Origin: a virus
Taxonomy: Duplodnaviria; Caudoviricetes
Reading direction: 5' to 3' (one strand)
Length of the DNA stretch: 49,450 nucleotides
Virus record (IMG/VR): IMGVR_UViG_3300010362_000024
Span: 1 to 49,450 of that record
Shown: piece after piece, positions 1-49,450 of the stretch
How positions within the stretch are numbered: position 1 is the stretch's first letter
Layout: the number at the start of each line of letters is the position of its first letter
The notes under the pieces: generated by a model
Seen by the model: the letters and a program-made list of their open reading frames with translations, nothing else
What the model was told of the DNA's origin: nothing
The model's database searches: none
Translations under genes and position numbers: made by a program

Positions 1-134
1 GCGGCGTCGGTCACCGAGACAGTCTCGCCAGACGCCCAGGTGACATCCTTCTGCTTGCTGACGCCCAGACGCTCCCAATCCTCGCCAGTCAGCGTCCGCG
101 CATCTGCTGTACCGGTGTATGTGACGTCACGCAT
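1..134 (-). CDS. Small virion-module protein, 5' part; runs off the window edge
   Basis: ATG at 134 overlaps the end of the tail-terminator gene; open to position 1 (MRDVTYTGTADARTLTGEDWERLGVSKQKDVTWASGETVSVTDA...). Probably continues as the fragment at 49385-49450. Confidence 0.6.
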   Translation of the reverse strand, partial: MRDVTYTGTADARTLTGEDWERLGVSKQKDVTWASGETVSVTDA

Positions 135-543
135 CGGTCATCAATCCTCTCAATGTGAAGGTCGCGGTCTTGTAGATTGTCCCGTACATGTCATCCGACA
201 GGTCGCGTGAGTCATTCTGCCACGCACAGGAAACCCCATCGATTGTGCGGACCGGCGCAGTCTGGACATCCTCCCCAGACATCAATGCGAGCCGAACCTT
301 GTCGATCGCATCATCGATTCGCATGAAGTCCCCAGGCTCGTCGTGCACGTGTACGTACAAATCCTGCTCGCTCACACTAGGGTACGGGCCGGTGTAGTTT
401 GCGCCGACTTCCACGATCAAGAACGGCACTTGGTCAGGCCGACCAGTCAGTGAGCCAGCCGCTCTCATGTACTTGGGCGGAATGATGTCAGTGAGCGGCG
501 TGTAGGCTCGCAGTTGTTCGGCCACCCACGTGCGCCAGGTCAT
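127..543 (-). CDS. Tail terminator / tail completion protein
   Basis: 138 aa; last of the head-tail connector genes before the major tail protein in circular gene order; 'PFLIV...YVHVHD...F.RID' pattern typical of actinophage tail terminators. Confidence 0.65.
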   Translation of the reverse strand: MTWRTWVAEQLRAYTPLTDIIPPKYMRAAGSLTGRPDQVPFLIVEVGANYTGPYPSVSEQDLYVHVHDEPGDFMRIDDAIDKVRLALMSGEDVQTAPVRTIDGVSCAWQNDSRDLSDDMYGTIYKTATFTLRGLMTDA

Positions 544-890
544 CGCATCTTCCTCATCAACTTGCGACAGTCGGTCATGAACTCACGACCAACACGATGC
601 ACCGTCGGCACGATGATCCTGTACCGACCTGACCATCTGACCTCAAGCCAGATGCCATACGGCATCGAGTGGTACATGACGATCACAATGCGATCTGGCC
701 GGCTGAAGGCATTGGCGTTCAGACCCTGTCGAGCGTTGCCTGTCCTGTCGGTCCACGGCGCGCCTGACCGCATCTGCGTCACAGCATCCTCAGCATGGTA
801 GTCAGCCAGCGCACTCAATGCCCGCAGCAGTTTACTGGGGAAAGTCTTGAGCCCTGGTGTCAGGGTGTCATACTCCCACTCGACACTCAT
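540..890 (-). CDS. HK97 gp10-like neck / tail-completion protein
   Basis: 116 aa with the 'APWTDRTGNARQGL...YGIWLE' motif; synteny; ATGA overlap with the upstream gene. Confidence 0.7.
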   Translation of the reverse strand: MSVEWEYDTLTPGLKTFPSKLLRALSALADYHAEDAVTQMRSGAPWTDRTGNARQGLNANAFSRPDRIVIVMYHSMPYGIWLEVRWSGRYRIIVPTVHRVGREFMTDCRKLMRKMR

Positions 891-1306
891 GGTGTCACCT
901 CAAACGCCTCGGCGCGTACTGCGTACTGATCCGCCCGGACAAAGACGACCTCCAGTTGCCTGCCCTCTTCATCCCAGAACTGGTCGCCCACCGCGATGTC
1001 CAACGTCAGCATGCCGATCAGTCGCCAATCAGGCACGCACTCCTGCCCCGTCTGCCGCACCCTGACAGGAGCGCGGTCAGCATATGGATAAATGCGGAAG
1101 GTCTGTGCCTCAATGAGCACTGGGTCCACCCAAATCCAGCCGCCAGCAAGAGTGTCCTGCTTGGTGCGCCGCACAATCTCTGCAGTTGTCGGGTGCCAGG
1201 TAATGAACCCCCAGATGCTCTGCGTCATCCAATTGACATCACCGGTGGGCGCAGGCGCGGCCGGCAGGGCGCTGAAGTCATTGTCGAACGCAGATGCGAA
1301 ACTCAT
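887..1306 (-). CDS. Head-to-tail stopper / head closure protein
   Basis: True start MSFASAF at 1306 (TGATG overlap with the collagen gene); 139 aa, beta-rich, 'DIAVGDQF' motif; synteny. Confidence 0.6.
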   Translation of the reverse strand: MSFASAFDNDFSALPAAPAPTGDVNWMTQSIWGFITWHPTTAEIVRRTKQDTLAGGWIWVDPVLIEAQTFRIYPYADRAPVRVRQTGQECVPDWRLIGMLTLDIAVGDQFWDEEGRQLEVVFVRADQYAVRAEAFEVTP

Positions 1307-2766
1307 CAGACGTTCTTCTCCAGTCGCAGGAATGCGAACGACAACTTGTTCTCCAGCAGGGCATTGGAGGCAGCCATCTGACACGTGAATGCGAGCGTCT
1401 TGGCAACGCTCATGTCTTCTGCCGTCGTGAACCAGCCCCATGAACCGGCGCGCGCCAGAGTGTCCATCGTCTGCCAGGCACTCGCGGCTGCGCCAGTCGT
1501 GGCGAACACGAGCGATGCGACGATCTCCTGCGCAGTCGGCGTCACACAGAGGATGTAGACATCCAACAGCCACTTGCGACGGTTGGTCGCGGCCGCCATG
1601 TTGACGCCACCATTGTCAGCAAACGTCGTCGTGCCCAACTTGAGACGATGCTGATAGTTGGCCGCCGAGCCACTGTTGTTGAACAGATCACCACCAGCAA
1701 CCAAATGCAGCACATCTCCTGCAGCAACCGTGCCACCCGGTATGCTGAACGAGTAGTACGTGCGCTCAGTCAAGTCGGTGTTGAACACAACATCCGCAGC
1801 GGTGAAGTTGAGCACATCACTCTGTGCCCCACCAGCGGCTGGCGTCACCCATTGTGTCGCGTAGTCAACACCACTCGACTTGGCAAGAACTTGGTTGATC
1901 GTGCCACCAACAGGTACACCAGGACCGGCTGGGCCCTGTGAACCAGTCGCGCCAGGATTGCCTTGCGGCCCCTGCGAACCAGTCGCGCCCTGGGCACCGG
2001 TGTCACCCTTGGGTCCCTGTGGACCTGTCGGGCCTGGCACTGTTGAGTCCGCGCCTGCTGGCCCTGTAGGTCCTGCTGGACCTTGAGCACCCGTTGCCCC
2101 AGGTGGACCTTGCGGACCAACCTCACCCTTGACCGGAGCAGCGACAACAACATCAGCATTGTTGGTCGGGCTGAAGCCAGCAGGCCCAGTCTCAACCGTT
2201 GAAACTTGTGCGGTGTACCATGTTCCGTGGTCCACCACAGGAGCAGTCAACACAAAGTGCTTCCATGCTCCAGGCACGCCACTGATGTAGATGTACGTAG
2301 GATCGCCAGCAACCAACGAACCAATCCTCAGCGGAGTGACGCCAGTCTGGTCATACTTGGAGAGGTAGACCTCAGTACCACCAACATTCATCTGCACCCG
2401 ACCAGAGCCTGGATCAGTCGCGGTGGTCGTTGTCCGCCATTGGTAGTTGTATTGATCACCAGTGATGCCCGGCTCACCTTGCGGACCAGCCGGGCCTGTA
2501 GGGCCTGGGTCACCTTGCGGCCCTGGCGGTCCAGTGATGACGCCGGCCATCTGATAGAGGTCACTCACCACCGAGCGCAAGTCATCCGCGCCGATGTCAC
2601 CAACGTCATTGTCGGGCAGTCGCGCCAGCAAGTCATCAAGCGGCGGCGTCGTGCCCTCTGCCAAGACGTACAAGTCACCCACGATGGCTCGCAAGTCACC
2701 AGCGCTGATTGAGCCAACGGTGTTGTCTGGCAGCAAGTCCAACATCTCATCAAGAGACATGGTCAT
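1306..2766 (-). CDS. Collagen-like (Gly-X-Y) virion fibre / decoration protein
   Basis: Two Gly-X-Y runs ([22 protein letters not shown]; [19 protein letters not shown]...GSQGPAG); duplicated N-terminal 'LPDN.VG.I.A.DLR' repeat; start at MTMSLDE (ATGA overlap). Confidence 0.8.
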
Positions 2767-3071
2767 GCGTCTCTCGCAATCTGCTTGATGAGCACACCAG
2801 AACCCGTCGTACCTGTCCCATTTCCGCCGGCACCAGAACGCCAATAGGTGGCCATCGCCATCGCCTGCTTGCTGAGGTTACTGAGGCTCAGGCTTGCGCC
2901 AGCCTCGCTGGTGTCCACCATATCCGCGTATGATGCGGCCTTGGACTCCCAGATTGTGGCGATAGCGCCCTGGGGATCACTCGCATCCACCAGGGCGCCA
3001 ATCTGCGCATCCGTGAGGTCTGTTTGACCTATGTTCGCACGGACGAAACTGATCTCCTCAGGAGTCGCCAT
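2763..3071 (-). CDS. Head-to-tail adaptor-like protein
   Basis: 102 aa helical protein ('VRANIG...LTDAQI...AIATIWESKAA') just downstream of the capsid genes. Confidence 0.55.
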   Translation of the reverse strand: MATPEEISFVRANIGQTDLTDAQIGALVDASDPQGAIATIWESKAASYADMVDTSEAGASLSLSNLSKQAMAMATYWRSGAGGNGTGTTGSGVLIKQIARDA

Positions 3072-3076
3072 CGCAA

Positions 3077-3427
3077 CTACTCCGCGGGTGCTTCGCTGGT
3101 GCCAGCGTCATCCTCTTCCAGACGTGCCACCATCTCAGCCTTGGTGCCGCTCGTGCTGAGGCCACGCTCACGCAGGGCATCCTTCAACTGCGTGGAGGTC
3201 ATGTCCTCATACTCGCTGAACACCTCCTCACCATCCACCTGGATGGTCGGCCATGACTGACTCTCGTCACCCATGTACTCACCTTCCAGGGTCACTGTCT
3301 CAGTGCCCTCATCGGACTCCAAGGCAGCAGCGCGAGGATCATCCACATCCTCTGGCAGACGACCACGGTCGGCCAGGTAGAGGATGTCCTCATCGCTGAG
3401 GTTGTCCAGGTCGATCTCACGACTCAT
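3077..3427 (-). CDS. Acidic SAP/HEH-domain protein
   Basis: C-terminal 'YEDMTSTQLKDALRERGLSTSGTKAEMVARL' matches the SAP domain consensus; GGAGG RBS. Confidence 0.7.
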   Translation of the reverse strand: MSREIDLDNLSDEDILYLADRGRLPEDVDDPRAAALESDEGTETVTLEGEYMGDESQSWPTIQVDGEEVFSEYEDMTSTQLKDALRERGLSTSGTKAEMVARLEEDDAGTSEAPAE

Positions 3428-3438
3428 GATCAACCTCC

Positions 3439-4641
3439 TCAGGTGTATGACGCAGGGATGGTGTAGGTGCCCGCGGCCGTGATCTGCATGACCGCACCAG
3501 CACCACGCTGCCGCACACCGGTCCCAAATCCGTGGTTGTAGTACGAATCCACCAGCGGATAGTCAGGGTCAGAACCCTTGACCAGCCGCATACCACGCAG
3601 ACTCGCATTGGCATGCTCACGGATGCCGACAGGGTTGCTTGCTCGCTGCTCACCACCGGTCGCAAACCCGATCATGTAGCCAGGAGGAATGTAATCCTCC
3701 TCGATGACGAGCCAGTCGCCATACCTGCCTGCCACGTTCAGGCCCTGGTACTGCGCAGGCGGCTGCGGGCCACCTGCCACCATTGAGCCTGTCGGGATGA
3801 AGAATGGCGGTGAACCCTGGGACGGGATGAAGTCCCACAGCGCGCCCGTTGAGGTCTTGAAGCCACGGATGGTGTTGACCTCTTGCGGATTTGCCAGGAG
3901 CAACATCGTCGCGCCAGTGGCGGCTGAGTACCCATGGTGCTTCAAAGTGTCCAGCAGGTCCTTGAGGTCCTGCGAGTCCACGGTGGCTGCGCCGGAGGTG
4001 ATGTAGTGCTGGTGGGTGCCCAGGAAGGTGTTGTTCTTGTACTGGGGCGGCACCGTGCCGTCCGCGTTGTAGAACGGATACACCGTCACCGCTTGCGTGC
4101 GGATCGTCGCAGTCCTGTTGAGGTTGTTGAGGACGGCCTTCAGGACCTTGTTGAGCATCAGCCGACTGTCGGCTGCGAGCACCTGGTTGTGGAGACTCTC
4201 CACTTGGCCGGCCGATGCCTCAGCGAGGTACATCCAGGTGTACCGCACGGCGATGTCGTACCACTTGAAGTCATATCCAAGTGAGAAGTACGCCGCGCCG
4301 CGAATGCCCTTCGGCACACCATACTCACTGGCCTCTTCAAAGTCGTCCCCAACAGCCTGAGGCACATCCTCAATCGGCTGCGTGACAGGGAATGTCAGAA
4401 GGTTGACCAGCGTGTCGCGGTACCTGTTCTGGATCTGGAGCGATGCTTGGAACTCGCCCCAAATCTGGTTGAGGTCACGACCATCAGCCGTCTGCGTGAT
4501 GACATCACTGACGGCGTTGTAGCCGCGAGCAGAGCCATCCAGGACAGGCACGAGGCCCATCTCCTGCAGCAGTCGGATGTCCGTGTCCTTGTTGAGTGCC
4601 AGGCTCGGCACGTGGACATGGTCATGGGTGTGTGTCATCAT
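3439..4641 (-). CDS. Major capsid protein
   Basis: ~400 aa after scaffold and decoration genes; 'FEEASEYGVP', 'FYNADGTVPP' motifs seen in actinophage capsid proteins; start taken from the ATGA overlap. Confidence 0.8.
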   Translation of the reverse strand: MMTHTHDHVHVPSLALNKDTDIRLLQEMGLVPVLDGSARGYNAVSDVITQTADGRDLNQIWGEFQASLQIQNRYRDTLVNLLTFPVTQPIEDVPQAVGDDFEEASEYGVPKGIRGAAYFSLGYDFKWYDIAVRYTWMYLAEASAGQVESLHNQVLAADSRLMLNKVLKAVLNNLNRTATIRTQAVTVYPFYNADGTVPPQYKNNTFLGTHQHYITSGAATVDSQDLKDLLDTLKHHGYSAATGATMLLLANPQEVNTIRGFKTSTGALWDFIPSQGSPPFFIPTGSMVAGGPQPPAQYQGLNVAGRYGDWLVIEEDYIPPGYMIGFATGGEQRASNPVGIREHANASLRGMRLVKGSDPDYPLVDSYYNHGFGTGVRQRGAGAVMQITAAGTYTIPASYT

Positions 4642-5027
4642 GCGTACCCCTGTCCACATCTCACGACCAGCCGAGTGGCCTCGACGGTCCACCCAATGTT
4701 GAGTAGTCCCGCGCCGCCCGCACCGACCGTGCCATTCGCAAGCAGGGCGTAGCGAGTGCCGGCCACCGTGCCGGTCATCTCCACCACCTCCCCTGCCGTC
4801 ATGACATCGACGATGTCGCCAGCCTTCATGTCACGGGTGGTGCAGATGAGCCCAACCGTGCCAGACGTACTGGCGGCTGCAGTCGCTCCGACCACGACAC
4901 GACCATTGACATCAAGACCGGCAGCCAGCGGGTTGCCATTGCCTGTCTTCTCAGTCGCTGTGAGGTCTGCCGCAAGCGGACCACGGAACCCTCCAACGTT
5001 GGGATCGTACTTGTCGTAACGAGCCAA
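4638..5027 (-). CDS. Capsid decoration / cement protein
   Basis: 129 aa, Gly/Ala/Thr-rich, 'AGDIVDVMTAGEV' motif; lies between scaffold and capsid; TTG start with AAGGGA RBS. Confidence 0.6.
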   Translation of the reverse strand: MARYDKYDPNVGGFRGPLAADLTATEKTGNGNPLAAGLDVNGRVVVGATAAASTSGTVGLICTTRDMKAGDIVDVMTAGEVVEMTGTVAGTRYALLANGTVGAGGAGLLNIGWTVEATRLVVRCGQGYA

Positions 5028-5094
5028 CGTTTGTCCCTTCTTGTGAGTGTTGCCAATATGACGGCGCCCACAGGGCTACGCACAGATATGTGCG

Positions 5095-5874
5095 TCAGCG
5101 CCGCAAAGCAGGGAACTTGTCGCGCAGGTACTCTGTGTCCAACTTGGACGTACCGGCACGCTTCCCTGTTGCCTTTGCAGCAGGTGGCTTCTCGCCATTC
5201 GTGCCATCGTCTGATGGCGGTGTGGTCATCCACTCTGGGAAGTCGGACACGATCTTGTCAACCGCGTCGCTCACCCCTTCGACAGCGCCCCCATCCACCT
5301 CAATGTCATCACGATCAATGAGGCGCATCGCGGACGGCACCCGCTTGGGCTGCATTCCACGGGCCAGCAACTCGTCGCGAATGGCACCGTCGATGTCACG
5401 CTTGCTCAACTCGTTGTTGAGCCGGTCCACTTCATCCAGCGACTTGCGCAGTCCTTGCTCCAACTCCTTGGTGCGTTCATCACCATCAGGGCCGGTGCTC
5501 TTCAGCAACTCGGCCAGGCTGCTGGGCGTCAGACTGCTCAAGTCCTTCTGGAAGTGGCGCGCAACCACGTCCACCAGGCCCTGCTGACGCTCAGCATCCT
5601 GACGGTACTTCTTGGCACGCAGTCGGTGTCGCTTGGCCTCCTCAGACAACTCCTTGACTCGCGCGTCACCGTTGTCCGAGTCAGACGCTGTCGACTCATC
5701 ATCCTCTTCCTCAGGGATGTCAGTGCTGTCCACGTCGTCATCGTCGTCGACATCATCTTGTGAGCCAAACAAGATGGGGAGCCTATGCCCTTGTCTCCAC
5801 ATCCATTGCCGACCGTCTGCCACGAGCGCGGAGCGTAGCGCACCGGCACCGGTGTGCACGATTGCTTCTGTCAT
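5095..5874 (-). CDS. Capsid scaffolding protein
   Basis: Acidic low-complexity stretch, coiled coil ('LSEEAKRHRLRAK') and basic C-terminal tip; sits upstream of decoration and capsid genes; GGAGG RBS. Confidence 0.75.
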   Translation of the reverse strand: MTEAIVHTGAGALRSALVADGRQWMWRQGHRLPILFGSQDDVDDDDDVDSTDIPEEEDDESTASDSDNGDARVKELSEEAKRHRLRAKKYRQDAERQQGLVDVVARHFQKDLSSLTPSSLAELLKSTGPDGDERTKELEQGLRKSLDEVDRLNNELSKRDIDGAIRDELLARGMQPKRVPSAMRLIDRDDIEVDGGAVEGVSDAVDKIVSDFPEWMTTPPSDDGTNGEKPPAAKATGKRAGTSKLDTEYLRDKFPALRR

Positions 5875-6035
5875 CACGGCTTTCCTCCTTGAATCTTCCA
5901 AGTCTTTGGTGGGCCAAGTATGCGCTCTGCTTCAGCACGTGCTTCAGGGACACCAATGAACACCCCCAATGGGTGAGGCACATTGCCCAGCACATACACA
6001 ACTTGCTCCGGCGTCAACTTTGACCAAGCAATCAC
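5874..6035 (-). CDS. Small hypothetical protein (53 aa); candidate partner or immunity protein of the MuF-ART
   Basis: Below the ORF-track cutoff. GTG start overlaps the MuF stop (GTGA) and its TGA overlaps the scaffold ATG; MIAWSKLTPEQVVYVLGNVPHPLGVFIGVPEARAEAERILGPPKTWKIQGGKP. Confidence 0.5.
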   Translation of the reverse strand: MIAWSKLTPEQVVYVLGNVPHPLGVFIGVPEARAEAERILGPPKTWKIQGGKP

Positions 6036-7432
6036 CAGGCCGACCTCACATCCACAACCGCAATCTTCCTTCGGTCAAATACAACTATCTCATCAAAGTC
6101 AGGGAACTTCGGATTTGGCACCAACCGTATGGCATCATAACCACGCTCCTGGGCCAGTTCAGCAACGCGCAGTGAACCTTCCTTGGTGAATGTCAAACCT
6201 TCATCAGCAACCATCTGCTGAAACTCATCCATCGGCATAGGGTTCATGACACGCAACCGAACCTCAACAACATCACCAGACCCAGCGTATGTCCTTGCGT
6301 AGTTCACATCAGATGTGAAGTAATGACCCTTGCCAAGCATACCATAGTTACCAGTCGCAGCACCAATCTTGGTATCATCAAACCCATAGACACCAATGGA
6401 CTCACCACCAGACATAGTCCCATGATACCTTGGTCCTGGTATCGCAGAACCGACAGCCCAATGATCAGCCTCCTCAGTTGACATCCTTGGCTTCCAACTC
6501 GGCGCCTGAGGTGCAAGAAGTGGTTCATCCGGGCCAGATCCAAACTTCATGTTGTCCATCGACGCGTCACTAATGCCATTCTGTTCCATCCACGAGTCAT
6601 ACTTGCCTGTGGAGAGGTTCTCCAAGAATGTCTCGCGGTCTGGCGTGACTGCTGTCACGTAGCAGAGGCACTGTGGGTGAGGCTTGCCCGGTATGTCCTT
6701 GGGCTCGTACACTCCTGGGCCCATGCCGTTGTCAGCGTGCGCGTACTCATCGCATATGTCCGCCCGCGGGTGAGAGCCGCTGAGGTTCCATTGTATGCCC
6801 TCCACCCATGGCTCTGACTTCATGCGGTCGGTACTCGTGCGGTGGAAAGCGTTGTTGATCTCCGTGCGCCCCAACCGCATTGCCGCATATGACGCTCCAC
6901 CAGGCGTGTTCGGGCTGATGAAAGATCGCACAGCCGCCGCAATCTCGCGGGCCGACTTGCCGGCTCCCAAGCCGTTATTGATGATGGCATCGATCTTGCC
7001 TTGGGACCAAGCACGGTTGTTGTACACTGCACGACTGAGTGGAATGTTGTTGAGAGCGCGGCTCACAATGGACTCTGTTGCCTGGGCGGAGGCCTGGAGC
7101 AAGTCATCAAATCCGCCGAGGCCGCCCAGAATGCCTTGGAGAGTCTCGCCAGCATCAATGCCAAGGCGCATCGCATCGTCGAGTTGCTGAGCGACGTTGT
7201 CACTGATGTCACCCCAGAGTTGCGAGTGCACTTGGCGCAGAGCGGCGGCTTGCATCCGATACTGAGCGCGGCGCGCCTGCGCGCCAATGCCTGGGTCACC
7301 CACAATGCGAGCAGCCATGCGCTCTGCCTCTTTGGCAGCATTCATGAGCAGGTTGGCTAGTTCACGGTCATCCGTCCTGATGACCCTCAGGTGTCTCCGC
7401 CAAGCCCTCACTGCCTCTGCGGGGATCGCCAT
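6032..7432 (-). CDS. MuF (SPP1 gp7-like) minor head protein fused to a C-terminal ADP-ribosyltransferase-like domain
   Basis: MuF motifs 'RLGRTEINNA' and 'C...PGKPHPQCLCY'; C-terminal HYE-type ART motifs 'YHGT', 'GKGHYFT', 'ARTYA', 'GYDAI', 'DEIVVFD'. Confidence 0.8.
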   Translation of the reverse strand: MAIPAEAVRAWRRHLRVIRTDDRELANLLMNAAKEAERMAARIVGDPGIGAQARRAQYRMQAAALRQVHSQLWGDISDNVAQQLDDAMRLGIDAGETLQGILGGLGGFDDLLQASAQATESIVSRALNNIPLSRAVYNNRAWSQGKIDAIINNGLGAGKSAREIAAAVRSFISPNTPGGASYAAMRLGRTEINNAFHRTSTDRMKSEPWVEGIQWNLSGSHPRADICDEYAHADNGMGPGVYEPKDIPGKPHPQCLCYVTAVTPDRETFLENLSTGKYDSWMEQNGISDASMDNMKFGSGPDEPLLAPQAPSWKPRMSTEEADHWAVGSAIPGPRYHGTMSGGESIGVYGFDDTKIGAATGNYGMLGKGHYFTSDVNYARTYAGSGDVVEVRLRVMNPMPMDEFQQMVADEGLTFTKEGSLRVAELAQERGYDAIRLVPNPKFPDFDEIVVFDRRKIAVVDVRSAW

Positions 7433-7565
7433 CAATGACCTTCTTGGCCAACTGCACGACCATTTCGTAGCGTGCCTTGGCATCCCTGAAGCCTAGCCAG
7501 TAGGCCAACGCCACGACCACGCCCTGCTCCAAGGCAATGCCTGCGCAGAGCAGCCAGAACGGCAT
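7368..7565 (-). CDS. Small membrane protein
   Basis: 65 aa with a hydrophobic N-terminal segment; overlaps the MuF start. Confidence 0.4.
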   Translation of the reverse strand: MPFWLLCAGIALEQGVVVALAYWLGFRDAKARYEMVVQLAKKVIDGDPRRGSEGLAETPEGHQDG

Positions 7566-7567
7566 TG

Positions 7568-7687
7568 CTACTCATCGTCGTGATCCAGCAGCATGGTCAC
7601 CACCACATACAGCAACTCGTGCCTCTGTTGCCCATTCAGATGCTGAGTTTGTGCGAAGTCATCGATGTCTGCCTCAACCTTGCCCAC
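7568..7687 (-). CDS. Small hypothetical protein (39 aa)
   Basis: GTG-start frame MGKVEADIDDFAQTQHLNGQQRHELLYVVVTMLLDHDDE fills the gap after the portal gene. Confidence 0.3.
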   Translation of the reverse strand: MGKVEADIDDFAQTQHLNGQQRHELLYVVVTMLLDHDDE

Positions 7688-9158
7688 CAGTTCCCGTAGT
7701 TGTTCCACCGGCCACCTCTTGATCGATCCTCGCCCCAGTGACATCCTCGCGTAGTTGTGTCTCGGTCATGATCTGGTCCATCATCTGCGTGTGCTCAGGG
7801 AAGGTGTAGCCAATCTGCTCCAACTCATCCCAACACCACTGGGCGCTGACCAGTTGCGCACCGAACATCTGCATGATCTCGTTAAACCGCTCCTTGCGGT
7901 TTGGCGGTATCTTGCTGGCGTACACCGGCACAAGCGTGGCCTCAAACAACGGCGTGCCCTCATACGCGTTCAGCCACGAGCGTATGTCGTACAGGAAGTT
8001 GTTGAGCACGTCAGTGATCGTCAGTTCCTTCTCCTCAGCCCTGGTGATGAGTGGCGCCAACTCCAGTGCCAGCGCAACACCTGACTCAGCCACATTCACG
8101 TCAACCTTGGCCTTGGCAATCGCGCTCATGCCGAAGGTCTGGTCGATCTGCTCGTGGATGTAGCCCAAGTGATCTTGGTAGGGCGCAACTGAGGAGACAC
8201 CAGTGACACGGTTGAATGAAGTCTCAGGCGGCAACTCCAGCACCTTGGCCGGTCCAACCACCCAATCGGTCGTGTCACCGGTGTTGGGATCGATGGGACT
8301 TCCCGCATCAGTCGTGTACACACCCAGACCATTGAGCACGAGCGTGACATCCTCATCACTGATGTTCTGGTTGATGGACGTCATCAACCTCTCAATGCCG
8401 CGCATCTCACTGCTCCCCCAAATGCTGCCTGTCTCCGTGAAGTTGGGGAAGTGATAGATGGGTATGGTCTGGATGACAGCAGGCAACTCAAATGCCGGCT
8501 GTATGGTCCTCTCCACCTTGCCATCAGGCCAATCCTCTGGCTTCTGGAGAGTCTCTTCCATCGTGATTGGTGAGGGCCCACTGGTCTCTGACACCTTGCG
8601 ATACGTCAGCGTCTGCACGAATGCCTGCCCCTGCTCATCCAAGAACTGCCAAGCCAAGCGCGCGCCGATCCTGATGTCAGGGTCTGCCTCGCTCTGTATG
8701 GGGAAGTACATGCCAGGGTCAATCTCCTTGATGGTGATGCGTGACCCAGGCGGCAAGTCAGGGTCGGCCTCAATCTGAAACAACATGTCACCCCTAATGA
8801 GCCCGTACCTCTTGGCACTACTGAACTTGCTGTAGAACCGCTCCTTGCGACGCAACACCTCCCACACCATGTACAACGCCTGTTGGTCAGCAACAGTGCC
8901 CACCAGCGGGTCAGGCGTGACAGTGAGGCCAGGCGCGAGGTAGCGATGCATCGTCTCAACGATTTGCCGTCCAGTCGGCACGTACACCGCTTGCGTGTCA
9001 CCGCGCAGCACGACCCTGAATGCCGTCGGCATGGTCCAGTAGATTTGCTCATACAACATGTACGAACCAATGCGCCACTGGTCTGCCTGACTTGCCCACG
9101 GGGGCATTCCGCCGGCCAGAAGCGGGATGGAGGTGCTCCATTGGTTGAAGTCACTCAT
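7674..9158 (-). CDS. Portal protein (SPP1 gp6-like)
   Basis: 494 aa directly after TerL; 'IPIYHFPN...WGSSE' and 'AESGVALAL' motifs; GGAGG RBS. Confidence 0.85.
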   Translation of the reverse strand: MSDFNQWSTSIPLLAGGMPPWASQADQWRIGSYMLYEQIYWTMPTAFRVVLRGDTQAVYVPTGRQIVETMHRYLAPGLTVTPDPLVGTVADQQALYMVWEVLRRKERFYSKFSSAKRYGLIRGDMLFQIEADPDLPPGSRITIKEIDPGMYFPIQSEADPDIRIGARLAWQFLDEQGQAFVQTLTYRKVSETSGPSPITMEETLQKPEDWPDGKVERTIQPAFELPAVIQTIPIYHFPNFTETGSIWGSSEMRGIERLMTSINQNISDEDVTLVLNGLGVYTTDAGSPIDPNTGDTTDWVVGPAKVLELPPETSFNRVTGVSSVAPYQDHLGYIHEQIDQTFGMSAIAKAKVDVNVAESGVALALELAPLITRAEEKELTITDVLNNFLYDIRSWLNAYEGTPLFEATLVPVYASKIPPNRKERFNEIMQMFGAQLVSAQWCWDELEQIGYTFPEHTQMMDQIMTETQLREDVTGARIDQEVAGGTTTGTGGQG

Positions 9159-9173
9159 CGGCAGCCTCCATTG

Positions 9174-10637
9174 TCAGGCCGCGGTACGAATGCGGGCAGT
9201 AGTGACACGTCCACGAGCCTTGCCCTCCTGGTCTGGGGCACCATAGTAACCCCTGTAGAAACGGCCCAACGCCTCTGGGCCGTGGTTGTCTTTGTCCAGC
9301 GGTTCCTCTGGCTTGCGCCTTTGTTCTGTGCGGCTCTCAGGGTACCTGTACCCGTCGGACATCTCCCAAATCAAGCCACGGCAGGAGCGGTCAATGAAGA
9401 GTTTGGGCTGCTTCTCCGGGTGCTCATCAGGCAGATGCTCAGGCTTGCGGCGGAGTGCTTGGCTGATGTACTGGAGACGGTGCCGCAGCGGTCCACCCGT
9501 TGCCTTGGAGAACGGCAGATGGAGCCTCTTGTGGAGTATGGCGCTGTCACCAGGACTAGCAGGGTCAGGGTAGAACATACGTGCTTTCATTGAAAGTGCG
9601 TCGCTCCATGTGAGCAGGTCGTTTGCTATGTCCTCAATGTCGCGCTCGGCCTGACGGTACTCGGCAATGACGTACACGTTGTCGAACACATCCACCTGTA
9701 TGAGTAGCCACACGAACGGGTTTGTCCAGCCGTAGTCACATGCGGCATACAGAGGCCATTGCGAGTTGTAGGTGAGGTTGCGAACATGCACCTCTTCATC
9801 AAAGGTGCCGAACACACGCCCAACGAACTCACTGAAGTCCGCACCAACCTCCTGCATGAACAGGGCGCGGGTCATCTCGATCGCCATCTCAATCACTTCA
9901 TTGTCGACCTGCTCATAGACCCAAGGAGGCACTTGTGTACCTGTCTCAAGGGCCAACAACAGCGCATCAATGCCTGCCTGCGTTGCGCCCATTGGGAACA
10001 CCGCTGTGTTGTACCATGACGGCACACGCCATGAAGCCCAACCAGGGCGCGAGGTATCTTGTCCCCACACCCACTTGTCATAGAAGTGGTTCTTGCCCTC
10101 TGGGGTTGAGAGCCACAGGCTCCAGCCATGCTTGTCAGCGAGTGCCGGTCTGATGTACTTGCTCCACACCCGTGCCTTCAACTTGGCAGCCTCTGTCATC
10201 ACCACACCCGCCAACCCTTCACCAACGAGGCTGTCAGGGTACTTGGCTGACTTCGCCACGACCTTGAACCTGCCATTCCAAAGGCTCACGATCATGTCGC
10301 CACCATCAGCGTTGTTGTATGAGCCTGGCTTGTCCAGTGGCACTTCAAGCCTGGAGAGGTCATTCCAGTGAATGCGAAACTCCTTCTCGGCATCACTGTA
10401 CTCTGGCCCAACAATCCAGTACTCATCGCGCTGTTGTTGCGCCTCCAGGACGTGCCGCTTGGCGAATGCCTCCAGTGCTTTAGTCGTCAGTTCATGCCCG
10501 CCCACAGTGGACTTGCCAAACCTCCGCCCGGCAGCAGCGACACGGTGGCGAGCGTGACTGCGATGTATGTCCACCTGCCCGTTGTGAGGCGCATAGCCAA
10601 GTGCCGGCCAAACGGCTTCACGAGGGAGGTTGATCAT
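9174..10637 (-). CDS. terL: Terminase large subunit
   Basis: Walker A 'AGRRFGKS', Walker B 'VVMTEAA', coupling motif 'STPEG', nuclease motifs 'CDYGWTNP' and 'DKDNHGPEAL'. Confidence 0.92.
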   Translation of the reverse strand: MINLPREAVWPALGYAPHNGQVDIHRSHARHRVAAAGRRFGKSTVGGHELTTKALEAFAKRHVLEAQQQRDEYWIVGPEYSDAEKEFRIHWNDLSRLEVPLDKPGSYNNADGGDMIVSLWNGRFKVVAKSAKYPDSLVGEGLAGVVMTEAAKLKARVWSKYIRPALADKHGWSLWLSTPEGKNHFYDKWVWGQDTSRPGWASWRVPSWYNTAVFPMGATQAGIDALLLALETGTQVPPWVYEQVDNEVIEMAIEMTRALFMQEVGADFSEFVGRVFGTFDEEVHVRNLTYNSQWPLYAACDYGWTNPFVWLLIQVDVFDNVYVIAEYRQAERDIEDIANDLLTWSDALSMKARMFYPDPASPGDSAILHKRLHLPFSKATGGPLRHRLQYISQALRRKPEHLPDEHPEKQPKLFIDRSCRGLIWEMSDGYRYPESRTEQRRKPEEPLDKDNHGPEALGRFYRGYYGAPDQEGKARGRVTTARIRTAA

Positions 10638-10827
10638 TCGCACGAGTAGCAGCACCCCTGCCAAACAAGCGGTCCAAGACCTGGTCGATAGGTAGTATGC
10701 CTATCAATATCAGGCCCACAGCGATCTCAATGACACGGTCCAACGCACCGCGCCCGAACACGGCATCAAGTATGAGCACCACACCAAGCAAGAACAGTAT
10801 GGCGTTCTTGACCGCCTTGGTACTCAT
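10618..10827 (-). CDS. Two-TM membrane protein (possible holin)
   Basis: 69 aa with two hydrophobic helices. Confidence 0.5.
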   Translation of the reverse strand: MSTKAVKNAILFLLGVVLILDAVFGRGALDRVIEIAVGLILIGILPIDQVLDRLFGRGAATRANDQPPS

Positions 10828-11123
10828 CGCTTGTTGCGAGTGCCCTTGGGCTGCCCATAGTGACGACCGGTGCCACCCTTGGTTGCGATGGTCGTTGAGC
10901 GCTTGGCCAAGGCAGGGTACTTGCGCCTCACAGCAGCATGGACCATCCGCTTCTCAGCAGGGCTGCCGTGCTGGCTCACCCTAGCAATGGCGTTGCGTGC
11001 GTGTGCCATGTCGTGTATGGGGTACTTGGCCTTGCCCTTGCCGCCTACAGGGCTGTTCTTGGGGACCGCGAATGACCCGCCCTTGAGCCTGTTGCGGCGC
11101 TTACTGGTCAAGCGTGTCATCAT
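10824..11123 (-). CDS. Basic hypothetical protein (DUF6582-like)
   Basis: 'KYPIHDMAHARNAIARVSQ' motif common in phage head modules; GGAGG RBS. Confidence 0.6.
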   Translation of the reverse strand: MMTRLTSKRRNRLKGGSFAVPKNSPVGGKGKAKYPIHDMAHARNAIARVSQHGSPAEKRMVHAAVRRKYPALAKRSTTIATKGGTGRHYGQPKGTRNKR

Positions 11124-11556
11124 CCTCCTCCCAGAGTATGCCGCCATCATCTTGCTCCATCTCAATCACGTGAGCCTCGCTGCCTCCAGCAAATTGAAGC
11201 ACCAGGCCCATCATGAGCCGCTCAAATGGAGTGTCGCCGATGATGCGCATATTGAGTGGAGCCTTGCCGTACACCCGATCAAGGATCAACTCTGCAGCAC
11301 GAACCCGTGCGGCCGCTGGGGACTCACCATCCTCCATGACGGCAATGAGCGTCTGTATGGCACGTGGAGTTGACTCTTGGAACAGCCGCTGCCCTTGCTC
11401 CAATATGGCACGCACGCGCTGCTGGTGCTCATCATTTGGGTGCTTGACGACACCACCGCCAAAGGTGCCATGCGCATCGCGCCGCCTGCCGCGCAGTATC
11501 TCCTCATCGTCCATGCGTGGGCGCCAACGCTCGCGCTCCTCACTGGACGTGCTCAT
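11101..11556 (-). CDS. terS: Terminase small subunit
   Basis: 151 aa helical protein with 'AARVRAAELILDRVYGKA'; upstream of TerL. Confidence 0.65.
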   Translation of the reverse strand: MSTSSEERERWRPRMDDEEILRGRRRDAHGTFGGGVVKHPNDEHQQRVRAILEQGQRLFQESTPRAIQTLIAVMEDGESPAAARVRAAELILDRVYGKAPLNMRIIGDTPFERLMMGLVLQFAGGSEAHVIEMEQDDGGILWEEDDDTLDQ

Positions 11557-11558
11557 GT

Positions 11559-11687
11559 TCAGCCTCTGGGCGGTGCGTGCCTGCGACCTTCAATGAAGCC
11601 GATGAGCATGATGAGGGCGATGACTGCGATGCCAATCGCCACAAACCACATCTGGACGGTGAACACTGCAACGCCTGTGGTGGTCAT
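11559..11687 (-). CDS. Small single-TM membrane protein (42 aa)
   Basis: MTTTGVAVFTVQMWFVAIGIAVIALIMLIGFIEGRRHAPPRG; ATGA overlap upstream. Confidence 0.5.
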   Translation of the reverse strand: MTTTGVAVFTVQMWFVAIGIAVIALIMLIGFIEGRRHAPPRG

Positions 11688-11851
11688 GTAGGAGTCCATT
11701 CCGCCGGGACAGCCGCAGCACTCGCTGCCTTTGGGTCGGTCTCATACAGTGCGCCCAACTGGTAGTCAAGCCGCAGTCGCTCCCAGGCCTTCAAGTGGAT
11801 GTGGCCGAGCCTGCCCGCAGGAGTGATGGGAGGCTGGATGCCGTTGCGCAT
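11684..11851 (-). CDS. Hypothetical protein
   Basis: Open frame filling the gap after the JAB gene; start uncertain (11851 or 11881). Confidence 0.4.
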   Translation of the reverse strand: MRNGIQPPITPAGRLGHIHLKAWERLRLDYQLGALYETDPKAASAAAVPAEWTPT

Positions 11852-11903
11852 CGTCTTGCCGCCATACTCACTGGGCCCCATTGGATCTGCCACGGCGCGG
11901 AGC

Positions 11904-12260
11904 CTACCCCACCGAGCCCGTCGCCGTCGAGCACCACACGTACAAATCACCACGTGCCCAGATGCCGTACATGAACTGAGGATGAGAACGCAGCCGGTCA
12001 ATCTCACTCAACTCTTCACTACCATTGGGATGTGAGTGGATCACTGCCACGATGCGATCAAGGTACCTCTCCACCAGCGCAGGCTCGATCATGTAGTCAT
12101 CATCGCCCACCGCAACATTGACACTGCGCACGTATTGGAGACCATCAATCTCGCTGCGCACAACGAGTCCGCACGCCTCACGATCAATGACCCTGCGCAT
12201 GTGAGCACGAATGCCGTCCATGACCCACACTGGCCACTTGGGCTCAGTCAACTGCCACAT
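11904..12260 (-). CDS. JAB/MPN+ (Mov34) metallopeptidase
   Basis: 'EACG...HSHPNGSEELSEID' is the E-x(n)-HxH-x7-S-x2-D motif; GGAGG RBS before ATG 12260. Confidence 0.85.
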   Translation of the reverse strand: MWQLTEPKWPVWVMDGIRAHMRRVIDREACGLVVRSEIDGLQYVRSVNVAVGDDDYMIEPALVERYLDRIVAVIHSHPNGSEELSEIDRLRSHPQFMYGIWARGDLYVWCSTATGSVG

Positions 12261-12687
12261 GTGACACCTCCAGGTCACGCCAACGCAGTTTGTTCCGCCG
12301 GAGAAAGACAATGAGGTGGCGCAGTGCGTCCATTGCGTGAGGATGTCCAGGCCACCACCAGCCCCAAGCCTTCAACCTCTCATCGCTCGCCACAGTCATG
12401 TCACTTGGCACTTGCCACGACACCTCAATCAACAGGCCACTGGCATCAATGAGTGCCTCCAACATCGCGCCCACACGCATGGCCGACAGTGATTGCCACG
12501 TGTAGCCCTTGGTCGGCTGCGGAACAAACCTCTCCACCACAACCTCCTCCAGCCCAGCAATCAACTCCAGCACCGCCCAAGCATTGAGCAGGTCAGTGCC
12601 CTTGCTGAACTCCAGCAACTTCACCGATCCATCGTCATACAGTGCCATGCCGCAAGTGCCCCCAGGATCAAGCGTGGCAATGTTCAT
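12244..12687 (-). CDS. RuvC-like Holliday junction resolvase
   Basis: 'LDPGGTCG', 'VVVERF' and 'HAMDALRH' RNase H-fold motifs. Confidence 0.8.
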   Translation of the reverse strand: MNIATLDPGGTCGMALYDDGSVKLLEFSKGTDLLNAWAVLELIAGLEEVVVERFVPQPTKGYTWQSLSAMRVGAMLEALIDASGLLIEVSWQVPSDMTVASDERLKAWGWWWPGHPHAMDALRHLIVFLRRNKLRWRDLEVSHVAVD

Positions 12688-12938
12688 GAGCCATACCTCT
12701 GCCACCATTCGCTGCTTGTATCTATGGGACGCAATTCAAGAGCAATAGCGCGCAAGATTGCTGCCCCACTGGGGGCTTGACTCATAGCATTGGTGTACCG
12801 CCGTACATATGCCTCCACGGTGTCACGATCTGCGGGCCCAAGCGCGCCACCAAGAGGCACTCCCTGTTCATCAACAACCAATGCGCACCACTGCACGTTT
12901 GACCTCCAATTGTCTCGCGCGACCTTTGTCATTTGCAT
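12684..12938 (-). CDS. Hypothetical protein
   Basis: Open frame coupled (ATGA) to the RuvC-like gene; start uncertain. Confidence 0.5.
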   Translation of the reverse strand: MQMTKVARDNWRSNVQWCALVVDEQGVPLGGALGPADRDTVEAYVRRYTNAMSQAPSGAAILRAIALELRPIDTSSEWWQRYGS

Positions 12939-12939
12939 T

Positions 12940-13058
12940 TGTACTGCCCCCCAATTCCACAACCCATACGGCCCTATGCATTGCCCCCCACCCGTAGGGG
13001 GCGGGCGAGGGCAGTGCCCCGGTCAAGCCGGGCAGTAGCGGGCAGTGGGGGCAGTACA
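12940..13058. repeat. GGGCAGT repeat cluster bounded by a 12-bp inverted repeat (candidate origin or operator)
   Basis: gggcagt at 13009, 13030, 13040 and 13049; tgtactgccccc (12940-12951) is the reverse complement of gggggcagtaca (13047-13058). Confidence 0.5.
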
Positions 13059-14966
13059 TCACAGAATCCTGCCTTGCTTCACGCACTCCAACCCCAAATC
13101 AGTCAGTTCACAAAGCAATGCTTTGGACCCAGGACGCTGCGTGCGCAGCACATATCCCTCAGCATCCAGCATTGCCATAAGACCACTGTCGTGCTTTGTA
13201 TTATAGTATTCACCACTGGGTTGACCAGGCACCTTCCAAATCTTCACCAGGGCTGCAAGCATCTTTGAGTCCTTCAAAGCAGCCTGACGATCCTTGCCAA
13301 GTGTACCAAGTCGCAATGAGTGATCTGCACGATTGAACTCAAGCACTGTCTCTGGGTGATCGATGTCAGCACGACCTGTTGACTTGAAGAACCTCTCACG
13401 AGTGGGATTGCCATCCTCATCTGGGCCATAGAAGATCAGCCATTCAACATCAATGCCGCCACGCAGCCTACTTGCACCACGTGCTCGCGCCTGCTCATGA
13501 CCCATATGATGTACAAACAAGGTCTCACTTACACCGGCTTGAGCAGTGATTTCATCCCAGATTGAGAAGAATGTTGTCACCTCATCATTGGAGTTCTCAC
13601 TGAATCCGCACGAATTCAAGGCAACGCCAAGCACATCCAGGATAATGACCTCACACTCCCAACGCTTGAACTCTTCAATCCACCACAACCGCAACTCAGG
13701 GTCAATCAGATTGAAGGTGCTAGACATGCCCCGCAATGCCCACCCATGCACTCTGTCACTGCTCTCGGCGGATATGCCAATGCCGCCTAACAATCCGCCC
13801 AATTGCATAGTATCCATCTCATTGTCTATGAGACCTACACGTCCAACCAATGGATCGTCGATGTCATACATACCCAAGAACAACTCACCATTGACTAATG
13901 CTCGGAGCAGGTTTGCAACCATTGTGGTCTTGCCTGCCTTCTGTTGAGCAGTCAGCAACACCTTGCCATTGGTTGGCCACAGACTGTGAATGCGAAACGG
14001 CTCATGACCATTCGGCATTAGCAACAACTCATCGAGCGACCAACCAACAGGATACTTGATCTCACCACGCTGCTCAGCCTTGAGTTCACGCAAGATTTGT
14101 TGACGTTCGCGTTCTCGTTGCTTGCGTTCTTCATATGACATCGGACTATGGCCCATACCACGCATGGCTACCGGCTCGCGCCTGCCTTGCTGATGAGCAG
14201 AGTTCCATGCATGAGCAACCTCGCTCCATTTGAACTCACCGCCCATGTCCTTCACAGCACGCCAGTAGAAGATCAAGCCAGGCTTTGCATCTGCCTTGCT
14301 CCAGCCGTCATCACGTAACTGACATGAAAGATTGAAGGCAGTGGGCTGCCTGGCCTCAGCATTATGGACCTCAGCAATGTACTTGTGTACCCAATACATC
14401 ACATCATGGGTCTGCAAGCCAGCATTCTCCGCCGCAGGTTCAGAAGGCTCCAGTGTCACAAAGTCATTGAGGCCATAGCCAGCCATGAAGTGATCTGCAG
14501 CATCCTTGCCCTCAGCAGCGCGCACGCACCGCAACACTCGGTCACCCAGCAACCCCATGAGTCTCTGCGCCTGCTTGTTACCAGCACCGCCATCTTGATC
14601 TGCTACAATAATGACCTTGGCATCAAGTAGGTAGTGCGTCAACCCTTTCCATGCGCCCATCCCATCTGGGCAGCACGTCGCAACAGCACCCAACTCAGCC
14701 ATTGCGTCGCAATCCTTCTCACCATCGCAGATCCATACCACTTGATGGGCAAGTGCAGCACGCACGACAGCGGGCAAATGGTAGATGTACTTGACAGGAC
14801 CAGCACCAAACACCCAGCGACTACCTACCTTGTGTACCTGCCTGAACTCTTTCTTGTCCAGGTATCGGCGTGTCGCATGCTTCTCATTTTCTTGCTCATC
14901 GTGGTACACATAGTCTTTGAAAGGTCGCGCTCGCCCGTCGTCGTTCGGTGCGCTACGCTTAGGCAC
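13059..14966 (-). CDS. TOPRIM primase / RepA-type (AAA_25) helicase fusion
   Basis: TOPRIM motifs 'ICDGEKD', 'VADQD' and 'GKDAAD'; C-terminal P-loop 'AQQKAGKT', 'IILDVL', 'FVHHMG', 'ARGAS'. Confidence 0.85.
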   Translation of the reverse strand: MPKRSAPNDDGRARPFKDYVYHDEQENEKHATRRYLDKKEFRQVHKVGSRWVFGAGPVKYIYHLPAVVRAALAHQVVWICDGEKDCDAMAELGAVATCCPDGMGAWKGLTHYLLDAKVIIVADQDGGAGNKQAQRLMGLLGDRVLRCVRAAEGKDAADHFMAGYGLNDFVTLEPSEPAAENAGLQTHDVMYWVHKYIAEVHNAEARQPTAFNLSCQLRDDGWSKADAKPGLIFYWRAVKDMGGEFKWSEVAHAWNSAHQQGRREPVAMRGMGHSPMSYEERKQRERERQQILRELKAEQRGEIKYPVGWSLDELLLMPNGHEPFRIHSLWPTNGKVLLTAQQKAGKTTMVANLLRALVNGELFLGMYDIDDPLVGRVGLIDNEMDTMQLGGLLGGIGISAESSDRVHGWALRGMSSTFNLIDPELRLWWIEEFKRWECEVIILDVLGVALNSCGFSENSNDEVTTFFSIWDEITAQAGVSETLFVHHMGHEQARARGASRLRGGIDVEWLIFYGPDEDGNPTRERFFKSTGRADIDHPETVLEFNRADHSLRLGTLGKDRQAALKDSKMLAALVKIWKVPGQPSGEYYNTKHDSGLMAMLDAEGYVLRTQRPGSKALLCELTDLGLECVKQGRIL

Positions 14967-15183
14967 AGCGCCTCCAAACGCTTACGGAGTCAGGGGTCTC
15001 ACCGCCCCTGGCTCCACCATTGTTGTCCATACCAACGCTCCCTGTGCCCGCTCCGACGGCAATGCTCATACTACAACATGAACATTAGGGGGAATAGCAG
15101 AGCCTACGTCACGCGTATTTCGGCCGCACGAGTGACCCACCTCACAGAATGGGGCCCACGAGCGCCCACGATTCCCGCACACG

Positions 15184-15774
15184 CTACGTGCGGAATACGT
15201 AGAGCACGCTGTAGTTCGACCGCGAGTGGACCTGCCCACGTCCAGGCGGTTGTGGCGAGCCATTGTTGATATATATGAACTTGTCAACGACGGTCATATC
15301 CAGATAGAGCGCCATATGCATAGTCCAATAGGTGCCCATCCACATACGCCCGCTTGAGACATAGTCCATACATTTCATGAGGACCAGCCCACCGACCACC
15401 GCCACCCTGCGGCACTCATGCAGCCCCTCATTCATCAACTTCTGCAATGCAGCAGGAGACTTGGGCGTCTCAAAGTTGCCATAGCGGTTGTGCTTGTCCT
15501 TGGTCGTACTGGTTTCCCTGCCTCCAATTGACACGTATGGCGGGTCATACACCACGCAGTCAAACTGCTCATCCTCATAAGGCAGGTCAGTGAAGTTGCC
15601 CGCAAACCGCACCAAGGCAGGCGGGTTCCAATCACGCCACCAGCCACCGCGCCCGTAGGTAGCATCAAGCACGGACATGTCATTGCTGAGGTACCCCAAC
15701 TTGGCAACGTCTGCAATCAATGCGGCGTTGTCTCGCCACTTGTGGCAACTCTGTACCTCACTTCCGGCGGACAT
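15184..15774 (-). CDS. DNA amino-methyltransferase (N6A/N4C)
   Basis: Motif I variant 'LDATYGRGGWW' and catalytic 'YDPPY'. Confidence 0.8.
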   Translation of the reverse strand: MSAGSEVQSCHKWRDNAALIADVAKLGYLSNDMSVLDATYGRGGWWRDWNPPALVRFAGNFTDLPYEDEQFDCVVYDPPYVSIGGRETSTTKDKHNRYGNFETPKSPAALQKLMNEGLHECRRVAVVGGLVLMKCMDYVSSGRMWMGTYWTMHMALYLDMTVVDKFIYINNGSPQPPGRGQVHSRSNYSVLYVFRT

Positions 15775-16348
15775 CGTACCCAAGCCATTCGCAATCCGCC
15801 CGCGCACCCAGAAGGTCATTGGCAATGCGCAGGTTATAACTCGTCCATTTGCTCACACCCACATTGCGCCTCCGATGTTTGTGACCAAGCGGTCGGCCAA
15901 ACCACTTCTCCAACTCACCACAGTCCATGCGTACCACATCAACACACTCAAGCAGATCGGCATTCTCCTTCAATGACAGCAGCCATAGGTCCGGTGACCG
16001 CAGAGTGTTGAGTATGCCGATCTTCCATGCCACACTCGCACGCTCACGTTTGGCGTCTGACAGGAACAGCAATGCCTCAGTGAAGTCCATCTGGCTCACA
16101 TAGCGCGCCCCCCATTGGGAGTAGTTCTGCGGGTCATGGAGATAGTGATAGATGGACTCCAGACGGCCATACGGGTTGCGCACCTGTATGTAGCGGTCAA
16201 ACAGTTCATACTCATGCGGCACAATCATTCGGTGCAGCCCTGGCCGCACGCACACGTATTGCAGACTCCGTGCGACAGCCTCCGATGTGTATGTGCCGCA
16301 CCTGGCCGGCGTTGCGAGTATGCGCTCCCCATGCACGTCCACAATCAC
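15758..16348 (-). CDS. Sulfotransferase-family (Sulfotransfer_2-like) protein
   Basis: 5'-PSB-like 'PARCGTYTS' and 3'-PB-like 'VRNPYGRLESIY' motifs. Confidence 0.6.
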   Translation of the reverse strand: MIVDVHGERILATPARCGTYTSEAVARSLQYVCVRPGLHRMIVPHEYELFDRYIQVRNPYGRLESIYHYLHDPQNYSQWGARYVSQMDFTEALLFLSDAKRERASVAWKIGILNTLRSPDLWLLSLKENADLLECVDVVRMDCGELEKWFGRPLGHKHRRRNVGVSKWTSYNLRIANDLLGARADCEWLGYDVRRK

Positions 16349-16545
16349 CGTCTTGCCTCCCTTGCTGAGTCTCGCAATTCAAGCAGTAGTGCCGTGACAT
16401 CCTCCGCGCTCAAGTACAAGTCCAGAGTGCGCCTTGCCCATGATGGGGGAGTGATGTACTCGCACTCCACCCATAGGGCATGATCAGTCCCAGTCGTTGT
16501 CTTGAGAGGGTAGTCAAGCACCCTCTTCAATCTGATTGTTGCCAT
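16345..16545 (-). CDS. Hypothetical protein
   Basis: 66 aa; GAGGTG RBS; coupled to neighbouring genes. Confidence 0.55.
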   Translation of the reverse strand: MATIRLKRVLDYPLKTTTGTDHALWVECEYITPPSWARRTLDLYLSAEDVTALLLELRDSAREARR

Positions 16546-16551
16546 CTCACC

Positions 16552-16680
16552 TCACCTCCAACCTATGATCCAGAGTGCCGCTCGCAAACCAGCAGCAATC
16601 AGCACTATTGCCAACAAGGCAGCCACCGCAATGACGACGATCCCAGTGGCGATGTCAATCCAACGATCACCCACCGGCAT
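16552..16680 (-). CDS. Small membrane protein (42 aa)
   Basis: MPVGDRWIDIATGIVVIAVAALLAIVLIAAGLRAALWIIGWR. Confidence 0.45.
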   Translation of the reverse strand: MPVGDRWIDIATGIVVIAVAALLAIVLIAAGLRAALWIIGWR

Positions 16681-16939
16681 CTGCCAGCCTGACCAATACA
16701 TCACCGTGGCACTCCAACGGCGCGCAGAAGCAGCCAAGCCTCTTGCCTCGCAATGAGGGCAGATCAGCAAGCAACTCCGGCTGCTCCATGATCCACTCCT
16801 CAAACTTCGCAATGACCTCAGCACGAGTGCCATCTGGGCCCATGATGAATGGGTTGCCCCATTTGCTGCGTCTGCCGATGTACACATCGCAATCACCCTT
16901 GCGAATGTTCACGACGCAAGTCTTCCAACCAGTGCTCAC
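16667..16939 (-). CDS. DUF4326-family protein
   Basis: 'DVYIGRRSKWGNPF...LRGKRLGCFCAPLECHGDVL' signature. Confidence 0.85.
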   Translation of the reverse strand: MSTGWKTCVVNIRKGDCDVYIGRRSKWGNPFIMGPDGTRAEVIAKFEEWIMEQPELLADLPSLRGKRLGCFCAPLECHGDVLVRLADAGG

Positions 16940-17385
16940 AGACCTTTCCCTCCATGCCGCCAGGCTCGCGTCTCGTTGTAGTCCATCTTCTTGCGGTACT
17001 CCTCAAAGAGATCAATGCCGGCATACTCGCAGGTGTCCAAGAGCCTGATGAGCAAGTCGGCCAACTCACTGGCGACACCCTCCGGCTTTGCTACAGAGCC
17101 GGCACGCACCCAAGCAATGGAATTGGGGTCACCAGGAGGCAACACGGCATAGCCATCACCAGTCTCAAACTTGAGCATCGGGTCCATACGCCATTCCCGA
17201 TATGCCTCCAATGCTTCACTCAACTCTGAGTGCATGAGCGCGATCTCATCGCCGAATGTCCGCCCAAGAGGGTCAGGGTATCCGCCCCCACCAGACACCC
17301 TCCAGCCCTTGCGTTCGCACCAGGCCCGCACATCCTTCCCCATCTGCTGGAACAATGCACTACCTGTTGACAGTACCTTCACCAT
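16936..17385 (-). CDS. MazG-like nucleotide pyrophosphohydrolase
   Basis: 'IALMHSELSEALEAYR...ELADLLIRLLD...KMDYNETR...HGGK'. Confidence 0.8.
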   Translation of the reverse strand: MVKVLSTGSALFQQMGKDVRAWCERKGWRVSGGGGYPDPLGRTFGDEIALMHSELSEALEAYREWRMDPMLKFETGDGYAVLPPGDPNSIAWVRAGSVAKPEGVASELADLLIRLLDTCEYAGIDLFEEYRKKMDYNETRAWRHGGKGL

Positions 17386-17388
17386 CAC

Positions 17389-17541
17389 TCAACCTCCGTG
17401 TATGGGGCAGTAATCGCCCACTCGCAGGATTGGACAGGTGCAACCCTTCTCTGCTTCAGCCCTCTCATGATGCACAACGCGTTCCAAGCCTTTGTGCTCG
17501 GACCAAGGCTTGTCACATGACTTCCACGGACATTTGTCCAT
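17389..17541 (-). CDS. Small Cys/His-rich protein (50 aa)
   Basis: MDKCPWKSCDKPWSEH...CTCPILRVGDYCPIHGG; TGATG coupling; fills the gap. Confidence 0.5.
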   Translation of the reverse strand: MDKCPWKSCDKPWSEHKGLERVVHHERAEAEKGCTCPILRVGDYCPIHGG

Positions 17542-17882
17542 CACTCAACCTCCCAGTCATCGAACCATTCGGCCACTACCTCGTCATCGATTGCGACGAC
17601 AACGAGTCCAACACGATCCACACGCACATCAACATCGCAACGACCCGCGACCCTGAACACAATGCGCCACCCCAACAGGGCAGCCGAGTGCAACGTCCCG
17701 CGCAGGGCATCATGCTCCATCACCCGGTACACCTCCAACCAGCCAGGGAAGTCATACGGCAACTCACCCATGCCAGCAGGGACACCGACGTGATTGATGT
17801 CCACTGTGCGATCCTCATTCACACGAGCGGACCAACGCTCACCGAGCCGACTCATATCAACGGTATGTTCCTTTGGCATCAC
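17541..17882 (-). CDS. Hypothetical protein
   Basis: 113 aa, coupled to both neighbours. Confidence 0.55.
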   Translation of the reverse strand: MMPKEHTVDMSRLGERWSARVNEDRTVDINHVGVPAGMGELPYDFPGWLEVYRVMEHDALRGTLHSAALLGWRIVFRVAGRCDVDVRVDRVGLVVVAIDDEVVAEWFDDWEVE

Positions 17883-18094
17883 ACCACCAACTTCTCAATG
17901 ACATCGCCCAACTCACGGCACAATGCGATCTGCCTCTGATCCTCATGCCTTTGGACATCGCACATCTCCGCACAGCCGTGCCAGATCAGCCGCACGGTGC
18001 CCGTCCCATTGCCCCAGATGTTCGATCTGAATTTGACGATGTCACCTCGCTTGAGGTCAGGGTAGTCCTTGAATGACTTTGGGTCACAGACCAT
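17879..18094 (-). CDS. Hypothetical protein (SH3/KOW-like)
   Basis: 71 aa, 'LKRGDIVKF...GTGTV'; GAGGTG RBS. Confidence 0.5.
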   Translation of the reverse strand: MVCDPKSFKDYPDLKRGDIVKFRSNIWGNGTGTVRLIWHGCAEMCDVQRHEDQRQIALCRELGDVIEKLVV

Positions 18095-18095
18095 A

Positions 18096-18278
18096 TCACC
18101 TCACAAACAAGTTGCGCCAGAGTGGATGACCATGCATGCGGCAGAGCGTCTTGCCTCGCTCAACCTTCCTGGGACACCGGCGGAATGTCCACTGGTCATA
18201 TCGGTACCTTTGCTGTCTGTACTGGCAGCGTCGCCCCAGCAATTGCCACAACCATCTCAACCTTGAATTGACCTCCAC
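18096..18278 (-). CDS. Hypothetical protein (Cys/His-rich)
   Basis: 60 aa in an uninterrupted gene chain. Confidence 0.4.
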   Translation of the reverse strand: MEVNSRLRWLWQLLGRRCQYRQQRYRYDQWTFRRCPRKVERGKTLCRMHGHPLWRNLFVR

Positions 18279-18520
18279 GCAGGATCTTCACGAATACGGT
18301 ACAACGGCTCGATGTGAGTGATTTGCGGAACATGCGCATGGCCTATGGTAGCATTTGGTGCGCAGACATCGGAGTGCTCTGCTGCGAATGTGACAATGAA
18401 GCCGCCGATGGGCAGACCATCAAGGCGCGGCACGCTCACATCACCATGCCTGTACAGCAAGAGTACCGTCCAGTCACTGCGCTCAATGATCTCCTTGGGC
18501 GTTCCACTGAGCCAGTTCAC
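18257..18520 (-). CDS. Hypothetical protein
   Basis: 87 aa; GTGA overlap with the ThyX-like stop. Confidence 0.5.
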   Translation of the reverse strand: MNWLSGTPKEIIERSDWTVLLLYRHGDVSVPRLDGLPIGGFIVTFAAEHSDVCAPNATIGHAHVPQITHIEPLYRIREDPAWRSIQG

Positions 18521-19437
18521 TTGTCACCTCGCGTCTTGATCCGATGTACTTGCGGCTGGAACACGCGGTTCTCATAGTGTGCCCAAGGGAAGTCACAACC
18601 TTCCTCGACATCCTCCCAGCCCTGGAAGGTGCACTTGTGACCTCCATACTGTTCAGGTCCAGCGGTTGTTTCGCAACTGATCTTGATGTACGGCTTCAAC
18701 CAGGGGTGCGCCTCACCCAAGAGCCGCCCCATCTCCCTGACCACATGGCAAATCTCCCACTGGAACATCGAACAGGCGCGGTACGCATACACAGCAAGAA
18801 ACTCACGTACAGGGTACTCGCACATGATGTAGGTTTCAGTGCCGATGGGCAAGGCATAGCGGGCATCCTGGTATGAGACATCCTCCTCACAGGCAATGCG
18901 ATAGGCATCGTGCGTGGCCTTGATTGCGACCTCAAATGCCTCACGAGCGCGAGCATTCTTGAAGATGCTCGCAGGCATACGGACATCAGGGTGTATGCCC
19001 ATAAACGAGGCTCGCATTGACTGCTGGTGGAAGGCAGCCTTGCGCGTCCTCACCAACTGATGCGTGGTCGCACGAGCCACTCCAAAGACTTCAAAGATGA
19101 CCATCTGCGACTCCAACGCGGTCTGGAGTCCACCCTTGAGCATTTCTTCCCAATCACTGGTGTCCACCTTGCCGGCCTCAGGCAAACCAATCGTTGCCCT
19201 CTGCGCTCGACTCAGGGTTGACTTGAACGCGGCCTCATCAATACCTTGTACAAGTCTGACCTCAATGTTGTCGAGTCCCACATCAACCATACCGGTGTCA
19301 TATGGTGAGTAGTGCTTTCCATCATTGAGGGAATGCTTGTTGAAAGCCTTGTCCCGCAACAAGTAGTTGCTATCCTCACTCCCCACCGGGCGCGAGTAGT
19401 GGTAGTCATCCATGTTGCTGTCCTTCAATGTTGCCAT
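18517..19437 (-). CDS. thyX: ThyX-like flavin-dependent thymidylate synthase (variant motif)
   Basis: 'GVARATTHQLVRTRKAAFHQQSMR' (RHR-x7-S variant), 'QDARYALP', 'QWEI'; GGAGG RBS 8 nt before ATG 19437. Confidence 0.75.
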   Translation of the reverse strand: MATLKDSNMDDYHYSRPVGSEDSNYLLRDKAFNKHSLNDGKHYSPYDTGMVDVGLDNIEVRLVQGIDEAAFKSTLSRAQRATIGLPEAGKVDTSDWEEMLKGGLQTALESQMVIFEVFGVARATTHQLVRTRKAAFHQQSMRASFMGIHPDVRMPASIFKNARAREAFEVAIKATHDAYRIACEEDVSYQDARYALPIGTETYIMCEYPVREFLAVYAYRACSMFQWEICHVVREMGRLLGEAHPWLKPYIKISCETTAGPEQYGGHKCTFQGWEDVEEGCDFPWAHYENRVFQPQVHRIKTRGDK

Positions 19438-19439
19438 GT

Positions 19440-19563
19440 TCATACCTCCCAAGGTACGCGGATGAAGGGACGACCACAGTCGTCAATCGGGCACCCCTGG
19501 ATGTGCCACACGATGTGAATCATCCAAATGATGCGAACGTACACTTCCATTCTTGCTTCCATT
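19440..19563 (-). CDS. Possible small hypothetical protein (~40 aa)
   Basis: MEARMEVYVRIIWMIHIVWHIQGCPIDDCGRPFIRVPWEV after a purine-rich RBS; coordinates approximate. Confidence 0.3.
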
Positions 19564-19667
19564 CCTTCCTTCCTTTCTGGGGCGAGCCTACCGCGCCGAC
19601 GCCCCGTGCGGTGCGGTTGCAGTGGGCTCTCACGCTTTGCACGCCTGCACCCCGCACCGTCGCCGCG

Positions 19668-19943
19668 CTAGTCGGGAATCTTGCGGTTTGTGTCCCATGA
19701 TATCGATGCTTGTTCACTGAAGTAGTCTGCGATTGCCCGCAATGACTTCCACTGCTCTCCATCAGACGCGATCAACTCCAGTGCAATCGCAATGGAGTTT
19801 GCGTATGAGTCGAGAGCAGGCGGCGCAAAGACATCCTGGAGTCGTATGACAACGGCATCCATCACTTCCTGGTCAACCTTGAATGTAACGTACCCATCAG
19901 TCACACTGATGGCATCGTGGAACTTGAACACTCGATACTTCAT
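19668..19943 (-). CDS. Hypothetical protein
   Basis: 91 aa, ATGA-coupled to dnaE; 'VVIRLQDVFAPPALDSYA' motif. Confidence 0.65.
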   Translation of the reverse strand: MKYRVFKFHDAISVTDGYVTFKVDQEVMDAVVIRLQDVFAPPALDSYANSIAIALELIASDGEQWKSLRAIADYFSEQASISWDTNRKIPD

Positions 19944-22900
19944 TCATCCTCCTCAGGGTCAATGACCCACATGTTGCGAACGTACAAAGCACGCCTGGCC
20001 TGATAACCCTTCTTCACTCCTTCCACAAGAACGAGGTCACGATCCAACTCAATGGACCAAACCATCTTCTTGAAGGCAGGGTACTTGTACCGGTCAACCG
20101 TGACACTCATCTGCTCTGTCTCATCCTCGCCAAACATGATCACCCACTCAGCCAACTCTGGGTGCTTCACTGTCGACATGTCCAGAGCCTCACCAGTCTT
20201 GGCGAAGTTGATCTCGAACAAGTCACGAACGTTGCGGCTGTGAATGGTACCAATCCAGATGCAGTAGGTGTCCTGCCCACGGTCCATTGGTACATCTACC
20301 GTCTTGTGAGTGGGGATGGGTAGCCTGCCGAGACGCCCACGCCGCAGCAACCTCGTAACATTCGCAATGTTCTTCTCCAACGTGAAGATGTCAAATGGAT
20401 CCTCACGCTCGCAGAATGACTCCATTGCGGCCACTGTCTTCCGCCCAACACGAGGTACATAGACCATGTCATCCCAGCCATCAAAGCCGCCCATCTCATC
20501 GCGAGTCCTCACAATGCTCGCTGAGACCTTCTTGCCGACACGAGGTATCTGCTCAAAGCCAGCGAGGATGTCACGCCGTCCAGCAGGACGCCAGGTGGCA
20601 TCACTCTCGTTGTAGTGAGGAGCACGGATCGTGATCCCGTGATTGACAGCATCACGCAGCAACTGCTTCTGCTTTGCCTTCAACTTCTGGAGCGCAGCGG
20701 TGAAGAATGCTTGCGGGTGGTTCTGCTTGAACCACATCGTCCAGAAGCCAAGCATGCCGTATGACACGCTATGGGCAGCATTGAAGGCATACGCACCAGC
20801 GGTGATACATGCACCCCATATCTTGTCGATGGTTGCCTCATCCATCCCCTGCTGACTCGCCCCAAGCACGAACGCATCCTTCTGCCGATTGAACTCTTGC
20901 TCACCGATCTTGCGGCTGATGATCCGGCGGATGTACGAGGCATGCGTCCAGTCAAAGCCGCCGATCTCACGGACAATCCTCAGGATTTGCTCTTGGTAGA
21001 TGATCTGCCCGTAGGTATTCGCCACAATGGGATCAAGCAGAGGGTGCTTCAATGAAGGCTGACGCTGGCCGCGCCGTACCTCTACATACTCAGCCGTAGC
21101 ATTGCTGTGGAGAGGTCCAGGCCGGGCCAGTGCATTCACGTCGCACACTTCATTGAAGTTCGTGGGCTTGAGTTGTCCGTTGACGAGTCTCATCGCCCAC
21201 CCATCGAACTGGAAGATGCCAACGCAATCGTTGTTGTAGAAGCCCTTGAGCGTCACTTCATCGTCCAAAGGGATCGTGTAGACATCATCCAGACTCATGT
21301 TGAGCATCTCAGTCATGAGTCGAATCATGCCCATGTTGGCAAGGCCAAGCAGGTCCACCTTGAGCAGATTGTGTTCCTCTGCGTCATACTTGTCCCATGA
21401 GATGACCTCCATCGGCAGACCTTCCTCATCAAGCCTGATCCTGCCCTTGGGGTCTGTCCTCACATACACCGCGCAGACATCACGAATCGGCTCAGTCGCA
21501 ACCACCAGACCAGCCGCATGAATGCCCATGCCCTTGACGTTGCCCTCCAGCGCCGTCGCACGCCACAACTCTGGATACTGCTCAAACACCTCACTCGCTT
21601 GCTCATACTGCTCCACGGTGTCCTCAATGGTTGCGCTCGCACGCAAGTCACCGCTGGACCGCTCGATGAGCATTTCCTTGACCTTCTCCACCTCCCAGCG
21701 CGGTATGCCGTAGACATACGCAATGTCATCCAGAGCGTTGCGTGCCTTGTAGGTTGTGAAGGTGCCGATCTTGCCGACATACTCTCGCCCATACTTCTGT
21801 GCGGCATATTCAAACACCTCATGCCGGCGTTCATCGTCGAAGTCCAGGTCAATGTCAGGCAAGTCATCACGGGTGTAGTCAATGAACCGCTCAAAGATGA
21901 GGTTGGGGAACAACATCGGGTCAACCTCAGTGATGCGCAAGAGGTAGCAAACGAGCGAGGCCGCCGCGCTGCCGCGCGCCGGTCCAACAGGAATGTTCCT
22001 GTCCTTGGCAAACTTGACGAGGTCAGACACAACCAAGAAGTAGTCAACAAATCCCTTGGACTCGATGATGTTCAGTTCCTTCTTGACCTGCGCGACATAG
22101 CGCGCCTTGTCCTTCTTGTCACCAATCCGCCGGAAGTCCCAACCCTCCCGCAGCCACTGCTTCCACAACACCTCACGATCCATGCCGGCCGGCAGAGGGT
22201 ACTCAATGGGCGCCATCGCAGGTACATCAACCTCAAGCGCCGCAGCAATCAGCGCCGTGTTCGCTCGTGCCTCAAGCGCGGCCCTGTGTGACAAGCCAGT
22301 ACCTCGCAGTCGCTCATAGACGATTTGATCGTCGAGCGGCGGCGCCAGTTTGACATCATATGACCAACTCTGCGCCAACTGTTCGAGGCTCTTGTGACGC
22401 CCAACCGAGTGAAGCACTTGCTGAATTTCGGACTCGTCAGGCATCGTGTAGTGACAGTCGCCACTGGCCACGAGCGGTATATGGCAACGACGACTGATGC
22501 GTTCCAGAGCCTGATTGATGGATCGAACACTCTCCAACTCAGGGAACATCTGTACTTCCAGAAAGTAGTTGTCACCAAATACTCTCTTGAACCGTCGAGC
22601 CACTTCCGTGCCACGGGCCTCACTTGCATCCTCAGGCGCGATGTTCTTTCCACCCACAAGTGAAGTCGCAAGCAACGAGCCGGTGCAACCTGAGAGGATG
22701 ACAAGACCTTCCTTGTATTTGTTGAGGACTGGTCCACTGACTGTTGGCTCATAGTAGAAGTCACTCCATCCTTGTGACACAACTCGCAGCAAGTTGCGGT
22801 ACCCAACAGGACTCTGCGCCAGCACAGTCAAGTGGTTCTTGCGCTGCGTGCGCTCGTTAATGTCTACCTGACCGCAGTACAGTTCGCAGCCAAACAGAGG

Positions 22901-23173
22901 CTTGACACCGAACGTCTTTGCGGCTTTGCTCAACTTCGCATGACTCGACACATTGCCATGTTCGGTCAACGCAAGCGCGCTCATCCCCAGTTCTGCTGCC
23001 CGGCGGATATGAGCACTCGGCAGGCCAAAGCCGTCAAGGTATGAGTATGTCGAGTGGTGATGAAGGCTGACATACTCCATGCCGAGGTCAGGACGGATGA
23101 GGTCTGCCGCAGTTGCCTCATATGTCTTCCCGCCCCATGAGGCTTCCAACCCGCCACGTTGTATCTCAGGCAT
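19940..23173 (-). CDS. dnaE: DNA polymerase III alpha subunit (DnaE-type)
   Basis: PHP motifs 'SLHHHSTYSYLDG' and 'ALTEHG'; 'GPARGSAAASLV'; catalytic 'PDIDLDF'; 'HAAG'; 'KVDLLGL'; 'YQEQ'; 'YAFNAAHS'. Confidence 0.95.
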   Translation of the reverse strand: MPEIQRGGLEASWGGKTYEATAADLIRPDLGMEYVSLHHHSTYSYLDGFGLPSAHIRRAAELGMSALALTEHGNVSSHAKLSKAAKTFGVKPLFGCELYCGQVDINERTQRKNHLTVLAQSPVGYRNLLRVVSQGWSDFYYEPTVSGPVLNKYKEGLVILSGCTGSLLATSLVGGKNIAPEDASEARGTEVARRFKRVFGDNYFLEVQMFPELESVRSINQALERISRRCHIPLVASGDCHYTMPDESEIQQVLHSVGRHKSLEQLAQSWSYDVKLAPPLDDQIVYERLRGTGLSHRAALEARANTALIAAALEVDVPAMAPIEYPLPAGMDREVLWKQWLREGWDFRRIGDKKDKARYVAQVKKELNIIESKGFVDYFLVVSDLVKFAKDRNIPVGPARGSAAASLVCYLLRITEVDPMLFPNLIFERFIDYTRDDLPDIDLDFDDERRHEVFEYAAQKYGREYVGKIGTFTTYKARNALDDIAYVYGIPRWEVEKVKEMLIERSSGDLRASATIEDTVEQYEQASEVFEQYPELWRATALEGNVKGMGIHAAGLVVATEPIRDVCAVYVRTDPKGRIRLDEEGLPMEVISWDKYDAEEHNLLKVDLLGLANMGMIRLMTEMLNMSLDDVYTIPLDDEVTLKGFYNNDCVGIFQFDGWAMRLVNGQLKPTNFNEVCDVNALARPGPLHSNATAEYVEVRRGQRQPSLKHPLLDPIVANTYGQIIYQEQILRIVREIGGFDWTHASYIRRIISRKIGEQEFNRQKDAFVLGASQQGMDEATIDKIWGACITAGAYAFNAAHSVSYGMLGFWTMWFKQNHPQAFFTAALQKLKAKQKQLLRDAVNHGITIRAPHYNESDATWRPAGRRDILAGFEQIPRVGKKVSASIVRTRDEMGGFDGWDDMVYVPRVGRKTVAAMESFCEREDPFDIFTLEKNIANVTRLLRRGRLGRLPIPTHKTVDVPMDRGQDTYCIWIGTIHSRNVRDLFEINFAKTGEALDMSTVKHPELAEWVIMFGEDETEQMSVTVDRYKYPAFKKMVWSIELDRDLVLVEGVKKGYQARRALYVRNMWVIDPEEDE

Positions 23174-23483
23174 CAAGCACTCCCCATCTGGTGATCCTGT
23201 AGAATGGAATGTCCTTCATTGCCGCTTTGTCAGCCATCTTCTGCTCACCCTTGCCGAAGATGATCAACATGTGCGGACGATACGGGGCCGAGCGTACTAC
23301 CTCACAACGATGGCGAGCATCTGCAACAGCCCGCACCGCTTCGACGCGCGTCACCACCACCAATCGCTCTGCACCAAACGTCAGCATTGACTCCAATCCG
23401 CCGAGCAAGACATCAATCATGTAGGTGTCCTGCGTGTCACCAGCGATCACCACAATGGTGTCAGTCACGACCTGCCCAACCAT
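23166..23483 (-). CDS. Hypothetical protein
   Basis: 105 aa in the gene chain. Confidence 0.5.
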   Translation of the reverse strand: MVGQVVTDTIVVIAGDTQDTYMIDVLLGGLESMLTFGAERLVVVTRVEAVRAVADARHRCEVVRSAPYRPHMLIIFGKGEQKMADKAAMKDIPFYRITRWGVLDA

Positions 23484-23835
23484 GAGGAAACAACTTGCCT
23501 TCCGTCAGATCAGGCATCGGCTGCAAGTCCAACTGTGCGTCGCGGTGGCCCTCTTGCTCCAGGCAGAACAGCATCAGCAGGCAATGACCGATCAGGTCCT
23601 GCACAATCTCATACGGCTGCTCGCCGATCAGTTGGCGATCCTGCCATATGGCGTTGTACAACTTCCAGAACTTCTTGTTGATCTCTGCGAACTGACCTTT
23701 GCTCCCCAACAGCAAGAAGTGAGGCGCGCCCGAATGGTCCTGGGCCTTGACTCTGAACTTCTCAACCGCGTCTGGCGCGATGAAGTTCATGATTCGTTGG
23801 TATGCCTCTGTGGTGTCGTCCATCGTTGCTCCCAT
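23461..23835 (-). CDS. DUF1599 / nucleotide-modification-associated domain-like protein
   Basis: 'KFRVKAQDH...LGSKGQFAEINKKFWKL...DLIGHCLL' all-helical MazG-related pattern. Confidence 0.55.
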   Translation of the reverse strand: MGATMDDTTEAYQRIMNFIAPDAVEKFRVKAQDHSGAPHFLLLGSKGQFAEINKKFWKLYNAIWQDRQLIGEQPYEIVQDLIGHCLLMLFCLEQEGHRDAQLDLQPMPDLTEGKLFPHGWAGRD

Positions 23836-24452
23836 TCGTGTTTCGCTTCCAACATCAACTTCTCAAAGCCATCGAGAGTTGTTGCTGGATATCGTTGCGC
23901 ATTCTTGTCTCGGTTGTGCTTGTTCATCCTCATCAGTACCGGCAGCCCCAGCACACGGGCCGCATCGAACTGGTCAGGTAGGTCCTCAAGCACGCCGATG
24001 ATTCGGTCCAATTCAACGTTCTTGAGCAGCATGCCATACTTGTCTTCGGTGCCGTACATCAGGTAGTCATATGTGATCTCGTTGCGCTCCAACCACCACC
24101 TTGTGTCTGGGTCGATGTTGTCCATACGCAACCATGGGCGGGTCGTCACGAGCCACAACTCGATGTCATGGCGCACTATGGCAGAGGTCATTGCCTGGGC
24201 ACCGTTGTACACCGGCATCCAACGCTTCAAACCTCCCTGGCGGTACGCAAGTTTGGCTTCGCGGTATTGCGACTTGGTGATGCCGATCCAGTCTTCAAAC
24301 TCACCGCTGCCGTCCCACTGGTCATTGCGTGATGTCAGACCCCAATACCGTCGGCAGAAGCGGTAGAAGTGCGCATGGTAGTTGCCGATGGTGCCATCGA
24401 TGTCCACGACTGCGACCGGCTTGATGAGCGCGCTACACGATGAACACTTCAC
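23787..24452 (-). CDS. HAD-superfamily 5'(3')-nucleotidase-like phosphatase
   Basis: Motif I 'DIDGT', motif II 'VTTRP', motif IV 'LEDLP'; GTGA overlap start. Confidence 0.8.
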   Translation of the reverse strand: MKCSSCSALIKPVAVVDIDGTIGNYHAHFYRFCRRYWGLTSRNDQWDGSGEFEDWIGITKSQYREAKLAYRQGGLKRWMPVYNGAQAMTSAIVRHDIELWLVTTRPWLRMDNIDPDTRWWLERNEITYDYLMYGTEDKYGMLLKNVELDRIIGVLEDLPDQFDAARVLGLPVLMRMNKHNRDKNAQRYPATTLDGFEKLMLEAKHEWEQRWTTPQRHTNES

Positions 24453-25219
24453 TTCAGCAACTCCCTGGCCTTCAGGTACGCATGGTGCGTCAGCACGCCC
24501 TTGCGCCACTCACCACGCCGTCCCACGAGCACGACATTGGTGTCATCCCAGCAGTTGCAACTCGTGCTGATCGGCTTGCGATCAGTGATCAACTCTGGGT
24601 ATGGAGGCTTGGTCCTACCACTCCATTCCGTGCCATGAACACCAAACAAGTTCGATGTCCGATACCAGGACCGCAGCCAGGTGCCATCCCAAATGATGGT
24701 GTTGTCTGGCACGTAGTCATGAACATCAGGGTCGGTACTGATGTAGATGTCCTGTGTGTGGAACTGATGTAGCCATGGCGAGCGGCAAATGAACTTGAGC
24801 GGCACCGTCGAGAAGACATGGTGGAAGTCACTCTTGATGTCATCCAACCAGTCAGGGCCGGCACGCACCTCATTCAGGTGCGTCGCACTGAACGTCAACC
24901 ACAGCCGCTCATAGGCATCCCGCAGACTCCACGCATCCTGGTCCTCACGCTTGACACCAAACGACACGAATGGCACTCGTGTTTGACCGTAAACCTTGTG
25001 CCTGTACGTGTCTGCATCGCCGCGGTAGATGTACTGGATGGTGGCCTCTGGCTCTTGCTGGGTGATGCCGGGGATGGCCATATGGAGGTATTGCGCACCA
25101 CCCAACACGCTCATCTTGTCGTGTTCGCTGAAGATGGTGACTGCTGCTCTTGACTCCAATGCTGCCCATGCCGTGAGCAGACCTGCCGGTCCACAGCCAA
25201 TGATTGCGACTTGTAGCAT
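24449..25219 (-). CDS. FAD/NAD(P)-binding oxidoreductase
   Basis: Rossmann motif 'VAIIGCGPAGL', 'GGAQYLH', C-terminal 'VGRRGEW'. Confidence 0.75.
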   Translation of the reverse strand: MLQVAIIGCGPAGLLTAWAALESRAAVTIFSEHDKMSVLGGAQYLHMAIPGITQQEPEATIQYIYRGDADTYRHKVYGQTRVPFVSFGVKREDQDAWSLRDAYERLWLTFSATHLNEVRAGPDWLDDIKSDFHHVFSTVPLKFICRSPWLHQFHTQDIYISTDPDVHDYVPDNTIIWDGTWLRSWYRTSNLFGVHGTEWSGRTKPPYPELITDRKPISTSCNCWDDTNVVLVGRRGEWRKGVLTHHAYLKARELLK

Positions 25220-25524
25220 CAGGCATACCTCGGGAAGTCGTCTGAATTGCGCTTGTAGTCATCCAACTCCCACTGCGTTTGACGAGCAGCGGCAGAGAAT
25301 GCGATCGGCTCCACTTGCGCCTCACGCTGAGCAAACTTGGCAATGTGCTCTTGCAGCGCGGCGTTGTCATCGAAATACCAATAGACGTTGCGACCAGTGT
25401 GGCCCAAGTCCTGGTGATAGATGCGCTGTACCGCAAGATACGCGACCAACACATGGTCACTGGTTCGGTACCTTGGCTTTCTCTTGCCAAACTTTCCTGT
25501 TGTTTCCGTCATGGTTTCTCCCAT
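25219..25524 (-). CDS. Hypothetical protein
   Basis: 101 aa, TGATG-coupled to the oxidoreductase; start may be 25512. Confidence 0.6.
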   Translation of the reverse strand: MGETMTETTGKFGKRKPRYRTSDHVLVAYLAVQRIYHQDLGHTGRNVYWYFDDNAALQEHIAKFAQREAQVEPIAFSAAARQTQWELDDYKRNSDDFPRYA

Positions 25525-25583
25525 TGGTGCCAGGCCGGACAGCAGTACGGAGAACCGCTGCCCGACCTGGCGATCACACGAGG

Positions 25584-26501
25584 CTAGAAGGGCTCCTCAT
25601 CTTCATCAGGAGCCTGCTGCGCCTCAAGGATGGCGTCGATGACCTCGCTGCGCTTCATGCCGGCAGGAGTGATGTCGAAGTCTCGCGCTGTCTGCGCAAG
25701 TTCGGTGCGGTCCATGGCGGTCAGTTGGTCACGGGTGAGGTACTCTGCCTCATCCTCATCCTCCATGACCTCTTCTTCATCCTCCATGACTTCATCGTCT
25801 TCAAGCACTTCCTCCTCAACGGCTTCAGACTCTGCCTCGACGATGGCATCCACGAGGGTGGACTTGGTGAGGCCGCCCAACTTGATGCCGTACTCCTTGC
25901 CAATGGCCTTCAACTCTGCCACTGACATCTGAGCCAACTCGCCCATGCGAGCCTCAGCATCGAATGCCTCTTCCTCATCCTCCAGCACCTCATCCTCTTC
26001 CATGACGTCCTCATCCTCTTCCATGAGTTCGTCATCAGAGGTGGCTACTTCATCCTCGCCATCATCAGGGAACACCGAGCCATACTCGGCGCGATAGTCC
26101 CCATTCTGGTTGCTGCCACCGCGGACACGCAACTTGACGGTCTTGCCCTTGAGCACCTTGTCGGTGTCCAACTCACCCTTGCGGTTCTTCTTGCCGTCGG
26201 TGAAGCCCACTGCCTGCAGCAGTTGATCGAACTTCTGGTTGCTGAAGTCGTTCTCAGATGCCGACCCAGGCAGCGGGATGTACAGCCACAACTGCGCACC
26301 CTTGTGCTTCTCATCGAGACACGAGAAGATGACCTCCAGGCGTGGCCGGCTCTTGTCCTCGTTGCCACCTTCCTTGGCGAATCCAGCGTTGGTCTCGCTG
26401 ATCAGGAAGCGATAGATGCCCGGCTTGGGCGGCTCCATCGTCCCAACAGCGCGTGCTGACTCTGGGTCAGACTTGGTGATGTCGTACTTGACCTTGACCA
26501 C
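25584..26501 (-). CDS. DUF669-like ssDNA-binding protein with an acidic tail and two Rho-N/HEH-like repeats
   Basis: 'EPPKPGIYRF' OB-fold start; follows the Sak4-like ATPase; Glu/Asp-rich linkers; repeats 'MSVAELKAIGKEYGI...KSTLVDAI' and 'MDRTELAQTARDFDI...RSEVIDAI'. Confidence 0.65.
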   Translation of the reverse strand: MVKVKYDITKSDPESARAVGTMEPPKPGIYRFLISETNAGFAKEGGNEDKSRPRLEVIFSCLDEKHKGAQLWLYIPLPGSASENDFSNQKFDQLLQAVGFTDGKKNRKGELDTDKVLKGKTVKLRVRGGSNQNGDYRAEYGSVFPDDGEDEVATSDDELMEEDEDVMEEDEVLEDEEEAFDAEARMGELAQMSVAELKAIGKEYGIKLGGLTKSTLVDAIVEAESEAVEEEVLEDDEVMEDEEEVMEDEDEAEYLTRDQLTAMDRTELAQTARDFDITPAGMKRSEVIDAILEAQQAPDEDEEPF

Positions 26502-27260
26502 TTATGCCTTTGCCTTTCTTGTTGTTGTTGACCGAACTACCTTCAGGTTTGGTCTCGTTGCTTCCTTCACCTTCCTTTCAATCATGGGGATCGAAGGATT
26601 GATCAACCCAGCACCGAGCGCGCCGAACCTATCGCGCGCATAGAAGTCCTCAGTGAGGCGGGTGTACAAGCGGTGCTTCTGATCATTGCCGACCTTCATG
26701 TAGCCGATAATGTTCATGTAGCCACACACCGTATTCGGCATGTTCTTGCCCTGGATCCATGGCCACATACGGGTGATCTCTGTGACAGGGTCCGCCCAAC
26801 GAAACGGATGGGCAGTGATCCCGAAGTTGAAATCTAGTGCGCTCATGTGTCTCACCCACTGCTTGATGCGCACCATGTTCTGTTGGTACTCACCCTGATC
26901 AGCCGCCCATACCTTCCTGTGCCGCTTGTTCTGGTTGACAATCAAGTCAACCATGATGCCCTCAAGCAACTTCTCCTGACCGATGGATACACCGTCGAGC
27001 CACACCCATTTGTACCCATGGTTGGGATCATGCCGGAGGTACTCGTACACCTCATCCAGTGTTGGCCAATCCTCTGCCTCCCATATCTCAGCCTTGGAGT
27101 TGACGGCACTCTCCGCGCCACCGTCCATATCGATGATCAGCGTGCGCTCACCAGTGGCAAGGAACGGTGTCTTGCCGCTGCCTGGATCACCATACAGCAA
27201 GAAGTTGATGCCACGGTTGGCCGATCTTGATGCTGGGCGGATGATGCTAGGCTTGCTCAT
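26502..27260 (-). CDS. Sak4-like / AAA_24 ATPase (recombinase)
   Basis: 'LLYGDPGSGKT', 'VWLDG', 'GITAH', 'ARDR'. Confidence 0.8.
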   Translation of the reverse strand: MSKPSIIRPASRSANRGINFLLYGDPGSGKTPFLATGERTLIIDMDGGAESAVNSKAEIWEAEDWPTLDEVYEYLRHDPNHGYKWVWLDGVSIGQEKLLEGIMVDLIVNQNKRHRKVWAADQGEYQQNMVRIKQWVRHMSALDFNFGITAHPFRWADPVTEITRMWPWIQGKNMPNTVCGYMNIIGYMKVGNDQKHRLYTRLTEDFYARDRFGALGAGLINPSIPMIERKVKEATRPNLKVVRSTTTRKAKA

Positions 27261-27490
27261 GTTGCATGCTCCCTTGGATGACCAGCAGGCAGCACACAAT
27301 CCACCTTCTCGCAATGCCGCCATGTACCGCGGAAGTTGCGCCTGTCACCCTCAGTCCAATGGATGACAGTCTCTGACCCTGGATAGGCATAGCCCCGCAA
27401 TGTCGACTCATGCTGCCTGTGGTGACCAGTCAATTCACACGTCAACTCCGTGTCGTCCGTGAATGGACGTATCTTTGCTCTACAACGCAT
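27257..27490 (-). CDS. Hypothetical Cys/His protein
   Basis: 77 aa with 'C..L..GH...H' repeated twice. Confidence 0.55.
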   Translation of the reverse strand: MRCRAKIRPFTDDTELTCELTGHHRQHESTLRGYAYPGSETVIHWTEGDRRNFRGTWRHCEKVDCVLPAGHPREHAT

Positions 27491-27734
27491 CGAGTGTCAC
27501 CGTCCCGATCAGCAGACCAAGCCCATGGTTGCCTTGAAGGTGATGTTTACGTATCATCTCCGCATGATCGAAGCCAAGACGCAGAGGCATGAGGATGGTC
27601 AGTCCGCACACCTCACAAGTGGCCCCCATCATGTTGCGCGGCACCTTGCGTACAACACCGGCAGACGCATACTTGTCGCCAGGCTGCAGGACTCGTGCCG
27701 TCATCGGCCTGTTGTTGGTGTAGATGTGTTCCAA
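27480..27734 (-). CDS. Hypothetical protein (CxxC...H)
   Basis: 84 aa in the gene chain; GGAGG RBS. Confidence 0.5.
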   Translation of the reverse strand: MEHIYTNNRPMTARVLQPGDKYASAGVVRKVPRNMMGATCEVCGLTILMPLRLGFDHAEMIRKHHLQGNHGLGLLIGTVTLDAL

Positions 27735-27825
27735 TCAAGCCTCCCTCATCCGACTAGCACCCAGACGATGCCAACCGCGATCACCGACAACACTACCGTC
27801 AACCAGAAGTACCTCCATCTCTCAC

Positions 27826-28125
27826 TCATGCTTCCTTTGCCTTTCTCCTTGTTGCTCGTTCCTTCTTGGTGGTCTGAGCGATGTACTGCTTGCGCCAATC
27901 GGCGCGTGTCATATGCTCAGCCTTGTAGTCAACAGGCCGAACGTAGGCGCGGCTCAACAGCATTCCGTTGAACCGATTCACGATGTCCTGGCGTTCCATA
28001 CTGCAACGCACGCAGCGAGTCCAGATGTACTCGCCAAAGCGCGGCCTCTTGGTGCTAGGGATTTGCTCCCAAGCGTGCCCAAGTGTCCGGCACTCCACGT
28101 ATTCGTACATTCCATTCCTTTCCAT
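27826..28125 (-). CDS. Hypothetical Zn-ribbon protein
   Basis: 'ECRTLGHAW...RCVRCSMER' motif; start may be 28110. Confidence 0.6.
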   Translation of the reverse strand: MERNGMYEYVECRTLGHAWEQIPSTKRPRFGEYIWTRCVRCSMERQDIVNRFNGMLLSRAYVRPVDYKAEHMTRADWRKQYIAQTTKKERATRRKAKEA

Positions 28126-28136
28126 TCATTCCGCAC

Positions 28137-29348
28137 TTACTCTACCGCGGCGGCAGAGAGCGCGGAGGTTTGCGATTCCTCATCATACGTCCAATCACGG
28201 TCATCGTGATCGGCGTATGGGTCCCAATGAACCATGGTGAAGTCTCGGAGTTGCTCCCAGTCACCGCCATTCTCATGCAGTTCACACATGTCCTTGAACT
28301 GACACGCCAAGCAGTGTTGGTCTGGATAGTTCCCAGATGGGTTCTTGTACACAGGCAGTTTGCCGGCACGCACGAGTCCCATCTCATACGCTTCCATCCG
28401 TATCCTCTGCATGAGGTTCTGCCTGTCCACCGTGTCACGGTACACGCGCTGTCGATGAAAGAACGGTGCTGGCTGCTTCTTGGAGACATCACCAAGTAGC
28501 AGAGGATCCACACCTGCATCACTCAGGCAACGCATGAGGTCATCAACACGATTGCTGCTGGCACGCAAGCCGAGTCTGCGTACTTCTCCTGCAAGTACAT
28601 CGCGCTTGGGCTTGTTCAAATATGCACCGTCCGCACTCCGGGGTCGGGTGTCAGGCTTTGCCTTCCGCAAGAAGTTGTACATGATGAAGTCGATGTCTTG
28701 TCCCCTGCGGAGTATCGGCTGGCCGTGCCATTTGTAGCGTGGCAACACGAGTGGAGCCATTGCCCAGTATGACCCGGCCTGCTCATCCAAGCCAAGGTAC
28801 GCAGTGTTGATCGACGCCGCGGTCTTGGTCTCCAGCAAGCCCACCTGTGTGTGCGGTTGACTGTGGTCACGATACAAGGCATCGAACTTGCCCACATACC
28901 GCACTGGGTACAGTTTGCCGTCTTGCCCCAGCACACGCAGCCGTCGTCCACGCTTGTCTGTCATCCAGACTTGGAACGGAAACTCAGGGCAGATGATCTC
29001 CATTGAGTCATCATCTTCCCAGTGCGCGACGTAGTTGTGCATCATCTCCAGGCCCAGTTCCAGCGCATTGACCCAGGCTTCATCTTCATCCAGGCGGATG
29101 CTGAAGTCACGCAGACCATCCTCAATCTGCTGATTGTACACCGCCTCGAATGTCAACCATGGTTTGCGACCGCGCTTCCGCCCAGGGACATACCAAGCGG
29201 CCAGGCTCTGGTGGCTGATGTCACCAAACCTCAGGGCAGGGCGCGTCGCCACAGAATGGAGCCGATCAATGTGGCCCCACCACCACTGCTGTCGACAGGT
29301 CCGCCAACTCTTGCGTTCTGTTGTTCGGATGTAGATCACATCTTCCAT
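28137..29348 (-). CDS. Cas4/RecB-like PD-(D/E)XK exonuclease
   Basis: N-terminal Cys, 'FGDISH', 'GKFDAL...ETKT', C-terminal CxxC-x4-C cluster; adjacent to the Sak4 and SSB genes. Confidence 0.8.
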   Translation of the reverse strand: MEDVIYIRTTERKSWRTCRQQWWWGHIDRLHSVATRPALRFGDISHQSLAAWYVPGRKRGRKPWLTFEAVYNQQIEDGLRDFSIRLDEDEAWVNALELGLEMMHNYVAHWEDDDSMEIICPEFPFQVWMTDKRGRRLRVLGQDGKLYPVRYVGKFDALYRDHSQPHTQVGLLETKTAASINTAYLGLDEQAGSYWAMAPLVLPRYKWHGQPILRRGQDIDFIMYNFLRKAKPDTRPRSADGAYLNKPKRDVLAGEVRRLGLRASSNRVDDLMRCLSDAGVDPLLLGDVSKKQPAPFFHRQRVYRDTVDRQNLMQRIRMEAYEMGLVRAGKLPVYKNPSGNYPDQHCLACQFKDMCELHENGGDWEQLRDFTMVHWDPYADHDDRDWTYDEESQTSALSAAAVE

Positions 29349-29425
29349 TGCACATTCCTCCATTCCTGCCGGAGTCTATCGCGGTGCGTGTGTTGTGGGT
29401 CCCTCCTAGAACCCACGTAGATGTG

Positions 29426-31402
29426 CTAGATGATGCGCACACGGCGTAACTCATCAAGACTGGCGTTGGTCGCAGCCTTGCGGCCGGTCAACTCCATGAT
29501 GTACTCATCGATGGTGCCCAATGTGCGGAAGGTGTACACCGTCACCTGATGGATCCGTGAGACTCGATGGACCCTGTCCTCGGCTTGCACCTGGTCATCA
29601 GGATCCCAAGTCTCATCAAGGATGAAGACGGTGTTGGCGTTGTCGAGGGTGATGCTCACACCACCGGCTGTCGTCGTCATCACCAGCACTCTGGCGCCAT
29701 TGCGGCCTTGAAAGTCAGCCTGTATGGCATCGCGCTGCTTCTGATTGACGGAGCCAGTGATCTTTGCCACCCTCACGCCTTGCTGCTGAAGCCAGTCATG
29801 AACGAGATTCACGACCGTAGCAAACTGGGAGAATATGACAACCTGCTCGTCAGACTCTCCCTCAATGACACCAAGTTCATCGAGTTTGTCCAGCACTGAT
29901 TCAAGCTTGCCGCTGTCCTCAGTGGGCTTCAATTTGCCCCCATCCACGGTATGCACGCCAAACGAGAACTGCTTCAAACGCACAAACTCCGCAAGAACGC
30001 TGGATGCTGTGATGTCGATGCCATCGATGATGGCCGCCGAATCTTCAGCAAACTCCCTGTACACACGCGCCTGCTCTTCTGTCATATCGCACCAAACCTC
30101 AATGTGATCCTTGGGAGGTAGCCAAGGAGCCACTGCGGCTTTGGTGCGACGAATCAAGTAAGGCTGGAGCATGGCATAGAAGTCATCTTCAATCCGCCGG
30201 CAGCCGTCGCAGTCTGGGCGGCCAAGCGCGAAGTCATCGTGACCTTGGTGCGCTTGACAGTGCCGCAGACTGTTGCTGATGTCCCCCATCCGTGACCATT
30301 TGTTCGGTATGCGGTCACACCACAGGTCGGCAAACCGCCACTTGGACGAGAAGACATCAGGGTTCAGCCAGTGCAGAATGCCATAGAGGTTGATGATCTT
30401 GCCTCCCATGGCTGTGCCTGTGAGCGCGAACCTCTTGCCCTTCACAGGCTCAACCTTCAGCCCGCTCATGCCTTGGGCTGTCAGGGAGTCAGGGTGCCTC
30501 AGTGCATTCTTGTGAGCCTCATCAATGATGATGTTGCTCCAAGCAGTCTTGTGCAGGATTGGGAACTCAGATACCAGTTCATACACGCAGTCAGGGCAAG
30601 ACTTGAACTCACGTATGTTTGCCTTTGACTTGCGCATGAAGGCGTGTATGGGGCACTTCTCCAGTATCGTGCGGTACCTGACTTGGTCTGGATTGACGAC
30701 TAGCCACACCGGCAAGCCGGCATTGTGGTACTCCGCAAACTCATCAAACGCTGCGAGTTTCTGGGCCTTGGTGCCCACAGACACCACAACCTTGTGCGGT
30801 TGACAACCCTCCAACTCACGGCGCCACGTCGAGGTCAGTGCAGTCTTTGGCGCCACAACAAGTGTGGGACCAGCATCTGTACCAGCCTCGAAGATGGAGC
30901 CAATGGTCTCCAAGGTCTTGCCGAGGCCTGGCTCATTACCGTTCAACGGGTTGCGCTGAACGACGCCAAACATGACATCCGCGGCTTGGTAACTGGACTC
31001 TTGCCGCAGCGCTTGCTTGACTTGCTGGGCGGACATGAACTTGGCCTTGGGCCCAACGTGGAGTTTGACGTACAATTCCGGCAGAAGGTCAGGCAGCCGT
31101 ACAAGTTCGGCACTGGATGCTGTTGACAACTCCTTGAGTTGTCGCTCCTGCGCCACCAGGCGTTGCCCCCATACCTTCAAGGCATTCCCCAACTTGAGAT
31201 CGGCACCAAACACCTGACGCAACTGCCGTGCTACGTTGATGTCCAAGGGTAGTGACCAGAACGGTGTACCGTTGTGACTCTTGTCTTTCGACACAAATCT
31301 GGCACCGCTGAGTGCCTTCACAGCCGCGACTGCTTGTGGGCTGTACGGGAACCACACCTCAATACGTTTGTGGTTCTCTGACACTTCAGCAAATACTTCC
31401 AT
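29426..31402 (-). CDS. SNF2-family (SF2) helicase with Zn-finger-like insertions
   Basis: 'EPGLGKT', 'IIDEAH', 'LTGT', 'VIFSQF', 'GVSITL', 'QAEDRVHR'; AAGGAG RBS abuts ribozyme HHR1. Confidence 0.9.
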   Translation of the reverse strand: MEVFAEVSENHKRIEVWFPYSPQAVAAVKALSGARFVSKDKSHNGTPFWSLPLDINVARQLRQVFGADLKLGNALKVWGQRLVAQERQLKELSTASSAELVRLPDLLPELYVKLHVGPKAKFMSAQQVKQALRQESSYQAADVMFGVVQRNPLNGNEPGLGKTLETIGSIFEAGTDAGPTLVVAPKTALTSTWRRELEGCQPHKVVVSVGTKAQKLAAFDEFAEYHNAGLPVWLVVNPDQVRYRTILEKCPIHAFMRKSKANIREFKSCPDCVYELVSEFPILHKTAWSNIIIDEAHKNALRHPDSLTAQGMSGLKVEPVKGKRFALTGTAMGGKIINLYGILHWLNPDVFSSKWRFADLWCDRIPNKWSRMGDISNSLRHCQAHQGHDDFALGRPDCDGCRRIEDDFYAMLQPYLIRRTKAAVAPWLPPKDHIEVWCDMTEEQARVYREFAEDSAAIIDGIDITASSVLAEFVRLKQFSFGVHTVDGGKLKPTEDSGKLESVLDKLDELGVIEGESDEQVVIFSQFATVVNLVHDWLQQQGVRVAKITGSVNQKQRDAIQADFQGRNGARVLVMTTTAGGVSITLDNANTVFILDETWDPDDQVQAEDRVHRVSRIHQVTVYTFRTLGTIDEYIMELTGRKAATNASLDELRRVRII

Positions 31403-31410
31403 ATCGCTCC

Positions 31411-31475
31411 TTGACCTATCTCGTCAGTGCTGGGCGGTCAACCCACAGCAGACCCACCTATTGGTGGGTTTCGAC
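31411..31475 (-). ncRNA. Type II hammerhead ribozyme HHR1
   Basis: GUC-GAAA-CCCACC(AAUA)GGUGGG-UC^-UGCUG...CAGCA-CUGACGA-GAU; loop UUGACC pairs with tail GGUCAA; predicted cut 31451|31450. Confidence 0.9.
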
Positions 31476-31654
31476 TACTCAGCCACAACCTCATAGCGCG
31501 TCTTGATGCCCAAAGCCTTAGCCATCTTGTTGGCCTGGTCACAGACGTACTTGGCTTCCACCTTGGACAGTGGTACCGGCGCGATGGTCTTGCCACCACC
31601 GTGACCGGCGGTGTGAAGAGCACCATCAGTGGTGCGCACAACGTACTTCTCCAT
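31475..31654 (-). CDS. Small hypothetical protein (59 aa)
   Basis: MEKYVVRTTDGALHTAGHGGGKTIAPVPLSKVEAKYVCDQANKMAKALGIKTRYEVVAE; AAGGA RBS; its TAG overlaps HHR1. Confidence 0.65.
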   Translation of the reverse strand: MEKYVVRTTDGALHTAGHGGGKTIAPVPLSKVEAKYVCDQANKMAKALGIKTRYEVVAE

Positions 31655-31851
31655 GTTGTCCTTTCTTACCTTGTGTGGGTCTCTCGTGGGCGAAGGTGAC
31701 CCGGTAGCACTCCCCTACCGGGTGCACCGTTCACGCCCAGTGCAACTGTGCTGCAGGTGTGAATCTCGGCCGGCCAAATCGACAGAGATTCCCGCTCGTT
31801 CCCCCAGCATGGTCCACAATTGCATCCAATGAGCCTGCTCACAGGTTCCCA

Positions 31852-31912
31852 TTGCCTGCTCATCAGGTTGGGGCGGCACTCCCAACGACGCACAACTATG
31901 TGCGTTTCGCAG
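31852..31912 (-). ncRNA. Type II hammerhead ribozyme HHR2
   Basis: CUGC-GAAA-CGCACA(UAGU)UGUGCG-UC^-GUUGGG(AGUGCCGC)CCCAAC-CUGAUGA-GCAG; loop UGCC / tail GGCA; cut 31887|31886. Confidence 0.92.
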
Positions 31913-31985
31913 ATGCGGCGTGACCCGCCGGCCACGAATGACCGACGGGCCACAACCGCGTTATCCGCCAAGCAGGAGCGATGGC

Positions 31986-32777
31986 TCAGCGGACGCTTGT
32001 GATGTCCTCGATGGCGACAGTCTTGGCAAGACCGTTGTCATCAGTGAACTTCGCCAGCATCTTGCCCCTGGCGGTCTTGCCGACCTTCAGACCACTGCCA
32101 ATCTTGACCGTGGCCTCTGCGCCGTTGTCCGTGTACTTGATGGTCTTGCCGTCGATGGCATCCTTCACGTCGGCGGCGGACATGCCCTCAAAGGTGATGG
32201 GCGCTGCCTTCTTGGAAGCACGCTTGGACGCGCGCTTCTCAGCCGGAGGCTTGGCAGGACGGTGCTCCTCATACTTGCCATACCGGCCACCCTTGCCCAC
32301 GAACGACATGTGGGGATCGTGGCCAGCCTCCTTGTACAGCGCCTGCACCTGAGCCTTGGTCAGCACCGGGTCAAACGATGCACCGATGCGAGCCCACCCG
32401 ATCTTGTCATCGTCGCGCATCTTGACGATGGTGTCAGGGGTGGGCTTCCTGTTGACCTTGGGCTGCGTGGCACGGATGTACATCACCTGCGCGGTGACCT
32501 GGTTGAGATTCAACTGCTCAGCAATGGCCTTCAGGCTGAGACCTTCCTCATCGCGCAGGCGCACGACTTCGGCCTGATTCTCGTCATACTGCTCCTTGCG
32601 GGCAGTACGCTTGGCCTCGGCCTCAGCCTTCTTGGTGGCCTTCATGGCTGCCTTCTCGGCAGCCTCTTCAGCACCATTGTCCTCAGCCGGAGCAGCCTTC
32701 TTGGTGGCCTTGGCAGCCTTCTTGGCCGGTGCCTTCTTGGGCACCGGGTCGATGACTCCACGCTTCCTCACTGGCAT
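31986..32777 (-). CDS. Lys/Ala-rich DNA-binding protein with two HTH-like repeats
   Basis: Histone-H1-like 'KKAPAKKAAKATKKAA'; HTH-like 'VVRLRDEEGLSLKAIAEQL' and 'IVKMRDDDKIGWARIGASF'. Confidence 0.7.
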   Translation of the reverse strand: MPVRKRGVIDPVPKKAPAKKAAKATKKAAPAEDNGAEEAAEKAAMKATKKAEAEAKRTARKEQYDENQAEVVRLRDEEGLSLKAIAEQLNLNQVTAQVMYIRATQPKVNRKPTPDTIVKMRDDDKIGWARIGASFDPVLTKAQVQALYKEAGHDPHMSFVGKGGRYGKYEEHRPAKPPAEKRASKRASKKAAPITFEGMSAADVKDAIDGKTIKYTDNGAEATVKIGSGLKVGKTARGKMLAKFTDDNGLAKTVAIEDITSVR

Positions 32778-32836
32778 TCCAATCATTCCCTTTCCGTTTG
32801 GGGTTCATTTACGGAATCGTGACCCTACTACACCAT

Positions 32837-32902
32837 GACTATGCTCGTCAGACCGGAGGCAGTCGGGCTCCGGTGACCGCACATTTCTGTGCGGTTTCGC
32901 AT
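32837..32902 (-). ncRNA. Type II hammerhead ribozyme HHR3
   Basis: AUGC-GAAA-CCGCACA(GAAA)UGUGCGG-UC^-ACCGGAG..CUCCGGU-CUGACGA-GCAU; loop GACU / tail AGUC; cut 32875|32874. Confidence 0.92.
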
Positions 32903-32903
32903 T

Positions 32904-33215
32904 CTACTCCATGTACTTAACCAACCTATCGCAGAGGTATGCAATCTCCCCATGGTTGATCTTCAAGTGGGGATATGCCCAATAGAGCGTGAGCGTCATG
33001 AGGGTGACTAGGCTCAATGACCTCTCGTCAAGTTTGCCCTCTTGGTACTCATACTCTGGCTCAGTCACCTCCAGATTGGAGTCCGAGTCCTGCAACGTGT
33101 CAAGTACGTCAGACCATTGCGCGCCGCGCCAGTGGGGGTTTACCCTTGTGAAGTTACGTAGGGCAAGCCTGGACGTACCAGGCATATGTGTCTCGACAAT
33201 GAGAGTGGGGTCCAT
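32904..33215 (-). CDS. Hypothetical protein
   Basis: 103 aa; GGAGG RBS; stop 1 nt before HHR3. Confidence 0.65.
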   Translation of the reverse strand: MDPTLIVETHMPGTSRLALRNFTRVNPHWRGAQWSDVLDTLQDSDSNLEVTEPEYEYQEGKLDERSLSLVTLMTLTLYWAYPHLKINHGEIAYLCDRLVKYME

Positions 33216-33440
33216 TCATATCACCTCCCTCTCAATGAGACGCTTTGCCATCGCGATCGTGATAACACTTGGACCGCGCACTCCACAAATGAAGCCGATC
33301 AACGACCATGCCTCATCTGAGAGTTCATCCATCTTGCAAGCGGCCACCAACTTAGAACGTCCAGTGACATCCCTGTAGCCATACGCAAGGTCGATGGCGC
33401 GGTCCAGACGATTGATCCAGTGTGGGATATCATCTCCCAT
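33216..33440 (-). CDS. Hypothetical protein
   Basis: 74 aa; AAGGAGCGAA RBS downstream of HHR4. Confidence 0.6.
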   Translation of the reverse strand: MGDDIPHWINRLDRAIDLAYGYRDVTGRSKLVAACKMDELSDEAWSLIGFICGVRGPSVITIAMAKRLIEREVI

Positions 33441-33458
33441 TCATTTCGCTCCTTGTCG

Positions 33459-33523
33459 TGGTCTGTCTCATCAGGATGGGTAGACCAGTCCCCATCAACC
33501 GCACATATGCGTGCGGTTTCGAC
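33459..33523 (-). ncRNA. Type II hammerhead ribozyme HHR4 (GUU site)
   Basis: GUC-GAAA-CCGCAC..GUGCGG-UU^-GAUGGG(GACUGGUCUA)CCCAUC-CUGAUGA-GAC; loop UGGUCU / tail AGACCA; cut 33497|33496. Confidence 0.9.
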
Positions 33524-34192
33524 TCAAACTGCATTCCGCCGGCACCAAGGACCAATCCCCAGTTCTCTCGACAATTCATCAGTCAGATGCTTGAAGCACT
33601 TGCGACATCTGCCCAACTCCTTGGCGAACAGGAGACCAGACTTCTCAATACCGTGTTCCTTGATGGCCTCGCAAGCCTGCTGTACTTGTGGCGCTGGTAT
33701 GCGAATGTTGCGGTGACCACCGACCACCCTTGTGAGGAAGGTGCGACCCTTCCACTTGCCGTCATCTGGCGTATTGACCCAGAAGAAGTCCAGGTCATTG
33801 TTGCCTGTGGCACTAGGGACCGCATACCCTCCATCGGGCAGTACAATCTCCACCGCACCCTTGCGGGGCAAGGCTTTCAGCCACTCGATGACCATTGAAG
33901 CCTCGGCTTGCGACACCTCCTTGCCACCCATGACATCCTCCAGCCTTTCAACGAATGGGAAGTCCCACTCTGGGAGGTTTGCCGGCGGAACAACTCTGTT
34001 GCCAGCAAGGTCATTGATGTACTTGGCCTGGGGTTGTGTCATAGGACCCATCCCTGGCTTCCATGTGGTGGTGCGTTTCGGCGCGGGCATGTCAGGCATG
34101 TGTTGCTGGACTGGCCCGGCCGCGGCATAGCATGCCTTGACCTCATCAACGGTACTGTGGCTCGCACCACAGTATCCACATCGTATTGCCAT
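33524..34192 (-). CDS. Hypothetical protein with N-terminal CxxC...H...C and C-terminal DUF6011-like Zn finger
   Basis: True start MAIRCGYCG at 34192 (GGAGCGAAC RBS); C-terminal 'CRKCFKHLTDELSRELGIGPWC'. Confidence 0.7.
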   Translation of the reverse strand: MAIRCGYCGASHSTVDEVKACYAAAGPVQQHMPDMPAPKRTTTWKPGMGPMTQPQAKYINDLAGNRVVPPANLPEWDFPFVERLEDVMGGKEVSQAEASMVIEWLKALPRKGAVEIVLPDGGYAVPSATGNNDLDFFWVNTPDDGKWKGRTFLTRVVGGHRNIRIPAPQVQQACEAIKEHGIEKSGLLFAKELGRCRKCFKHLTDELSRELGIGPWCRRNAV

Positions 34193-34202
34193 GTTCGCTC
34201 CA

Positions 34203-34264
34203 TTGGCAGTCTCGTCAGCCGTGGAATGCCAATCCACGGAACGCACATCACTGTGCGTTTCGAC
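34203..34264 (-). ncRNA. Type II hammerhead ribozyme HHR5 (GUU site)
   Basis: GUC-GAAA-CGCACA(GUGA)UGUGCG-UU^-CCGUGGA..UCCACGG-CUGACGA-GAC; loop UUGGCA / tail UGCCAA; cut 34240|34239. Confidence 0.9.
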
Positions 34265-34475
34265 CTTTGTCACGTCCTAGGTCGATGATCCGCTCGCTGT
34301 CACTGTTCAGGCTCCAGCGTTCACGGATGCGACGGTCGATGTCACCCCAGGTGTCCTTTGTGATCTCATCGGCTGCCATATCGGATGCCACGTCGGCGAT
34401 GCTCGCTGATGTCAGCGGTGCACCGACGTACAGCATCTCAGTGATGGCCTTGTCGATCAGTTCATCGATGTCCAT
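34248..34475 (-). CDS. Hypothetical protein
   Basis: 75 aa; AAGGAGCGAA RBS; stop codon lies in the HHR5 stem III loop. Confidence 0.65.
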   Translation of the reverse strand: MDIDELIDKAITEMLYVGAPLTSASIADVASDMAADEITKDTWGDIDRRIRERWSLNSDSERIIDLGRDKGRNAQ

Positions 34476-34483
34476 TTCGCTCC

Positions 34484-34548
34484 TTGCTTGTCTCGTCAGT
34501 CATGGGGTAGCAAACTCCCATAAGACCCATCCGTAGATGGGTTTCGAC
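34484..34548 (-). ncRNA. Type II hammerhead ribozyme HHR6
   Basis: GUC-GAAA-CCCAUC(UACG)GAUGGG-UC^-UUAUGGG..CCCAUGA-CUGACGA-GAC; loop UUGCU / tail AGCAA; cut 34524|34523. Confidence 0.9.
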
Positions 34549-34854
34549 TCATCCCTCAGTAGGTAGGCAACCTATCGACCTGTAGTAACTCTCCAGGTAC
34601 TTCAGCGCGTCATCACTGCGACGCGCCATGGCGCAGAGCCTGTCCTCAACCTCACTCATCGCAAACACGACACGCATGCGACGGTTGAAGTTGTGGTTGA
34701 TCTTGACAGTGAGCCGGTACTGCTCGCCAAGGTCAGCGTCGGCAGCAATCTGCTGGCGATGAAGGTCGGCGCGCTCACTGGCAAGGTCGCATTCCCTGCT
34801 GAGCAGTCTCTGGTGATTGGCAATGGCCTCGTTGACTTGCGTCTTGAGTGTCAT
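34549..34854 (-). CDS. Hypothetical coiled-coil protein
   Basis: 101 aa; ATGA-coupled upstream; TGA directly abuts HHR6. Confidence 0.6.
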   Translation of the reverse strand: MTLKTQVNEAIANHQRLLSRECDLASERADLHRQQIAADADLGEQYRLTVKINHNFNRRMRVVFAMSEVEDRLCAMARRSDDALKYLESYYRSIGCLPTEG

Positions 34855-35057
34855 CGCTTGGCACCCTTGGGATCGATGTCGAAGGTGGCATCAGTGACTT
34901 CATACTCACTGGTGCCGTCGGCGCCCAGGCCGCTCAAGTTCACATTGCCAACGGCATCTTGGAATGCCGTTTGAATGGCCTCCTCAATCTCGTCACGGCT
35001 TGCGAACTTGCCTTCGACACGCTCCACATCAATGGAGAATGTCCCGCTGAACTGCAT
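34851..35057 (-). CDS. Hypothetical protein (68 aa)
   Basis: True start MQFSGTF at 35057 after the AAGGAGCGAAGG RBS. Confidence 0.65.
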   Translation of the reverse strand: MQFSGTFSIDVERVEGKFASRDEIEEAIQTAFQDAVGNVNLSGLGADGTSEYEVTDATFDIDPKGAKR

Positions 35058-35070
35058 CCTTCGCTCCTTG

Positions 35071-35132
35071 TTGGTAGTCTCGTCAGTCGTGGCATACCAA
35101 GCCACGAGACGCACATTTCTGTGCGTTTCGAC
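35071..35132 (-). ncRNA. Type II hammerhead ribozyme HHR7
   Basis: GUC-GAAA-CGCACA(GAAA)UGUGCG-UC^-UCGUGGC(UUGGUAU)GCCACGA-CUGACGA-GAC; loop UUGGUA / tail UACCAA; cut 35108|35107. Confidence 0.92.
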
Positions 35133-35133
35133 A

Positions 35134-35424
35134 TCATTCCCAGGGCGGCATCTCCTTGGACCAGTCATGCTCATGGTCGTCAGAACGCCCACAGATATCG
35201 CATGTTGCGACACCTTCAATGGGCTCTGCGTTGTCCTCAAGGTACTTGAGGTACTTGCAGCCGTCCTTGTGGTCGAGGGCATGTCCATCCCATACAGCGC
35301 CGCATGCGAGGCATTCGTCGCCGCGGTAGATGGACTCTTGGCACTCAAAGAAACGCTCATACGTGAGGTCTGGCATCTCCTTGGGTGGCATGTCAAACTG
35401 TGCCCGCCACTTCTCCTGTGACAT
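35134..35424 (-). CDS. Hypothetical Zn-binding protein
   Basis: True start MSQEKW at 35424; CxxC...H...C and CxxC...H motifs. Confidence 0.65.
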   Translation of the reverse strand: MSQEKWRAQFDMPPKEMPDLTYERFFECQESIYRGDECLACGAVWDGHALDHKDGCKYLKYLEDNAEPIEGVATCDICGRSDDHEHDWSKEMPPWE

Positions 35425-35438
35425 GTTCGCTCCTTGCT

Positions 35439-35502
35439 TTGGCAGTCTCGTCAGTACCAACATGCCAAGTTGGTAGACCGCACATCTCTATGCGGTTTCG
35501 AC
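35439..35502 (-). ncRNA. Type II hammerhead ribozyme HHR8
   Basis: GUC-GAAA-CCGCA..UGCGG-UC^-UACCAAC(UUGGCAU)GUUGGUA-CUGACGA-GAC; loop UUGGCA / tail UGCCAA; cut 35476|35475. Confidence 0.92.
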
Positions 35503-35706
35503 AAACACTTCCTCATACTTGCCGATCCTAGTCTTGGGCAGATCGCGGAGCCTGAGCGTGACGTAGTCACGTCCAACCTTCACGTCGGTGATCGTTGCTG
35601 TCCGTTTGAACGGCAGTACCATCACCATGCCAGGCTTGAGGTCACTCGCCACAACCAGCCTTGCTGTCTGCGGTGGCTCCTCATTGAGGTAGTCAGGGGT
35701 CATCAT
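35488..35706 (-). CDS. Hypothetical SH3/KOW-like protein
   Basis: 72 aa, 'ASDLKPGMVMV'; the last codons (VETA*) are encoded by HHR8. Confidence 0.65.
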   Translation of the reverse strand: MMTPDYLNEEPPQTARLVVASDLKPGMVMVLPFKRTATITDVKVGRDYVTLRLRDLPKTRIGKYEEVFVETA

Positions 35707-35714
35707 TCGCTCCT

Positions 35715-35775
35715 TGGCGTCTCATCAGCGGTGGATGCCATCCCACCGGACCCCACGAATGAGTGGGGTTTCGAC
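35715..35775 (-). ncRNA. Type II hammerhead ribozyme HHR9
   Basis: GUC-GAAA-CCCCAC..GUGGGG-UC^-CGGUGG(GAUGGCAU)CCACCG-CUGAUGA-GAC; loop UGGC / tail GCCA; cut 35749|35748. Confidence 0.9.
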
Positions 35776-35779
35776 ACAT

Positions 35780-36520
35780 TCACTTGTTCAACTCTCCGCG
35801 GTTGCCGCCGACCCTGGTCTGTCCAAGGTCGGCACGGTTGGCAGCACTCCGCCCAGAGGCAGCAGCCTCCCAGTCGGTCTGGGTCCTACGCTGTCTGGCC
35901 GGCTTGGTGTTCAACGAGTCCATGTACAACTGGACTTGCTTGCCGCGATCGATGATCGCAAGTTCCATGCCATTGCTGCTACCACTGGTCTTGATGGCCT
36001 CCTGTTCGGTGACCCTCTTGACCTCACGCAGACGCTCACCAATGCGGCGAGCGTAAGCGCTGCGGTAGGAACGGCGCCACTTGCCAGCACCCGATGACTT
36101 CTTGATGTCATCCGGCATCTCGCGGTTCTGCTCACGAGCACATTGCAACCACAGGCTCGTGTAGAGCATCTTGACCTTGTCAACATCAGACTTCCATCCG
36201 ATGAAGTCAACGCCAGCGTACGTCTTGAACCGCTCTGGTGAGTAGAGCAGGCAACGAACCCCATTCGCATCAGCAACTTCCACGGCCATCTCAACCATGG
36301 CATTGAACAAGCCGCTGCGCTTCATGGTGAAGTGCTCGGTGACGATCTTGTCGTCCGACTTGCCCTGCACGCTGAGCATCGCCTCATCAATGGCCCATAG
36401 GGTCATCAACTCTTGAGCCTTGGCGAAGAATGTCTCCGATTCGGGCCCACTGGCGGACTCAGCCTTGCGGATGAGTTTCTGGATCTTGTCGATCCATTTC
36501 TCTTGTTCCGTCATTTCCAT
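35780..36520 (-). CDS. DUF2786-domain protein
   Basis: N-terminal 'IDKIQKLIRKAES...E...FFAKAQELMTLWAID'; C-terminal 'GRSAANRADLGQ'. Confidence 0.75.
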   Translation of the reverse strand: MEMTEQEKWIDKIQKLIRKAESASGPESETFFAKAQELMTLWAIDEAMLSVQGKSDDKIVTEHFTMKRSGLFNAMVEMAVEVADANGVRCLLYSPERFKTYAGVDFIGWKSDVDKVKMLYTSLWLQCAREQNREMPDDIKKSSGAGKWRRSYRSAYARRIGERLREVKRVTEQEAIKTSGSSNGMELAIIDRGKQVQLYMDSLNTKPARQRRTQTDWEAAASGRSAANRADLGQTRVGGNRGELNK

Positions 36521-36538
36521 TCGCTCCTTGCTTGCGCT

Positions 36539-36601
36539 TAGCCTGTCTCGTCAGCGGTGAGAGGCTACCTCACCGGACCGCACAAACTGTGCGGTTTCGA
36601 C
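36539..36601 (-). ncRNA. Type II hammerhead ribozyme HHR10
   Basis: GUC-GAAA-CCGCACA(GUU)UGUGCGG-UC^-CGGUGAG(GUAGCCU)CUCACCG-CUGACGA-GAC; loop UAGCCU / tail AGGCUA; cut 36576|36575. Confidence 0.92.
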
Positions 36602-36877
36602 TCACAACACCTCCAGGAGACGACGTAGTACATCCTTGGCAACCTGCTCAGGCAGGTCGTCAATGTCAAACAAGTACGTGCGCCGTTTGATGCCCAAGTC
36701 ACCGCTACGCAGGAGAATCCTGCCAGACATCCAGACGGATGTCGCGGACTTGATGCTGATCTTGTCAACGCTGATCTCGATGTCACTCTCCCCATAGGGT
36801 TCCATGACAACGAAACGCTCGCTGTCGAGCAGGTCGATGTCGATCACCAACATGGTGCTGATCTTCAATGCCATCAT
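36602..36877 (-). CDS. Hypothetical protein
   Basis: Start MMALKIS after AAGGAGCGA; TGA abuts HHR10. Confidence 0.65.
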   Translation of the reverse strand: MMALKISTMLVIDIDLLDSERFVVMEPYGESDIEISVDKISIKSATSVWMSGRILLRSGDLGIKRRTYLFDIDDLPEQVAKDVLRRLLEVL

Positions 36878-36884
36878 TCGCTCC

Positions 36885-36948
36885 TTTGCCTGTCTCATCA
36901 GTCACGAGCGGCAAACCTCGTGAGACCCACTTGTCAGTGGGTTTCGAC
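36885..36948 (-). ncRNA. Type II hammerhead ribozyme HHR11
   Basis: GUC-GAAA-CCCAC..GUGGG-UC^-UCACGAG(GUUUGCCG)CUCGUGA-CUGAUGA-GAC; loop UUUGCC / tail GGCAAA; cut 36924|36923. Confidence 0.92.
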
Positions 36949-37122
36949 ACTCTCCAGGTCCAGCAGGTCACCAGCACCGGTGAAGGTGCCGGCCCATCCG
37001 ATGCCATCGACCCAGCGCCACACCATCTGCGTGGCAAACTCAGCCGGGCAGCCCTGCCTCGTCACGACTGACTCCCACATGTGGGCGCCAATCGCGCAGA
37101 GGAACCATACGGTGAACTCCAT
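36934..37122 (-). CDS. Hypothetical protein
   Basis: 62 aa; AAGGAGCGAA RBS; ends VETH* inside HHR11. Confidence 0.55.
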   Translation of the reverse strand: MEFTVWFLCAIGAHMWESVVTRQGCPAEFATQMVWRWVDGIGWAGTFTGAGDLLDLESVETH

Positions 37123-37133
37123 TGCTTCGCTCC

Positions 37134-37199
37134 TTGGTTTGTCTCATCAGCGGCAGGGTAACCAACCCCACCGGACCGCACTGGCTGTGCGGTTTCGAC
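37134..37199 (-). ncRNA. Type II hammerhead ribozyme HHR12
   Basis: GUC-GAAA-CCGCAC(AGCCA)GUGCGG-UC^-CGGUGGGG..CCCUGCCG-CUGAUGA-GAC; loop UUGGUU / tail AACCAA; cut 37174|37173. Confidence 0.88.
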
Positions 37200-37201
37200 G
37201 T

Positions 37202-37471
37202 TCAGGCTGCCGCCTCATCAGCGTCGTGGAGACGCTTGACCGCAGCCTTGGAGATGCCGTACTTGGCGGCGATGGCCGCCCAGGCGATGCCCTGCGCACG
37301 CTCCTTGCGCACCCGGCTGGTCGTGGCCTTGACCTTGACGACCTTGGTGGTGGCGCGGAGGTAGTGCTTGTACGCGGTCAGCGGGTGGCAACCCACGGCC
37401 TCACCGATCTCAGGCCAGGTCTTGCCATCCACGTCACGCATCTCGATGATGGTGTCAACGTTCAGTTCCAT
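37202..37471 (-). CDS. Double-HTH DNA-binding protein (89 aa)
   Basis: Start MELNVD at 37471; 'KTWPEIGEAVGCHPLTAYKHY' and 'IAWAAIAAKYGISKAAVKRL'; paralogous to 37560-37811. Confidence 0.7.
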   Translation of the reverse strand: MELNVDTIIEMRDVDGKTWPEIGEAVGCHPLTAYKHYLRATTKVVKVKATTSRVRKERAQGIAWAAIAAKYGISKAAVKRLHDADEAAA

Positions 37472-37494
37472 TGCTTGCTTTCTCTCTTTCGTTG

Positions 37495-37559
37495 TCGCCT
37501 GTCTCGTCAGTACTGGATGGCGAATCCCAGTAGACCCCACAAATCCGTGGGGTTTCGAC
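37495..37559 (-). ncRNA. Type II hammerhead ribozyme HHR13
   Basis: GUC-GAAA-CCCCAC..GUGGGG-UC^-UACUGG(GAUUCGCCAU)CCAGUA-CUGACGA-GAC; loop UCGCC / tail GGCGA; cut 37533|37532. Confidence 0.92.
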
Positions 37560-37811
37560 TCAAGCCGCCTCAGCGTACAACTCCTTGACGACCTTCTTGC
37601 TCGTGCCGTACCGCGCAGCGATACGGCCCCAAGCCGTGCCGTTGTCACGGTCACGGCGGACACGCGTCACCGTGGCGGACTGTCCGATGTTCTCGGTGGC
37701 TCGCATGTAATAGCGGCGCACCGTGACCGGATGCAGACCGTAGAGGTCAGCAATCTCCTTGATGGAGTAGCCATCCTCGTGCATGGTGACGATGTTCTTG
37801 AACTCGCTCAT
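37560..37811 (-). CDS. Double-HTH DNA-binding protein (83 aa)
   Basis: Start MSEFKN at 37811; 'YSIKEIADLYGLHPVTVRRYY' and 'TAWGRIAARYGTSKKVVKEL'. Confidence 0.7.
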   Translation of the reverse strand: MSEFKNIVTMHEDGYSIKEIADLYGLHPVTVRRYYMRATENIGQSATVTRVRRDRDNGTAWGRIAARYGTSKKVVKELYAEAA

Positions 37812-37831
37812 TTCACTGGTTCCATTCTTTC

Positions 37832-37896
37832 TTGTCTGTCTCGTCAGCGGTGGGCGACAAACCCCACCGGACCCCATTGACTACTGGGGTTTCGAC
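37832..37896 (-). ncRNA. Type II hammerhead ribozyme HHR14
   Basis: GUC-GAAA-CCCCA..UGGGG-UC^-CGGUGGG(GUUUGUCG)CCCACCG-CUGACGA-GAC; loop UUGUC / tail GACAA; cut 37870|37869. Confidence 0.9.
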
Positions 37897-38072
37897 TTGT
37901 TCGACCGCAGCACAGCCTCATGCTTGGCATCGCGGCGGCTCATCGAGCAGCCGGTACACCAGACGGTCTTGTTCTTGGGGCTCACACGGCGGCAGTCAAA
38001 CTCACCGCCACCGCAGAACCACTTGCCTCGCGGCACTTGCCTCATAGGCTTGCCGCGCTTGGGCTTCAACAT
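37881..38072 (-). CDS. Small basic Cys-rich protein (63 aa); first gene of the early operon
   Basis: MLKPKRGK... after an AAGGAG RBS; C-x6-C...CxxC; stop lies inside HHR14 stem III. Confidence 0.6.
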   Translation of the reverse strand: MLKPKRGKPMRQVPRGKWFCGGGEFDCRRVSPKNKTVWCTGCSMSRRDAKHEAVLRSNKSKPQ

Positions 38073-38081
38073 TCGTGCTCC

Positions 38082-38195
38082 TTGGTGACTCATCAGGGCA
38101 GGGTACCAATCCTTGCCAACCTGGGTGCCATCGGCGTTGCTTCAATGAGGGGCAACGCGCCCAGCGGGGTGACGAGCCCACCCCCAGGTTTCGGT
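38082..38195 (-). ncRNA. Variant type II hammerhead ribozyme HHR15 with an enlarged stem III insert
   Basis: C-GAAA-CCUGGG[~60 nt structured insert]CCCAGG-UU^-GGCAAGG(AUUGGUA)CCCUGCC-CUGAUGA-G; loop UUGGU / tail ACCAA; stem II reduced to about 1 bp; cut 38118|38117. Confidence 0.6.
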
Positions 38196-38198
38196 GAC

Positions 38199-38330
38199 CA
38201 TCGGTGCGGTTTCATTGAGTGAACGCACGCCCAGTCTGGAACGATTGTTGGAACGATTCGTTGCTCACGTTCATCGCAGTAGCGTCCACGGAGAGGCTAC
38301 TGACCCGTTCATCGATGCGGTTTCATTGAG
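38199..38330. repeat. 21-bp direct repeat pair flanking a tandem TGGAACGATT (candidate early promoter/operator)
   Basis: catcggtgcggtttcattgag (38199-38219) and catcgatgcggtttcattgag (38310-38330); tggaacgatt at 38237 and 38249. Confidence 0.6.
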
Positions 38331-38586
38331 GGAGACGCATGCCCGACCGTGAGCAACGTAGTGACGGATCGGCTTGACGTCCATCCCATCCTGCGCGGCG
38401 GACTCTGGGGAGTCCACGCATCGTGGGGGAGAGGTCAAGCACCACCCGCCGCACAATTCGTGCGGCCGAAGGTAGCCCAAGCGTCAGAAGTGGCCCAGAT
38501 TCCCATCGTTTCCGCACCGCCCGTTACTTGCCAGCCCCTACTGGGGTCCCATTTGGGACGTCTTCAGGAGTCATCGTCCGCACATA

Positions 38587-38823
38587 ATCCCCACACTTTC
38601 GTGGGGTAGGGGTGGGAGCCAGACGACTGCGGCTTTCACGGCTGCGGCGGTTTCGGCGTCGCTTATCCCCACACTTTCGTGGGGTAGGGGCGACGCGCCG
38701 ACCTTCTTGGGAGCCGAGACTGCGGAATCTGTGCGATTCATCCGCTATCGCTACCGGCCGTCATCACCCTACGGCGCAAGTCTGGGGCCGTTCCCTGGGG
38801 GTTTCCCCCACACTTTCGTGGGG
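38587..38823. repeat. Three copies of the hairpin repeat CCCCACACTTTCGTGGGG
   Basis: atccccacactttcgtggggtagggg at 38587-38612 and 38665-38690; core copy at 38806-38823. Confidence 0.8.
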
Positions 38824-39082
38824 TTCCTCCCAGGACCGCTCCGGCGCTTCCCAGCGCCGTCGATCCCCACAACGTACTGCAGCCCGCAGGGTACCGCACC
38901 GAGCACACCGAAACCTGAAGTTGTCAGAAAGTTGTGCTCCTACCTGCAGCGGAGGATGGAAGAATGCCACGATCGTTGTGACCCCATCTGACGTGCGGTT
39001 TCGCACAGATTCGTGGGGGATATGGGCGCACGTCCAAACCTCGGCCGATCCCCACGAAACGCACAGAACTGTGCGGTTCATC

Positions 39083-39589
39083 GAACCCCACTCGTTTATG
39101 GGAACCCCACGAGTCTGTGCTGCCCGGTGGATAGGTAGGTTACCTACCCATTTCGGGCGAACCCCATCCGTTTATGGGAACCCCACCAGAACGTGGGGTC
39201 GCGATCGACGTTTCCCCACCATCCTCGAGGTTTCCGCACGTCAGAGTGGGTTTCTGGGGTTTCGGCTCCCAGCCGGCCACTGTTTCCGCACTTCAAGTGG
39301 GACACGTGCGTGACGACGTGCGGCTTTCTAGCCTCGTGGGCCTCTCGTGGGCCGTCGTGCCCGACAACCCCACTTCGGCACGGACCCCTGGGATCGGCCG
39401 GAAATCTGACGTGCGGCCCCACTGCAAACCCACGTCGCCCCAGAGACGGGTCACCGTCCGCGGCGATCCCTGGGCCCTACGTGCGCCACTCGTGGGCTAC
39501 GGTGCGGCTTCAACCACAGACCCCACCCGCTAGTGCGGTCGGGTGGGCCTTGTCCACCGAGTGGGTTGTATAGGTAGCCTACCTATCCA
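39083..39589. repeat. Nested direct and inverted repeats in the large non-coding region
   Basis: gaacccca-nn-cgtttatgggaacccc at 39083 and 39159 flank the palindrome ggtaggttacctacc (39134-39148); tggataggtaggttaccta (39128-39146) recurs inverted with one mismatch at 39571-39589. Confidence 0.65.
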
Positions 39590-39606
39590 ATTGGCCACGA
39601 AACCCA

Positions 39607-40173
39607 CTAGTTTGTGCGCCACTCCGCAAACACCGCACGATACGTGCAAAGAATGTCCTCAACATCATCCGCCGGACAAGCCCGCAACTCCGGGGGCAAG
39701 TCAGGACGCTCAATGCGCTCCCCAGCAAACCGCACACCCGTAAGGGTTTCCCAGCCAAGCCTGACACCAGCATGGAGGTACACGCTCATCGGCTCATGCC
39801 CAAGAAACGCACCAATCCGCACAGCAACGTCATACGTGGTGACCGGCCCGATGCCCGGCCCACCACAGGACCGCACAAGGTCGTGCAACTCATCAAAGTT
39901 GCGGCACGCCCGTGCCGACACGTACTTGTCCGTCAACCGCACAGATAGCGCATGCAAAGCGCGCCTGGGAACGCGACTCTGATGGTTGTGCATCTTGCCG
40001 CGGTCATCGCGTGAGCGACAAGCACGCACAACGGCTGTGCGGTACGTTGGCGCTGTGCGGGCATACTCGACCACCCTGTCACGACGGCTGGGCGGGAAAC
40101 GGGTGTAGAAGTCATCGACCACCTCACCCAACGTCCGCAGCACAACGCCATTCAACTCGCGCTTGACGTCCAT
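39607..40173 (-). CDS. Helix-hairpin-helix-fold hypothetical protein (possible DNA base-processing/modifying enzyme)
   Basis: 'PGIGPVTTYDVAVRIG' HhH motif plus 'HNHQSR', 'VYLHAG' and 'EDILC'; TGATG-coupled to the endolysin. Confidence 0.55.
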   Translation of the reverse strand: MDVKRELNGVVLRTLGEVVDDFYTRFPPSRRDRVVEYARTAPTYRTAVVRACRSRDDRGKMHNHQSRVPRRALHALSVRLTDKYVSARACRNFDELHDLVRSCGGPGIGPVTTYDVAVRIGAFLGHEPMSVYLHAGVRLGWETLTGVRFAGERIERPDLPPELRACPADDVEDILCTYRAVFAEWRTN

Positions 40174-41033
40174 CAGGCAGGGCTGCTGATCTGTCCACCC
40201 AACTTGTCAGGGCCACTCCACTTGCCACCGATGAACCACCAGTGCCACAGCGAGTTGTCATCGGCCCTGGCGAACACGTCCAACTGCTTGCTGGCAGGCG
40301 CCAGTTGAAACTCACCCTTGACCGGCTTGCTCTGACCGGGCAACTGCGACCATCCGCTCCACTTGCCCACAGAAGTGTTCCAATGATTGCTGTAGAGAGT
40401 GCCATCCGTGCCACGCACAACCGAAACACAGAATGCCTCTTCAAGCCATTGCGCACCCAATTGCTCTGCCACGTCAATCCCTCCAATGCTTCTTGTTGCC
40501 GGCGGACCACCCTGCAGAACCCCAGCAACTTGCTGCCGCATAAGGCTCATCGGCCAGTCGCGGATGTCAATCTTGCGGTTGGGCGCCCACTCATTGTGGC
40601 CGCAGACCATTGGGAAGTCGAAGTCGCCAAGCCGGCAATAGGCCGCGTTGACCTTTGGGTATGCCTCATGTTGGGCTGGCGTCCAATCGCCATCACCGCC
40701 ACATTCTGCCTCGGTGCCGAACACTGAACTGTTCCCAGACAAGCCCTGCCACCCACCTTCACCAGCGTGGTTGGCTCGACCCGCGGCAACAACCACGGCA
40801 ATGCCGTTGCGATCCAAGTACGTGTTGGCCAGCGGACCAGGCAAGTCAGGACGACCATTCACCACCGTGTTGAGCGACGGCCGACCAGTGGCGTCCCTGG
40901 GCCCACCCGTCCAATGACAGACGGCCCCACGAGGATCAAACGAGTCACTGCCGCGCGTCGTCCAACCTTGGTACTCTTCAACCTGCAAGCCCTCAGCACG
41001 CAGCGCGTTGGCCAAGCCAGTAGCACGGCCCAT
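40173..41033 (-). CDS. Endolysin: N-acetylmuramoyl-L-alanine amidase (Amidase_2) with a C-terminal beta-propeller lectin-like repeat domain
   Basis: 'CHWTG', 'GRPDLPGPLAN', 'GRANHAG', 'GTEAE', 'GHNEWAPNRKID'; C-terminal 'VRGTDGTLY...WSGW..LPG' and 'LDVFARADDNSLWH...W...LGG' repeats. Confidence 0.9.
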   Translation of the reverse strand: MGRATGLANALRAEGLQVEEYQGWTTRGSDSFDPRGAVCHWTGGPRDATGRPSLNTVVNGRPDLPGPLANTYLDRNGIAVVVAAGRANHAGEGGWQGLSGNSSVFGTEAECGGDGDWTPAQHEAYPKVNAAYCRLGDFDFPMVCGHNEWAPNRKIDIRDWPMSLMRQQVAGVLQGGPPATRSIGGIDVAEQLGAQWLEEAFCVSVVRGTDGTLYSNHWNTSVGKWSGWSQLPGQSKPVKGEFQLAPASKQLDVFARADDNSLWHWWFIGGKWSGPDKLGGQISSPA

Positions 41034-41149
41034 CAGGCTTGACCCTCTTCACGGTACTCCTCATCAGGCGTGTGGTCAGGGTCAAAGGCATCAGGGTCAT
41101 CGTCAGGGTCACCAGCGTGACCTTCCAACAGATCATCGTCATCTCTCAT
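41033..41149 (-). CDS. Small acidic protein (38 aa)
   Basis: MRDDDDLLEGHAGDPDDDPDAFDPDHTPDEEYREEGQA; AAGGAG RBS; TGATG-coupled to the endolysin. Confidence 0.55.
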   Translation of the reverse strand: MRDDDDLLEGHAGDPDDDPDAFDPDHTPDEEYREEGQA

Positions 41150-41179
41150 GATTGCTCCTTTCCGCGACGGAGCCTACCC

Positions 41180-42190
41180 CTAGCCCGTACTTGTTATCTG
41201 GAGTGTCCAGTTCTGCGTCTCCATATATGCGTCCCCATAGCAACCAAGCCCACATTGCCCACTGTCACGTATGGCCAAGATGAGCGAAGGCGGTATTGGA
41301 AGCCATGCCGTCTGACTGACTGCGAGATCACCAACACGCCCTTGGAACGCAACCGCAGGTTGACCTGCAGGGATGGTGGGGTGAGCATGAACACCAACAT
41401 ACAACGGTTGGGCCCCATAGATGCCAATCCCGCTGATCCTTGTGACCAGAATGGCGGCGCTGTTGACAGTCCGCCCAGCCAAGGAAGATCGGATGGTGGC
41501 ATAATCATAGAGCGCAATCCCGGTGTACGGACCCCAGCCACTGGAACTGGCACCCTGCCAAATGTCAGACTTGGCCCAACCGCCTTGAGGTCGCCAAGAG
41601 CCAGCACCAAGCACAACATACTGATCGGTGCGCGTCGTCGGAGTTGTCGGAGGCGGCGGCGGTGGCGGTGGCGGGGCAGGCGGTGCCGTGGACAGGATGA
41701 ACTCAGGCTTGCCATCTGACTGGCCAGCGAGGTATGACGGGCCAGCGAATGTCAACAGCCACGGCATGTATGACTGAACGACGGCCGCACCGCTGGCGCG
41801 CCGTGCCCACCACTGGAGTTCAATGGCCTGACCCTCCCACCCGACAGAGAATGGGTGTGCCCAAGTGAATCGTGCGATCCCTGCGCTGTTTGCTGGAACA
41901 GTCAGCGTGCTCGTTTGTATGCCTGAATACCGTTCCTTGATGTACACCTCACCAGGCGATGACGCGCCGGTCACGACGTAGCCTTCAGCCTGGATGACTC
42001 CATAGGCCGGTGCCAGCACGACTTTGCGGGCAACGAGCGTCCAACCAGCACTGACATCCACGATGTTGTTGAGCGCCCAACTGTCCACCACCACGGGCGG
42101 CATCTTGCTGCTGCGCTCCAAGCGTTCAATGCGATCACTGAGTGCTTGAAACTCATTGGGGATCGTCGGCGGCAGCACTGGGTCAGTCAT
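41180..42190 (-). CDS. Minor tail / receptor-binding protein
   Basis: Last tail gene; N-terminal coiled coil 'DRIERLER', poly-Pro linker, beta-rich C-terminal domain. Confidence 0.65.
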   Translation of the reverse strand: MTDPVLPPTIPNEFQALSDRIERLERSSKMPPVVVDSWALNNIVDVSAGWTLVARKVVLAPAYGVIQAEGYVVTGASSPGEVYIKERYSGIQTSTLTVPANSAGIARFTWAHPFSVGWEGQAIELQWWARRASGAAVVQSYMPWLLTFAGPSYLAGQSDGKPEFILSTAPPAPPPPPPPPPTTPTTRTDQYVVLGAGSWRPQGGWAKSDIWQGASSSGWGPYTGIALYDYATIRSSLAGRTVNSAAILVTRISGIGIYGAQPLYVGVHAHPTIPAGQPAVAFQGRVGDLAVSQTAWLPIPPSLILAIRDSGQCGLGCYGDAYMETQNWTLQITSTG

Positions 42191-42191
42191 G

Positions 42192-43268
42192 TCAGTGTCC
42201 AAACTCATCAAAGGCATTGAGTGACGCAGTACTGATGGTCACCATGTCCTTGCCGGTGTCATCAACCTCCACGTTGTACTCTGTGATGCGCATAGCCTTG
42301 TCCAAGGTGCACCAACCCAATTGAGCAGTCACCATGATGATGTCACCAGGAATGTATGACCCAATGGGCGGGTCATCACCGCGGCATGAGATGTTTGCTC
42401 CAGTGATTGGCGCTCGGCCACGGGCCACTCGACGCGCGGCCCAGTCAATGAGATTGTCCTTGGACCGATTGTCGCTCATACTGAGCACATCCTCGAACAA
42501 TGGGTAGCCAGACACCTCAGCATATGTCCCAATCATGGTGGACTCCGCATCACCTCCACCACGTGCATCACAACGCGAAGCCAGTGAAGTCGCATCAACG
42601 ACCACCTGCATGCCCTCGATATTGGTGCCCATGGCCAAGTGAATGCCGGTCGCTCGTCCAGTCGCTGGATAGGTGGTCGTGAACCGCTTATGGATCAAAC
42701 CATCATCCATATACTGAGCGACAAACCTGAAGTCAAAGCCGCCGCGCAGGTTCGCCAGGTCAACTATGGCGCCAGCAATCTCCTTGCGCTCATAGTCATA
42801 GTAGGTGCGATCACGTCCAATACCAGCGGCAATCGCACCGCTGACATCAACGCCATAGTTGGCGTTGCCACCTTCCTCGGTGGTGTAGTTGATCAGCGCC
42901 GCAGCAATCGTTGGACCAGTCACCTGGCTGAAGCCCAACGTCCTGCGCACAAACCTATGCCTGAACAACGACAGGTAGCCCTGCCCCTGTAGTTGTATAG
43001 TCCCACCACCCATGTCAGCATTGGCAGACCACAGCACGCCACCAAACACAGGCACATCATCGCGGACTATCAGAACGCCAGCATCACCAGGGGCAAGGTC
43101 ATTCATGGTGTACAACTGAACCCCATTGATCTCAGCCTGTAGAGGTGCAGTCATGTTGAACTTGCCCTCAGCGTTGAGGCTCTCACCGTATGAGCACCGC
43201 ATGGCTGGCACCTCACCAAGGATGGTGTCAGTCAGCAAATCGGTGTAGTAGTAGGTGTAGTTGGCCAT
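42192..43268 (-). CDS. Minor tail / baseplate hub protein (siphovirus gp37-like)
   Basis: Start MANYTYYY; 'FGGVLWS', 'GGFDF', 'YIPGD' pattern; synteny after Dit. Confidence 0.7.
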   Translation of the reverse strand: MANYTYYYTDLLTDTILGEVPAMRCSYGESLNAEGKFNMTAPLQAEINGVQLYTMNDLAPGDAGVLIVRDDVPVFGGVLWSANADMGGGTIQLQGQGYLSLFRHRFVRRTLGFSQVTGPTIAAALINYTTEEGGNANYGVDVSGAIAAGIGRDRTYYDYERKEIAGAIVDLANLRGGFDFRFVAQYMDDGLIHKRFTTTYPATGRATGIHLAMGTNIEGMQVVVDATSLASRCDARGGGDAESTMIGTYAEVSGYPLFEDVLSMSDNRSKDNLIDWAARRVARGRAPITGANISCRGDDPPIGSYIPGDIIMVTAQLGWCTLDKAMRITEYNVEVDDTGKDMVTISTASLNAFDEFGH

Positions 43269-43269
43269 A

Positions 43270-44334
43270 TCAAATTGGCTCCACCCATGCCTCAAGTTGT
43301 CCTAGCGTCGGGTCGTTGGGAGCAGTCAGTGTGCCGGTAGATGACAACGCCCACACCTCCACCCTGGTAGTGCCACCAGTCGCGACAGAGCGATCAATGG
43401 AGCCAGCCAAGGTTGTGGCCAACTGGAAGCCAGCAATGGCCGGCGATGTCAAACGACCCTGACGAGCCATGGTGTCAGTCACTGCCGCCGCCGCGCCCGT
43501 GATGTTGTAGCGAATATGGGTGTCGACAGTCTGCGACGCAGCCAACTGATAGTTGATCGAACATGCATACCGCACACGATGCGGATATGGGAAGGAAGGC
43601 ACCAAGACAGAACAAAGCCAAGTCTCTGTCGTGGTTATCGTTGTACCAGTCATCTGCGCAGTACCCTGGAACAAGGTACCACCAAACTGATACACCCACT
43701 TGGTTCCGTCCCACATGAATGTGCGGAACGTATCCAATTCACGAGCAATCATGCCAGGCAATAGATCGGTCAAGGCTGTGCGTGTCGCAGCATCAGCGAC
43801 CAGAATGGCGCCACCAAACACCGCGGCTTGGCCAGGGCGACGGTCAGTGATCTCGGCCGTTGTGACGGTTGTCGGGTTGCGAGCCGCCAATGATAGCACC
43901 GATACACGAGCCAACTCGATGCTATTTGACGGTCTGGCCGGCGGAGCAGGCGATGGGGCAGGCGTGCCAGCGATGGCGACAATCTCCCATGGCGATCCAG
44001 CGGTACCGCCGGTGTACTGCTCATCACGTACACGGGCCACGATGAGGTCGATGCGGCCGTTGGTCGGGTCAGCAGCGACCAGCGGAATGTTGAGAGAGCC
44101 GCGGTTCTCAACAAAGTACATCCCCTGATAGATCGTTGCCTCACCTTCGATCATGGCACGACCGCCAGCCACATCAACAGAGCGGTCAGGCGTGCCGCGC
44201 GCCGTGACAGCAAAGTCAGCGGTGCCAAAGATGCCAGGCCTGTCCTGGAACATGGCAGACATCCAACGCCGCACAGCCTCCGCATCGTGGTCAACTCTTG
44301 CCTGCATGAACAGCGCAGGCTGCCTGATGGTCAT
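43270..44334 (-). CDS. Minor tail protein
   Basis: 'AADPTNGRIDLIVARVRD...GTPAPSPAPP...LARV...ITDRR' motif common in actinophage minor tail proteins. Confidence 0.75.
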   Translation of the reverse strand: MTIRQPALFMQARVDHDAEAVRRWMSAMFQDRPGIFGTADFAVTARGTPDRSVDVAGGRAMIEGEATIYQGMYFVENRGSLNIPLVAADPTNGRIDLIVARVRDEQYTGGTAGSPWEIVAIAGTPAPSPAPPARPSNSIELARVSVLSLAARNPTTVTTAEITDRRPGQAAVFGGAILVADAATRTALTDLLPGMIARELDTFRTFMWDGTKWVYQFGGTLFQGTAQMTGTTITTTETWLCSVLVPSFPYPHRVRYACSINYQLAASQTVDTHIRYNITGAAAAVTDTMARQGRLTSPAIAGFQLATTLAGSIDRSVATGGTTRVEVWALSSTGTLTAPNDPTLGQLEAWVEPI

Positions 44335-44344
44335 CGCTGCCTCC

Positions 44345-45190
44345 CTACATCCATGCACTGCTCCATCTGACAGTCAGCAGCGCGGTCGTTTGTGTACTGG
44401 CCCTGAACTGGATCTCGTTGTCACCAGGCTGAAGCATCCACCAGCCATGGTTGACGATGTTAGCGAACCTGCTTGCCGTACCGTTGAGCATCGCAGTGTG
44501 GTTGGCGAAGTCAACCTCCAGCCAATCACCCGCGGCGATGCTGATGTTGAACGATAGGTACTCACCGGTGTTGGCCAGCAGCAGCACAGGATTAGCACAA
44601 GGGCCATCAATGCGAGCCCATACAGGCGCAGGTGCGGTTCCATCATTCGGAGCATCGATGGATCCACCAGTCGACACAGCACCAAACACCAACGAGAACA
44701 CAAGTGAGAACTGCAATCCGCCGCCAGCAGTAGGCAAGGTGGACGTGCCCTCGTGGATGTCCTCCTCATACACACGAGGGTCAGAAGCATGAAACTCCAC
44801 CGCCCATGCCACCATACCACGTGACGCTTCATCCAAGGTGATGGACCGTCGGCGCGGCCGGGCAGAGATGCGTCGCTGTTGTCCACCGTAGATGCCAGGC
44901 AGCCAGAAGACAAGGTCATCCTCTTGGCCATGTGTCATCGCCGCGGTGAACTGCTCAAGCAGAGTGTCGAGCGTGTCATGACTCAACTCTGCCACGACGG
45001 TGCCACTCAAGGTGAATATCTTGGCGCCTGCGAAGTCATCACCGGGCCACACACCATCACGCCGCAACTTGTTCGCATCGCTGGTCCTGATCTCCGGCAA
45101 GTCCAGCAATCCGCCACGACCAGGCACAGGCATTGGGGTCCCACGGCCAAACGTCAGCCCACGATATGAGTACTGTCCGATGTCAACCAT
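44345..45190 (-). CDS. Distal tail protein (Dit)
   Basis: 281 aa directly after the tape measure; 'FHASDPRVY', 'NDGTAPAP...IDGPCANP', 'LQPGDNEI'. Confidence 0.75.
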   Translation of the reverse strand: MVDIGQYSYRGLTFGRGTPMPVPGRGGLLDLPEIRTSDANKLRRDGVWPGDDFAGAKIFTLSGTVVAELSHDTLDTLLEQFTAAMTHGQEDDLVFWLPGIYGGQQRRISARPRRRSITLDEASRGMVAWAVEFHASDPRVYEEDIHEGTSTLPTAGGGLQFSLVFSLVFGAVSTGGSIDAPNDGTAPAPVWARIDGPCANPVLLLANTGEYLSFNISIAAGDWLEVDFANHTAMLNGTASRFANIVNHGWWMLQPGDNEIQFRASTQTTALLTVRWSSAWM

Positions 45191-47783
45191 TGAACCTCAA
45201 ATCCCACGCAATTGTGCGGCTCACGTCCTCAGCCGTCAACATCTGCCCGTACACATTGGTCGTTATTTGCTGCCCTCCCGCGCCCGGCGCTTGAACGTTG
45301 ACCACAGGCGCAGGAGTCGGCACAGGGACAGTCAAGCCAGTCAGGGGCGTGGTGATCACCGGGGTCAACGCCTTCATCATCGCCTGTATGTCACCAATGC
45401 CCGACGCAATACCAGCGGCCAAATCAGACACGATCACCTCACCGCTCTGCTCCGGCGGATGGTCGTGGAGTGGTCCTTCCTTGGCAGGGCTGAACGGCAA
45501 GAAGCCAGTCACCTTGCTGACCACACTGTGCATCACATCGCCAACCTTGCTAATCATCGAGCCAATGCCGTCGATCAGGCCCTGTATGATCTTCTTGCCC
45601 GACTCAAACAGCCACGAACCAGCGCCAAGGAATGCACCCATAACGCGCGATGGCAACCCGCTGATCCATGAACCCAAGGAGCCCATCATGCTACTGATGC
45701 CATTGATCAGGCCTTGGATGAGTTCAGCGCCCTTGGACCAGAGCAAGCCTCCCAACGAGCCAATCGCGCCCAAGATGCGGCCAGGCAATCCTGCCACAAA
45801 CGAGATCACCGCGCCTATGACACCCTCAACTGTCGACCTCATTGCGCCCCAAGCAGCGTTCCAGCCACGCTGTATCAGACCAATGCCGATGTTGATGATG
45901 TTCGAAATGATCGTCATGACTGTCTGGATGATCACTTGGATGTGATCCCAAACTGCCTGGATGATCCCTTGAATTGCCTCCCAAGCACCGGACCAGTCAC
46001 CACGGATGAGTGCGGCGACTGTGCGGATGATCCCGGTGATCACGGCCAGGATGGTCTCGATGTAGGACTTGATGAACCCAAATACGGCCATCACAATGTT
46101 CGTGATCTGCGTACCAAAGTTCTGCCAGATCCACATCACTGCGGTCACAAATGCTTCGATGATCGTGCGCCACAGGTCGATTTGGAACTTGATGATCGGC
46201 CACACACGCATGAAGACAGCAGAGATGAGGTCGCCCAGCGCGGCAAACAACGGGAAGACATTGCTCTTGATCCAGCCTGCCAGCGAGACCATAAGCGCGA
46301 TGACTGTGGTAACAAACGTCTTCACAGCAGGCACACCGGTATTCATGATCCAGTCCCAGGCGGCTTGCAGGCCTTGCCATAAGCCATCGACTGCCTTGCG
46401 AACACCAGTGAACCTCTGGTACGCCATGTACAGGATAACACCGAGCGCGATCAGCGCGGCAATGATGCCAAGCACAATCAACACCACCGGATTGTCCGCC
46501 AACACCGCACACGCACCAGCAACCAACATGATTCCGCCGGCCACCATGACCAAGACCCCACCAAGGATCAGCAACCCTGCCACCGCAGCCGCTACGATGG
46601 CAGCCACCTTGAGTATCTTGGGGTCGACACTGGCCAGACTGTTGACCCATTCGGTGACCTTGTCCACGATGCCGCGGATGACATCTTGGAGCGGCCGGCC
46701 AGCGGTGATCATGAAGGTTTCAATGGACCCCTTCATTTGTTCAACTGACCCGCCGAGGTTGTCCATCCGCTTCTGGGCCACATCGGTCGCAGACACTTTG
46801 CCCATCGAAGCAGCGAAGTCATCCATCCCCTGCTTGCCAGTATCCGCAATGACCGCAGCAGCGCGGATCGCATCGGAGCCGAACAATGTCTCCAATGTCG
46901 CTGTCTTCTGAGCATCGGTCATCCCCTGCAAGGAAGTCTGCAGCACCCCAGCAATGTCAGACATACTCTTGATCTTGCCTGTGGCATCGAAGAATTGGTT
47001 GGCACCATCCTTGGTGATGATGCCCAAGTCCTTCATCAAGTCCAACTGCTTCTTGGTCTGCGGCTGGAGATTGCTCAGCATCGTCTTGAGCGATGTGCCA
47101 GCGTCAGAGCCGCGGATGCCAGCGTTGCCCATCACACCGATCGCGGTTGCCAAGTCATCGAAGGGCAAGCCCACAAGGTGAGCCATGGCACCGGCCTGCT
47201 GGAGTGACTGGCCGAGGTCAGTAACATCGATGGCTGAAGCATTGGCCGCACCAGCGATCAGGTCGGCGATGTGCGGCATGTCAGAGGCTTGAAGGTTGAA
47301 CGCGTTCATGGCGTTCGCCGCGATCGTGGCAGCCGTCGTCAGATCAACCTCGCCAGCGGCAGCAAGGGCAACAGTCGCATCAGCAGCACCATTGATGACA
47401 TCAGTGGTCGACAGGCCAGCCTTGACCAACTCCTCCATTGCCGAGGCAGCCTCGCTGGCACTGAACTTTGTGTCAGCACCGAGTTGCAGGGCCTTGCTGC
47501 GAATCTTGTCCAGTTCATCGCCAGTAGCCCCACTCACTGCAGCAATCGCAGAAATGCGCTCTTCAAAGTCCGCGGCAGCATTGATGGCGATCGTCAGACC
47601 ACCAGCAATCGCAACACCAGCGCCGACCATGATCCCGCCCATGGCCATCACTTGGCCACCGGTCAACTTCGCTTGCTTGCTGACCCCCTGCATGCCAGTC
47701 TGCGCCTGATCAGTGCTCTGTTGAACACTATCAGTGTCGATTACAACCTTGCCTCGCGCGGTTCCAAGATCGTAGTCAGACAT
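45183..47783 (-). CDS. Tape measure protein (TP901-type core)
   Basis: 866 aa; 'ALQLGADTKFSASEAASAMEEL', 'GIRGSDAGTSLK'; Trp-periodic amphipathic repeats; 'PFSPAKEGPL'. Confidence 0.92.
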   Translation of the reverse strand: MSDYDLGTARGKVVIDTDSVQQSTDQAQTGMQGVSKQAKLTGGQVMAMGGIMVGAGVAIAGGLTIAINAAADFEERISAIAAVSGATGDELDKIRSKALQLGADTKFSASEAASAMEELVKAGLSTTDVINGAADATVALAAAGEVDLTTAATIAANAMNAFNLQASDMPHIADLIAGAANASAIDVTDLGQSLQQAGAMAHLVGLPFDDLATAIGVMGNAGIRGSDAGTSLKTMLSNLQPQTKKQLDLMKDLGIITKDGANQFFDATGKIKSMSDIAGVLQTSLQGMTDAQKTATLETLFGSDAIRAAAVIADTGKQGMDDFAASMGKVSATDVAQKRMDNLGGSVEQMKGSIETFMITAGRPLQDVIRGIVDKVTEWVNSLASVDPKILKVAAIVAAAVAGLLILGGVLVMVAGGIMLVAGACAVLADNPVVLIVLGIIAALIALGVILYMAYQRFTGVRKAVDGLWQGLQAAWDWIMNTGVPAVKTFVTTVIALMVSLAGWIKSNVFPLFAALGDLISAVFMRVWPIIKFQIDLWRTIIEAFVTAVMWIWQNFGTQITNIVMAVFGFIKSYIETILAVITGIIRTVAALIRGDWSGAWEAIQGIIQAVWDHIQVIIQTVMTIISNIINIGIGLIQRGWNAAWGAMRSTVEGVIGAVISFVAGLPGRILGAIGSLGGLLWSKGAELIQGLINGISSMMGSLGSWISGLPSRVMGAFLGAGSWLFESGKKIIQGLIDGIGSMISKVGDVMHSVVSKVTGFLPFSPAKEGPLHDHPPEQSGEVIVSDLAAGIASGIGDIQAMMKALTPVITTPLTGLTVPVPTPAPVVNVQAPGAGGQQITTNVYGQMLTAEDVSRTIAWDLRFNG

Positions 47784-47785
47784 GA

Positions 47786-48055
47786 CTACCTCCGGCCAGC
47801 AAACGGATCGGCATACTTCTTGGGCATGCCAAGTAGGTCACGCAAGACGTTCTCACGCTTGCCCCTGAGCAGCCTTGGGTTCTTGTCCTCCACTGCATCC
47901 ATCTCTGCCTTGACGATGTTGCCGAAGTACACACATGCTTCATCGAGGCAGAACGCTGCATACTCCTCATCAACTCCCAGTAGCAGGCTCGGTCGGCACT
48001 TCAGGTCCTGCGCCACCTGATACACTCGCCACAACAGCAGCCTGTTGTTCACGAA
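47786..48055 (-). CDS. Tail assembly chaperone, frameshifted C-terminal part (G-T type)
   Basis: Open +1 frame (FVNNRLLLWRVYQ...DPFAGRR) overlapping the chaperone and ending 2 nt before the tape-measure ATG; no convincing RBS of its own. Confidence 0.6.
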   Translation of the reverse strand, partial: FVNNRLLLWRVYQVAQDLKCRPSLLLGVDEEYAAFCLDEACVYFGNIVKAEMDAVEDKNPRLLRGKRENVLRDLLGMPKKYADPFAGRR

Positions 48056-48467
48056 AGGTATCCAAATCCCTGGTACCTCCCATAGCCCACTGCAACAGGA
48101 AGAACTTGTCGTTGTCCTCCAATTCATCGGTGTAGAGCACATCATCTGTGCGGTCTACCGCATTCTCTGGCGGCAATGAGACCTTGGGGTCCAACATGCA
48201 TTCGGACACAACAGCATCCACGAACGACATGTACTCATCCAACTTCTCCACATCCAATCCTTCAAGGCTGATCGCTGACGCAACATCGGCGCGTCCCTTG
48301 ATGGCCTTGTCGATCATGGCAAGGAGAGTGTTCGGCACGATGCCCTTGCGGACAAATGCTTGGAGACCAGGCGCACGAGCGATGCACACATGACCGCTCG
48401 GCAACCTGATCTCCCTGCCAGTCGCTGCCTTCTTCCAGTCAGCAACCGACGTGACGTTCTCACTCAT
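47970..48467 (-). CDS. Tail assembly chaperone
   Basis: 165 aa between the major tail and tape measure genes; GGAGG RBS. Confidence 0.75.
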   Translation of the reverse strand: MSENVTSVADWKKAATGREIRLPSGHVCIARAPGLQAFVRKGIVPNTLLAMIDKAIKGRADVASAISLEGLDVEKLDEYMSFVDAVVSECMLDPKVSLPPENAVDRTDDVLYTDELEDNDKFFLLQWAMGGTRDLDTFREQQAAVVASVSGGAGPEVPTEPATGS

Positions 48468-48499
48468 TTGGCCTCCATGGGCTCCTTGGGTGGTTGTTA

Positions 48500-49051
48500 C
48501 TAGGTGATGGCGACAGGCGTCTCGTTGTAGATGATCTGGTACAACTCATCGGTGTGCGTCGCAGCCACAGACGGATAGGCCGCGCCTGAGCACTTGGTGA
48601 GCACCCAGTTGCCGTCACTGAAGTTGTACTCGACATCACCGGTGGCCTTGCAACGCCACAGCACGCCGTGGACATCACCACCGTTGTCCGACATCACCTG
48701 GCCCTCAGCCTTGAAGAACGGCCGAGCATCGGTGGCCTTCTTGACAAACTTCTTGTTCTGCGCGGGCGTCGTGCCTGTGTCGGTGACAGCACCACCGATG
48801 ATGGCCTTCAGCACATCCAGGTGAACGCCACCAGCCTCCAACTCCCACGCAATCGTTGCGCCAGAGCCGTGAGCAGTGATGACCTTGTCATCACCACGCA
48901 GGTCGGTGAAGTCCTCACTCTCTGTGAATGAGAGCACCCGCGCCGCCGGCAAGTCCATTGAGGTGGTCGTGGTCTCCAAGACTGGATCAGTGATGGGGCT
49001 GATCTTGACGTCACGCAGACCGAATGGGTACGCCACTCCGAGTGGAGCCAT
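48500..49051 (-). CDS. Major tail protein
   Basis: 'YPFGLRDVK...LSFTESEDFTDLRGDD'; position before chaperone and tape measure. Confidence 0.8.
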   Translation of the reverse strand: MAPLGVAYPFGLRDVKISPITDPVLETTTTSMDLPAARVLSFTESEDFTDLRGDDKVITAHGSGATIAWELEAGGVHLDVLKAIIGGAVTDTGTTPAQNKKFVKKATDARPFFKAEGQVMSDNGGDVHGVLWRCKATGDVEYNFSDGNWVLTKCSGAAYPSVAATHTDELYQIIYNETPVAIT

Positions 49052-49241
49052 TGTCACTTCCCTTCTTGCTCGTTGGGTCCTTGAAGCACTGCGTGCTTAC
49101 ACATTCACCGGTCTTGACATCGAAGCGGTGAATGACTACGGTGCCCGGCCTGTGACCGCACCAGTTACTGCGGCACCTGACCTCAATGGTGTCACCATCG
49201 ATCACACCATGAAGAATCTGGGACGGGCAACGTAGTTCCAT
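49011..49241 (-). CDS. Small Zn-ribbon protein
   Basis: 'LRCP...LHG...IEVRCRSNWCG...HRFD'. Confidence 0.55.
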   Translation of the reverse strand: MELRCPSQILHGVIDGDTIEVRCRSNWCGHRPGTVVIHRFDVKTGECVSTQCFKDPTSKKGSDNGSTRSGVPIRSA

Positions 49242-49388
49242 CTACTGCTCTTCCTCACTGGGCTGCTCACCCTCAGGCGCAGCCTCCTCAGCCGGTGCCT
49301 CTTCAGGCGCGGTCTCAGGCGCTGTCTCTTCACTGCTTTCAGCCTCTGCCTCTTCAGCAGGCGGCATCGGAGTGGCCTCGTCGCTCAT
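49242..49388 (-). CDS. Small Glu/Ala/Pro-rich acidic protein (48 aa)
   Basis: MSDEATPMPPAEEAEAESSEETAPETAPEEAPAEEAAPEGEQPSEEEQ; GGAGG RBS; ATGA coupling. Confidence 0.55.
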   Translation of the reverse strand: MSDEATPMPPAEEAEAESSEETAPETAPEEAPAEEAAPEGEQPSEEEQ

Positions 49389-49450
49389 TCGTCACCTCCA
49401 TCCTTGCCCTCGTCACCGAACGCGAACTCACCAGGCAACTGATCCTCCAA
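49385..49450 (-). CDS. 3' end of a gene entering from the window edge
   Basis: ...LEDQLPGEFAFGDEGKDGGDE*; plausibly the end of the ORF that starts at 134. Confidence 0.45.
   Translation of the reverse strand: MEDQLPGEFAFGDEGKDGGDE

Follow-up and report, generated by a model that had tools for sequence, protein, structure and literature searches.

Fifteen type II hammerhead motifs at the gene boundaries of a phage early block

The minus strand of the window, the whole 49,450-nt stretch analysed here (IMG/VR record IMGVR_UViG_3300010362_000024; Duplodnaviria, Caudoviricetes), carries 15 type II hammerhead ribozyme motifs at 15 of the 17 gene boundaries between positions 31411 and 38195. The arrangement suggests that a long early transcript is probably cut into messages of one or two genes.

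We located the motifs with a structural parser that demands the invariant GAAA, UH and CUGANGA elements and three paired stems, and that reads both strands. It returned 14 motifs with stem III limited to 70 nt and 15 with a limit of 90 nt (Table 1). Across the whole window, no parser motif lies on the plus strand or beyond 31411-38195, and all 60 dinucleotide-shuffled versions of the window, searched on both strands at the 70-nt setting, yielded no motif. These results bear out the number and placement of ribozymes claimed in a first-pass annotation made from the DNA letters alone, and exact agreement extends to its cut sites, to the 12 GUC and 3 GUU triplets and to the fragment sizes of 248–988 nt between predicted cuts. 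Every copy has the core CUGAYGA, GAAA and GUC or GUU, with stems I and III closed by loops and stem II open. Neither type I or type III hammerheads nor decayed or one-mismatch core copies were found in the window. The probable source DNA run, in another assembly, has zero letter differences over the stretch; it comes from the same sample and is hence not independent.

The Rfam model Hammerhead_II (RF02276), a check that the annotation had proposed, matches 12 of the 15 copies, ten above the gathering score and two below it; HH7, HH10 and HH11 have no match in either Rfam search. HH1 is the weakest copy and falls below the Rfam cut-off. Stem II ranges from 1 to 5 bp. Within copies, pairing is found in 90/90 cells of stem III, 88/90 of stem I and 43/45 of stem II, and strands crossed between copies pair less (0.67, 0.54 and 0.78, respectively). 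Stems I and III had been described as differing between copies while keeping their pairing; the pairing holds for both, but stem III is much less variable in sequence than stem I.

All 15 copies can also form a pseudoknot of 4–7 Watson-Crick pairs between loop I and the 3′ tail, an element missing from the earlier account. The strands of one copy form 5.4 pairs on average, compared with 3.7 for crossed copies, and none of 100000 permutations did as well. Perreault et al. report that fast cleavage depends on this loop I–tail contact (PMC3088659). Pseudoknot-free folding of four copies predicts rival structures for HH1, HH5 and HH15. With the same kind of folding, the 5′ end is predicted to be paired after the cut in only 11 of 15 copies, cutting the RNA makes little difference to predicted Shine-Dalgarno accessibility, and better access to the ribosome site after cleavage is not seen.

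Table 1. Hammerhead copies (HH), genes and non-coding region of the array, in window coordinates
Feature	Positions	Strand	Predicted cut	Remarks
HH1, type II hammerhead	38080..38195	-	after 38118 (GUU)	1-bp stem II, branched stem III
HH2	37831..37896	-	after 37870 (GUC)	
HH3	37494..37559	-	after 37533 (GUC)	stem III palindrome
HH4	37134..37199	-	after 37174 (GUC)	stem III palindrome
HH5	36885..36948	-	after 36924 (GUC)	stem III palindrome
HH6	36538..36601	-	after 36576 (GUC)	stem III palindrome; precedes DUF2786 gene
HH7	35712..35775	-	after 35749 (GUC)	stem III palindrome; no Rfam match
HH8	35438..35502	-	after 35476 (GUC)	
HH9	35070..35132	-	after 35108 (GUC)	stem III palindrome
HH10	34483..34548	-	after 34524 (GUC)	no Rfam match
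HH11	34202..34264	-	after 34240 (GUU)	stem III palindrome; no Rfam match
HH12	33458..33523	-	after 33497 (GUU)	stem III palindrome
HH13	32835..32901	-	after 32875 (GUC)	stem III palindrome
HH14	31850..31911	-	after 31887 (GUC)	stem III palindrome; 232-nt leader to next ORF
HH15	31411..31475	-	after 31451 (GUC)	stem III palindrome; precedes helicase
Block of 16 small ORFs	31475..38072	-		mostly without family match
83-aa double helix-turn-helix (HTH) protein	37560..37811	-		after HH2
89-aa double HTH protein	37202..37471	-		after HH3; 43% identical to neighbour
246-aa DUF2786/DUF7168 protein	35780..36520	-		after HH6
222-aa DUF6011 protein	33524..34192	-		after HH11
266-aa protein	31986..32786	-		long helix, double HTH, C-terminal SH3/Sm-like barrel; weak WYL-like matches
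SNF2-type helicase	29426..31402	-		after HH15; first gene of replication block
Non-coding region between lysis genes and array	38200..39620			11 palindrome copies, 38464-39618; likely control region

Gene layout and proposed transcript processing

Ribozymes and genes lie on the same strand, and the ribozymes bound 14 units, of which 12 contain a single ORF and two contain a pair. In each cassette the stop codon is followed by the 5′ arm of stem II, GAAA and the hairpin of stem III; next come the GUH cut site, the hairpin of stem I and CUGAYGA, and then the 3′ arm of stem II, the pseudoknot strand, the Shine-Dalgarno sequence and the start codon. No ORF is cut by a predicted site: ORFs stop 8–99 nt upstream of the next cut and start 42–88 nt past a cut in 14 of 15 cases, HH14 being the exception. 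AAGGAG occurs within 20 nt after the core in ten of the 15 copies, the pseudoknot strand overlaps the Shine-Dalgarno sequence by 1–2 bases in six, and four stop codons are located inside stem III. On the minus strand, no terminator-like or sigma-70-like sites were found in the ribozyme gaps; the promoter motif used by relatives has zero copies, and neither sigma-70 nor relative-trained scans gave a promoter for the block. With no internal terminator or promoter consensus in the gaps, one long transcript is plausible. The phage itself is uncultured and comes from soil; its gene set is that of a phage, apparently a lytic one.

Because stops and starts flank the cuts at these distances, the best reading is that a polycistronic early RNA is probably processed into one- or two-gene units. 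The first-pass annotation had proposed such units; the layout fits them, and the proposal stands here as a probable one drawn from sequence. Folding of the pseudoknot during transcription, as established for the class, would lead to fast cleavage. The upstream piece would retain its stop codon and terminate with the hairpin of stem III, bearing a 2′,3′-cyclic phosphate; in the downstream piece, stem I would be paired from the very first base, and the pseudoknot can persist. Each gene may thereby be insulated from its neighbours and shielded from 5′-end-dependent decay, as by the synthetic RiboJ insulator, and the outcome would be high early expression of host-takeover genes. Triple hammerhead arrays are reported to cleave both in vitro and inside E. 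coli (PMC3088659), and cleavage in D. vulgaris is reported for three hammerheads of type II that lie close to phage-like genes (PMC8782182); for RiboJ, increases of about twofold in mRNA and 2–10-fold in protein are described (PMC6206723). Against processing stand the lack of a promoter found for the block, the dispensability of the array in the lineage, where some relatives lack hammerheads, the folding predictions for HH1, HH5 and HH15, for the 5′ ends and for Shine-Dalgarno accessibility, and the decay that a 5′-OH end can set off.

A palindrome shared by stem III and the likely control region

The palindrome C[CG]CAC-N5/6-GTG[CG]G forms stem III of 11 of the 15 hammerheads. The window contains 26 copies, against a shuffle mean of 1.5 (maximum 5 in 30 shuffles): 11 in stem III, 11 in the non-coding region (counted over 38200-39650) and four elsewhere. 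An unguided dyad scan of the non-coding region placed CAC-N6-GTG first, with 11 seen and 1.5 expected from half-site counts (p 5e-7). The spacer is fixed in length and free in sequence. The halves pair in 11/11 ribozyme copies as opposed to 7/15 others (Fisher p 0.007); five of the 11 control-region copies have non-pairing halves, and mismatches always fall at the C/G position. Among type II hammerheads of other phages, only 3 of 171 carry the palindrome.

As an addition to transcript processing, we tentatively propose that stem III doubles as a DNA operator. C[CG]CAC-N6-GTG[CG]G would be bound, at each ribozyme as well as within the control region, by a dimeric regulator, perhaps one of three candidate phage proteins: the double HTH of the 266-aa protein, for which no close relative was found in viral contigs, is paralogous to both small HTH proteins, and all three are encoded within the array. 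Binding would control transcription, through repression or a stoperator-like roadblock, in a manner coupled to RNA processing. The abundance of the palindrome, its lead in the dyad scan, its spacer, its rarity in other phages and the location of the HTH paralogues favour this proposal, and the non-pairing halves outside ribozymes look like degenerate half-sites, as for a DNA site. However, the pattern was picked after the data were seen, and a six-base spacer also equals one pair plus a tetraloop, several loops being GNRA or UNCG. Common ancestry of stem III and the control-region repeat would explain their likeness without ongoing binding; L139 and L141, the two loci in which co-occurrence was checked, carry an HTH homologue and zero palindrome copies; and fold matches of the HTH candidates all have E > 0.02. 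It is thus possible, rather than likely, both that the same 20 bases serve as a DNA operator and, once transcribed, as stem III arm and core flanks (GAAAC...GUH), and that this dual-use cassette gates transcription through, and cutting of, each early gene boundary.

Relatives and alternative functions

Arrays of 8–9 hammerheads occur in 3 of 71 viral contigs, nine being the maximum elsewhere; loci L001-L008 (the window) and L156, L158 and L159 (apparently the window itself) are excluded from the counts. The gene order is shared with three cultured phages of Streptomyces, Yara, Wentworth and phiRKBJ001, whose corresponding blocks contain 8, 6 and 6 hammerhead motifs, respectively; these motifs rest on the parser and sequence reading (a stricter parser retains four of eight in Yara). 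At the Rfam gathering score all Streptomyces copies are missed: none of five records exceeds the cut-off, and three of the five have matches at E <= 0.1. The GenBank records of the three phages hold no annotation of a hammerhead array, and blastn of the array and of one ribozyme against cultured phages gave nothing useful. A hammerhead precedes the DUF2786 gene in the window and in three Streptomyces phages; Yara and Wentworth have hammerheads before homologous genes at three boundaries and differ at three others. Zero hammerheads are present in ten of ten helicase-related viral loci, eight of which extend upstream of the helicase; L139, the closest locus with synteny, is among the ten. None were found in Nocardia phage P3.1 or Gordonia BiPauneto. 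The first-pass annotation had suggested seeking the same architecture in related phages; a matching array stands at homologous positions in the Streptomyces phages, and the helicase-related loci have none. The same gaps are otherwise filled by promoter cassettes in the first early block of Yara and by long hairpins in P3.1. A repeat in L139 was rejected as a ribozyme substitute, as it lies inside ORFs.

Under transcript processing, copies homogenised within the genome, and gained or lost at single boundaries in relatives, would likely also act as joints for gene duplication or swapping. It is unlikely, in our view, that the cassettes are kept mainly as repeats for gene duplication, loss or swapping, or through selfish spread, with cleavage merely tolerated. 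The adjacent HH2 and HH3 units do hold paralogues, the gene orders of Yara and Wentworth are not the same, nor are the boundaries at which they have a ribozyme, each genome has its own cassette subtype, and the PeSL cassettes described for T4-type phages are a precedent (PMC2839356). However, stem I and the pseudoknot covary as the sequence diverges, so that homology is lessened and catalysis kept, and all 15 cores are intact, with no decayed or one-mismatch copy in the window. One DNA run showed neither unit-skipping joints nor variants; this carries no weight, because rare variants are lost from contigs.

A 5′-OH end can also trigger decay (glmS, RNase J), and cleavage could shorten message life, by RNase J entry at the 5′-OH and loss of upstream ribosomes, for quick early-gene shutdown. 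This we consider distinctly improbable: each piece keeps its own ribosome-binding site, and the new 5′ end is predicted to be paired from the first base in most copies. A base-paired 5′ end disfavours loading of a 5′ exonuclease. On the side of shutdown are the glmS precedent, a suggestion that processing gives differing stabilities (PMC6765202) and the overlap of pseudoknot strand and Shine-Dalgarno sequence in six copies, through which ribosome loading could compete with cleavage.

We give very little credence to the idea that the 5′-OH and cyclic-phosphate ends are joined again, giving every gene its own circular or reshuffled RNA: for 11 of 14 units, circularisation would restore a hammerhead whose stem II has 3–4 bp, but the other three give only 1 bp, shared stem II is explained by common origin, no RtcB-type ligase is present among 46 proteins scanned, and Perreault et al. 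report having sought spliced or circular products and found none (PMC3088659). It is just as improbable that the motifs stay uncut in vivo and serve purely as hairpins, either bound by protein or resembling terminators; stem II is short, rival folds are predicted and ribosomes terminating at the four stop codons inside stem III could melt it, but invariant catalytic cores in 15/15 copies would be hard to keep without catalysis, and a short stem II is described as normal in active type II hammerheads (PMC3088659).

Precedents and significance

The novelty of a ribozyme-per-gene operon, implied by the first-pass annotation, is not supported, since Perreault et al. (2011, PMC3088659) describe clustered hammerheads that flank single prophage genes and propose the same processing into single-gene mRNAs. 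Their clusters resemble the present array in type II topology, short stem II, loop I–tail pseudoknot and location between small phage genes. By their text, two or three ribozymes lie on each tested fragment, whereas 15 stand here in one run, in a uniform stop–ribozyme–Shine-Dalgarno–start cassette, in an apparently lytic phage and with a stem III palindrome common to the control region. The difference is one of scale: 15 copies exceed the tested published cases and any array found elsewhere. The literature searched, with most subscription journals outside it, yielded no larger array and no Streptomyces phage ribozymes beyond Perreault et al.

RiboJ-type insulators are described as engineered from satellite RNA, one per construct (PMC6206723), whereas the present ribozymes are natural, intercistronic and of type II with a pseudoknot. 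PeSL (Arbiol et al. 2010, PMC2839356) is likewise a repeated small regulatory cassette, lying between non-essential early genes and linked to modular shuffling, but is described as promoter plus terminator; here the cassette is ribozyme plus ribosome-binding site, with no promoter or terminator found in the gaps, and the first early block of Yara has a PeSL-like promoter cassette per gene. Mycobacteriophage stoperators (PMC9283540) are also many genome-wide sites for one phage regulator in an actinophage. They are reported to be asymmetric and bound by the monomeric immunity repressor of temperate phages, unlike the spaced palindrome inside a ribozyme arm, whose candidate binders are the HTH paralogues. 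Theta ribozymes of gut phages (PMC10879173) are phage self-cleaving RNAs that process transcripts as well, but have an HDV-like fold and are tied, as described, to tRNA 3′ ends rather than being intercistronic hammerheads.

What hammerheads do in bacteria and phages is treated as an open question in reviews of 2017 and 2019. In the genome analysed here, ribozyme-per-gene punctuation is very regular, and the cultured, lytic Streptomyces relatives, which have laboratory hosts and a matching array, make the function of the cuts testable during infection. For actinobacterial engineering, the 15 pseudoknotted copies with their divergent sequences offer a natural insulator set ready for use. An additional operator role of stem III, if real, would represent a new coupling of transcription control with RNA self-processing. 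The occurrence of ribozymes, promoters, long hairpins or nothing in the same gaps within one phage group suggests that these are interchangeable routes to single-gene early messages.

Identification and structure of the hammerhead array

The window, a complete viral record of 49,450 bases (57% G+C), carries a siphophage gene set with every gene on the minus strand (46 proteins scanned). Tail and lysis genes are followed by a 1.4-kb non-coding region, 16 small ORFs, an SNF2 helicase, an exonuclease, a Sak4-like protein and a DnaE-type polymerase, and then by thymidylate synthase, primase, terminase, portal and capsid genes. From its position between control region and replication genes, the small-ORF block would be early. 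The host is likely actinobacterial because the best cultured matches of the helicase (30-33% identity) belong to Nocardia phage P3.1, Gordonia phages and the Streptomyces phages Yara, Wentworth and phiRKBJ001, which share the replication gene order of the window. Two contigs of X1, a DNA sequencing run that is probably the source of the window, both terminate in the control region with a 9-base overlap, where depth falls from 8.9 to 6.3, possibly marking a genome end, possibly low coverage alone.

A parser that accepted only an invariant core with all three stems paired found 14 type II hammerhead motifs, and 15 (HH1-HH15, in transcription order) once a longer stem III was permitted; with the 14-motif setting, 60/60 shuffles of the window yielded no motif. 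Pairing within a copy (stem III, 90/90; stem I, 88/90; stem II, 43/45) far exceeds that of strands crossed between copies (0.67, 0.54 and 0.78, respectively), and stem I positions 1-4 each use four to five pair types across copies. These data uphold the hammerhead consensus and covarying stems described in the first-pass annotation, whose cut positions, cleavage triplets and fragment sizes were all reproduced. In the Rfam comparison that it proposed, RF02276 matches 12/15, 10 of them above its cut-off, and leaves three without a match. What the first-pass annotation overlooked is a pseudoknot in which loop I pairs with the tail that follows stem II, formed by 4-7 Watson-Crick pairs in 15/15 copies and never equalled in 100,000 permutations swapping tails among copies. 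Perreault et al. (PMC3088659) report that the loop I-tail contact is required for fast cleavage. HH1 is the weakest copy. Judged by its sequence, the array is real and well supported.

Coordinates of hammerhead arrays and neighbouring features
Feature	Location	Content	Basis
Hammerheads, window	31411-38195, minus strand	15 copies	parser
Hammerheads, Yara	L173:10729-16494	8 copies	parser, sequence reading
Hammerheads, Wentworth	L175:9239-15396	5 copies + one core variant	parser, sequence reading
Hammerheads, phiRKBJ001	L176:10174-16179	5 copies + same core variant as Wentworth	parser, sequence reading
Core variant	L175:13879; L176:14469	CCGAUGA for CUGAUGA	
First early block, Yara	L173:5265-9339	hairpin, promoter and Shine-Dalgarno cassettes	
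tRNA matches, Yara	L173:25531-25614; 26349-26414	two, over Rfam cut-off	
ORF downstream of a hammerhead	L060:11693-12270		
Repeats inside early ORFs, L139	L139:7034-9495	20-32-base motif, five or six repeats	
Control region and early gaps, P3.1	L172:2230-7254	iterated GC-rich motif in control region; long imperfect hairpins in intergenic gaps	
Weak promoter-like site, window	32901-32928	ends just before HH13	
Direct repeat, window	38199-38222; 38310-38333	24 bases, with palindrome half-site	
Contig ends, window	39025-39033	9-base overlap	

Gene boundaries and predicted RNA processing

The anatomy of the array, like its covariation, is directly observed. Each repeat unit runs from stop codon through ribozyme, pseudoknot strand and Shine-Dalgarno sequence to start codon. 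Between a stop codon and the cut that follows it are 8-99 nt, and four stop codons fall within stem III; start codons come 42-88 nt past the cut, with HH14 (232 nt) as the exception. A single ORF is found in twelve units and two tightly joined ORFs in the other two; thus, ribozymes occupy 15/17 boundaries. AAGGAG follows the ribozyme in 10/15 copies, and the pseudoknot strand terminates 8-24 nt upstream of the start codon in 13/15. A consensus scan of the ribozyme gaps detected neither terminators nor promoters, and the promoter motif used by relatives is absent from the window. The weak promoter-like site before HH13 ranks third by score across the genome but does not rise above noise; in L139, the closest syntenic viral locus, the homologous gene has its own promoter.

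Most likely, the RNA would be cut during synthesis into one- or two-gene messages, each beginning with a 5'-OH stem I hairpin and ending in the following stem III hairpin. In 11/15 copies the 5' end left by the cut is predicted to be paired from its first base. 5' nucleases need unpaired 5' ends, and the glmS-RNase J link is a precedent for decay of a self-cleaved RNA. The predicted arrangement resembles RiboJ, for which a roughly twofold gain in mRNA and a 2-10-fold gain in protein are reported (PMC6206723). Arrays of this class are reported to cleave in vitro and in E. coli (Perreault 2011, PMC3088659), and cleavage is also described in D. vulgaris (PMC8782182). By analogy, cleavage would occur in this phage, stabilise its messages and benefit the phage.

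A palindrome common to stem III and the control region

The palindrome C[CG]CAC-N5/6-GTG[CG]G occurs 26 times in the window against 1.5 expected; stem III and the non-coding region account for 11 copies each, and 4 lie elsewhere. Half-sites reach 35 per kb in the non-coding region versus fewer than 6 outside the array, and an unguided dyad scan ranked CAC-N6-GTG first in that region. Only 3/171 hammerheads from other phages contain the palindrome. Its halves pair in 11/11 ribozyme copies versus 7/15 others, with every mismatch at the C/G position (p 0.007), and the sequences flanking the non-ribozyme copies tend towards GAAC, near the hammerhead core GAAAC. This pattern fits recruitment of a DNA site as stem III. 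The 24-base direct repeat just upstream of HH1 is a candidate promoter or operator element; a weaker third copy lies within HH1 stem III.

Three paralogous double-HTH proteins encoded within the array are candidate binders of the palindrome; the largest has a predicted C-terminal SH3/Sm-like barrel, whose fold matches are all weak and include WYL regulators. That stem III still serves as an operator is a tentative idea, to which we give somewhat less than even credence: the pattern was chosen post hoc, six-base spacers also suit a tetraloop, and L139 and another locus, L141, carry the HTH protein without the palindrome. The likeness of stem III to the control-region repeat could come from common origin alone. 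The corresponding region of P3.1 contains an iterated motif of another sequence; therefore, replication or packaging may be further roles of repeats of this sort.

Hammerhead arrays in other phages

Type II hammerheads are present ahead of the helicase, in the adjoining block, in all three Streptomyces phages examined. At the boundary where Wentworth and phiRKBJ001 have the core variant, the Yara core is canonical. The Streptomyces-phage copies have a 4-bp stem II, and every one falls under the Rfam cut-off; inspection by eye revealed no loop I-tail pseudoknot in them. A hammerhead immediately precedes the DUF2786 homologue in each of the three, the position of HH6 in the window. Of the homologous genes compared between Yara and Wentworth, three have a ribozyme in both phages and three in one phage only. 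In the first early block of Yara, cassettes precede nearly every gene; their promoter (TAGC-N17/18-TAKAGT-like) recurs in Wentworth, phiRKBJ001, P3.1 and L139, not in the window. Hammerheads are unannotated in the three database records and unmentioned in the phiRKBJ001 genome announcement, and a literature search for Streptomyces phages and hammerheads returned only an unrelated paper. The two Yara tRNA matches are missing from its record; BN phages are described as having no tRNAs (PMC8852317).

Viral contigs scanned for the exact pattern gave at least 131 stretches; the 78 loci that had wide flanks, from 71 contigs, were analysed. Among the matches listed, type II hammerheads number 8 in contig L014, 8 in L060 and 9 in L063, all arranged as stop-ribozyme-Shine-Dalgarno units like those of the window and with a Shine-Dalgarno tail particular to each contig; tblastn tied none of the three to proteins of the window. 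Arrays in unrelated contigs thus make the layout widespread, and 15 copies a large array, though not a unique one. The ORF downstream of a hammerhead in L060 may be ArdA-like. Perreault (PMC3088659) found ArdA genes beside hammerheads.

The search of related phages that the first-pass annotation had proposed shows hammerheads in the Streptomyces phages and none in ten helicase-linked viral loci (35-53% identity), eight of which include DNA upstream of the helicase. L139 has the HTH and DUF6011 genes in common with the window, and its early ORFs overlap and are tightly packed; its repeated motif lies inside them. In P3.1, long hairpins, possibly RNase III-type sites, occupy the early gaps, and Gordonia phage BiPauneto has neither hammerheads nor long hairpins there.

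The novelty first implied for a ribozyme-per-gene layout does not hold: Perreault 2011 (PMC3088659) had described single prophage genes flanked by several hammerheads and suggested that mRNAs of one gene each may result. The function of such hammerheads is called open by De la Pena 2017 and Weinberg 2019 (PMC6765202), and a 2026 study of ribozymes and translation in RNA viruses deals with eukaryotic viruses; Arbiol 2010, McGinnis 2022 and Kienbeck 2024 were also compared. Our literature search, covering few subscription journals, returned no description of a comparably large array and none of a hammerhead that contains an operator. Arrays of this kind have been known since 2011, and the present one is large and regular; its variant feature is the stem III palindrome, which it shares with the control region. 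The cultured Streptomyces phages offer a route to a direct test of ribozyme function.

Follow-up and report, generated by a model that had tools for sequence, protein, structure and literature searches.

The DNA analysed here (the window) is a 49,450-nucleotide stretch from a virus of the Caudoviricetes. Its minus strand carries, between positions 31418 and 37896, 14 intact type II hammerhead ribozymes (HHR1 to HHR14) set between small phage genes. Features are listed below in minus-strand order, with the two strands of stem II separated by a slash. Genes are assigned to units named after the two ribozymes that bound them, and a unit is called closable if the stem II strands at its two ends can pair.

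38590..39618, no strand: 11 CSCAY-N6-RTGSG palindromes clustered in non-coding DNA, five of them with mismatched arms (local expectation 0.05)
38087..38195, minus: HHR15, degenerate first copy, probably inactive; 71-nt stem III, 1-bp stem II and GUU triplet; RF02276 E 0.25
37838..37896, minus: HHR14, type II hammerhead, GUC/GAC, cut 37870/37869; preceding ORF ends within the stem III loop; RF02276 gathering score
37560..37811, minus: 83-aa tandem HTH protein, unit HHR14-13
37501..37559, minus: HHR13, GUC/GAC, cut 37533/37532; RF02276 gathering score
37202..37471, minus: 89-aa HTH paralogue, 43% identical to the neighbouring HTH protein, unit HHR13-12
37141..37199, minus: HHR12, GUC/GAC, cut 37174/37173; stem III palindrome with N5; RF02276 gathering score
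36934..37122, minus: 62-aa ORF without known family, unit HHR12-11
36892..36948, minus: HHR11, GUC/GAC, cut 36924/36923; preceding ORF ends within stem III; RF02276 gathering score
36602..36877, minus: 91-aa ORF without known family, unit HHR11-10
36545..36601, minus: HHR10, GUC/GAC, cut 36576/36575; N5 palindrome; RF02276 at E≤5
35780..36520, minus: 246-aa DUF2786/DUF7168 protein, unit HHR10-9
35719..35775, minus: HHR9, GUC/GAC, cut 35749/35748; RF02276 at E≤5
34248..35706, minus: five small ORFs without known family (72, 96, 68, 101 and 75 aa), units HHR9 to HHR5
35445..35502, minus: HHR8, GUC/GAC, cut 35476/35475; preceding ORF ends within stem III; RF02276 gathering score
35077..35132, minus: HHR7, GUC/GAC, cut 35108/35107; RF02276 at E≤5
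34490..34548, minus: HHR6, GUC/GAC, cut 34524/34523; found by the descriptor scan, without an Rfam match
34209..34264, minus: HHR5, GUC/GAC, GUU triplet, cut 34240/34239; preceding ORF ends within stem III; descriptor scan only
33524..34192, minus: 222-aa DUF6011 protein, unit HHR5-4
33465..33523, minus: HHR4, GUC/GAC, GUU triplet, cut 33497/33496; RF02276 gathering score
32904..33440, minus: two ORFs, unit HHR4-3 (non-closable, GAC vs UGC)
32842..32901, minus: HHR3, UGC/GCA, cut 32875/32874; RF02276 gathering score
31986..32786, minus: 266-aa HTH/sigma-region-4-like protein, distantly paralogous to both small HTH proteins, unit HHR3-2
31857..31911, minus: HHR2, UGC/GCA, cut 31887/31886; RF02276 gathering score
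31478..31654, minus: 59-aa ORF, unit HHR2-1 (non-closable, GCA vs GUC)
31418..31475, minus: HHR1, GUC/GAU, cut 31451/31450; adjoins the helicase RBS on its upstream side; RF02276 gathering score
28137-29363, minus: PD-(D/E)XK exonuclease
26502-27323, minus: Sak4-like ssDNA annealing protein

The Rfam model RF02276 matches nine of the 14 hammerheads at its gathering score and 12 at E≤5, while a descriptor scan recovers all 14 plus the degenerate 15th copy. The same scan made no call in 19 of 20 doublet-shuffled windows and one call in the remaining window. The 15th copy, and possibly a decayed 16th, lie at the upstream end of the array. All 14 intact copies have the CUGANGA core, the GAAA and an NUH cleavage triplet (GUU in HHR4 and HHR5); their stem II is open and the other two stems are closed. 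Core, stems and pseudoknot are preserved in every one of them, and the variation they show is compensatory. Loop I pairs with the 3' tail over 4 to 7 bp in every copy (mean 5.6 bp with its own tail vs 4.0 in cross-combinations). Stem III lies upstream of the cut and stem I with the pseudoknot downstream throughout HHR1 to HHR14, as the first-pass annotation had described. The ORF upstream of each ribozyme terminates before the cut, in four cases inside stem III, and, as in other hammerhead clusters, several ribozymes of one phage operon bracket a lone gene or a short run of genes. The sequence AAGGAGCG occurs 12 times in the genome, 10 of these inside the array region, and the junction anatomy is fully explained by hammerhead plus RBS.

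The first-pass annotation also proposed a universal stem II that makes ribozyme halves interchangeable. HHR4 to HHR14 do share GUC...GAC, identical in 11 of 11 at all six positions between variable flanks; HHR1 (GUC/GAU) is compatible with it, and the HHR3-HHR2 unit is self-compatible, both copies being UGC/GCA (side-by-side placement P=0.15 under random order). Universality fails at units HHR4-HHR3 and HHR2-HHR1, which cannot close, so that a chimeric hammerhead with paired stem II can be rebuilt in 11 of the 13 units rather than in every one. Such rebuilding follows from geometry wherever type II hammerheads with like stems stand in tandem. The uniformity exceeds that of independent draws (P 6e-4 to 3e-3), although the copies are paralogues. 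GUC/GAC is the modal stem II of phage type II hammerheads (18 of 55 distinct, 6 of 17 solo) and 31 of the 55 have a 3-bp stem II, in a survey scan that takes no account of the two outer pairs of stem II; the computed stability of the GAC/GUC duplex is -0.5 kcal/mol. Other arrays have their own dominant stem II, namely GAC/GUC (L170, L419), ACC/GGU (L253) and GGC/GCC (L175), and identity at pair 2 is 0.75 within arrays vs 0.30 between loci. Position III.3 likewise shows raised identity within arrays, as do tail positions in other arrays.

The uniformity of stem II probably reflects paralogy, all copies having started from the type II stem that is commonest in phages, together with the poor tolerance of change expected in a 3-bp long-range helix; stems I and III, as hairpins, could change arm by arm, unlike stem II. 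Some of the uniformity likely also comes from sporadic recombination of the DNA at these copies. In the window, conservation ends sharply at the stem II edges and stem I has drifted to background, a pattern that neutral paralogy alone explains less well than does some selection for cross-compatibility.

Free variation of stems I and III had likewise been proposed; it describes stem I, which is at background, but not stem III, which is constrained in both length (18-20 nt in all 14) and sequence. Stem III matches the interrupted palindrome CSCAY-N6-RTGSG in 11 of the 14 copies and its N5 version in two, with one mismatch in HHR14. The palindrome occurs 28 times in the genome against 1.7 expected, with 11 of these copies in the non-coding region, its spacer spectrum peaks at 6, and many of its dispersed copies are intergenic, as is the case for stoperators. 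Only 3 of 233 other phage hammerheads have it in stem III. Several copies have mismatched arms, which points to an operator-like element of DNA, and the non-coding cluster may be operator- or iteron-like. The statistics and the predicted fold make it likely that the 16-bp stem III palindrome is a DNA site for a protein, most plausibly the phage's tandem-HTH proteins from the same array, for which a tandem HTH fold is predicted. What is new in this array is the operator-like stem III.

The reading that we favour, and consider probable, is that the array processes mRNA down to single genes, with the ribozymes as incidental recombination joints. Ribozymes upstream of the helicase would cut one early polycistronic transcript into linear mRNAs of one or two genes, each with a predicted stem I hairpin beside the RBS at its 5' end and a stem III hairpin at its 3' end. 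The 3-bp stem II would be the sole Watson-Crick helix linking the products, allowing fast separation and making cutting effectively one-way. Recombination between copies, shown in other phage groups, would move genes as a side effect. Processing into operon- or single-gene mRNAs was proposed by Perreault et al. (2011, PMC3088659), who found three tandem clusters cleaved at every site in vitro and one in E. coli. In helicase relatives such as L133 the homologous genes are present and the ribozymes absent, so processing is dispensable in the wider group.

DNA cassette shuffling at the ribozymes is plausible and is supported in other phage groups; as the main cause of stem II uniformity, with stem II kept as a compatibility standard in the manner of PeSL cassettes, it is a tentative alternative, and only as such does it compete with mRNA processing, with which it is otherwise compatible. 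Crossovers between copies would excise, insert or reorder genes, and the chimeric ribozyme would have to stay working. In another phage group the gene order u2,u3,u4,u5,u6 (L287) corresponds to u2,u6,X,u3,u4,u5 (L290), and homology between the two stops at the GUCGA of HHR3, resumes at a ribozyme 5' edge, and resumes again exactly at a GUC cleavage triplet. An orthologous ribozyme of L415/L417 has a stem III identical to that of a paralogue (a stem III swap), and in two gut-phage pairs homology resumes at the 5' edge of a solo ribozyme. The within-array identity at stem II pair 2 and, in the window, the 43%-identical paralogues in adjacent units (HHR14-13, HHR13-12) point the same way, as do the Sak4-like protein and the exonuclease, candidate machinery for short-homology recombination. 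With these two genes in the phage, such recombination would not be enzyme-free; PF00589 (tyrosine-recombinase integrase) has no match in the record, which is linear and estimated 75% complete. Against a shuffling standard, exact matches between copies reach at most 17 nt with a median of 11 (vs about 100 bp for PeSLs), mixed stem II types coexist side by side in many arrays, orthologous ribozymes of L287 and L290 differ in stem II, and the ribozyme-free L133 also has HTH and DUF6011 genes in swapped order. Neither skipping joints nor joints of DNA mini-circles were seen in the single DNA run, possibly of the source sample, which is stored as contigs at a depth of about 9.

Largely neutral or selfish spread of a ribozyme-RBS repeat by duplication, with the non-coding palindromes as decayed ribozyme halves, is unlikely. 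The array is absent from relatives, a degenerate copy and possibly a second, decayed one mark its upstream end, and the flanks of the non-coding palindromes are partly similar, as such spread would predict. However, all 14 copies are intact with compensatory variation, the non-coding palindromes hold a strict 6-bp spacer despite mismatched arms, and just one of the 11 has a CUGANGA-like core within 80 nt. Proteins of sister phages (helicase 91%) also read through sequence matching HHR14 and HHR11, which would indicate retention of the ribozymes.

The first-pass suggestion of circular mRNAs, formed when the ribozyme or the host's RtcB ligates a released unit and accumulating as functional molecules, is very improbable, and finds no support in closure statistics, circle folds or published experiments. 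Hammerhead products end in a 5'-OH and a 2',3'-cyclic phosphate, chemistry that fits ligation, and stem II can re-form in 11 of 13 units. RtcB is common in hosts (10 of 14 control genomes, including Corynebacterium glutamicum), and none was found in the linear, estimated 75% complete phage record. Ribosomes translating the four ORFs that cross stem II/GAAA and enter stem III could break up a hammerhead that had re-formed. Yet of 32 cases in other phages where neighbours differ in stem II, 13 pair on closure and 12 in the reverse combination, and 55 of 70 units are closable vs 52.3 after order shuffling. In other phages 19 of 96 units cannot close, and an orthologous block is closable in L290 and non-closable in L287. 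Circle folds of nine of the 13 units keep stem III at 0.84 or above in eight and stem I at 0.82 or above in five; with their hammerhead hairpins retained, such circles would re-cut. Hammerheads also favour cleavage over ligation, at about 1/min vs an average of about 0.01/min in the rates quoted by one review, and circular and spliced products sought in such clusters were not detected by Perreault et al. (2011, PMC3088659; data not shown). Circular phage mRNAs would be far more surprising than an operator in stem III, but the comparative tests speak against them.

What hammerhead clusters do for phages has been an open question since 2011, and a 14-copy array with a cut map makes the models testable: a single synthetic template of 7 kb could serve for the processing, circle and shuffling models alike. 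Should stem III double as an operator, the same sequence would bind a repressor as DNA and form a catalytic helix as RNA, a double role for which our literature search found no paper, and transcriptional shut-off, mRNA maturation and accessory-gene turnover would be linked. We would go further only with some doubt, to suggest that each junction is a 60-80 bp module serving as HTH-protein operator, self-cleaving ribozyme, RBS and recombination joint, with the invariant stem II keeping chimeras active. If so, the early region would be a self-regulating, integrase-free cassette array.

The closest known systems are the prophage hammerhead clusters of Perreault et al. (2011, PMC3088659; RF02276), which are alike in type II topology, short stem II, pseudoknot and the bracketing of single genes by several ribozymes. 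They differ in copy number (triple arrangements tested there, 14 intact copies here), and stem III here carries a genome-wide DNA palindrome that only 3 of 233 other phage hammerheads share; arrays of 7-11 hammerheads also occur in L063, L066, L284 and L287. T4-type PeSL cassettes (Arbiol et al. 2010, PMC2839356) are likewise repeated intergenic regulatory elements between ORFans, where crossovers between repeats remove or add genes while a chimeric element stays behind, and they have been likened to integrase-less integrons. A PeSL is a promoter plus terminator with about 100 bp conserved, whereas the junctions here are ribozyme plus RBS with exact homology of at most 17 nt, and a scan of the minus strand from 29000 to 41500 for sigma70-like promoters found no site. 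PeSL DNA mini-circles have been demonstrated (PMC2839356), while the present array is known from its sequence. Retrozymes and viroid monomers (PMC4918200) are similar in that two hammerheads release a unit with 5'-OH and cyclic phosphate ends, but retrozymes are non-coding retroelements with LTR features and the units here are unrelated ORFs. In retrozyme circles the hammerhead is paired away (PMC4918200), whereas the predicted circles here keep their hammerhead hairpins; sequestration was not seen in the nine of 13 units folded, nor stem II selection across unit ends in other phages (13 vs 12 of 32). Mycobacteriophage cluster A stoperators (PMC9283540) resemble the palindromes in being a short DNA site of more than 20 copies, many intergenic, recognised by a phage protein that has two domains for DNA binding. 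The stoperator is an asymmetric, orientation-dependent 13-mer at which the bound immunity repressor blocks elongation, whereas the site here is a 16-bp interrupted palindrome inside a ribozyme helix, with binding predicted. The likeness is one of site pattern and does not imply that the HTH proteins are related to that repressor. In the early region of T7, RNase III cuts one early transcript between genes into separate mRNAs; that processing depends on a protein, whereas in the present array it is predicted to be catalysed by the RNA itself.

The minus-strand ribozyme array of this uncultured phage is a real and sizeable case of an arrangement known since 2011. Rfam model RF02276 finds nine hammerheads in the window at the gathering score, and 12 intact hammerheads plus one degenerate at E≤5; a structure descriptor returns 14 intact copies plus the degenerate one, with no calls in 19 of 20 shuffled-window controls. 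The array and neighbouring features are as follows.

31418-37896, minus strand: HHR1 to HHR14, intact type II hammerheads (HHR14 most upstream)
38087-38195, minus strand: HHR15, a degenerate further copy
34209-34264 and 33465-33523, minus strand: HHR5 and HHR4, flanking the DUF6011 gene, with the triplet GUU instead of GUC
32800-32850, minus strand: HHR3 core CTGACG, 18 nt before TAGGGT, ahead of the gene for a 266-aa helix-turn-helix (HTH) protein
38129-38333: a 24-nt repeat (CATCG..GCGGTTTCATTGAG type) in three copies, upstream of the array
About 38255-38335: one copy of this repeat, after which the minus strand has a hairpin and a disrupted core, resembling a 16th hammerhead in decay
34560, 39132 and 39571: TAGGTAG..ACCTA, a second family of small palindromes, the first copy lying just upstream of HHR6 and the others in the non-coding region

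The ribozyme anatomy and the placement of ribosome-binding sites and stop codons are established here. Column identity among the copies averages 67%, and each copy has a loop I-tail pseudoknot of 4-7 bp (5.6 with its own tail versus 4.0 with other tails). The first-pass annotation reported that HHR4-HHR14 share a GUC/GAC stem II, and this holds at all six positions, with variable adjoining positions; stem II is GUC/GAU in HHR1 and UGC/GCA in HHR2 and HHR3. AAGGAGCG occurs 12 times in the genome, ten of them inside the array region. A GUU triplet is usually cleaved more slowly than GUC, and those of HHR5 and HHR4 could tune the DUF6011 unit. The CTGACG/TAGGGT pair at HHR3 resembles an actinobacterial -35/-10 pair; in a relative, locus L133, a repeated TAGACT element precedes the homologue of the 266-aa HTH gene.

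The record is linear (49,450 bp, estimated completeness 75%), with all annotated genes on the minus strand, in the order head/tail/lysis genes, a non-coding stretch (about 38200-39600), the array, helicase, exonuclease, Sak4-like annealing protein and DnaE-type polymerase. Lying after the non-coding stretch and ahead of the replication genes, the array would be an early region. Among cultured phages the nearest capsid (~52%) and helicase (~33%) relatives are actinobacteriophages, so an actinobacterial host is probable. Array DNA has no match in cultured phages beyond short low-complexity pieces, and the DUF2786 protein as query found no match in the viral scan. Elsewhere, SAP-domain and Rho-N-domain proteins are encoded at 3077-3433 and 25584-26501, and a Prok-JAB domain protein at 11904-12311. 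The product of 23787-24509, labelled "polynucleotide kinase" by PHROG, has a DIDGT motif and matches NT5C-type nucleotidase clusters; the label was dropped, and the protein is likely a HAD/NT5C-type nucleotidase. Contigs of a single DNA run, possibly the source sample, break at 39025-39033, where depth drops from about 8.9 to 6.5; this may mark a genome end or repeat.

A scan of 1/64 of the viral collection (123 loci), fixing only the innermost stem II pair and restricted to CUGAUGA cores, yielded, after structure checks, 55 distinct type II hammerheads at 42 loci. Three loci from another scan that are the window itself (L278, L280, L281) are excluded from all counts. Stem II is 3 bp long in 31 of the 55. 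GUC/GAC is the commonest stem (18/55 distinct, 15/39 taking one per locus, 6/17 solo), and the pattern is estimated to occur in ~1,800 viral stretches. Its presence in 11 of the 14 window copies nevertheless exceeds independent draws (P 6e-4 to 3e-3). Identity at stem II pair 2 is 0.74 in the window, 0.75 on average in 17 other arrays and 0.30 between 38 unrelated loci, whereas stem I pairs 1-4 of the window array are at background (0.21-0.35); the uniformity of stem II is therefore real, but not unique to this phage. Because most of the compared arrays derive from GUC/GAC-biased scans, that type is over-represented in the set; in the five arrays also found by the unbiased scan the identity is 0.79, and different arrays have settled on different stem II sequences. 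Such conservation probably reflects common descent of the paralogous copies, the slowness with which a short long-range helix changes, and a degree of recombination. In bacterial genomes a further unbiased scan met little but chance matches, with three weak calls among loci L292-L412. Further large type II arrays occur in unrelated phages (L287 6130-12760, 11 copies; L066 3454-6370, nine; L063 3726-6920, eight; L284 780-5089, seven), and a subclass with short stem I, a stem II of 4-5 bp and no long pseudoknot loop dominates in L066, L170, L056 and L419.

Stems I and III had been described as varying freely, which is true of stem I; stem III is constrained by a palindrome, CSCAY-N6-RTGSG. The genome has 28 copies against 1.73 expected, a count reached in 0 of 100 shuffles: 11 in stem III, 11 in the non-coding region at 38590-39618 (local expectation 0.05, spacer spectrum peaking at 6) and six elsewhere. 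The spacer is N5 in two further ribozyme copies, and HHR14 carries a single mismatch. Among the non-coding palindromes, arms are mismatched in 5/11 and a core-like sequence lies within 80 nt in 1/11, and the pattern would fit protein half-sites one helical turn apart rather than RNA hairpins. Of 233 further phage hammerheads examined, just three have the motif, and loci found by scanning for the palindrome have 1-3 copies each. The first two ribozyme-bounded genes encode proteins 43% identical to each other, the first with two predicted three-helix HTH domains (pLDDT 81.5, pTM 0.45). A fold search gave no match at E≤0.001; its top row, a lead only, is a CRISPR-repeat-binding tandem HTH protein (E 0.09). 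These two HTH proteins are natural candidates for binding the palindrome, and stem III may serve as an operator; alternatively, the palindromes may be replication iterons or a site for a host factor.

At the upstream end, the first ribozyme is unusually long in stem III in the window (38087-38195), L063, L287, L290 and L069, and often has a weak stem II (1-2 bp in the window, L063 and L290). Such first copies may overlap a promoter, or be regulated or decayed; the 24-nt repeat is a possible promoter element.

Shuffling of gene cassettes at the ribozymes, also proposed in the first-pass annotation, is plausible and precedented. In another phage group, blocks run u2,u3,u4,u5,u6 in L287 and u2,u6,X,u3,u4,u5 in L290, with aligned blocks ending at the GUCGA of the HHR3 there and starting at a ribozyme 5' edge and on a GUC cleavage triplet. 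In L415/L417 an orthologous ribozyme with orthologous flanks has a stem III identical to that of a paralogue, and in two gut-phage pairs homology resumes at the 5' edge of a solo ribozyme. The breakpoints fall in several different shared blocks and not always at the cleavage site, which in these few cases would fit DNA recombination better than RNA-mediated insertion. Against shuffling in the window, exact homology between copies is at most 17 nt (median 11), and the single DNA run, which spans the array, shows neither joints nor variants. A further point against is that two array genes are likewise swapped in L133 (5800-10000), which has the same genome layout but is ribozyme-free; neighbouring small genes of L133 overlap at ATGA stop-start junctions, with a repeated GCATCATGA. 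Mantel-type tests comparing ribozyme 5' and 3' halves gave no signal (combined Z 0.86 and 0.10).

No type II hammerhead was found in ten helicase-related viral loci (Rfam, run on seven, gave no match), of which L132, L136 and L139 contain little or no upstream DNA, and the genome-collection scan returned no sister phage. Sister phages are known here from proteins: a 6995-bp contig encodes HTH homologues (85% and 81%), a second contig encodes a homologue of the 62-aa ORF (79%), and there is a 91% helicase. The 62-aa ORF has no homologue among the matches listed on the 6995-bp contig, which is too weak for gene loss. The N-terminal extension of sister protein P0002 matches translated HHR14, and the C-terminus of P0006 matches HHR11, suggesting that ribozymes are retained in sister phages.

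The comparisons speak against circular mRNAs. Closing any excised unit had been expected to rebuild a hammerhead; the chimeric stem II could pair in 11 of 13 units, and HHR4-3 and HHR2-1 cannot pair. In other phages 77 of 96 units below 2.5 kb are closable. If closure were selected, pairing of the downstream strand of ribozyme n with the upstream strand of n+1 should be better than the reverse combination, but among the 32 units whose ribozymes differ in stem II, 13 pair on closure and 12 in the reverse combination; in 27 of the 32 the two native stems are each paired over 3 bp, the filter itself demanding 2 bp. Shuffling ribozyme order leaves 52.3 of 70 closable versus 55 observed, and an orthologous block is closable in L290 but not in L287. 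A bare GAC/GUC duplex contributes -0.5 kcal/mol, and hammerhead ligation is slow (~0.01/min versus 1/min for cleavage, according to the review PMC12118343). In the nine units of up to 600 nt, folded as circles (no shuffle control), predicted stem III is kept at ≥0.84 in eight and stem I at ≥0.82 in five, so a circle would retain the hairpins needed for re-cutting, unlike retrozyme circles, which pair the motif away (PMC4918200). The folding model also gives native ribozymes low stem II probability, and so cannot judge the chimeric stem. Two points favour circles: the unit ends are of the kind that RtcB joins, and 10 of 14 control genomes encode this ligase; and four ORFs extend into stem III, so that translation could unfold a re-formed ribozyme; the record, linear and an estimated 75% complete, has no RtcB. 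Persistence of units as circular mRNAs is unsupported, and we consider functional circles very improbable. Co-transcriptional cleavage probably yields linear mRNAs with hairpin-capped ends, the products presumably being released fast.

Perreault et al. (PMC3088659) describe clustered hammerheads flanking single prophage genes, three clusters of which cleaved, and spliced or circular products that were considered but could not be detected. For T4 PeSLs the same idea is already published (PMC2839356), with chimeric elements, minicircles and a comparison to integrons. We found no paper combining a hammerhead with a palindromic phage repressor operator, with subscription literature thinly covered and novelty unproven. 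Relative to the known layout, the new element is the operator-like stem III, for which the nearest precedent is the cluster A stoperators (PMC9283540), which are asymmetric, whereas the site in the window is palindromic.
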